Shown here piece after piece: positions 1 through 32,642 of a stretch of 32,642 bases of DNA; positions within the stretch are counted from its first letter, which is position 1; each line of letters starts with the position of its first letter. The DNA is from an uncultured virus (IMG/VR IMGVR_UViG_3300032323_001292) (taxonomy: Duplodnaviria; Heunggongvirae; Uroviricota; Caudoviricetes): IMG/VR virus record IMGVR_UViG_3300032323_001292. One strand, given 5' to 3'. The notes below the pieces were generated by a model. It was given only the letters and a program-made list of their open reading frames with translations, was not told the origin of the DNA and made no database searches. The position numbers were made by a program, and so were the translations under genes.

Positions 1-150
1 AGACTTAAGCCAGGAACAGATAAAGAGCGCCGTGAATTAGGTTTAGGTAGAGCAGAGGCTAAAGGTCCAAAGGTATACCTTTGCGATTTCTGCCCAGTCA
101 AATCATTTAACATGCATAAGTTCAATGAATCGAAAGGATTGAATAAATGA
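1..150 (+). CDS. Partial (3' end) hypothetical phage protein with CxxC motif
   Basis: Frame 1 is open from base 1 (RLKPGTDKERRELGLG...YLCDFCPVKS...GLNK) to TGA at 148-150, with an ATGA overlap into the next gene. Confidence 0.7.
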   Translation, partial: RLKPGTDKERRELGLGRAEAKGPKVYLCDFCPVKSFNMHKFNESKGLNK

Positions 151-380
151 GTGAAGGTGGCATGATAGAAGCACAAGAACAGCCAGATGCCGAGACTGCG
201 TTTATAATTATTAAAGAGCTGGATGGTTCGTTTAGAGCTACAACAGACCTAACATCTGCGTTTTTGGTTGTTAGAGACGCTACAAGAGCTGATATTAGAC
301 AGGCTTGTAGGGATTTATCAGAAGCAATAGCTCAAGACGAGTTGTCCGAAAGAGTAGTAGCAAGGCTTAAACAAGAATAG
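147..380 (+). CDS. Hypothetical protein
   Basis: 77-aa ORF, GAAAGGA RBS upstream, ATGA coupling to the previous gene. Confidence 0.75.
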   Translation: MSEGGMIEAQEQPDAETAFIIIKELDGSFRATTDLTSAFLVVRDATRADIRQACRDLSEAIAQDELSERVVARLKQE

Positions 381-389
381 AGAGCGCCC

Positions 390-590
390 GTGTTCTTTGA
401 AATGAACTGTACATGTGAGGCGTCCTTTCACGTCGATGCTGACGGTCATGAAGAAGAATTATGGTTAATGGCTAACCGATTTATAGCCTCACACATCAGC
501 TGTGGTTATATGGCCCCACTAAAAGTGGATAATCAAGAAAGAACAAAGCCATATAATATTGCGTTTAATAAAGAAGAAAAGGAGTCGTAG
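390..590 (+). CDS. Small putative metal-binding protein (CxC...HxxC)
   Basis: 66-aa ORF packed in the operon, containing CTC and HISC motifs. Confidence 0.65.
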   Translation: MFFEMNCTCEASFHVDADGHEEELWLMANRFIASHISCGYMAPLKVDNQERTKPYNIAFNKEEKES

Positions 591-1519
591 TGGATTATTA
601 TCAAGCACTGTTATCCCAGGCTTCATCAGTAAAAGCTGAACCTTCTGAAACCTCCTATTTCAGCACCCCAGAGCCAGGGCTAGACCCTCGTCTATTTAGA
701 AACAAGAAGTTAATATCATCTGTTAGAGATGCAATATTATCGATTCTTTTTACGCATTTAAACAAAAATTATCAAGATGCCGAGAGCTGGTCTAATGTTT
801 GGCTAGCTGGTTCAGGGGTATCGTTTAGCTGGGCTGCAGCTAGAGAACCCGCTGATTTAGATTGTCTTATAGGCATTGATTATGTAATATTCCGTAGTTC
901 TAATCAAAACTACGTTAGATTTAGCGACAGAGAAATAGCTTCTATGCTAAACGAAGGGTTTAGAAATGAGCTGCATCCCTTTACTAACAAGTTTTTAGAT
1001 TCATTTGAATTAACATTTTATGTAAATGTTATTGCTGATATTAAGAAGATTAAACCCTACGCAGCCTATTCATTGACTGCAGATGATTGGACAGTTGACC
1101 CAGTCATAGAGACAGTGAACCCAGACAAGGTATGGATAAATAAAGCACAAAGAGATAAAAGCATGGCTTTAGAAATATTAACAAGATACGAACAAGCCTT
1201 AACTCAAGCAAGTGGTGCTAAATCTGATGCCGCAAGATTAAACGCAGAAGCAACTTTAAGGTTGGCTGTAGACCAAGGTTCTGCTTTGTTTGAAGATATA
1301 CATAAAGGTAGAAACTACGCCTTTAGTCCAGAAGGATTAGGATACGCTGACTACGCTAATTATCGTTGGCAAGTCGGTAAGTCATCTGGAATAGTACAAG
1401 CATTAAAAGCATTAAAAGATATTTCTAGCAAAACACGCAGAGAATTTGAGGCTCAAACCTACGGCGCAGAACTACCTGATGCTAGTCTATTGATACGCAG
1501 GGCTGTTACTCGAAAGTAA
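590..1519 (+). CDS. Pol-beta-superfamily nucleotidyltransferase-like protein
   Basis: WLAGSGVS...ADLDCLIG fits the hG[GS]-x(9-13)-DhD signature. A third acidic residue is probably in FELTFYV. AAGGAG RBS. Confidence 0.7.
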   Translation: MDYYQALLSQASSVKAEPSETSYFSTPEPGLDPRLFRNKKLISSVRDAILSILFTHLNKNYQDAESWSNVWLAGSGVSFSWAAAREPADLDCLIGIDYVIFRSSNQNYVRFSDREIASMLNEGFRNELHPFTNKFLDSFELTFYVNVIADIKKIKPYAAYSLTADDWTVDPVIETVNPDKVWINKAQRDKSMALEILTRYEQALTQASGAKSDAARLNAEATLRLAVDQGSALFEDIHKGRNYAFSPEGLGYADYANYRWQVGKSSGIVQALKALKDISSKTRREFEAQTYGAELPDASLLIRRAVTRK

Positions 1520-1540
1520 CAGATATAAATACGGAGCACA

Positions 1541-2002
1541 ATGGCGATACTAATAACCTTAGACGATGTTTTACGCATCAAGAAAAAACCTATAGTTTCT
1601 GGTGTTGCCCTTTACCGTTGTTTGAATGAATTTCATAGAGTATTTATTTTATGTGAAGATAAAGCTGAAGCCGAGAACTGGCTAGTCAGTAATAAAATAA
1701 GCAAAGTTGATAATCTAATCGATAAAGAGTATGTTCAAAAAGAATATGGAAGAAGCCTTTTAAAGCGACAGGTAGATTACGCCAGGTCACAGGGTAAAGT
1801 TGATTTTGTAGTTACTTCAGACACTGAGTTAGCAAAAGATTTATTAGAAGAAGGCATTGAAACTTTACTGTTTCTACACCCACAGTACATACGACCTGAA
1901 TTTAGACCAGATATGGCACAAGGCGTAAGACGTTGGGCTGATATACAAGCAGAAATTGATAAACAAAACGAAATGTACTTTGAAGACAAACGGGTTAAAT
2001 GA
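1541..2002 (+). CDS. HAD-fold phosphatase-like protein (motif I degenerate)
   Basis: N-terminal ILITLDDVLR...KPIVSGVALY resembles HAD motif I with Thr in place of the nucleophilic Asp. VDFVVTSD resembles motif IV. Confidence 0.5.
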   Translation: MAILITLDDVLRIKKKPIVSGVALYRCLNEFHRVFILCEDKAEAENWLVSNKISKVDNLIDKEYVQKEYGRSLLKRQVDYARSQGKVDFVVTSDTELAKDLLEEGIETLLFLHPQYIRPEFRPDMAQGVRRWADIQAEIDKQNEMYFEDKRVK

Positions 2003-3480
2003 AAATTATTTACCTAGGAGCAGATGTTCCCAGTAATAGAACCATTCTCGAAGAAGCAGGGGTTTTAGAAGTAGGGGTTAGTTATTGGAGATTAGTTAAA
2101 AGAGGGCTTCCTAAAAACAAAGATTACCTATTCTCAACATACTTTGATAATAGTATGAGGATACATCTACATGCAGGCGTTCCAAAGGGACTGCAGCTGA
2201 GCTCAGCTGAGCTAGAGCAATTTGCAGCTGATTATGAGACCTTTGTAGCTAATAATATCGACCGTATTGATAGTTTTACCGAGTTTGACCACCCACTATT
2301 AACGACTGATTTCGTAGACCAACAAAGAAAAACTTGTTGGTCTCAAGTTCCTGAAGGTAAGTTCTGGGTTGTATGGGATGACTCCACTGGCACGGATGGA
2401 TTAAGAAAACTAGCGGACAACTATCTAAATGTTGCCATAACTGGTGAGGATATAGAAAACCACCATTATTTAGCCGCTTTGACTAAGTCGATATCTTTCA
2501 ATCAAGAGACTAGATTCCATGCTTTAGCGTGCGCTAAGCCTGATAACCTACGCCAAGTTACTTTGGAAACAGCCAGCACTATGTCATGGCTATCGCCAAT
2601 GATGAATGGGGAAACAATCGTTTGGGACGGTACTAAATTAGTTAGATACCCAAAAAGAATGAAGGAACAAGCGCGTTCAAGATATCGCCACGTCTATGAG
2701 AAAGCAGGCTTAGACTTCGATAAGATTATTACAGACGACCTAAAAGAGATTAGTAAGTTGGCTTTGTGGTCATACCAACAATTGGAGTTTAGATTAAATA
2801 TGATTCACAATAAGCCAGATGATTCTTCTTATAATGATAATAGTGAGGAAATAGTATTCGGTTCTAATGTGGAAATGTACCCACCAGATAGTGATAATAA
2901 GGGTACTCCGATGCGGAAACTTGAACGCAGAAATCCAGCTGAAATGACTAATTTACCCGTCTTTGGTTACGAATTTAAAACCGTAATTGAACAAGATGAA
3001 GACGGAAATGATGTAATAAAAGATGTTCCAGTAGTTAAATCTAACCAAGGTTCGTTAAGAATGTGTGATACCTGCTTTGTTGCAGCCAATTGCCCAGCCT
3101 TCAAGCCGCAGAACCAATGTGCTTTTAACTTACCTGTTGAAGTTAAAACTAAAGACCAATTAAAGGCTTTAATCAATGCAATAGTAGAAATGCAGGGTCA
3201 AAGAGTGGCTTTTGCTCGTTTTTCTGAAGAAATTAACGGTGGATACCCAGACCCTAACGTTTCCCAAGAGATAGATAGGTTATTTAAACTATTAAAGACA
3301 GTTAAAGAATTAGATGATTCTTCATCTTTTATTAAGTTATCAGTAGAAGGACGAGCCGCAGGTGCAGGTGTATTGTCTTCTATTTTTGGTGATAAAGCAC
3401 AAGCATTAAGAGAAATGCCTAATGGCGGATTCGATGCCAACACAACCAATCAGATAATTAAAGGCGTAATCGAAGAATAA
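1999..3480 (+). CDS. Divergent TGT (queuine tRNA-ribosyltransferase)-like barrel fused to a Cys-rich/helical C-terminal domain
   Basis: MKIIYLG start and RFHALA...LRQVTLETASTMSWL...G resemble the H-G-x-G...S-x-D-S-x-S-W region of phage TGT-like proteins. C-terminal CDTC-x5-CP-x7-C motif. Confidence 0.45.
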   Translation: MKIIYLGADVPSNRTILEEAGVLEVGVSYWRLVKRGLPKNKDYLFSTYFDNSMRIHLHAGVPKGLQLSSAELEQFAADYETFVANNIDRIDSFTEFDHPLLTTDFVDQQRKTCWSQVPEGKFWVVWDDSTGTDGLRKLADNYLNVAITGEDIENHHYLAALTKSISFNQETRFHALACAKPDNLRQVTLETASTMSWLSPMMNGETIVWDGTKLVRYPKRMKEQARSRYRHVYEKAGLDFDKIITDDLKEISKLALWSYQQLEFRLNMIHNKPDDSSYNDNSEEIVFGSNVEMYPPDSDNKGTPMRKLERRNPAEMTNLPVFGYEFKTVIEQDEDGNDVIKDVPVVKSNQGSLRMCDTCFVAANCPAFKPQNQCAFNLPVEVKTKDQLKALINAIVEMQGQRVAFARFSEEINGGYPDPNVSQEIDRLFKLLKTVKELDDSSSFIKLSVEGRAAGAGVLSSIFGDKAQALREMPNGGFDANTTNQIIKGVIEE

Positions 3481-3632
3481 AGTTATCATTATAATAAGCC
3501 TTACAAGTATATGAAACACACCACTCTCTAAAGTGGCGCTAGCAAGGGTTGTGCACTAGGTTAAGACTCTGTAAGATTGGTTATTCCCCCCACACTTACC
3601 ACAATGGTACTTTTATTTTTAGGAGAGATTAA

Positions 3633-5651
3633 ATGGCTTTTTCGTTCAAATTAGCAGAAGATTTTGTAGCAGGTTACAAGGATAAAAAAGTACCTTGGGG
3701 TTATCAAGATGCAGGTGGCAACTCAGTTGGGGAAATAACTTTTCTTAGAACTTACTCCAGATTAAAGGCTGATGGAACTAAAGAGACATGGGTTGATGTA
3801 TGCGAGCGTGTAATCAATGGCATGTACTCCATACAAAAAGATTGGTGCAAAACCAGCAGACTTCCATGGAACGATTCTAAAGGTCAGGCTTCAGCAAAAG
3901 AAGCATTTGACAGATTATTTAACTTAAAGTGGACTCCACCGGGTCGTGGGCTTTGGGTAATGGGAACTCCTATTGTTAATGAACAACGCAACTCTGCCGC
4001 GTTACAAAATTGTTCATTTGTTTCAACAGCCTCTATGACTAAACTAGACCCTGCTAAACCATTTGCATTTCTAATGGAAGCATCCATGCTTGGTGTGGGT
4101 GTTGGATTTGATGATAAGGGTGCAGATAAAGACTTCACCATTTATGAACCAAAAGACGAAGAAGTATATGTCATTCCAGATACCCGCGAAGGATGGGTTG
4201 AATGCACAAGTGCTTTAATCAATTCTTACTTAAAACCAGACCAATCTAAACTAACATTTGACTATTCTCAAATAAGACCAGCAGGCGCACCCATTAAAAC
4301 CTTCGGAGGCACAGCAGCTGGGCCCGAACCGTTAATGCGTTTACATAACGCAATCTCGGTAATATTCGCTAATCGTGCAGGTTCTAAACTAACAAGAGTT
4401 GATATTGCAGACATTGGTAATCTAATAGGAGTTTGTGTTGTATCAGGAAACGTACGCCGTTCTGCTGAGCTGTTGCTTGGTCGCTTGGATGATAAAGATT
4501 TCCTTAATCTAAAGAACCCAGAAGTATATCCACAAAGAAACTCATACGATACAAAGAATCCTGGTTGGGCTTGGATGTCTAACAACTCCGTAGAAGTTGC
4601 CGTAGGAGATGACCTATCTAATATTATCGAGGGCATTGCATTAAATGGTGAGCCGGGCGTTATATGGATGGATGTAACCCGTAAATACGGGAGACTTATT
4701 GACCCACCTAATAACAAAGACCATCGCGCAGCAGGTTACAACCCATGTGCAGAACAATCACTTGAGTCATTCGAGTGTTGTACTCTCGTTGAAACATACT
4801 TAAACAGACATGACAGCCTAGAAGATTTCAAGAGAACATTGAAGTTTGCTTTCTTATACGCTAAGACAGTTACGCTTATCCCTACCCATTGGGAAGAAAC
4901 TAATGCAATCATGCAACGCAATCGTCGCATTGGTACTTCTATTTCAGGTATTGCTAACTTCGCTGACAGAGTTGGCTTACCAGTATTGCGTGAGTGGATG
5001 GAATCAGGCTACTCAACAGTTCAATACTATGACCATGTGTATTCTGAATGGTTTGGTATTAGAGAGTCAATAAAATTAACAACAGTTAAGCCATCAGGAA
5101 CAGTATCAATCCTTGCAGGAGAATCTCCCGGGGTACATTGGACTCCCGGTGGTCAATACTTCTTACGCTCTATTAGATTTGCTAATGAAGACCCTATGTT
5201 ACCTCTCTTTAAGTTTGCTAATTACAGGGTAGAGCCTGCTAGTGAATCACCAAAAACAACTTCAGTTGTATTCTTCCCAGTTGAATCAAGCGCCTCTCGT
5301 TCTGAGAAAGATGTTTCTATCTATGAAAAAGTATCACTCGCAGCGATGGCTCAAAGACATTGGTCAGACAACTCAGTATCAGTAACAGTATCCTTTAACA
5401 AGGATAAAGAAAAAGATGCCGTAGGCACAGTTCTGCACATGTTTGATGGGCAACTCAAAACCGTTTCCTTTTTACCTATGGGGAACGAGACTTACCCACA
5501 AATGCCATACACACAGATAACTAAAGATGAATATGAAAAGTATAAATACGAACTAATGCCAATAGATTTTACAGGCGTGTATGCAGGGATGGCAGCAGAC
5601 GCAATCGGTGAGAAGTATTGCTCTACTGATTTTTGTGAGATTCCAAAGTAA
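3633..5651 (+). CDS. nrdJ: Class II (adenosylcobalamin-dependent) monomeric ribonucleoside-triphosphate reductase
   Basis: RTYSR, PPGRGLW, NCSF, GNVRRSA, NPCAEQSL, TTVKPSGT and a C-terminal redox pair CSTDFC. AGGAGA RBS. Confidence 0.95.
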   Translation: MAFSFKLAEDFVAGYKDKKVPWGYQDAGGNSVGEITFLRTYSRLKADGTKETWVDVCERVINGMYSIQKDWCKTSRLPWNDSKGQASAKEAFDRLFNLKWTPPGRGLWVMGTPIVNEQRNSAALQNCSFVSTASMTKLDPAKPFAFLMEASMLGVGVGFDDKGADKDFTIYEPKDEEVYVIPDTREGWVECTSALINSYLKPDQSKLTFDYSQIRPAGAPIKTFGGTAAGPEPLMRLHNAISVIFANRAGSKLTRVDIADIGNLIGVCVVSGNVRRSAELLLGRLDDKDFLNLKNPEVYPQRNSYDTKNPGWAWMSNNSVEVAVGDDLSNIIEGIALNGEPGVIWMDVTRKYGRLIDPPNNKDHRAAGYNPCAEQSLESFECCTLVETYLNRHDSLEDFKRTLKFAFLYAKTVTLIPTHWEETNAIMQRNRRIGTSISGIANFADRVGLPVLREWMESGYSTVQYYDHVYSEWFGIRESIKLTTVKPSGTVSILAGESPGVHWTPGGQYFLRSIRFANEDPMLPLFKFANYRVEPASESPKTTSVVFFPVESSASRSEKDVSIYEKVSLAAMAQRHWSDNSVSVTVSFNKDKEKDAVGTVLHMFDGQLKTVSFLPMGNETYPQMPYTQITKDEYEKYKYELMPIDFTGVYAGMAADAIGEKYCSTDFCEIPK

Positions 5652-5660
5652 TATAAACTA

Positions 5661-5700
5661 AAGAAGCCCCTAGTTTTAACGACTAGGGGCTTTTATTATT
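5661..5700. terminator. Bidirectional intrinsic terminator between convergent genes
   Basis: AAGCCCCTAGT (5664-5674) / ACTAGGGGCTT (5682-5692) stem with A-rich and T-rich flanks. Confidence 0.85.
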
Positions 5701-6451
5701 TTTGGTGCTTAAACTTAAACGGATTGTTCCAAGCGTCTATGCCTTTGAAGTATCGTCTACCTCTTTGCCCTGTTTTTGCGTAATGGGATTTATCAACTGT
5801 ATCTCTTATGTGTTCCCATTGAGCATGGCTTAGTTGCTCGAAGTTTATTATCTTTTTATCATATAACTCATCGGCATGTTTAAGCGCAAAGTTGTCAGCG
5901 TATCCTCTTGGTATTGGCAGTAAGGCTGAGATAGGAGTGCCTTTGGGTATTACTATTTCACTTGGCTCATTTATCATCAGGTTCATAGTAAAGTCAAACT
6001 GTAAGTTATCTGTTTCTACTACCCCATTTAATACTGTTAATCCTGTTGGCAAAATAAAATTAGGTGGGGCTACTATCATCAAATTAACTAATGGTGGAGT
6101 TCTTAAAACAAAAGGTAATCTAAAGTTAATAACATTGGGCTGAGGACTATTAGAAACATGGATACCATTTCTACTTGGGTTACTTTCTTGGAAGGTTAAA
6201 GGCTTTTTTCCGTCCCAGTTAATAGTTATATCACTTGTGCTTTGGATAATAAAACCATATTGATTGGCTATAACCATTGGAAGACAGAAGTACGCAGCCT
6301 CACTAAACCAGGCTCTCTGCTTTTCTCCCTGTAAGGTCTTTATTATCTTGTTAATATCATCTTTACTTACACCAAGTTTGGGTACTATTACAATCGTATT
6401 ATCAGGAATAAGGTTATCGTCGTCGTTAATTCTAAGGTTAGCTTCAAACAT
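5696..6451 (-). CDS. DUF6065-like beta-rich protein
   Basis: AYFCLPMVIANQYG, LRTPPLVNLM, GVVETD, FTMN and IPKGTPISALLPIPR are motifs I associate with DUF6065-type phage proteins. Confidence 0.6.
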   Translation of the reverse strand: MFEANLRINDDDNLIPDNTIVIVPKLGVSKDDINKIIKTLQGEKQRAWFSEAAYFCLPMVIANQYGFIIQSTSDITINWDGKKPLTFQESNPSRNGIHVSNSPQPNVINFRLPFVLRTPPLVNLMIVAPPNFILPTGLTVLNGVVETDNLQFDFTMNLMINEPSEIVIPKGTPISALLPIPRGYADNFALKHADELYDKKIINFEQLSHAQWEHIRDTVDKSHYAKTGQRGRRYFKGIDAWNNPFKFKHQK

Positions 6452-6623
6452 TACACTTGTGATACTTCATGTAGCGAGATACAACTACCTCTCTCCACTT
6501 TAATATCTCTCCTTGATAATCTAACTCTAATAATGGAGCGCTAGGCTTTCTGAACACTTGGGTATCCCCACATTTCTTACAGGTTTTAAGTCTTACATAT
6601 CTTGCTTCTAGTTTGGTTTTCAT
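6444..6623 (-). CDS. Small Cys/His protein (not in ORF track)
   Basis: Manual translation, 59 aa: MKTKLEARYVRLKTCKKCGDTQ...YHKCNV*. It fills the gap and overlaps both neighbours. Confidence 0.6.
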   Translation of the reverse strand: MKTKLEARYVRLKTCKKCGDTQVFRKPSAPLLELDYQGEILKWREVVVSRYMKYHKCNV

Positions 6624-6910
6624 CTGCTACTTATTGTCCAAAATATAAAACTAAAAGATAAAGATAATCCTAATCCCATTAAAATATAATAAAGGTTCAT
6701 ATCTATGCCTCTGCTTTTATGTTTTTTTTCATTTCTATCGTATCTACCTTTATACTCTCTCCATACGGAATCTATATAAGAATCAATGTCCTGTTGTTTT
6801 ACTTTTTTTTTATCTTTATGCTCTGCCAACCCATAGGCTGTCCACCCTGCTAAGAAACTTGCTACTCCTACGAGTAATACTACGGCTAAGTAATCGCCCC
6901 AATAGAACAT
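6620..6910 (-). CDS. Small membrane protein
   Basis: Hydrophobic N- and C-terminal segments, GGAG RBS. Confidence 0.6.
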   Translation of the reverse strand: MFYWGDYLAVVLLVGVASFLAGWTAYGLAEHKDKKKVKQQDIDSYIDSVWREYKGRYDRNEKKHKSRGIDMNLYYILMGLGLSLSFSFIFWTISSR

Positions 6911-6912
6911 TA

Positions 6913-7449
6913 TTATCTCCTCTGTGTGTGTGTAATAAAAGGTGGTGCACTAAAAACATTATTCTTACATGCAATCTGCATCGCTTTTCTCCATGTCGCC
7001 CCTGCTTGTAATGCGCCTATTGCATACGGCGAACCACTACCTATTCCATATAAGCCGTCATCTCTCATCATTACTGATAGAGAATCGTCTAACTCAAAGA
7101 TAGTTCCTTGAATTGCTATTAAGAATAAGAAATCTGGCTCGTTACTATTCTCTTTATCTGGAATATAACCATTAGCATTTAACGCTTCTCTAATAGAGGG
7201 CACTACTTCTGATATAACAAAGTGGTATAAATCTTTCTTAGCATTAGTAGGTATTGCTGGTGGTTTCCATACATGCTGGACAATATCGCATGGCTGAGTT
7301 AATCCCGAACCTGCGATTAGATACTTACCTCTTTTGGTAATCTTACTGACAATAGGGTGAGAATAGGTACGACCACCATCGTCGGTTGTACGAGAGTCTG
7401 CGATTAGCAAACAATGGTCTGGTTTCTGCAACCCTATTATCGTGGTCAT
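6913..7449 (-). CDS. Ntn-hydrolase (proteasome beta/HslV-like) peptidase
   Basis: N-terminal MTTI (Thr nucleophile), IADSR, KI, IAGSG and IGSGSPYAIGAL. Confidence 0.85.
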   Translation of the reverse strand: MTTIIGLQKPDHCLLIADSRTTDDGGRTYSHPIVSKITKRGKYLIAGSGLTQPCDIVQHVWKPPAIPTNAKKDLYHFVISEVVPSIREALNANGYIPDKENSNEPDFLFLIAIQGTIFELDDSLSVMMRDDGLYGIGSGSPYAIGALQAGATWRKAMQIACKNNVFSAPPFITHTQRR

Positions 7450-7623
7450 TTATTTACGCTTCCTGCGTCTCTTTACCCAATAGACTACCATTACTGCTCC
7501 TGCTATCAGTAATGCGCCGAACCATGAAATATCAAATCCTATTACATTTTCTATGTAAAGTGATAGCCACCAATCTTGGATTACTAAATCAAAAAAAGGT
7601 GCGCCGTATAGTGTGTCTTCCAT
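7450..7623 (-). CDS. Small membrane protein (not in ORF track)
   Basis: Manual translation, 57 aa: MEDTLYGAPFFDLV...FGALLIAGAVMVVYWVKRRRKRK*. It abuts both neighbours. Confidence 0.65.
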   Translation of the reverse strand: MEDTLYGAPFFDLVIQDWWLSLYIENVIGFDISWFGALLIAGAVMVVYWVKRRRKRK

Positions 7624-7802
7624 TACTCAACTTCCTTAATATCATCTTCATCTCTATATACATATAAGTCTGGGCTTTGTCTCTCTACCCATTTATCAAC
7701 AGGGGTTGCACATGCTTTCTCAAAGGCTTCCTCTGTGTCTTTGGCTTCTACTTTTATCGTGTAGTAATGAGTTTGCTCTGCATTAACTTCATACTGAGGC
7801 AT
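7623..7802 (-). CDS. Hypothetical protein (MPQYEV...VEAKDTEEA)
   Basis: VEA.D.EEA pattern common in small phage early proteins. The start is probably the MPQY Met rather than 7817. Confidence 0.6.
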   Translation of the reverse strand: MPQYEVNAEQTHYYTIKVEAKDTEEAFEKACATPVDKWVERQSPDLYVYRDEDDIKEVE

Positions 7803-8004
7803 GGCTATCCACATCATCAGCGATTAGATTAGTTAATAGTTGGTCATAGCCTTGATTATCAGCCTTTTCACATACTTCACGCCATATTTGCTCTGATATT
7901 TCTTGGTCATGCAACTGATAATCGCTTTTATGATGAAGCGATACGATAATCTCATCATCATCTTTGTATTTATTTAATTGCTCTTTTAGTTCTTTTACTT
8001 TCAT
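7789..8004 (-). CDS. Hypothetical protein (MKVKELKEQL family)
   Basis: 71-aa ORF with a common phage N-terminal motif. Confidence 0.7.
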   Translation of the reverse strand: MKVKELKEQLNKYKDDDEIIVSLHHKSDYQLHDQEISEQIWREVCEKADNQGYDQLLTNLIADDVDSHASV

Positions 8005-8018
8005 TGTTTTTATCTCTC

Positions 8019-8309
8019 TTATCTCTTTATCTCTTGGTGTAACAACTCGCTGTCGCCTGCTACCCTGTGGTTTTGTAGTTCTACTATCTTTGCTTCTGCT
8101 TCTGCTTCTGTCAAGTTTTCATGCCACTCTGGTTCTTGGTAATTCATATACTCAACCTCATGGCTTATGTCATATCTATCGCTTAATGCTTTGTAATAGA
8201 CATACATGGCTGAGTATTGGTCGATAATAATAATAGGCTTAAACACCCCTGAATCAAAAGGGTCATCTGCGCTGGCAAAAGTTTGTGTTGTTTGTGTTGG
8301 AGTATCCAT
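8019..8309 (-). CDS. Hypothetical acidic protein
   Basis: 96-aa ORF abutting the upstream gene. Confidence 0.65.
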   Translation of the reverse strand: MDTPTQTTQTFASADDPFDSGVFKPIIIIDQYSAMYVYYKALSDRYDISHEVEYMNYQEPEWHENLTEAEAEAKIVELQNHRVAGDSELLHQEIKR

Positions 8310-8501
8310 TTATTTCTTTCCCTTTCTTTTAATAGTCTTGTTATTGGTTTCTTGTATTGCTTTCATGGTTCTATAGAAGCGCATGAAATCTTGGTGTTCC
8401 CTTGATATGTATTTAGTCTTTTCATCTCTATCGAATATCAAGACTAATAATGAACCTATTATTATCATGAAAGTTGCAATCATAAATAAATTACTAATCA
8501 T
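8310..8501 (-). CDS. Small membrane-anchored protein
   Basis: N-terminal hydrophobic helix, basic tail, GGAAGGA RBS. Confidence 0.65.
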   Translation of the reverse strand: MISNLFMIATFMIIIGSLLVLIFDRDEKTKYISREHQDFMRFYRTMKAIQETNNKTIKRKGKK

Positions 8502-8527
8502 TTGTTTTCCTTCCCTAACTTATAGAG

Positions 8528-8576
8528 CCTGACTATCGGCTGGCGAAAGGACAAGTAACTCCAACCGATAATCAGG
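8528..8576 (-). promoter_or_regulatory. Intergenic RNA hairpin with an anti-RBS loop (candidate antisense regulator or processing site)
   Basis: 16-bp stem with two G.U pairs that work only on the - strand, a 17-nt loop AGUUACUUGUCCUUUCG, and no U-tract. Confidence 0.6.
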
Positions 8577-8587
8577 GGCTTGGTTAT

Positions 8588-10795
8588 CTAGGAAGCCCTA
8601 GATACTTCTTTTATTCGTTCTTTTACAATCATAGTTGCTACTTTTAACAAGTCCTTTGGAGTATCAACTGCATTGAATAGAGTGCAGTTGTGCTTAACGA
8701 ACTTCTGCAACTCCCTTTCCTCTTTAGCGTCATGCTTTGCAAGTCTTATTCTATTTTGGATATATTCTGTTTGACCATAATATACAAGGCTTGATATAAC
8801 TCCTGAGTCGTTCATGCTTTGTATTGTTAAGTTACAAGTAGTATCGTTTGACCAATAGCCGTCAGTAACTACAAGTAACAATCTTGTTTGTCTTTTACTT
8901 TTAACTAATATCTGCTCGGCTAATCTAAGAGCCTCAGTAGGGTCGGTGCAACCACTAGATTCTACTGCACGAAAGGCATTGGTAGCCTTTTCATGCTTCT
9001 CGTATAATTTTCTAGCAGTTCCATTGAAAGTTAATACTGTTACATCACCCTGTATTTTCTCGATACCACGCTTCATAGCCCATGTTGCTTGGCATACTTC
9101 TTGCATGGAGTTCATCATTGAACCTGAGTTATCTAATAGGATTACTGCTTCAATATCACATGCGTCTGACCCCTCACTCCATTTATCAAATAAAGTATCA
9201 AGGCTGTTAATATCACGCTTCATGGCTCGTTGGATATTTAATCTGCCACTTGGAGTTTCTTGTTCCCACATTGGGTCTAAGTCGGTTCTTAGTCGTTCTA
9301 ATTCATTACCGAACTTAGTTGCCATAGATGAGTAAGAGGTGTTTGGAAGCGCTTTGTAGTGGTTTGCTTTGCGTAATGGATTCCTAACGCTATCCTCATT
9401 AGCAATAGACTTACGAATATCCTTATTCTTTTGTTTGACATCACTATTAGATACTAATTCACTCATGCGCTTATTTATTTCACTAATAGCGTTGTCACTT
9501 AACTTAGAGTTCTTAGTCTTATTGCGTTGTTCATTACTATCAGTATTATTATTAGAGTCATTATCAGTATTGTTATCAGGGCTATTACCATTATCAGTAT
9601 CAGTATTGTCGCTTTCTGTTGGTAATTGTAATTCGTCACTTTCGCCTGTTGGAGTTGCGTAGTCTTGTTCCTTTTGACCTATTGGGCGACCCTTACCATT
9701 GAAAGGTTGGTTACTGCACCCTACTGCTTCCTTTTGGGCGTTACCTTGAGGTAGTGCTACATATTTACTGAACTTCTCGATAATATCCATACCCTTTTGA
9801 TAATCGCGTGGATAAGATAACAAGCGATATTCATTAACAAGGTTGGCAATATCCTGCATTATTTCTGCTGTCAATACTTGTTTGTGTTGATTAACAATTT
9901 CTTGACGAATATCAAGGCTGATATATTTAGCACCATAGACTCTGGCAAACAATTCTGGTCTAAGACTAACAAGCCCATTAGTGTTTAACACATGGCGATA
10001 AAAGGTTGATTCAATAAAAGGCTTGGTACTTGGATACATGGCTATCAGTTTAGTTTCTATTCTTATGTCCTCTAATAACTGACAAGTTGCTAGATATTGC
10101 TTTTCCATTACCCATTTAGCAAACTTTGTATTTACTCTAGGTGAGAATAAGATATGGGCTAACTCATGATAGTTAATACCATTTAATACTGTTAATGCTT
10201 CGTCAGTAAGATTGGTAATATCATCAAGTACGGCTTTATTAAGGCTGATAATCTTGCCGTCTGTCCATGCTGGATTAGGTTTATCAGGTTCATTAACTAC
10301 CTTGACATCTATTGTCTCACTAGATAGCACACTATCAGCCTTAGCATATACGGCTGTTAATGAATCTATCTTGGAAGTAGTATCAGATTGGAATTGTCTG
10401 AACTCTTGTATTTTAATTTCTCGGTCTTGTTCATCTTTCCAATTTAATTCTTGAACTTCGTTATGAATACTATCAAGCCTGTTTATCATCTCTGATAATA
10501 CTTTCATAGTATTAGCCTTGTAATCATCAGACATTAAGTTGGTGTAATCAACTTCTAATAGAGTTCCGTAAGAGTCGTCTCTAACCCTTTCTATTGCCCA
10601 AAGAGATATATGTCTAATAGGAGTTTCAAGTATTTTAGTAAAATCATTAGTTATTTCTACTAAGAATAACTTTACTGTGTCCTCATCTATTACATCACTA
10701 TCTAATAAGTCTGCATTTCTATAAAAGTAATTGTGCTTACTTCCATAGCCGTCGTCATGCCAATTTCTTAATACTTTATCTGTCAAGGCTGACAT
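8588..10795 (-). CDS. Metallopeptidase-like + von Willebrand factor A domain protein (MoxR/CobT-type partner)
   Basis: YHELAH (HExxH) plus LEDIRIE, an N/D/S/T low-complexity linker, and MIDAS residues DNSGS, T and VVTDG. Confidence 0.85.
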   Translation of the reverse strand: MSALTDKVLRNWHDDGYGSKHNYFYRNADLLDSDVIDEDTVKLFLVEITNDFTKILETPIRHISLWAIERVRDDSYGTLLEVDYTNLMSDDYKANTMKVLSEMINRLDSIHNEVQELNWKDEQDREIKIQEFRQFQSDTTSKIDSLTAVYAKADSVLSSETIDVKVVNEPDKPNPAWTDGKIISLNKAVLDDITNLTDEALTVLNGINYHELAHILFSPRVNTKFAKWVMEKQYLATCQLLEDIRIETKLIAMYPSTKPFIESTFYRHVLNTNGLVSLRPELFARVYGAKYISLDIRQEIVNQHKQVLTAEIMQDIANLVNEYRLLSYPRDYQKGMDIIEKFSKYVALPQGNAQKEAVGCSNQPFNGKGRPIGQKEQDYATPTGESDELQLPTESDNTDTDNGNSPDNNTDNDSNNNTDSNEQRNKTKNSKLSDNAISEINKRMSELVSNSDVKQKNKDIRKSIANEDSVRNPLRKANHYKALPNTSYSSMATKFGNELERLRTDLDPMWEQETPSGRLNIQRAMKRDINSLDTLFDKWSEGSDACDIEAVILLDNSGSMMNSMQEVCQATWAMKRGIEKIQGDVTVLTFNGTARKLYEKHEKATNAFRAVESSGCTDPTEALRLAEQILVKSKRQTRLLLVVTDGYWSNDTTCNLTIQSMNDSGVISSLVYYGQTEYIQNRIRLAKHDAKEERELQKFVKHNCTLFNAVDTPKDLLKVATMIVKERIKEVSRAS

Positions 10796-12141
10796 TATAG
10801 GTTCACTTCACTTTCAGTAACAACCTTGTTAGTTGCAGGTGCTAGGTCAGTAACAAGATTGGCTTTGTGAGTTTCCATAACTAACTTAACTGCTTGGCGT
10901 TCATGTTCAGCAAATCCATTTACGAAACAATAAGTTGCGTAATCAAGTCCTAAGTTATTAGCATTGTTAATGAACGATACTAACTTACGAGTTGATATTG
11001 GAGTTTCGATTGCTTCCTTATCAAACTCATCTCGGAGTTGATTAGCAAGGTTGATAAGAGCAGGGCTTTTAACTAACTTGGTTTCAATAGCCTTGTCATA
11101 AGGGAACTCGATTATATGGTGGAATCTATCTTTCCATGCTTGGTTCATTGGTCGAGTACCACGATAGTTAGGGTTCATATCAGCGATTACTAATAACTCA
11201 TTATGAGCCTTGATAACTTCGCCGTTATTATCCATGAGTTGTATTTCTCGTCTAGCGTCTAGTAGTCCGAACAATACTGTAGTTACTCGTTCTGGCATAA
11301 AATTAACTTCGTTCAGTAATAATACGCCACCATTACGAACTAACTCGGTTACTGCGCCGTCTTGCCAACGGAAGTGTCCGTCTGGGGTTGGAATCCATTT
11401 ACCGAATAGTTGGCTTGCTTCTAATCCAATATGAGATGAGACATTGTAATATCTATGTCCTCTGGCACTTGCGTATGCCAATACTGACATTGTCTTACCT
11501 GACCCTGCATGTCCCTCTAATAGGATATTTTCATGGTTACGCATGGCATTGTCATATACCTCAAACTCGGTGAGGTTATTAACTAACTTGCGAGTAATGT
11601 AATCTCGACTCCATTTCATATCTGGAATCGTTGCCATTTCCATAGAATAACTATGCTGTTTTTCTGGGGCTTGTATATCTACATTAACTACCCTATTAGT
11701 TACTTCCTGTTCATAAGGAATAGGTCTAAGGATAATAGGATTGTTCCTACGATTGTCAGTAACTAGATTGTTAAGAGTCTCGTCGGCTGACTTTAATCTA
11801 TCTACTAATTCTTGGACTAACTTATCGTGTGGTTGTGATAGTCCTAATACTGTTCCATGAGTCTCATTGGCTCTAATAGCCTTGACACCTAGAGTAGATA
11901 CATTGTTTCTTGATAAGGCTTCTATATCCCTATCGGTCAAGATAACTGCAATAGGGCTTTTAGTCACTACACTTTCAGGCATATCTAACTGAGTTGTTAC
12001 CTGCCATAGATAGCGACCTTGTGGATTAGATAAATCTAATTGTCGGGCGAATATCTTTACTTCTGTTGGAGTCGGGGTAATCAAGGTCTGATTAACTAGA
12101 CTATCTGTCTCATTACTTTCTACATAGATACCTATGCTCAT
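10795..12141 (-). CDS. MoxR/CbbQ/CobS-type AAA+ ATPase with N-terminal extension
   Basis: Walker A GHAGSGKT, WQDG, Walker B-like VLLLNEVN, MNPNYRGTRPMNQAWKDRF and ISTR. Coupled to the VWA gene. Confidence 0.9.
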   Translation of the reverse strand: MSIGIYVESNETDSLVNQTLITPTPTEVKIFARQLDLSNPQGRYLWQVTTQLDMPESVVTKSPIAVILTDRDIEALSRNNVSTLGVKAIRANETHGTVLGLSQPHDKLVQELVDRLKSADETLNNLVTDNRRNNPIILRPIPYEQEVTNRVVNVDIQAPEKQHSYSMEMATIPDMKWSRDYITRKLVNNLTEFEVYDNAMRNHENILLEGHAGSGKTMSVLAYASARGHRYYNVSSHIGLEASQLFGKWIPTPDGHFRWQDGAVTELVRNGGVLLLNEVNFMPERVTTVLFGLLDARREIQLMDNNGEVIKAHNELLVIADMNPNYRGTRPMNQAWKDRFHHIIEFPYDKAIETKLVKSPALINLANQLRDEFDKEAIETPISTRKLVSFINNANNLGLDYATYCFVNGFAEHERQAVKLVMETHKANLVTDLAPATNKVVTESEVNL

Positions 12142-12516
12142 GCTTTGTCCCTTGCTTGGTCATGGCTTGTCCCATGATAGTTCGAGCGTAATGGATAACT
12201 TCTAATAAGACAAGTCGGGGGAAGCCTATAAAGGTCACAGTTCGATAACAATTACCACGCCCCAAGTCGGGGGATTACTGATGAAGCATAAGAGCCTTAT
12301 TAACCATATATAGAGGGATAGTCTATATCTCTATCCTGTTATTGTTGCAGACCTGCTGTTATCACTATAACTAGCCTGACAGTATGTCAAAAATCTGGTC
12401 GTAGTCCTACGGACTCGCTATCAGGGCTGACAGTAGCCGATAATAGGATAGTTAGTGGGCTACTCTCTCCTCTCTCATTACCATAGGTGCTCTCTCTTTT
12501 CAATAGAGTTGGCAGA

Positions 12517-12536
12517 ATTGTTATAGAATCGTTATA
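12517..12536 (-). promoter_or_regulatory. Tandem RTAACRAT box, copy 1
   Basis: The - strand reads ATAACGAT-TCT-ATAACAAT, with TTGAAA at 12503-12498 downstream. Confidence 0.7.
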
Positions 12537-12545
12537 AAGCGCAGA

Positions 12546-12641
12546 TGTTTGTGTTGGCAAGCTGCGCTTGCCAAATCAGCAGCCCAAAGGGCTTCATTAA
12601 AGGGTGGGTATATTAAATATAAGGGTGGGTCAACACAAACA
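12546..12641. repeat. GTTTGTGTTG-terminated inverted-repeat element, copy 1 (degenerate interior)
   Basis: TGTTTGTGTTG (12546-12556) and CAACACAAACA (12631-12641). The interior has small hairpins and two AAGGGTGGGT copies. Confidence 0.8.
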
Positions 12642-12680
12642 AAATGCCCCACAAGCCAGCGTTAACCGACCTGTGAGGCA
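12641..12680 (-). terminator. Intrinsic terminator
   Basis: The - strand reads TGCCTCACAGGTCGG-TTAACG-CTGGCTTGTGGGGCA-TTTTGTTT, with G.U pairs on the - strand. Confidence 0.75.
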
Positions 12681-12700
12681 CAATTAAATAACAAGCTTGA

Positions 12701-12985
12701 TTACCAAGCACTATATAAATCAACTGCTATTTCTACCTTGAATAGTGTTACCTCTACATGTAAGTTTATCCAACTACCATACTTCTTTGCATTGATATCA
12801 ACCCCAAACCATTTTTCTGGTTTTTGTGTTACACCTAAACTTGCGTCAAAACCAATAGAAAAGGTATTTGTTATATTTATGCCCATGTCAAAGCCATTCA
12901 TATAACGATAACTATCCTTTTCTATGTTAAACCAATCGTTTAATGGTCTTACCCATACCAAAGGTTCGTCTTTTACTACTGTCAT
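12701..12985 (-). CDS. Hypothetical protein
   Basis: 94-aa ORF, AAGGAG RBS. Confidence 0.7.
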   Translation of the reverse strand: MTVVKDEPLVWVRPLNDWFNIEKDSYRYMNGFDMGINITNTFSIGFDASLGVTQKPEKWFGVDINAKKYGSWINLHVEVTLFKVEIAVDLYSAW

Positions 12986-13077
12986 TTACTTGCTCCTTTT
13001 AATAGTTGTGTAACAAGGCTGGCAGTCGGTATGATTACCAGCCTTGTTGTATCTACCCTATTGTTTAGATAGGCTTA

Positions 13078-13275
13078 TTAGCAATCGCAGTTAGTGCAAT
13101 TGCATGAACTAACTAGCAGTTCATCGTGGGTACGACCTAAGTGGTCGCATGCTTCTAAAGGTAGTGACCAAGTATCTGACCACCCGAACTCCTTGACCTT
13201 TAGCGTTAATTGACCTTGTGGACTAATTTCTGCTAGATAATAGGATTGTCCGTTCTTAAATATATGCTGGCTCAT
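13078..13275 (-). CDS. Hypothetical protein with Cys-rich C-terminus
   Basis: 65-aa ORF coupled to the upstream gene. Confidence 0.65.
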   Translation of the reverse strand: MSQHIFKNGQSYYLAEISPQGQLTLKVKEFGWSDTWSLPLEACDHLGRTHDELLVSSCNCTNCDC

Positions 13276-13493
13276 CAGCGACCTACATATCTATCTTGTA
13301 AGTCTTTCTTTAGTAGAGTCCATTGGTCAGGGGTCATGCGTTGTACTTCTTCAATAGCCCCGATTAACAGTTCAACTGCATCTGTTTTCTTCCAGTATTG
13401 GTGTGTCTTGACATTGTCGATAACATTACCGAAGAACATAGCAACCACGTTCCTGTGTTGGTCAGTTGTCATTGTCATTGGCTTGGTCGTCAT
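13275..13493 (-). CDS. Hypothetical protein
   Basis: 72-aa ORF, GAAAGGGA RBS. Confidence 0.65.
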   Translation of the reverse strand: MTTKPMTMTTDQHRNVVAMFFGNVIDNVKTHQYWKKTDAVELLIGAIEEVQRMTPDQWTLLKKDLQDRYVGR

Positions 13494-13995
13494 TGTATTC
13501 CCTTTCTAGTATTGAGTAAGGTGTTAGTTCTGCGTTGCCCTTTAATCCCTCTGCCAGTAGTTCACTTGGCATACCTGATAGTAATGAGCCTATTACCATT
13601 ACTGCCATGCGTGGTATTCCACACTCGAATACCTCGTTAGCCATAATGATATTCATTAAGCATTTGATTGCTTCAACCTTTTGGTCTGCAACTACACATA
13701 ATAAGGCTGTTACACATAAAGCGTTGATGATGTCGTCACCAGCATTTTTTTGTGCTTCCTCAGCGTCTCCCTCATAAAGAGAGGCTGTCTGTATAATTGA
13801 CATAGCCAATTTGTTAGACCACTCATCTTTGTCACCAATACGACCTGCTTGACAAAGTAGTGCGTCTCTTAGGTTTATATCTGAAAAGCCTTTTAGTCTG
13901 TTTGGTAAGACAAGAGAATCCTCGTTGTCTAAGTCCATAAGACTAACTGCCGTACAGATTTCGTCGAACCTGTGCTTGCGTTCCTCTAATAACAT
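13462..13995 (-). CDS. Helical protein, possibly DUF4192-like
   Basis: DINLRDALL and MAVMVIGSLLSGMPSE recall the actinobacterial DUF4192 C-terminal half. Start moved to the ATG at 13995 because the GAAAGGAC RBS precedes it. Confidence 0.55.
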   Translation of the reverse strand: MLLEERKHRFDEICTAVSLMDLDNEDSLVLPNRLKGFSDINLRDALLCQAGRIGDKDEWSNKLAMSIIQTASLYEGDAEEAQKNAGDDIINALCVTALLCVVADQKVEAIKCLMNIIMANEVFECGIPRMAVMVIGSLLSGMPSELLAEGLKGNAELTPYSILEREYNDDQANDNDN

Positions 13996-14022
13996 ATTGC
14001 GTCCTTTCGGGTAGATGTAATT

Positions 14023-14085
14023 ACCTTGCCCTATATCTGGGGAAGTTGTCAATAGGGCAAGATAAATTGTTATCTAATTGTTACC
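14023..14085 (-). promoter_or_regulatory. Tandem RTAACRAT box (copy 2) with TTGACA promoter
   Basis: The - strand reads GTAACAAT-TAG-ATAACAAT (14084-14066), then TTGACA (14052-14047), 18 bp, CAAGGT. A CTTGCCCTAT/ATAGGGCAAG inverted repeat brackets the -35. Confidence 0.7.
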
Positions 14086-14566
14086 AACTAGATTGGTATA
14101 TATAAGTGGTCATGCCATCATCAACACTATTCTCTAATAGTCTTGTTATGTCGTCATGAGTTTGTTGTATATCTCCGAAATACCACTCATTTATCTCGGT
14201 GTTACCAAAGAAGAAGCCTGCTGTTGGTTCTAACAGGTTTGGTTGTTTGGTATCTAATACCTTTTTACAAAGGTCGCGTAACTCCTCTAGTTGGATACGG
14301 CTAACGCTATATTGCTCGCAGTTATCCTTACCACCTTGAACATTACGAACGAACCACCCATGCACAGCATTGACTTTGCGCCAATACACTACAGGGATGT
14401 CCACTTGGATACCAACAAAGCCGTCTTGTTCTACTATGTCCTGAACGCCTAATACGTCAATAACCTTGTTAAAGGTTTCGTTGTCAGGATAGGTATTACC
14501 AACTGCCTTGCTCATCTCTTTTCTTGGTACATATCTGCGTGCAGATAAATACATATCTAACCCCAT
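14081..14566 (-). CDS. Conserved phage protein of unknown function (MGLDMYL / YWRK / GFFFG family)
   Basis: MGLDMYL, YWRKVNAVHGWF, DNC, GFFFG and a terminal YQSSW. GAAAGGACAAGT RBS. Confidence 0.8.
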   Translation of the reverse strand: MGLDMYLSARRYVPRKEMSKAVGNTYPDNETFNKVIDVLGVQDIVEQDGFVGIQVDIPVVYWRKVNAVHGWFVRNVQGGKDNCEQYSVSRIQLEELRDLCKKVLDTKQPNLLEPTAGFFFGNTEINEWYFGDIQQTHDDITRLLENSVDDGMTTYIYQSSW

Positions 14567-14605
14567 ACTTGTCCTTTCTCTTACATAGTCGGGCTTGATA
14601 CCTCT

Positions 14606-14655
14606 AGCATATACTCTCTTTCTCTTAATCCAATAGACGTTACCAAATCGTTACA
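14606..14655 (-). promoter_or_regulatory. Tandem RTAACRAT box (copy 3) plus -10 element
   Basis: GTAACGAT-TTG-GTAAC (14654-14639), 27 bp, then TATGCT (14611-14606). Confidence 0.75.
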
Positions 14656-14673
14656 ATCGCGTGCAATAGGCTT

Positions 14674-14735
14674 GTTTGTGTTGGAGGCTATATGGCTAAA
14701 TAGCTACAGCCTGCCATATAGCCTCCAACACAAAC
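14674..14735. repeat. GTTTGTGTTGG palindromic element, copy 2 (perfect 23-bp arms, 16-nt spacer)
   Basis: GTTTGTGTTGGAGGCTATATGGC (14674-14696) is the exact reverse complement of 14713-14735. Confidence 0.95.
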
Positions 14736-14744
14736 TATCTTGTT

Positions 14745-14790
14745 AAAATAAAAAAGCCCCCACCGATTAAGGTGAGGGCTAATTTTTTAT
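14745..14790 (-). terminator. Intrinsic terminator (possibly bidirectional)
   Basis: The - strand reads AGCCCTCACC-TTAATC-GGTGGGGGCT-TTTTTATTTT. Confidence 0.85.
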
Positions 14791-14954
14791 TAAGCGTTTT
14801 CAAGTTCACTTAAGTATGAGTAACAGATACGGATTGCGTCATCTGGTCCTTCACACTCACGGATTTCCTTTTCGAACGCGTCTGTACTTTTACCTGCTCG
14901 TCTGTACTGTTTATAAACGTCAGCCATAACGTAGCGTGGGTCTAAGTCAAACAT
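14790..14954 (-). CDS. Hypothetical protein (not in ORF track)
   Basis: Manual translation, 54 aa: MFDLDPRYVMADVYKQYRRAG...YLSELENA*. GAAAGGACAAG RBS. Confidence 0.75.
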   Translation of the reverse strand: MFDLDPRYVMADVYKQYRRAGKSTDAFEKEIRECEGPDDAIRICYSYLSELENA

Positions 14955-15013
14955 GTCTTGTCCTTTCTAATAGGGTTGTTAGGTAGGGGGCGCTTTCACG
15001 CCCCCCGATTGCA

Positions 15014-16006
15014 CTAGGCTACTAGGGAGCCTACTGCTGTGAGTATCCTTGCCTTTTCAGCATTGACCACGGGGTCAAAGCCAGAGGCGGCAGCAAGTAC
15101 TCCTTCTTGCGTGCCTTTCCGCCCGACGCGGAAGTAATCTAAGCGCTCAGTTAGGGTATTAAACAATCCCCATGCTGTGCCCTTAATGTTGGCGTTGGTA
15201 GGTGACACGTTATAGATATCACCAATCAAGTCCATTTTATTTTGCCACTTAGTTAAAGCAGCGGGTGTAGTATCAGGCTTTGGATATAGCGCTGTGACTA
15301 CGTCATTGAACACTTTAGGTGTTACCTTGTGCTCGAACATTTTCTTGGCTAGTGCCTCGAATGTGTCCATGTGGTTGAATGTCAGGCCTAGTGCTGTACG
15401 TGCTAGGTCTAACTTACCTTGAACTGTGGCTGTGTGACGTATCTTGAAAGATTGCTTGGAACCTTTCAAAGCCATGTTCAGTGTGTTCTGGCAAACCACT
15501 CTCACTGGTGTGATGTTGGCTTGCACGGCTGTTGAGCCGTCATGTGAGGTGTGCACTAGAAGATAAGTAACAGTCTTATCATTAGCGCCCTTGGGGTCTA
15601 AGATGAATTCGCGAGGTACGGCTAATGAACCGAATACCACACGGCCGTCTTTGATTGAGCCTGCGCTCTCCCACTTAGCACCACCGTCTAGTAAGGCATC
15701 GCCAAAATCGAACAGTTGTTCGTTCTGTAATACCTTGTAGCGCTCACCTACGACAGCGAGCACGTCAGTGCCGTTATCGAATGGGTTAGTGCGTGTAACA
15801 AAATAGTTATCCTTAGTATTACGATAACCGTCGGGCAGAGCGACCTGTTCTAACTGTACGTTCCAGTTATCTAGGTGCGCTGTCTTCAACATGTCGGCTG
15901 TCTTAATGTCAGCGTCCTTATCGAAGAGAGTGCCGAGGCCATGCCATGCTGGCTCACCTCGTAGTGCGAAGGCAACGTCGTTGCCGTTCATCTCTAAGTC
16001 ATGCAT
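15014..16006 (-). CDS. DUF932 / phage-plasmid TIGR03299-like protein
   Basis: PAWHGLG, VVGERYKVLQN, ESAGSIKDG, YLLVHTSHDGS, PVRVVCQNTL, IRHT and GTAWGLFN. Start placed at the ATG at 16006, after the GAAAGGAC RBS. Confidence 0.9.
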   Translation of the reverse strand: MHDLEMNGNDVAFALRGEPAWHGLGTLFDKDADIKTADMLKTAHLDNWNVQLEQVALPDGYRNTKDNYFVTRTNPFDNGTDVLAVVGERYKVLQNEQLFDFGDALLDGGAKWESAGSIKDGRVVFGSLAVPREFILDPKGANDKTVTYLLVHTSHDGSTAVQANITPVRVVCQNTLNMALKGSKQSFKIRHTATVQGKLDLARTALGLTFNHMDTFEALAKKMFEHKVTPKVFNDVVTALYPKPDTTPAALTKWQNKMDLIGDIYNVSPTNANIKGTAWGLFNTLTERLDYFRVGRKGTQEGVLAAASGFDPVVNAEKARILTAVGSLVA

Positions 16007-16054
16007 GAGATGTGTCCTTTCTATGATGTAACACCGTGTTACTCTCATGTATTA

Positions 16055-16104
16055 AGTATGTCAGTCTTAGTACTCTCATTTGAAGATGTTATCGAATCGT
16101 TATA
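16055..16104 (-). promoter_or_regulatory. Tandem RTAACRAT box (copy 4) plus -10 element
   Basis: ATAACGAT-TCG-ATAAC (16103-16088), 27 bp, then CATACT (16060-16055). Confidence 0.7.
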
Positions 16105-16115
16105 ATTGCCCCGTA

Positions 16116-16189
16116 TGTTTGTGTTGGGGCTATGGGGCTGTGGGCAAATGCTTTAACAGCAGCCCAGCCCCATAGCCCCAACACAAACA
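16116..16189. repeat. GTTTGTGTTGG palindromic element, copy 3 (perfect 25-bp arms, 24-nt spacer)
   Basis: TGTTTGTGTTGGGGCTATGGGGCTG (16116-16140) is the exact reverse complement of 16165-16189. Confidence 0.95.
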
Positions 16190-16214
16190 AAAAGGCCACC
16201 CTTGCGGGTGGCCT
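16185..16214 (-). terminator. Intrinsic terminator
   Basis: The - strand reads AGGCCACCC-GCAA-GGGTGGCCT-TTTTGTTT, with a GNRA tetraloop. Confidence 0.9.
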
Positions 16215-16229
16215 CAATGTTTTCCGGGG

Positions 16230-16409
16230 TTAGCAGAAACCTTTTTCTATTTCGTTATCAACTATACCACCTGGTGTGATTATGTCTATCACGCCTCGTA
16301 GTAGTAAGTCATCTAACAAGTTAGATACTATCTGTAACCTTGGGTCAGCTTCCATATTATCTTGAACAATATGTAGCATGCGCTCGATTGTGTCAGGTGC
16401 GTAGTTCAT
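16230..16409 (-). CDS. Hypothetical protein
   Basis: Probable start MNYAPD at 16409, giving an ATGA overlap with the upstream gene. Confidence 0.6.
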   Translation of the reverse strand: MNYAPDTIERMLHIVQDNMEADPRLQIVSNLLDDLLLRGVIDIITPGGIVDNEIEKGFC

Positions 16410-16546
16410 CGTGACTTCCAACATGTAAAGCACCAGAACCCATAGAGTCCATTCATGTATGTAATACGACCGACTACATCATCTATATCTAGGTTGGTCT
16501 TACAACCCTCGCACTCGAATACATCTATTACTTCCTTGGTTTTCAC
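16406..16546 (-). CDS. Small CxxC...CxxC zinc-finger protein (not in ORF track)
   Basis: GTG start after GAAAGGACAA, 46 aa: MKTKEVIDVFECEGCK...FWCFTCWKSR*. 4-nt overlaps at both ends. Confidence 0.7.
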   Translation of the reverse strand: MKTKEVIDVFECEGCKTNLDIDDVVGRITYMNGLYGFWCFTCWKSR

Positions 16547-16731
16547 TTGTTGTCCTTTCCATAGAGTTGGTCTAACAATTCGCCTTGCTTGTTTAGATTA
16601 GCAATAAGGTTATCAATCTCACCCATTGCTTGCTTGTGTCTAATGCGTGTGCACTTGCCACATATCTTGTGCTTGGTGAGGGCGACCAGTAGGTCGCCCT
16701 CACTTCCACATTGCTTACATTGTGAGTTCAT
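16543..16731 (-). CDS. Small CxxC...CxxC zinc-finger protein
   Basis: CKQC and CGKC motifs. Confidence 0.7.
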   Translation of the reverse strand: MNSQCKQCGSEGDLLVALTKHKICGKCTRIRHKQAMGEIDNLIANLNKQGELLDQLYGKDNK

Positions 16732-16991
16732 ACCAGCGCCAAGTCTGGCGTGTTAACTGCACGCTTGAGATAGTTTTGGTGCTTGCTTGTAGTCATTGAA
16801 TACTTTTGGGTATCTAGTATCCACTTTTCATCGGCTAAGTAATAAGTGCCGATACATTGACGATATGAATAGACTTGGTATTCGCCTTGTCCCTCGTCGT
16901 CTGACCACTTGCCCCAGAAATTACCAGCGTTGAACTCGCGCTTGTGTACTATCTCATTCATTGCTAGTCGGGCGTTTATTCTTTTAGTCAT
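16728..16991 (-). CDS. Conserved phage hypothetical protein (VYSY...YSxTTSKHQ family)
   Basis: Recognisable recurrent phage motif, AAAGGACAAG RBS. Confidence 0.75.
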   Translation of the reverse strand: MTKRINARLAMNEIVHKREFNAGNFWGKWSDDEGQGEYQVYSYRQCIGTYYLADEKWILDTQKYSMTTSKHQNYLKRAVNTPDLALV

Positions 16992-17005
16992 TGCTTGTCC
17001 TTTTC

Positions 17006-17107
17006 TTAGTACCAGTTGAAATTAGTTAGGGCTAGTCCTATTACTAACCCTATTACTATCGGAACTACATACCACACTACGAACTCGCCTCTTTTGGTTA
17101 GTTTCAT
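17006..17107 (-). CDS. Tiny single-pass membrane protein (not in ORF track)
   Basis: 33 aa: MKLTKRGEFVVWYVVPIVIGLVIGLALTNFNWY*. ATGA overlap with the upstream gene. Confidence 0.65.
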   Translation of the reverse strand: MKLTKRGEFVVWYVVPIVIGLVIGLALTNFNWY

Positions 17108-17286
17108 AGGTAGTCGTCTCCGTAAGGGATATCAACCTCGTCAGTCTCGTACTGATTAGGTTCATTACACCTAGGGCAATTTATAGTGACAATTTCATGC
17201 TCGCCACTATTGCGTGCGTCATAGTCCCAAGTGTGTAGACAATTAGGACATTCGAGGATATCGTCGTGGAGATATGTAACAGGCAT
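17104..17286 (-). CDS. Small zinc-ribbon protein
   Basis: CPNC and CPRC motifs. Confidence 0.7.
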   Translation of the reverse strand: MPVTYLHDDILECPNCLHTWDYDARNSGEHEIVTINCPRCNEPNQYETDEVDIPYGDDYL

Positions 17287-17492
17287 TACACACCCCCAGT
17301 CGGGTCGAACTTGCGTTCCTCTATTGCTTCATTAACACTATTGACATGGCACTCGCCAGACTCTAAGTGTTCAGGTAACCCCACACGATAACCATTTTCA
17401 AATTGCTCAATGGTTAATGGTGTGGAACAATATGGACATGGTAGGCTATCGCCAGCCATGAGCATACGGGTTTGGTATGGAATATATGTCAT
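17286..17492 (-). CDS. Small metal-binding protein (CxxC...HxxxxxC)
   Basis: CPYC and HLESGEC motifs. First gene after the promoter at about 17534. Confidence 0.7.
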   Translation of the reverse strand: MTYIPYQTRMLMAGDSLPCPYCSTPLTIEQFENGYRVGLPEHLESGECHVNSVNEAIEERKFDPTGGV

Positions 17493-17533
17493 GCTAACCC
17501 CTAACTATGAAACAACTTTTGCTTCATGTATCT

Positions 17534-17583
17534 AAGATACACCCACTAGCCGACAGAATTAGAGACGTTACCAAATTGTTATA
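17534..17583 (-). promoter_or_regulatory. Tandem RTAACRAT box (copy 5) plus -10 element
   Basis: ATAACAAT-TTG-GTAAC (17582-17567), 27 bp, then TATCTT (17539-17534). Confidence 0.75.
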
Positions 17584-17584
17584 A

Positions 17585-17600
17585 TCGAACACATGTTCGG
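17585..17600. promoter_or_regulatory. Actinobacterial-type LexA SOS box
   Basis: TCGAAC-ACAT-GTTCGG against the consensus TCGAAC-N4-GTTCGA, with one terminal mismatch. Intergenic. Confidence 0.75.
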
Positions 17601-17675
17601 TCTCATACCCCCCACCCTTAAATACGGACAAATCGGACATGCCCGCCAGGCTTTACGGATGACTAAAAGGTGAAT

Positions 17676-17837
17676 TTAGTGGGCAGTAGCCGACTTGATA
17701 ATGAATGAGCGGTTTCCACAATCGGCACATGTGCCTAAAACCATTGAGAACTTCTCTTTCGTAACTTCTTTGGGGTTTATCATTTTGGTAGCTTTATTGC
17801 AATGTGGGCAGAATGCGTTGGGGGTTACTTGTCCCAT
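17676..17837 (-). CDS. Small zinc-ribbon protein, DUF5679-like (not in ORF track)
   Basis: 53 aa: MGQVTPNAFCPHCNKATKM...VLGTCADCGNRSFIIK. GGAGG RBS. Confidence 0.75.
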   Translation of the reverse strand: MGQVTPNAFCPHCNKATKMINPKEVTKEKFSMVLGTCADCGNRSFIIKSATAH

Positions 17838-17914
17838 GCTTGGGATTCCTCCAGTCTCTCTTTCATAGCCTTGCCTAAAAGCTCTAATATCTTATTTAAT
17901 TCTTCTTCTGACAT
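17825..17914 (-). CDS. Tiny helical peptide, probably leaderless (not in ORF track)
   Basis: 29 aa: MSEEELNKILELLGKAMKERLEESQAWDK*, preceded by TGC-TAGGCT-N6-ATG. Confidence 0.5.
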   Translation of the reverse strand: MSEEELNKILELLGKAMKERLEESQAWDK

Positions 17915-17958
17915 ACCTTAAGCCTAGCATATTCGGGGGTTTGTGATATTTTGCTTAT
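17915..17958. promoter_or_regulatory. Back-to-back leaderless promoters at the strand switch
   Basis: TGC-TAGGCT-TAAGGT-ATG on the - strand and TGA-TATTTT-GCTTAT-ATG on the + strand. Confidence 0.6.
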
Positions 17959-18183
17959 ATGTTTACAACTTGGCTCTTGGAACAAGAGTACCGTAAAGAC
18001 GATGTGGGTAAATTGGCTCACCTCGTCTATCAGGATTTGAATAATGGCTGTGCTATGGGCATAAAGAGCTATGTGGGCTGGTACGTTCATTTTGTTCGTC
18101 ATCACAAGCATAACTCGCTATTATTGCTGAATCTGCTGGACAATGCGCAAGACGAACACATTAAGTCATTAACCCCCGAATAG
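17959..18183 (+). CDS. YozE/SAM-like helical protein
   Basis: FTTWLLEQEYRKDDVGKLA matches the F..WL..Q..R.D..G.LA pattern. Confidence 0.55.
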   Translation: MFTTWLLEQEYRKDDVGKLAHLVYQDLNNGCAMGIKSYVGWYVHFVRHHKHNSLLLLNLLDNAQDEHIKSLTPE

Positions 18184-18210
18184 CTTTAAAAATCTGCAAT
18201 AATTAAAGAC

Positions 18211-18396
18211 ATGGAACACAGTAGCCAATTTAACAAAGTAGTAGATTTAGCACAGTTTCGTGCGCGTAAAGAAGGAATGACAGCTCCTGGTTCAAATCAT
18301 CCCGCTTTCAAAGCATTGCAACGTAAAACACAACTAAAAGAAAATTTAAATAAAGTAGAAAAAGAAACACCACTCTTCGATTGGAATAAAGACTAA
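18211..18396 (+). CDS. Small hypothetical protein
   Basis: 61-aa ORF coupled to the next gene. Confidence 0.65.
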   Translation: MEHSSQFNKVVDLAQFRARKEGMTAPGSNHPAFKALQRKTQLKENLNKVEKETPLFDWNKD

Positions 18397-18581
18397 TGTC
18401 AAGACAAGTTGAATTTGAATTAGGAAATAGAACTAATGCAGTATTTGCAATTAACCCTAGAGTTAGTACTTTAGAAGCTTTAAATAAAAGAGGACAGTCT
18501 CAACCAATCAGTGGAGATTACATTCCTAAAGGTAAAAAAGGCAAGTCTTCAGGAAAGTTAAACGGTAAAGGCGGATACTAG
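18396..18581 (+). CDS. Small basic protein (SRQV / QPISGD paralog A)
   Basis: Coupled ORF sharing motifs with the next gene. Confidence 0.65.
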   Translation: MSRQVEFELGNRTNAVFAINPRVSTLEALNKRGQSQPISGDYIPKGKKGKSSGKLNGKGGY

Positions 18582-18811
18582 TGAGAGCTAGAAACGGTAA
18601 CGAATCTCGTCAAGTTATCTTTAGAAAAGGTCAAGACGATACTGAACTAGTAAGACGTGCTAAAGACGCTTCCCACAGAGAAGAAACAGGAATGCCAACT
18701 GCAGAAGAAGTGCATACCTACAGACTTGCTAAAGGAACAGATACACGCAAAGTTGATGATTTAGTAAACCAACCAATTAGCGGAGATTTAATGAAGAGAG
18801 CTAAAAGATGA
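18581..18811 (+). CDS. Small basic protein (SRQV / QPISGD paralog B)
   Basis: Coupled ORF sharing motifs with the previous gene. Confidence 0.65.
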   Translation: MRARNGNESRQVIFRKGQDDTELVRRAKDASHREETGMPTAEEVHTYRLAKGTDTRKVDDLVNQPISGDLMKRAKR

Positions 18812-19023
18812 TTTACGACCCAGCATTAGGTGCAACCCGCGCATACCGAAGCGGTGTAGTTACACAAAATTTACCCGCGTCAAAAAAACTTTCTACTTCA
18901 CAGTGGCGTAATATTAATAAAGGAATGTTTTCGGGACCTCGACCAAGCTATCAAGGTTATATGCTTAATGAGAATTCAAAAGATATTTTAAACCGTTCAA
19001 AACGCAATATGGATATGAGGTAA
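18808..19023 (+). CDS. Small basic protein
   Basis: 71-aa ORF, ATGA overlap. Confidence 0.65.
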   Translation: MIYDPALGATRAYRSGVVTQNLPASKKLSTSQWRNINKGMFSGPRPSYQGYMLNENSKDILNRSKRNMDMR

Positions 19024-19025
19024 GT

Positions 19026-19250
19026 ATGTTGCCACTAGCAGCAATTGCAGCAAGAATAGTTGGACCAACAGTTGCAAAATCCGTTGGTGCACAATTTTCA
19101 AAAACAACTGCACAAAGCGTAATTAAAAGCGGTGTAAAGAATTATGCACAAGGCGCAGCTTTTAATATGGGAATGAACGCTGGAAGAAGTATGACTGAAT
19201 TTACAAGAGGCGCTCAAGATAACGACGAAGCACGACAAGCTCTTATCTAA
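19026..19250 (+). CDS. Small Ala/Gly-rich protein
   Basis: 74-aa ORF, GAGG RBS. Confidence 0.65.
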   Translation: MLPLAAIAARIVGPTVAKSVGAQFSKTTAQSVIKSGVKNYAQGAAFNMGMNAGRSMTEFTRGAQDNDEARQALI

Positions 19251-19252
19251 CA

Positions 19253-19546
19253 ATGGCTGAAACAAAGAAATTTGGACCTTACAAAGGTTCTAAAGCTAAT
19301 GGTGGTCGCCCTATTTATGTCTACAAGAAAAAAGTAGGCGGTAAATGGGTTACTACTTCTAAGAATAAAGCCCGTGCAGATTATGAGTCTAAGAACGGCA
19401 AAATTAAATCTAAAGACATTACTGTTGACCATAAAGACAATAACCACAATAACGACTCTAAAGGTAATCTTCGAACCATTTCTCGTAGCAAAAATACCGC
19501 TAAAGAAAACAAACGCAGAGCCGGTAAAAAAGAAAACGAGAAATAA
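19253..19546 (+). CDS. Small basic HNH-motif protein
   Basis: VDHKDNNHNNDSKGNLRTISRSKN matches the HNH (beta-beta-alpha-Me) motif. Confidence 0.8.
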   Translation: MAETKKFGPYKGSKANGGRPIYVYKKKVGGKWVTTSKNKARADYESKNGKIKSKDITVDHKDNNHNNDSKGNLRTISRSKNTAKENKRRAGKKENEK

Positions 19547-19962
19547 TGTACGAATATAATGTAAAGAAAGTTCTTAAGGTAGTAGACGGCGATACTATCG
19601 ACGTTGATATTGATTTAGGATTTGATATCTCCCTAACCAAAAGAGTTCGCTTAGCCGGTATTGATACCCCAGAAAGCCGTACCACTGATAAATTTGAAAA
19701 AGAACTAGGATTAGCTGTTAAAGACTATTTAAAGCATTCCCTAGACAATATTAAAAAGATTGTTATTAAGACCGAGCTGCCAGACTCTACAGAGAAATAC
19801 GGCCGTATCCTAGGCCATCTATTTATAGATGGTAGCGAGACTTCTTTTAACCAACACCTAATTGACGCAGGCTATGCTTGGGGTTATGATGGTGGTACTA
19901 AAAAGAAAGACTTTGCTGACTTAAAAGCAAAGCGTGAAGCGTACGAGGCAAGTAAAAAGTAA
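19546..19962 (+). CDS. Thermonuclease (SNase-like) protein
   Basis: KVVDGDTID, VRLAGIDTPE, EKYGRILG and LIDAGYA. Confidence 0.9.
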   Translation: MYEYNVKKVLKVVDGDTIDVDIDLGFDISLTKRVRLAGIDTPESRTTDKFEKELGLAVKDYLKHSLDNIKKIVIKTELPDSTEKYGRILGHLFIDGSETSFNQHLIDAGYAWGYDGGTKKKDFADLKAKREAYEASKK

Positions 19963-19987
19963 TAAACCACAACTAGGAGCATAAACC

Positions 19988-20386
19988 GTGTTACAACACA
20001 AACATTTATTGATAAACGCTAAAGTTCAAGACCCAATTAAATCTGAAGAAGACGCTATTAAGTTTTTAATACATTTAGTTCATCAAATTAAAATGAAAAT
20101 TGTTAGAGGCCCATTTGCTTCTTACGTAGATGTTCCAGGCAACCGTGGACTAACCGCTATTGTAATGATTGAAACTTCACATATTGCTTTTCACATTTGG
20201 GATGAAAAAGACCCATCTGTATTACAATTTGATTTATACACCTGTGGTGATTTAGACAAAGACTTTGTATTAGATTGTCTGCGTGAACGTTTTGATATTG
20301 TTTCTATGGATTACGCCCTTTATGATAGAGAAGTTGGGTTTAAAATTATAGAAACTGGCTCGGAGGTAAAAGGTGGAACTAACTAA
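19988..20386 (+). CDS. speD: S-adenosylmethionine decarboxylase proenzyme-like
   Basis: HKHLLI, GLTAIVMIETSHIAFHIW (pyruvoyl self-cleavage region) and DLYTCG. AGGAG RBS. Confidence 0.8.
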   Translation: MLQHKHLLINAKVQDPIKSEEDAIKFLIHLVHQIKMKIVRGPFASYVDVPGNRGLTAIVMIETSHIAFHIWDEKDPSVLQFDLYTCGDLDKDFVLDCLRERFDIVSMDYALYDREVGFKIIETGSEVKGGTN

Positions 20387-20582
20387 GACTCAAGAAAGAG
20401 TCTTTACGTCTGACGACCGTTGTGACGCATGTTCTGCTGCAGCCCAAGTATCTGCAACTTTTATAAATGGTGAATTACTTTTTTGTGGGCATCATGCTAG
20501 AAAATCTGTAGTTACATTAAAAACTAAAGCACTTAATTTATATGACCCTGAAAATCAGTTAGGTTTACTTAGCATTCATTAA
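20373..20582 (+). CDS. Small zinc-binding protein of actinobacterial type (DRCD.C...LLFCGHH)
   Basis: DRCDAC and FCGHH motifs, GGAGG RBS. Confidence 0.75.
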   Translation: MELTKTQERVFTSDDRCDACSAAAQVSATFINGELLFCGHHARKSVVTLKTKALNLYDPENQLGLLSIH

Positions 20583-20619
20583 TTTAGTAAAATAGAACCT
20601 GTACGCGGGAGAATTTTAC

Positions 20620-22122
20620 TTGTTTAAAAACATTAAATTACGTATTTTATTATTGCTGCCAAGTTTACTGGCAGCTCTTTTGGTATTTAAACCTACAGAT
20701 TCTTTTGCAAATGCAGCACCTTGTGACACCTATCAGGTAAACGGTGGCGACCAAGCGTTTTTAATGAACTTAAATACTCCACTTAAATGGGGAGAAACTG
20801 TTTATACAAATAATATTTATGTAAGTCCAAAAGGAACAATTACATTTGGCGTAGGAGATTATACATTTTGGACTTTTCCACCAAGTCCATCTATATCAAT
20901 TGGCTCATGGGATTACCACGCCTTTGCTAATACACCAGGTGCTCAATGGGACCCAGGATGGGGTGTAGGAAAAGATTTGTATGTTAGATACGGTTCAACT
21001 GCAACTTCTATATGCGTTGACTGGAAAGTAATGGTATGGGGTCAATCTTCAGGAAATCCCGTATATATAAGAATGTTGGCAGAAGTAAATCCAGTTAACT
21101 ATACTTGGACTCCAACTTATCAAGTAAGTTCTAACGCACCAGGAGGTGCAAGATATGGTGCTAGATATGTTCAAAATGGTCAAGTTTTTCCATTAAGTGT
21201 TCAAACTATTACTCAACCACCTGTTCCAAGCCCTACACCTTCTCCAACTGCTACACCAACACCTACACCAACAGAAACAGTAACGCCAACCCCAACGCCA
21301 ACAGTAACACCTTCTGAGACCAGTTCACCTAGTCCAACTCCTGTAGAACCTTCACCAACAAGTAGCCCAACACCAACCCCAACAGAAACGCCATCTTCTA
21401 CTCCTTCTCCTGAGCCAACTCAGACTCAAAATCCAGTTGACCCAAATCCAAATCCAGAACCTGACGTGACAGAGCCTGACGAACCATCAGTAGACCCAAC
21501 GCCGGAAGAGACATTAGAGCCAGAACTAGAACCAGAACCTTCTTTTTCACCTGAACCTACTCCTATTGAAGAACCTGTTGACATCGTATCAGAAGAAGAA
21601 CAAATTCAACAAGAGGCTTTAGAAGAATTTAATCCTGATTACGAGTATCAATTAGATGAAGTTATTCCTGCATCAGAAGTTCTTGAAGAATTAAATGAAG
21701 AAGAAACTTTGGCTTTTCTTGAAGCATTAGACCCAAATCAGCCAATTGAATACGTTGAAGGCGTTATTATAGAAGCAGGAGTTGCACTTGTATTTGAACA
21801 ACTAGATAATCCTGCTGCTTTATTAGCAGAAGCCTTTGACAATCCGGGACAAGTATTAGAAGCGCTTGGTCAATTAGGCGCTGATATGACAGAAGAGCAG
21901 CGCGAAGACTCACAGCAAGTAGTTGTTGCAACAGTCATAGTATCCCAAGTTTTGGGAGCAATGGCTCTTACAACAACTCCTCCTGCTCCAGCACCATCAA
22001 GCGGTGGCTCTGGCGGCGGCGGCGGCGGAGGAGGAGGCGGCTCTGGTGAAGGCAAGAAAAAGCTAAAACCAAAGAGCCGTAGAAAACCACAGAAAATAAA
22101 AAACCACAGGAGGATAAAGTGA
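20620..22122 (+). CDS. Exported membrane-anchored protein with Pro/Thr-rich stalk
   Basis: Signal peptide ending ANA, aromatic beta domain, PT/PE repeats, acidic helical region, hydrophobic segment, Gly run and basic tail. Confidence 0.8.
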
Positions 22123-22517
22123 TAAAGGCCTTATTAAAGCCTTTTAAATGGGCCTTAAAAGCTCTAATTTCCCTGGTCAAATACATCGTCAACATTCCTG
22201 TAGCAATAGTTAAGTTCGTAGTAAAAGTCGTTAAAGCAATTGTCCAGGAAGTTGTTAAAGTAGTAACTAGTTTTGCAGGAGGTATCTATAACCTAATTGC
22301 TTACGTATTAAAGAAACTATGGAAACTTGTAGTTTTTATATACGCCTGGTTAGTAGAAGCATTTATTGAAACACTAAATCAATTATGGACTTTACTAGGT
22401 ATGTTTGCAGCATGGTTAGTTTTAGAAGGTAGTGCAAAAACAATAGTTGGATATGCAATTATTTTAGTTCTTGCACTTTGGTTAGTAACTATACGAATAA
22501 GGAAAGAAGAAGAATAA
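22119..22517 (+). CDS. Membrane protein
   Basis: Long amphipathic N-terminus and two C-terminal hydrophobic helices. GTGA overlap. Confidence 0.75.
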
Positions 22518-22804
22518 TGGCAAAAGAAGTAAAGCTAGACGACGAAAAGAAGATGGGTGCAGTTAGCGGTATTAAGAACATCCTATTTAGAATAATTGCT
22601 GTATTTGCAGCTAATGGTCTTGGAGTTATTGGTGCTGGTGCAATTGTAGGTATAGATACCTTAAGTGCAGTCATTCTTGCAGGTACCCTTGGCGTAGCCA
22701 CTGTAGTTGAAAAATTAGCAAGAGGCTTTATAGATGATGGTAGACTAAGCATTGAAGAAATCAACTCTGCCTTTAACTCAGTAGATAAAAAGGCTGAAAA
22801 GTAG
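22517..22804 (+). CDS. Two-TM membrane protein
   Basis: Probable start MAKEVK at 22517 (TAATG coupling), DDGRLSIEEIN tail. Confidence 0.75.
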   Translation: MAKEVKLDDEKKMGAVSGIKNILFRIIAVFAANGLGVIGAGAIVGIDTLSAVILAGTLGVATVVEKLARGFIDDGRLSIEEINSAFNSVDKKAEK

Positions 22805-22810
22805 GAGCAA

Positions 22811-23050
22811 ATGCCTAAGCATAAAAAAGAACCATCAAAGACTTTAAAAGCTGGTGGTGAGAAGCACACTATCAAGAAAAACAAAAAGGGAGACATAATT
22901 GTTGACCATGCCGCTAGCGCAAAACTTGATAAATATGACAAAATTAACCTAACTAAAAAAGCTGGGGTTAAGACTGTCAAAGAAGGTGTCAAAGCAACTA
23001 AAAACTGGCATAAAGATATTTCTCACAAGACGGTAAAGAAGTCTAAGTAA
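22811..23050 (+). CDS. Small Lys-rich protein
   Basis: 79 aa, AGGAG RBS. Confidence 0.7.
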   Translation: MPKHKKEPSKTLKAGGEKHTIKKNKKGDIIVDHAASAKLDKYDKINLTKKAGVKTVKEGVKATKNWHKDISHKTVKKSK

Positions 23051-23092
23051 GTCGTTTACAAGTAGCGTCGTCTTTTATGATAGAGTTCTGTC

Positions 23093-23395
23093 ATGGAAGA
23101 CGACAGCATACTTTTAGAAGCCCATAGCGTGGTCCGTGGCCCTCGTCAAGATAACTATGACCATCCACTAGATAACTTCACTAGAATCGCTAAATTATGG
23201 TCTGTAATCCTTGAAAAAGAGATAACCCCAGAACAAGTAGGTCTTTGTATGGTTGCTCTTAAAATATCCCGTGAAATTCATAGACCCCAAAGAGATAACC
23301 TAGTTGATGGGGCTGGGTATTTTGAAACAGTTCACCTATTAAAAAGCGAGAGGATTAAGCGTTTAGCAAGTGAAGTTTTCCCTTTGGATGAATAA
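23093..23395 (+). CDS. DUF6378-like all-alpha protein (possible dNTP pyrophosphatase-related)
   Basis: RQDNY, NFTRIAKLWS, MVALKISR and DNLVDGAGY. Leaderless TGA-TAGAGT-N6-ATG start. Confidence 0.8.
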   Translation: MEDDSILLEAHSVVRGPRQDNYDHPLDNFTRIAKLWSVILEKEITPEQVGLCMVALKISREIHRPQRDNLVDGAGYFETVHLLKSERIKRLASEVFPLDE

Positions 23396-23403
23396 TTAAA
23401 GGT

Positions 23404-23868
23404 ATGTCTGAAATAAATCAACTTAAGAATATGGAAAAAGCCATTCCTAAAATGGGCTCAGCAGCTAAAGGTGTTCTTGGTTTAATAGTAGGTAGCGCCC
23501 TTGGTGGCGGCGGCGGTAAATTTGGTAAAACTGAAACTTCTAATCGCATGGTAGATAGAGCCCATGCTGCCAATGTAGAAGACGAAATGAAAAATAGAGA
23601 CTCTGCTAGAGAGATTAAAAAAGGCAAACAATTTTCTCAATATAAAGCTGAAGAAGCAAAACAATCACATAATCAAGCTTTAGAAAAACAAAGATTTGAA
23701 GCTGATACAGTTCATGAATTTGCTACAAGATACCCACATGCTACAGAAATTAAACATGGCGGAACTTCAGTTAAATTTAGTAAAAGAGGTTCTTCAAAAC
23801 CTACTTCTCCTACAACTGGCTCAAAACCAAAAAATGTTAAAAAAGCTAATAACAAAAAAACTAAGTAA
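23404..23868 (+). CDS. Basic low-complexity protein
   Basis: 154-aa ORF with codon usage like its neighbours. Confidence 0.7.
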   Translation: MSEINQLKNMEKAIPKMGSAAKGVLGLIVGSALGGGGGKFGKTETSNRMVDRAHAANVEDEMKNRDSAREIKKGKQFSQYKAEEAKQSHNQALEKQRFEADTVHEFATRYPHATEIKHGGTSVKFSKRGSSKPTSPTTGSKPKNVKKANNKKTK

Positions 23869-23994
23869 TCAAGAATTAAAGGTAGATAGAGTAGAAAACA
23901 TCTCTCGAGCCAATTCTAGAGATTTTAGAGACGCCCTAACTCGTGCTAAAGGCGCAGTTGATGGGATACCTACGGAAGCGATGCAGTGGATTAG

Positions 23995-24156
23995 ATGGAA
24001 CGTTTAACTAAAGCATTTGAAGCCTATAAAGAGGTTTCTAGAACCGTAAAAGACTCACGATTTGGTATTCGTAAACTTCCGGTAAGTAAAGAAAAACCTT
24101 TGTTTTTTTCTTACCCACAGCCAGGAAGAGGCCCCAACGGGGAGAGCTCCAACTAG
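23995..24156 (+). CDS. Small basic protein (not in ORF track)
   Basis: 53 aa: MERLTKAFEAYKEV...YPQPGRGPNGESSN*. It fills the gap. Confidence 0.55.
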   Translation: MERLTKAFEAYKEVSRTVKDSRFGIRKLPVSKEKPLFFSYPQPGRGPNGESSN

Positions 24157-24219
24157 TTTAGGTAGTAAAATTATTACCTGTATCGTACTGTAATACATAG
24201 AGCTTTTGAAAGGATTTTA

Positions 24220-24555
24220 GTGGCAACATATACACCGAAACGACTTGGCACAATGCCAGTCCAACTATCAACTAGTGGCAGCTCAGCGCTTTATACATGC
24301 CCAGCATCCACTTCAGCGATTATTAAAAGCATTATTGCTGCTAACACATCTGCTTCAGCAGTTACTTTTAACTTTTCAATAGTAAGCGCAGTAGCAGCTT
24401 CTTCCGCTTTAGTTTCAGGAGTAACTATCGCTGCTAACTCAGTTTTAACAATGGATAACTTGTCTGTTGTTCTACAAGCTGGGGAATCATTTTTTGCATC
24501 AGCTAGTGCTGGAACTTCTATAACTCTTACAGTTTCAGGAGTTGAAATTTCCTAA
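24220..24555 (+). CDS. Small beta-sandwich virion/tail-associated protein
   Basis: LYTCPA...IIKSI..AN...L.AGE...VSGVEI pattern seen in tail-fibre-adjacent proteins. GAAAGGA RBS. Confidence 0.65.
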   Translation: MATYTPKRLGTMPVQLSTSGSSALYTCPASTSAIIKSIIAANTSASAVTFNFSIVSAVAASSALVSGVTIAANSVLTMDNLSVVLQAGESFFASASAGTSITLTVSGVEIS

Positions 24556-24689
24556 TGGCAGTTGTAGTTTATGGACCTGTTGTTAACGCTGTTAATAACG
24601 AAGGTCATCAAGAAATATTAGTTTCTACAGTAGACCCAATATCAGCAAACGGAAAAAACGGCGACATCTGGATTAAATACACGCCTTAA
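24555..24689 (+). CDS. Tiny tail-fibre-motif protein (not in ORF track)
   Basis: 44 aa: MAVVVYGP...ILVSTVDPISANGKNGDIWIKYTP*. S..P...G..GD.W is a tail-fibre repeat motif. TAATG coupling. Confidence 0.65.
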   Translation: MAVVVYGPVVNAVNNEGHQEILVSTVDPISANGKNGDIWIKYTP

Positions 24690-24703
24690 TAATTAGGAGA
24701 ACA

Positions 24704-25591
24704 ATGCCGGGCTATTTAAAAAACAGTAACTCTTGGAAACAATTAACTAATACTTATGCAAAAGTAGGTGGTTCTTGGAAACAAGGACAACAAGCTTGGG
24801 TAAAAGTTAACGGTTCTTGGAGACAGTGGTTTTCATCCGGTATTTCAGATTTCTTTAATAGAGTAAACTCTGCTGGAAGCTTAGGTACATCTCTTTCTGG
24901 ACAAGCATGGACTAATCTTCGCGGTGTTTGGAACATTGTTTCAAACCGTGCTCAAAGTTCTTCTGGTGGTTCAAACTACCCAATGGCAACTATTGACCTT
25001 GGAACTACTCAAAATACAAACGCTATTGCTTCTATATCTGGAGGTGGAGCAGGAATTGCTTTTTGGGTAGCGGATACTAACTCTTGGTGGGTTGCGTCTA
25101 CTGACTATAATCTTTCTAATTATTCAGTATTAACTGGATGTGATACTTGTTGCTCTTGCTGCATGATTTATGACTGCTTTACTGATTGTTGTCCACGTAT
25201 AAATTATTGCGTTCCTTCAGGTAGATGCTCAAGTTGGAACTGTAACTGCTCTTCTTGTTGTAACTATGCTAATAAAACTGATAGATTTCACTTTTTAAAA
25301 ATATTTAGGTCTGTAGCTGGTTCTATTACCAACCCTGTTACTACTAACTTATTGACTACAACTTTTGATGGACACAACGCAGGGTCATACACACTAATAG
25401 CTAAAATTAGATTATTTTTAACTAGCACCCTTATTACATTGCGTGGATACAATGCCTCCGATACTGAAATAAGTTCAGGAACTACATTTGCAGTTTCTGG
25501 AGCAGCTCAAAGTAGATACGGAGTTGCTTTAGCTCCTGCTACTCAAAACGCATCTGACTCCGTAGATGACATTAACGTAGAGATAGCGTAG
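24704..25591 (+). CDS. Tail-tip/receptor-binding-like protein with Cys-rich insert
   Basis: Three K..G.W[KR] repeats at the N-terminus, a D.FNR...LG...GQ.W lectin-like beta domain, and 14 Cys in 41 aa. Confidence 0.65.
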   Translation: MPGYLKNSNSWKQLTNTYAKVGGSWKQGQQAWVKVNGSWRQWFSSGISDFFNRVNSAGSLGTSLSGQAWTNLRGVWNIVSNRAQSSSGGSNYPMATIDLGTTQNTNAIASISGGGAGIAFWVADTNSWWVASTDYNLSNYSVLTGCDTCCSCCMIYDCFTDCCPRINYCVPSGRCSSWNCNCSSCCNYANKTDRFHFLKIFRSVAGSITNPVTTNLLTTTFDGHNAGSYTLIAKIRLFLTSTLITLRGYNASDTEISSGTTFAVSGAAQSRYGVALAPATQNASDSVDDINVEIA

Positions 25592-25600
25592 TATATACAT

Positions 25601-25846
25601 ATGACTGAAATGCCTAACCGCCCAGCTAGACCTTGGGATATATTCAATAAAAACCTTAATAACGTAGCCCCAGCTATCATTGAGGAAAGAATGAGCACTT
25701 GTCAATCTTGTGAGTTTTTTGTTAAAGCTACTCATCAATGCAAAAAATGTGGTTGTTTTATGGATATAAAAACTAAGTTATTAAATGCTGAATGCCCAAT
25801 AGGTAAATGGGGTCAGGTAAAAATTTCTATGACAGAGGAACAATAG
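25601..25846 (+). CDS. Cys-rich DUF6171-like protein
   Basis: R...CQSC...QCKKCGCFM..K......CPIGKW. Confidence 0.75.
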   Translation: MTEMPNRPARPWDIFNKNLNNVAPAIIEERMSTCQSCEFFVKATHQCKKCGCFMDIKTKLLNAECPIGKWGQVKISMTEEQ

Positions 25847-26079
25847 TGTCAGATATATTAAACTCAATTTTTAACAATAAAGCAGTCCCTACAGATAACA
25901 TTTACTTTGTACTTGTTGACACTACAGATGGCAATAAAGTAATTGATAAAATAAGTGGAAAACAAGAATTTTATGACAATTTAAAAAGAGTAGAAACAGG
26001 AGAAATCCTAATAGTTAAACTAGAAAATCCTTCTGACGCAGACGTTGGATTTGTCTATACCCCGGATGAAGGAGAATAA
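25846..26079 (+). CDS. Hypothetical acidic protein
   Basis: Probable GTG start at 25846 (TAGTG coupling, GAGGA RBS). Confidence 0.6.
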   Translation: MSDILNSIFNNKAVPTDNIYFVLVDTTDGNKVIDKISGKQEFYDNLKRVETGEILIVKLENPSDADVGFVYTPDEGE

Positions 26080-26080
26080 T

Positions 26081-26374
26081 ATGGCGTTTGCAAACCCTAC
26101 CCCACAAGGAGCTAGTCCAAAGCCTCCTTACAAAATTGCTTTTGTTATTGATGATGTTGTAGCAGATACAATTCATGTTCCAGATAGATTAGCTGCAGTT
26201 CTTTTAAGTGAGCCAAAGATAGTTCTTATCCCAGATGAATTAGAAGAGCAAGTAACACCTGGTTGGAAATATAACGAAACTGACGGTTTTATTGATGATA
26301 AAGATTGGCAGTTAGTTAACGAAGAAGCTGTTATGAGAGACCCAAACTACCCTAGAGAATCAGACCCAGCTTAA
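26081..26374 (+). CDS. Hypothetical protein, tail-fibre assembly-like
   Basis: Probable ATG at 26081 after AAGGAG. IAFVIDDVV...VTPGWKYN..GF. Confidence 0.6.
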   Translation: MAFANPTPQGASPKPPYKIAFVIDDVVADTIHVPDRLAAVLLSEPKIVLIPDELEEQVTPGWKYNETDGFIDDKDWQLVNEEAVMRDPNYPRESDPA

Positions 26375-27046
26375 TTACTTGTAACGTTTTCTAACCCAAA
26401 AGTTATCTTTGTAATTACCTTTGTGGTTATTTTTAGATTGCTTTAGCGCTTTACTAATTTGTCGTATGTTTAATTGCCAAGTACTAGTCCAATGAGCTCT
26501 TTTAATAGGTAGCACTTGTGCTATTGGAGTTCCTTTAGATATAGTGCCTATAAAATCATTTCTAAAAAATACCGGTATATTTCCTGGAGTTTTCCATTTA
26601 TCTGCATCCATAATTCCAGACACTGCCATAAATGGTAAATCAAATCTATTAAATGGATGGGTTACTAATAAACTCCATCCTCTAGGTGCTTTATAACCAA
26701 CTTTAAGATAAATAGCAATTCCTTCATGAGAGTACCCAGCAGGAGGAACCATATGCTTTCCAAGTTCTAGCGGTCTAGCATGTAGTACTTGACTTTCCTC
26801 ATCCCATCTAAAGTGCTTTACCCCATCTTCATCTACAGATATGTGTAGGTCTTGGTCTAGCCTAATAATCCAACCACTTGACATTGCGTCAAAATACGGC
26901 ATACAAGCCCTTAAACCGGCAGTCTCGCCATCCGAAAGAGTTAACTCAGACTTCTTGTACCAATCTGGAATAAATCTATGGGCTGGAAGAGGTGATAGCA
27001 CGTTTTCAAATTCTGGGTAATGAAAGAAATGCATTATTTTTTTCAT
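26375..27046 (-). CDS. DUF6065-related beta-rich protein
   Basis: P.PA...IPDWYK, CMPYFDAMSSG, P.GWSLLVTHP.NR..LPF...SGIMDAD and I.KGTPIAQVLPIKR. Leaderless TGC-TACGAT-N6-ATG start. Confidence 0.7.
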   Translation of the reverse strand: MKKIMHFFHYPEFENVLSPLPAHRFIPDWYKKSELTLSDGETAGLRACMPYFDAMSSGWIIRLDQDLHISVDEDGVKHFRWDEESQVLHARPLELGKHMVPPAGYSHEGIAIYLKVGYKAPRGWSLLVTHPFNRFDLPFMAVSGIMDADKWKTPGNIPVFFRNDFIGTISKGTPIAQVLPIKRAHWTSTWQLNIRQISKALKQSKNNHKGNYKDNFWVRKRYK

Positions 27047-27113
27047 ACCTTAATCGTAGCAGTAAGTTTGTGTTGGGCGTGAAAACGGCTGGTAATCTAA
27101 TTAGAATTGACCT

Positions 27114-27389
27114 ATGGCGAAATCTGAAGCGTGGCAACGCAAGGCGGGTAAAAACCCCAAAGGCGGCCTTAATGAAAAGGGACGTAAGTCCTACGAAAAA
27201 GCTAATCCAGGTAGTAACCTTAAACCACCGGTAAAGCGTGAGCAGGCGAAAAAATCGTCTAAGTCCGCCGCCCGGAGAAAGTCTTTCTGTGCTCGCATGG
27301 AAGGTATGAAAAAGAAAAATACGTCTTCTAAAACCGCTAACAATCCGAATAGCCGAATAAACAAGTCCCTACGCGCATGGGACTGTTAA
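27114..27389 (+). CDS. Small highly basic protein, DUF6321-like
   Basis: AWQRKAGKNPKGGLNEKGR...RRKSFCARM...SRINKSLRAWDC. Leaderless TAGAAT-N6-ATG start. Confidence 0.8.
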   Translation: MAKSEAWQRKAGKNPKGGLNEKGRKSYEKANPGSNLKPPVKREQAKKSSKSAARRKSFCARMEGMKKKNTSSKTANNPNSRINKSLRAWDC

Positions 27390-27414
27390 CCAAACTCTAG
27401 AGAATAGGTAAAAC

Positions 27415-28665
27415 ATGGCAGTAAATAACAACGGGAATTTATTAGATTCCTCAAGCAATGTTGCCGTTGATTTTGTATGGGGTAACGTTCCTATGCAACC
27501 AAACGATGACCGTGCTGCTTCAATTAGCAACTTCGGTGGAACTACTGGTTCTGACGAAATTCAATATCAAACAGCAGTAGTAACTGCAGCTTCAGCAACT
27601 GCTGGAACCGTAACTTATACTGCAACAAATACATTCATTGCTGGACAGACTGTAACAATTACAGGTTTATCAACATCTGCATTTAACTTAACAAACGTTT
27701 TAATTGCAACAGCTTCTTCAAGCCAATTCACTGTTACAAACGCAGCCACAGGCACAGCAGTAACTGGTGCAACAGCACAAGCAAAAGTAGTTATTGGCTC
27801 ACTTCCTGGTGTTGGTGCAGATTATGCATGGGCAGCAACTACACAAGTTGCAAGTGGACGTCTAAACGTAGTAACCCCTGCATTTAACAATCACAATATC
27901 GCAGAAGGTGAATGGGCAAGTTTCCCATCTTTCACAGCAGCAACCGGTAACTACATTGTTACAGCTGCAAGTGGAAATGGAACAACTGTTACATACACTT
28001 CACAAAATAAATTAGCAGCAGGAGACACTGTAAATATTACAGGTCTTGTAACTTCTGCATTTAACTTGTCATCAGCAACAGTAGCAACTGCAAATGCAAC
28101 TAGATTTACAGTTACAAGTGCAGTAGGAAACGGCGTATCAATCACTGGTCAATACGGCAAGGTTGAATCTACAACAGCAGCCGCTTCAGGTGATGGCGCA
28201 TTCATTTCAGGAGTTGCATACATCGTTGTACCTAGCGTACTTGGTGAAACAACAGCATTAGCTCTTGATGAACTTTTGGATGCTGGTTACGAATTAGCTA
28301 ACATTACAAATACCACCGGAGTTACAAATACAGCTACACAGCCAACTCGTGTTAACGTAACTTCTACTACAGAAGCTACTATCACTATTGCTGGTGGAAC
28401 AACCTCATGGCCTGTAGGTACTAAGGTAACTATCGCAGCAGGTACAGGTATCCCAGCTGCCGTTGTTGGCACTTGGTATGTAACTGGTGGTTCAGGAAGC
28501 ACACTTGTTATTGCAGGTACAGGATGGACAGTTGCCGATTCAGGCGCTATCACACCTGGAACTCGTTTAACAGGTACAACTGGAACAGTCAGAACTCAAA
28601 GCACAGCAGCAAACGCAGCAAGCATTGCTACAACTGCCACGATTACAATCACCTCTTGGGCCTAA
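27415..28665 (+). CDS. Thr/Ala-rich virion surface protein with repeated beta domains and a PASTA-like C-terminus
   Basis: Two ~58-aa repeats (VTAAS...TVTYT...AG.TV.ITGL.TSAFNL...ATA...FTVT), plus VVPSVLGETTALALDELLDAGY and GTVRTQS. Confidence 0.7.
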   Translation: MAVNNNGNLLDSSSNVAVDFVWGNVPMQPNDDRAASISNFGGTTGSDEIQYQTAVVTAASATAGTVTYTATNTFIAGQTVTITGLSTSAFNLTNVLIATASSSQFTVTNAATGTAVTGATAQAKVVIGSLPGVGADYAWAATTQVASGRLNVVTPAFNNHNIAEGEWASFPSFTAATGNYIVTAASGNGTTVTYTSQNKLAAGDTVNITGLVTSAFNLSSATVATANATRFTVTSAVGNGVSITGQYGKVESTTAAASGDGAFISGVAYIVVPSVLGETTALALDELLDAGYELANITNTTGVTNTATQPTRVNVTSTTEATITIAGGTTSWPVGTKVTIAAGTGIPAAVVGTWYVTGGSGSTLVIAGTGWTVADSGAITPGTRLTGTTGTVRTQSTAANAASIATTATITITSWA

Positions 28666-28673
28666 TAACCCAA

Positions 28674-28712
28674 ATAAAAAAGCCCCTGGTTATCCAGGGG
28701 CTTTCTTTTTTT
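28674..28712. terminator. Bidirectional intrinsic terminator
   Basis: AAAAAAGCCCCTGG-TTAT-CCAGGGGCTTTCTTTTTTT between convergent genes. Confidence 0.9.
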
Positions 28713-29001
28713 AACGTTTAGAAGTTCGTCTTTGTCTTCGTATAACTACTCGGTCGTGTTCTGTGGTACCAGCCCATACTCCCATTATTAATGGAGTTGT
28801 TAGTGCGTATTCAAGACAGTGAGATTTGAATTCACAGGATTTACAAATTTTTCTAGTATATTTAATATTTATTGCGCCTTCCGCTGCATTGTTTGGAAAA
28901 AACAAATCAGGGTCTGTTTGGGCACATGGTTGTGACCCATCAAAAAAAGGTGCTTTAAATTTATCAATACCAGTGTTTTCGCTCCCAGTGACTCCATGCA
29001 T
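28711..29001 (-). CDS. whiB: WhiB-family transcriptional regulator
   Basis: CAQTDPDLFFP, CKSC-x5-CLEYAL and GVWAGTTEHDR, giving four Cys plus the G[VI]WxG turn. Confidence 0.93.
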   Translation of the reverse strand: MHGVTGSENTGIDKFKAPFFDGSQPCAQTDPDLFFPNNAAEGAINIKYTRKICKSCEFKSHCLEYALTTPLIMGVWAGTTEHDRVVIRRQRRTSKR

Positions 29002-29479
29002 TACATGCGCTCCCGTATCTTTTATCGATATAAGCTAGTCCGGCTATTATTTGTTCTTTGGCATCAGAAGTCTTTTTAAATCCGTAAGCTTCCCAAGTTG
29101 AATCTAAAAACTGTGGGATACCATAAGCTGTTGAATTTTTATTCTGAGCTTTAGGATTAAAACGACTTTCTTTGTTCCATACATTACGCAAACATTTCCA
29201 TTCTTGCAAGTCCCAACCTTCTGCATGAACCATTAAAAACGCTAAGGCTTCTGCATCAAAGAATTTTGCATATGGGCTAATGATTGCTTCTCTTGCATCT
29301 GTTCTACTTACAGAAACTGTAACACGAGTTAATTTAACTGTTGTTTTAGGTTCTGTTGTAGACGCCATAGTTACAGATTTAGGTTCTGTTGGCGGAGATG
29401 CTATTGCCGGTGTAACTATAAATGCAGCTACTACCAACAATGACACACATGAGTGTGTTATCTTTCTGATATTAAGCAA
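28964..29479 (-). CDS. Secreted lytic transglycosylase (SLT-like)
   Basis: Signal peptide, CL...W.KESRFNPKAQN, AYGIPQ and QI.AGL.YI..RYGS.C.AW......WY. Confidence 0.9.
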   Translation of the reverse strand: MLNIRKITHSCVSLLVVAAFIVTPAIASPPTEPKSVTMASTTEPKTTVKLTRVTVSVSRTDAREAIISPYAKFFDAEALAFLMVHAEGWDLQEWKCLRNVWNKESRFNPKAQNKNSTAYGIPQFLDSTWEAYGFKKTSDAKEQIIAGLAYIDKRYGSACNAWSHWERKHWY

Positions 29480-29662
29480 TATTCTTGCTCCTCTCAGGTA
29501 TATCTAGCCAATCAAACTTTCGTACTCAAGTCAAGGCGAACTAAAAGTATTGTTTTTAGAGTGACAGGTGTTACTAAAGTAATGTATAAATAAGTAAGTA
29601 CACGTGGCATTACACGGACAACAAACTGTTTAGTTAAAACTACAAACAGAAATGAACTATTA

Positions 29663-29896
29663 ATGACTCTCATGGATTGGGCAGCTACCTTATCCGGCTT
29701 TGCAGCCTTTTTAGGAACTATCGTTTTATCCGTACGATGGATTGTTAAATCATACTTAATAGAATTAAAACCCAATGGCGGGGGTTCAATAAAAGATGCC
29801 GTCAATGATATTAAACGCGAAATGGTAGAAGTCCGCGTATCACTAGCCCGCTTAGAGGGCAAGTTTCATCAGCATGTTGAGGAAACAAAAGACTAA
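29663..29896 (+). CDS. Membrane protein in lysis cassette (holin-like)
   Basis: N-terminal TM helix, LKPNGGGSIKD and a coiled-coil tail. Confidence 0.7.
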   Translation: MTLMDWAATLSGFAAFLGTIVLSVRWIVKSYLIELKPNGGGSIKDAVNDIKREMVEVRVSLARLEGKFHQHVEETKD

Positions 29897-29976
29897 TTTA
29901 GGCTGACGCTCCCAACTTATTTGGGGCAGACTTTATAGAGCCGGTAAAAACGGCACAACCTCTAGAAGGAAGAAAT

Positions 29977-30189
29977 ATGTCAAAATCTATGAAAGCAGCA
30001 GCATCCTCATACGCACGTTCTTTTGCAGCCGCAGCTCTTGCTGCATTTTTAGCAACTGGTGGAGATATTGCATCTCTAAACGCCGATTCACTTAAAATGA
30101 TTTTAAGTGCCGGTGTAGCAGCAGTACTTCCAGTAGCAATGCGTGCTTTAAATCCAAATGACAAAGCATTCGGTAAGGGTGCTAAGTAA
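29977..30189 (+). CDS. Putative holin
   Basis: Two hydrophobic helices, SYARSF...LNPND.AFG, upstream of the endolysin. Confidence 0.7.
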   Translation: MSKSMKAAASSYARSFAAAALAAFLATGGDIASLNADSLKMILSAGVAAVLPVAMRALNPNDKAFGKGAK

Positions 30190-30192
30190 ACC

Positions 30193-30573
30193 TTGTACAT
30201 TCAATGGAAAGACGATAAAAACAAACAGTCTTTTAAACCAAATGTTTGGACACCTATGGTGCTCAATGGTAAAGACGCTATTGACCCTACAAAAGAAGGT
30301 CATTGTTTTTGGGAAGCACAATTACATTTGACTCTACCTAAAACTGGTAGACCAACATATGTAAAAATGAATTACTCAAGAGACTATAAAGGCAAGAACG
30401 ATACTACTGGTACTAATACTTATGCTGTACCCGAAGATGTCACTTCTGTGCAGTTTACGTTATTTTGGTATTTCAATGCTAAACCAGGAACACCTATTTC
30501 TTGTATGGTTTATCACAACGGAAAATCAGATATTGTTTCTGAAATTAGACAATTCAAAGGACTGATTCATTAA
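30193..30573 (+). CDS. Hypothetical beta-rich protein in lysis cassette
   Basis: 126-aa ORF, TAATG-coupled to the M23 gene. Confidence 0.65.
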   Translation: MYIQWKDDKNKQSFKPNVWTPMVLNGKDAIDPTKEGHCFWEAQLHLTLPKTGRPTYVKMNYSRDYKGKNDTTGTNTYAVPEDVTSVQFTLFWYFNAKPGTPISCMVYHNGKSDIVSEIRQFKGLIH

Positions 30574-30962
30574 TGGGCTCACCTATTAAAGACGGAAAAA
30601 TTACCACACCTTATAAAAAAACAGGAAAAATGTGGTCAAAAGGTTATCACACTGGTGTCGACTATGCTTGCAAAGTAGGCACAGACATCATTGCCGTAGC
30701 TGATGGAAAAATTGAAAATGCATCTTGGGGAAAATCTTATGGAACCCAAATTGTGCAAAAAGTAACAGGTGGGTGGGTAATCTACGCTCACCTTTCAAAG
30801 TCTCTTGTTAAACCAGGAGACACAGTATTGAAGGGCCAACATATCGGGGAATCCGGTAATACTGGCAACTCATCTGGTCCTCATTTACATTTTGAAATGA
30901 GAGACAACATTCGCTGGTCCGCTGGGAAAGACATTGACCCTAGCGCTGTATTAGCGTCGTAA
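30573..30962 (+). CDS. M23-family metallopeptidase (endolysin)
   Basis: HTGVD, YAHL and GNTGNSSGPHLHFE. Confidence 0.92.
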   Translation: MGSPIKDGKITTPYKKTGKMWSKGYHTGVDYACKVGTDIIAVADGKIENASWGKSYGTQIVQKVTGGWVIYAHLSKSLVKPGDTVLKGQHIGESGNTGNSSGPHLHFEMRDNIRWSAGKDIDPSAVLAS

Positions 30963-31022
30963 TTTAAGATAAACTAATAGGGCGAGATAACCTCTCGCCC
31001 TATTGTCGACTTAGGAGATTTA

Positions 31023-31220
31023 ATGGCAACAACACCCAAAGCACCTACACCTACAGTAGTTTGCGATATTAGTGGTAAACAAGCTCATTACACAGTTCCA
31101 GCAGATAGATACCCAGAAGCTGCAGGAAACTATGCTTGGGATTGCTTACCTACACATTTAGGCGCTGCAGCAGCAAGAGGAGAATTTCCTTTAGTTGAAC
31201 CAGGCGCATCAGAAGAATAA
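31023..31220 (+). CDS. Small protein, paralog A (degenerate zinc finger)
   Basis: AHYT...CLPTHL...RGEF, AGGAG RBS. Confidence 0.7.
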   Translation: MATTPKAPTPTVVCDISGKQAHYTVPADRYPEAAGNYAWDCLPTHLGAAAARGEFPLVEPGASEE

Positions 31221-31269
31221 TCTAATTTATAGGGCAGGATAACTGCCCTATATTTTTTAGGAGATAAAT

Positions 31270-31455
31270 ATGGCGATTAAATGTGCAAATTGTGAAAATG
31301 ACGCTCATTTTACAATGGCAGACCGTGGAGTTAGACCGGTAGATTATTGCAATCGTTGTTTACCAAAACATTTACTCCCTAGAGCAATTCGTGGCGATTT
31401 TAAATTAAGAGAAGAACCTAAAAAGAAAGCTTCCAAAGCCAAGGCTGAAGAATGA
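31270..31455 (+). CDS. Small zinc-finger protein, paralog B
   Basis: CANC..AHFT...YCNRCLPKHL...RGDF, AGGAG RBS. Confidence 0.75.
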   Translation: MAIKCANCENDAHFTMADRGVRPVDYCNRCLPKHLLPRAIRGDFKLREEPKKKASKAKAEE

Positions 31456-31706
31456 AAACAACAAGGGTAAAAGCCAAACAGGCTCACCCTGTTCCTAATA
31501 AAGTAACAAATCCAACAGGACCCTTTCCAAGAGAACTATTTAAAGAATCTAAAATTGTTGATGATTATCAACCAGCTTTAAATGAAGATGGTATGGATTT
31601 TGAAAAAGGAGCTACGGCTCAAAATAATTTTAAACCAATATACTTGTATTGCGGTGATTGCGACTCTAAAGTATTATCTACAAAAACTAACGAACATGAG
31701 TGTTAA
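31452..31706 (+). CDS. Hypothetical protein with C-terminal CxxC...HxC
   Basis: CGDC...HEC motif, ATGA overlap. Confidence 0.7.
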   Translation: MKTTRVKAKQAHPVPNKVTNPTGPFPRELFKESKIVDDYQPALNEDGMDFEKGATAQNNFKPIYLYCGDCDSKVLSTKTNEHEC

Positions 31707-32161
31707 TGGCTAGAAAACCTACAATTCCTTCTCTTGAAGAGTTGCGTAAAGATTCTCAAAAAGCAGTAGATAGATGGGCTTCTACATATCTAACTCCTGA
31801 AAGAGTAGATGATTTTAAAAAAACTATAACTGAGTCTGCTCCTGAAGATTATGAAGTAACCGATTCTAGAGAACCTGAAGATACTTCTTATACAACACAA
31901 ACAGCACCTACTAAGAATCCTAAAAGACCTAGAGCTTTAAAACTTGCATATAGTAAACAAAGTGAAACTTTAGTAGTTAGATTTAGAGACGGAACTTGGT
32001 GGGGATACTACGGAGTTCCTGTTGAAATGTGGAACGAATTAAAAGCTAGTGAATCTACTGGTGTATACTTAAAAGAATCTGGTTTAGACCAATGGCCAGA
32101 TATGGGTGCATTTAATCCAGCAGAAATGTCTCCGGGACCAAGGACTCAATTAAACAACTAA
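31706..32161 (+). CDS. KTSC-domain protein
   Basis: AYSKQSETLVVRFRDG..WGYYGVP..MWNEL..SES.G.YL. Probable start MARKP at 31706. Confidence 0.8.
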   Translation: MARKPTIPSLEELRKDSQKAVDRWASTYLTPERVDDFKKTITESAPEDYEVTDSREPEDTSYTTQTAPTKNPKRPRALKLAYSKQSETLVVRFRDGTWWGYYGVPVEMWNELKASESTGVYLKESGLDQWPDMGAFNPAEMSPGPRTQLNN

Positions 32162-32162
32162 T

Positions 32163-32444
32163 ATGAAAACAATCGGGCCACTATACGTTGATATTGTTAA
32201 CTACGGAAAACGTGGTTTTATGCCTTTTATTGAAAAAGGCTGGACTAGCGAAATTGAACCTCCGTTTAGAAAAGGTAAATGTTTAGTATTTAGAGTTCCC
32301 TTTACTAGACCAGGGATTGCTTTAGGTGTGTTTGGTAAGTCAAGACTTGAAGAAGCCGAAGCCCTTTTATCTGCTATTGAAGGTAGAGTGATACCGTTAT
32401 CTAAATGGTCTCAGGAGGGTGTAAGTGTTCAAGAAGACTACTAA
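32163..32444 (+). CDS. Hypothetical protein
   Basis: 93-aa ORF packed in the operon. Confidence 0.7.
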   Translation: MKTIGPLYVDIVNYGKRGFMPFIEKGWTSEIEPPFRKGKCLVFRVPFTRPGIALGVFGKSRLEEAEALLSAIEGRVIPLSKWSQEGVSVQEDY

Positions 32445-32642
32445 ATGGGATAAGCCATTTTCTGAAAAAATTAAAAAAAGAGTTTCTAAGATACCTACTG
32501 CTGAGTTAGATATGTGGGCTAGCCAATCTTTATATGAACTTGGAAGATGCCTTTCAGCTTATGAAAAAAATAGAGAAGATGTTTATTTACAAGAAGCTCT
32601 TACTGGAGCAGAAGCTTTACATGCAGTTTTAGATGAATTACA
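32425..32642 (+). CDS. Partial (5' end) hypothetical protein
   Basis: GTG start after AGGAGG. MFKKTTKWDKPFSEKIKKRVSKIPTAELDMW... stays open to the window end. Confidence 0.65.
   Translation, partial: MFKKTTKWDKPFSEKIKKRVSKIPTAELDMWASQSLYELGRCLSAYEKNREDVYLQEALTGAEALHAVLDEL

Follow-up and report, generated by a model that had tools for sequence, protein, structure and literature searches.

Gene timing in phages is usually ascribed to promoters, sigma factors and protein repressors. An RNA directed at ribosome-binding regions is known from phages P1 and P7, where the c4 antisense RNA is carried in the same transcript as its targets and pairs with their ribosome-binding region through its loops; c4 is a processed two-loop RNA located upstream of these targets. 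Among hosts, 6C, CcsR ('cuckoo') and RsaE are free-standing sRNA genes with C-rich anti-Shine-Dalgarno (anti-SD) loops, each with several purine-rich ribosome-binding sites as targets.

Here we describe a hairpin in the window, that is, the whole stretch of 32,642 nucleotides of uncultured-virus DNA that was analysed. The hairpin is probably this lake phage's copy of a widespread, uncatalogued 3'-trailer anti-leader RNA of an AAA + VWA gene pair, pairing with leaders. Unlike c4, it consists of one hairpin located in a 3' trailer, and its predicted partners belong to other transcription units. It resembles 6C, CcsR and RsaE in its pyrimidine-rich anti-SD loop and in being complementary to several ribosome-binding sites, and differs from them in that it is encoded by a phage within a 3' trailer, mixes U and C, is extended in a lineage-specific way and has no Rfam match.

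Two described cases place the anti-SD downstream in the message itself. In the icaR mRNA of Staphylococcus aureus, an anti-SD in the 3'-UTR was reported to pair with the SD, which stops initiation and yields an RNase III substrate (Ruiz de los Mozos et al., 2013; PMC3868564). In Bacillus subtilis, aSD-like sequences hundreds of nt downstream were reported to pair with the RBS in vivo, to inhibit translation and to promote decay (Gill et al., 2025, preprint; PMC12697547); in that account they were synthetic 8-mers, such sequences being depleted from natural genes. As reported for icaR, the phage anti-SD lies in a 3' trailer, and in 12 relatives it is predicted to pair with the leader of the gene that it follows. 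Unlike in that report, a strong hairpin directly behind the stop codon displays the motif in its open loop, and the complement of 9-13 nt reaches past the SD. The element, carried by phages, is conserved even between very distant ones, and its best predicted partners in the window are other genes. With the B. subtilis sequences (PMC12697547) it shares a pyrimidine-rich stretch located far downstream and complementary to an RBS, the pairing being a predicted one here; it differs from the sequences described there in being positively conserved, hairpin-displayed and extended to specific leaders.

Structure, strand and position of the hairpin

The hairpin and its neighbouring features are located in the window as follows:

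8528-8576, - strand: RNA hairpin, with the 5' arm at 8576-8561, a 17-nt loop at 8560-8544 and the 3' arm at 8543-8528
8544-8560, - strand: candidate anti-leader/anti-SD loop, AGUUACUUGUCCUUUCG, whose 15-nt core GUUACUUGUCCUUUC is found again in other phages, on stems unrelated to this one
8585-8604, - strand: small 8-bp hairpin spanning the VWA gene's TAG stop (8590-8588)
8588-10795, - strand: VWA (CobT-like) gene, 735 aa, with the hairpin as its 3' trailer
10795-12141, - strand: MoxR/CobS-like AAA+ gene, 448 aa (Pfam AAA_5; phrog_249 at 2e-47)
12145-12153, - strand: AAA-gene leader, at the start of the operon itself (AAGGGACAA; nine predicted pairs with the loop, including one G.U, -11.3 kcal/mol)
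8310-8501, - strand: 63-aa ORF starting 27 nt past the hairpin, with a leader that is a poor partner of the loop (-11.2 kcal/mol)

The VWA start overlaps the AAA gene by one base, and the two genes were therefore taken as one operon. The 735-aa protein has a Pfam VWA_2 match at residues 551-646 and is 23-31% identical (tblastn) to 'CobT-like' proteins of Gordonia and Brevibacterium phages. We also weighed, and rejected, a role as the Y RNA of a Ro-like VWA protein, as no TROVE domain and no Y-RNA-like features of the hairpin were found.

The hairpin lies 12 nt past the VWA stop and occurs as a single copy within the window. Its stem comprises 16 pairs between the arms CCUGAUUAUCGGUUGG (5') and CCAGCCGAUAGUCAGG (3'), and its loop combines the anti-SD UCCUUUC with an extension. 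The preliminary description of this locus had proposed a 16-bp stem displaying this loop on the - strand transcript, and refolding returned the same structure. Two of the stem pairs are U.G or G.U on the - strand and A-C mismatches on the + strand, which had been taken to favour an RNA of the - strand; the folding of 8490-8620 agreed, with -40.1 kcal/mol on the - strand (z -3.97, equalled by none of 200 shuffles) versus -29.8 on the + strand (z -1.08, equalled by 26 of 200). The two absences from which the locus had been taken to be neither a terminator nor a + strand RBS were also confirmed: the stem is followed by CUCUAUAAGUUAGGG, without a U-tract, and no start codon stands downstream of the + strand GAAAGGACAAG at the hairpin.

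Intrinsic terminators consist of a G+C-rich stem, a short loop (about 3-8 nt) and a U run directly after it. The hairpin is like them in its strength and its place right behind a stop codon, and in the relative L173 a U-tract does follow; the 17-nt loop and the missing U-tract of the window hairpin are unlike them. A promoter and terminator scan of 5000-19000 did not list the hairpin, and the terminator-like sites that it did report on the - strand show 4-6-nt loops and U-rich tails. In this region, neither promoters (31 vs 40.4 in shuffles) nor terminators (9 vs 9.0) were in excess, and the scan listed no promoter-like site beside the hairpin. A T4-type PeSL cassette, in which an early promoter and a stem-loop are repeated between small genes, was rejected, as there is one copy and no adjoining promoter-like site.

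The hairpin might still serve as structural punctuation, namely as a terminator without a U-tract, as a processing site for RNase III or another enzyme, or as a 3' stabiliser, with a loop that pairs with nothing. Its constant place right behind the stop codon fits this function, and so do the sequences that follow it elsewhere: the U-tract of L173, a canonical terminator in L283, L255 and L286, and a promoter-like TATAAT in L161 and L179, where the hairpin thus marks the end of a unit. We consider this improbable, given the unlikeness to the window's other - strand terminators and the fact that punctuation predicts a conserved stem with a free loop, the opposite of what is observed below; nor would it predict loops that co-vary with leaders 1.8-2.2 kb upstream.

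Conservation of the loop on unrelated stems

The 15-nt loop core was found in hairpin loops of about 11 viral-contig groups with unrelated stems and GC contents of 0.36-0.65. Among 86 viral-contig matches to the 15-mer, 13 loci representing eight different stems have flanking stems of 10-16 pairs, and in three further viral groups the 15-mer is flanked by 8-9 pairs. Matches in cellular sequence served as the negative control for these stems: a stem of at least 10 pairs surrounded the 15-mer in none of the 120 matches listed from bacterial and archaeal genome contigs. In an ungapped alignment of seven unrelated stems, 94% of the cells pair as against 46.6% in shuffles (0 of 500), a statistic that is partly circular because these loci were picked for having stems, the comparison of viral with cellular matches being the independent control. 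All 12 pairs of this alignment are altered on both sides, and the 15 loop columns are invariant. The preliminary description had stated that a conserved stem with a changing loop would speak against its reading; the observed pattern is the reverse, with an identical loop in about 11 groups and wholly different stems.

On the strand that reads CUUGUCCUUUC, the stem is longer in nine of the 11 hairpin groups, equal in one and one pair shorter in one. Summed over these groups, 16 G.U pairs fall on this strand and 2 on the other, and they assign the predicted RNA to the strand of the gene. A GGA loop of the CsrA type in a + strand RNA was rejected on the same two observations, the G.U pairs and the stem lengths.

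Directly behind a cobS/cobT-like AAA + VWA pair, the hairpin is found in the window and in four other groups. In the window, L161, L179/L199 and L193, the VWA gene follows the AAA gene and its stop is separated from the hairpin by 5-30 nt. The AAA proteins of L161, L179/L199 and L193 are 28-29% identical to that of the window, and the loop core is identical at 15 of 15 positions. In L218 a related AAA gene is present, and the hairpin is preceded by a 449-aa ORF without a match. The same loop also stands behind unrelated genes (L237, L157, L226 and L173). The loci L003 and L004 have no blastn similarity to the window and share merely two 18-residue tblastx pieces with it; they were retained rather than treated as chance 17-mer matches because an inverted repeat again flanks the same loop.

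A loop that is constant on changing stems could also be a binding site for the ribosome or a protein, either by imitating the anti-SD tail of 16S rRNA or as the target of a phage RNA-binding protein (possibly the AAA/VWA pair), the match to leaders then being indirect. The loop holds a 7-nt core also present in the usual 16S 3' tail, and the association with one gene pair in five groups is in keeping with such a site. The occurrence behind unrelated genes in four loci argues against it, as do loops in two relatives, L253 and L251, that match leader bases wholly unlike the SD, and we regard such a site as having little probability.

Leaders complementary to the loop

Seven sites in the window are complementary to the loop:

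14566-14578, - strand: leader and start of a 161-aa gene; the best partner, 13 nt (GAAAGGACAAGUA), -20.4 kcal/mol, identical in L419
14957-14967, - strand: leader of a 54-aa gene; 11 nt, -17.7 kcal/mol
17824-17834, - strand: 53-aa zinc-ribbon ORF; 11 nt (GGACAAGUAAC) directly past the ATG, the Pfam zinc-ribbon matches being weak
16994-17003, - strand: leader of an 87-aa gene; 10 nt, -16.1 kcal/mol
16550-16559, - strand: leader of a 46-aa GTG ORF; 10 nt, -16.5 kcal/mol
16013-16021, - strand: leader of a DUF932 gene (SD-led ATG at 16006); 9 nt, -13.8 kcal/mol
14001-14009, - strand: leader of a 177-aa gene (ATG 13995); 9 nt, of which a C pairs with the loop's last G, -14.4 kcal/mol

These sites had been listed before, and all seven were recovered at the claimed lengths and at translation starts of the - strand, six within 25 nt 5' of a start codon and one right after the ATG; gene starts were fixed by a simple rule rather than by a gene caller. 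The - strand thus holds seven exact matches of at least 9 nt, compared with a mean of 1.21 (maximum 6) for shuffled loops, none of 200 reaching seven; part of every match comes free, because seven of the complementary bases are generic SD/anti-SD. The motif GAAAGGACAAG, with at most one mismatch, has five copies in the window against 0.66 expected (0 of 100 shuffles reached five). A comparison of the hairpin with start regions under shuffled controls, proposed in the preliminary description as a check, likewise favoured the pairing: for 25 curated - strand starts, the five best duplex energies averaged -17.2 kcal/mol versus -11.3 +/- 1.2 for shuffled loops (0 of 1000 as good). Energies of -14 kcal/mol or better were obtained for six of these 25 starts, all upstream of the operon, and none of 1000 shuffled loops did as well.

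Most phages with the loop also carry leaders of the GAAAGGACAAG type. With at most one mismatch allowed, G004 has 15 copies (control 3), G005 has 13 (control 0) and G003 has 6 (control 2). One copy each in G004 and G005, on the opposite strand, is the hairpin loop itself, and the other copies examined lie 5' of start codons, mostly behind TATAAT boxes. Tags of 10-12 nt were also seen at starts in L237, L226 and L193, and the sequence at hand for the hairpin groups L157 (a 6.8-kb contig), L186 and L223 contained no tag of at least 10 nt. Loci with weak stems mostly have no tag on the same strand, and at most one.

Co-variation of loop and leader in relatives

Twelve relatives were collected through the AAA protein, without the loop as a criterion. 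They have a strong hairpin behind the VWA stop, with a loop sequence that varies between phages, and each loop was compared with the VWA leaders. The mean longest complement between a loop and its own VWA leader was 8.83 nt, as against 5.84 nt in cross pairs, and the mean duplex energy was -19.4 versus -11.9 kcal/mol, equalled in none of 20,000 permutations. The matches include leader-specific bases outside the SD, as in L253 (AAGAAUAGAA) and L251 (GGGAAUAGGAA); in L248 the complement is in two parts, and in L247 a U-A replaces a G-C. Among the 7-22 candidate starts of each locus, the VWA leader ranked first in 6 of 12 loci and within the top three in 10 of 12; in L246 it fell outside the best four partners. 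L252 has no comparable hairpin behind its VWA gene. An AT-rich AAA-VWA clade (L260-L291), screened with a simple and noisy hairpin picker, showed some loops resembling a plain anti-SD, which would be in line with the binding site considered above, and many loci without a clear hairpin; it was counted neither for nor against.

In the 12 relatives, nearly every gene in the region has the tag as its leader, so that it is no private mark of a few genes. Because the leader is so widely shared, matches to many genes may be a by-product. This bears on a purely intramolecular autoregulation of the icaR type, in which the loop would target the leader of the AAA-VWA message that carries it, closing this message end to end and limiting the frequency of translation or setting the half-life, the other matches in the window being functionless. 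The relatives' loops, which follow an idiosyncratic VWA leader including its non-SD bases, speak for it, as does the AAA leader of L419/L420 (AAAGGACAA), which offers nine Watson-Crick pairs with the loop, and icaR provides a worked example of the mechanism (PMC3868564).

The window itself departs from this rule of the own leader, because the leader of its operon is a mediocre partner of the loop: -11.3 kcal/mol compared with -14 to -20.4 for six others, and with a median of -12.8 over a heuristic set of 17 starts. Its VWA gene, moreover, has no leader of its own, since the start overlaps the AAA stop. A pair with a single partner would be free to drift, as in L248-L258, whereas the 15-nt loop is frozen across AAA proteins of 28-29% identity, and it is exactly these lineages that carry 4-15 tagged leaders. 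We therefore judge autoregulation as the sole function to be rather unlikely.

In the relatives, inverted copies of tag and loop stand at the two ends of the VWA gene, as they would if both were DNA sites of a regulator or recombinase flanking that gene. Such a DNA-level inverted repeat predicts neither a co-varying stem around one copy alone nor G.U pairs confined to the gene strand; the constant antisense orientation and the two-part complement of L248, with its unequal spacing, are equally unpredicted, and this origin is very improbable. By comparison, trans-acting anti-SD sRNAs are recognised by a seed that matches several ribosome-binding sites beyond chance and that is conserved or co-varies in relatives, and both properties were found here.

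Transcript and database searches

Trans-acting anti-SD sRNAs are also marked by a discrete, abundant transcript. Here, one 151-nt contig from a polyA metatranscriptome covers 8506-8590, although it could be DNA carry-over and shows neither the ends nor the strand of an RNA. It is one of six short pieces of that library that match the window, and a second RNA library had no pieces matching the window. Megablast with 7800-9800 as the query found no match among named phages, and G001, the nearest record, has none to 8200-9000. Rfam returned no match at the gathering score for the whole window, and at E values up to 10 the region 8400-8700 gave four chance-level hits alone (snoRNA, CRISPR, RAGATH); c4 (RF01695) appeared at neither threshold. 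Among the papers listed in our searches of the published literature, none described such a phage element, none with the letters of the motif concerned phages, and none on phage cobT/cobS, von Willebrand and MoxR genes concerned a trailer hairpin.

Proposed mechanism

The loop very probably pairs with messages and controls their translation, because the same loop recurs on different stems in unrelated phages. A functional pairing between loop and leader is well supported, since the loop is fixed where the stems differ, the G.U pairs are biased to one strand and the tags co-occur. In the proposed mechanism, the loop would be transcribed within the operon RNA of the - strand, and its large, open, pyrimidine-rich sequence would base-pair with the SD region and adjoining bases of GAAAGGACAAG leaders. 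This pairing would mask the ribosome-binding site and, in part of the leaders, the start codon as well, so that 30S subunits could not bind, and the message may be open to decay. In the window, the strong predicted partners are found in - strand units further upstream (17.8-14.0 kb); they number six to seven genes, which may be early genes, and the operon's own leader would pair weakly. The likeliest mode of action here is in trans on other messages, with the element still part of the operon RNA or present as a stable 3' fragment. In the relatives, the main partner would be the VWA gene's own leader, in a 5'-3' end pairing of one message.

The preliminary description had concluded that the hairpin is a multi-target antisense element. 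Its core, a functional pairing of loop and leaders, is well supported, with the qualification that the loops of the 12 relatives first of all track the VWA leader. That tracking points to an intramolecular or autoregulatory 5'-3' pairing and not solely to a regulon-wide effect in trans.

More tentatively, the loop and the GAAAGGACAAG leader might constitute a frozen 'address code', with the trailer hairpin silencing a tagged, promoter-proximal regulon in trans once the AAA-VWA operon is transcribed. Since a single loop would have to fit many leaders, neither side of such a code could change, which would account for the persistence of these 15 bases on unrelated stems, at 28-29% AAA identity and behind unrelated genes; even so, we hold it for a possibility rather than an expectation.

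An anti-leader trailer RNA of this kind would represent a recurrent RNA device in many uncultured phages, a hairpin showing the complement of the phage's own ribosome-binding leaders, and it shows both of the comparative signs that speak most strongly for function, namely a loop that stays fixed where stems vary and co-variation of loop and leader. If the interpretation is correct, these phages have a compact, portable translational switch for their own message or for a set of messages, which would give a reason for their oddly long and invariant ribosome-binding leaders. Control from the 3'-UTR to the 5'-UTR, known from very few bacterial messages, would then extend to viruses. The element would further be a candidate for a new Rfam RNA family and a natural tag/anti-tag pair for synthetic biology.

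Local conservation around the hairpin

A run of 75 nt (8583-8509) is identical in relatives that are about 87-89% identical to the window overall. The VWA proteins of these relatives are 74-82% identical, and the adjoining 40-nt bins reach 85-88%. The genome that contains this conserved island is a mosaic, and 8320-7680 is likewise about 99% identical. At the small hairpin (8585-8604), an arm and the loop are changed in L419-L421, with the folding retained.

Genomic setting of the hairpin

The uncultured phage originates from freshwater metagenomes. Of the 24 public sequencing runs listed, which were mostly labelled freshwater or lake, 19 contained at least half of a 3-kb stretch of it. A megablast search with 7800-9800 identified no named phage similar at the DNA level. 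The genes between 18.1 and 5.7 kb run on the - strand, and the hairpin lies in the 3' trailer of a cobS/cobT-like gene pair, with the following features:

12141-10795, - strand: MoxR/CobS-like AAA+ gene, 448 aa (Pfam AAA_5, phrog_249)
10795-8588, - strand: gene with a C-terminal VWA domain, 735 aa, overlapping the AAA+ gene by one base
Spanning the VWA stop codon, - strand: smaller 8-pair hairpin (folding)
8576-8528, - strand: hairpin with a 16-pair stem and the 17-nt loop AGUUACUUGUCCUUUCG, 12 bases after the VWA-gene TAG
Starting 27 nt beyond the hairpin, - strand: 63-aa ORF (ORF coordinates)

Among named proteins, the VWA gene product was closest to 'CobT-like' proteins encoded by phages of Gordonia and Brevibacterium (23-31% identity). 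Auxiliary genes were also present, namely a queuine tRNA-ribosyltransferase-like gene (1999-3480, phrog_887), a ribonucleotide reductase gene (3633-5651, phrog_367) and an HslV-like peptidase gene (6913-7449, phrog_1040). The large + strand ORFs at 20620-22122 and 27415-28665 had no PHROG match.

Structure and conservation of the hairpin

The - strand fold gave a z score of -3.97, which none of 200 shuffles equalled, versus an ordinary -1.08 (26/200) for the + strand. The preliminary description, which had favoured a - strand RNA structure and had reported no U-tract after the stem, was borne out on both points, as no U-tract is present 3' of the stem. No Rfam family matched the window at gathering score, and a relaxed threshold gave chance-level matches only.

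An exact search of viral contigs with the 17-nt loop recovered two contigs without DNA similarity to the window, in which the identical loop was closed by another stem, GGUGACUG/CAGUCACC. The 15-nt loop core gave 86 viral-contig matches; 13 of these loci, with eight different stems, carried flanking stems of 10-16 pairs, and three further groups had 8-9 pairs. Contig GC across the hairpin loci ranged from 0.36 to 0.65. As a control, bacterial and archaeal genomes were scanned with this 15-mer; none of the 120 matches listed had a 10-pair stem, and the longest stem comprised 9 pairs, of which three were G.U. When seven unrelated examples were aligned without gaps, all 15 loop columns were invariant, 94% of the stem cells paired versus 46.6% in shuffles (0/500), and all 12 stem pairs changed on both sides. 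Since these seven examples were chosen for having stems, the independent test is the contrast between viral and cellular matches. A pure punctuation role, as a terminator, an RNase III site or a stabiliser, would predict a conserved stem and a free loop; the reverse was observed, which makes this role unlikely.

The strand reading CUUGUCCUUUC had the longer stem in 9 of 11 groups, with one tie and one stem shorter by a single pair, and it carried 16 G.U pairs versus 2 on the opposite strand. Judged from these sequence asymmetries, the hairpin is an RNA structure of the gene strand. An inverted repeat acting at the DNA level is highly improbable, as it leaves unexplained the stem, the strand bias of the G.U pairs and the orientation of the loop, which is always antisense.

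In metagenome contigs closely related to the window, with VWA proteins of 74-82% identity and 87% identical DNA overall, a run of 75 nt (8583-8509) that takes in the hairpin and its flanks was unchanged. The adjoining 40-nt bins were 85-88% identical, and identity fell to 60-70% at the VWA 3' end. The genome is mosaic and 8320-7680 is likewise ~99% identical in these relatives, so the 75-nt run is consistent with selection without proving it.

A separate group of ~12 AT-rich viral loci (L188, L167, L227, L224, L229, L200, L174, L217, L209, L191 and others) carried the 15-mer not in a loop but in a stem, where it forms the 3' arm opposite a tag-like 5' arm, GGAAAGGCAAGTAA, and is followed by GCTTTTTTG. 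Tag (the leader sequence complementary to the loop) and anti-tag are paired side by side.

Complementary leaders in the window and in unrelated loci

The seven loop-complementary sites of the preliminary description were all recovered at the lengths it had reported, and all lie at - strand translation starts. Exact loop matches of at least 9 nt numbered seven, versus a mean of 1.21 in 200 shuffled loops, none of which reached seven. Gene starts were defined by a simple Shine-Dalgarno (SD)-plus-ORF rule, and duplex energies were computed over 25 curated - strand starts. For six of the 25, the duplex energy with the loop was -14 kcal/mol or better, a result matched by none of 1000 shuffled loops. 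The best partner was the 161-aa gene at 14566 (-20.4 kcal/mol), where 13 nt extend into the AUG; this leader is identical in the close relative L419. All six strong partners are located upstream of the AAA-VWA operon, at 17.8-14.0 kb. Downstream of the hairpin, all nine genes were poor partners (-5.7 to -13.1 kcal/mol), and the operon's own leader, AAGGGACAA ahead of the AAA start, reached only -11.3 kcal/mol. In L419 and L420 the AAA leader is AAAGGACAA, which forms nine Watson-Crick pairs with the loop.

The tag was also found where the loop occurs in unrelated phages. Allowing at most one mismatch, GAAAGGACAAG occurred 15 times in G004, 13 times in G005 and six times in G003, the full records behind loci L154, L153 and L155, versus 3, 0 and 2 occurrences of the reversed-pattern control, respectively. 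In G004 and in G005 one copy is the hairpin loop itself, on the opposite strand; the other copies examined precede start codons by 2-5 nt, and most follow a TATAAT box at a distance of ~15 nt. Tags of 10-12 nt were also located at starts in L237, L226 and L193. The L237 loop ends in A where that of the window ends in G, and two of the three tags there begin with the matching U. Most weak-stem loci lacked a same-strand tag and the rest had a single one, and L157, L186 and L223 showed no tag of at least 10 nt in the DNA examined. A loop serving as a protein- or ribosome-binding site is quite unlikely, as such binding leaves loops that match non-SD leader bases unexplained.

In L153 and L154, nearly all small genes were individually equipped with a promoter-like box and with a short leader of stereotyped form, TATAATGNACTCAYCAACCNANAC-GAAAGGACAAG-NN-ATG, and L248-L258, relatives fetched through the AAA protein, shared the leader AACGACGAAAGGAC. 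These leaders are unusually long and invariant for ribosome-binding sites. L155 contained four to five copies of an intergenic module (~8170-9450, - strand), consisting of a small GC hairpin (CCGCCCGCGAGAGCGGGC) followed directly by GAAAGGACAAC and a start codon, which recalls stem-loop plus leader cassettes.

Co-variation of loop and leader

The hairpin begins 5-30 nt past the stop of a VWA gene, itself preceded by an AAA gene, in the window, L161, L179/L199 and L193; L218 is arranged likewise, its hairpin being preceded by a related AAA gene and a 449-aa ORF without a match. The AAA proteins of these loci are only 28-29% identical to that of the window, and the loop core is nonetheless identical.

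Further relatives were fetched by AAA protein alignment, without using the loop. In a clade with a ~600-aa VWA gene, a strong hairpin directly followed the VWA stop in 12 of 13 loci, the exception being L252. The loops, picked by a simple stem finder, were large, pyrimidine-rich and different between phages, and nearly all genes carried a long common leader, (A)ACGACGAAAGGAC(A). The loops best matched the leader of their own VWA gene, for example over 12 nt in L254, 11 nt in L245 and L251, and 10 nt in L247, L248 and L253. The L251 and L253 matches fall outside the SD (GGGAAUAGGAA, AAGAAUAGAA), the L248 match is in two parts, and in L247 a U-A pair replaces G-C. Across a 12 x 12 loop-leader matrix, own pairs averaged 8.83 nt and -19.4 kcal/mol versus 5.84 nt and -11.9 kcal/mol for cross pairs; none of 20,000 permutations equalled this, the 12 relatives being kin and not phylogenetically independent. 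For L249 and L257 the longest-ORF start was used instead of the SD-led start, which biases against the result. Among the 7-22 candidate starts per locus, the VWA leader was the top-ranked partner in 6 of the 12 loci and among the best three in 10. Since at least five distinct loop/leader classes were represented, the co-variation signal does not rest on a single inherited change.

In other AAA-VWA clades (L286 at ~4750-4800; L274, L279 and L273 after the VWA stop), some post-VWA loops resembled a plain ribosomal anti-SD; that of L286, UUUCCUCCUUUCG, is followed by a canonical terminator.

Proposed mechanism

The structure, conservation and co-variation all fit one mechanism, in which the trailer loop would base-pair with ribosome-binding leaders and hide the SD; leaders such as GAAAGGACAAGUAUG would also have part of the start codon covered. 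Two reports describe comparable pairing. In icaR mRNA, the SD is bound by the 3' UTR of the same message, so that initiation is blocked and a substrate for RNase III arises (PMC3868564), and in B. subtilis anti-SD-like sequences hundreds of nucleotides downstream pair with the ribosome-binding site in vivo, inhibiting translation and promoting decay (PMC12697547). By analogy, these cases support the plausibility of loop-leader pairing. Among the papers listed by literature searches, none described an element of this kind in a phage; the known kind of control to which it belongs is anti-SD pairing from a 3' trailer or a small RNA.

In the relatives, the partner would chiefly be the same message, forming an end-to-end lock that could restrict how often a completed message is translated. 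For the window, where the VWA gene lacks a separate leader, the operon leader is a weak partner and six other leaders are strong ones, action on other messages is favoured, as the preliminary description had proposed; the hairpin may act either from within the longer RNA or once processed out, to repress or to stabilise. At the single-partner loci (L248-L258) loop and leader drift together, whereas at loci with 4-15 tagged leaders (the window, G004, G005, L193 and L237) the 15 core bases have stayed fixed despite very deep divergence. From this contrast we infer a real multi-target constraint.

RNA trace and other features of the window

The sole RNA trace of the hairpin was a 151-nt contig from a lake metatranscriptome library (X20), which matches 8506-8590 with one difference and then diverges. 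It is one of six short contigs from this library that fell on 5600-18200, four of them on 7316-8590, which holds the hairpin and the small genes just downstream; such contigs cannot rank expression.

Two long inverted repeats, at 16107-16198 and 14665-14744, have arms of 34 and 32 nt that are 88% complementary and share the arm TTGTTTGTGTTGG(G/A)GGCTAT. Each lies upstream of a tagged gene; the former overlaps a terminator-like hairpin (16215-16192), and the latter is just downstream, on the - strand, of another (14780-14755). The L419 counterpart retains the arms, with a 14-nt insertion in the loop.

The 94-aa gene at 12701-12985 is missing from relatives: in DNA contigs from sequencing runs X6 and X9, 12680 is followed directly by 13047, and the L419 gap is identical. 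The stretch 12681-13047 is an optional gene cassette directly behind a terminator. Between the terminator-like hairpin at 12681-12644 and the AAA start, ~500 nt (12142-12640) contain no convincing ORF. A possible 20-codon upstream ORF in this region begins ATGGGACAAG and overlaps the AAA start, and a purine-rich run at ~12477-12487 forms a duplex of -17.8 kcal/mol with the hairpin loop.
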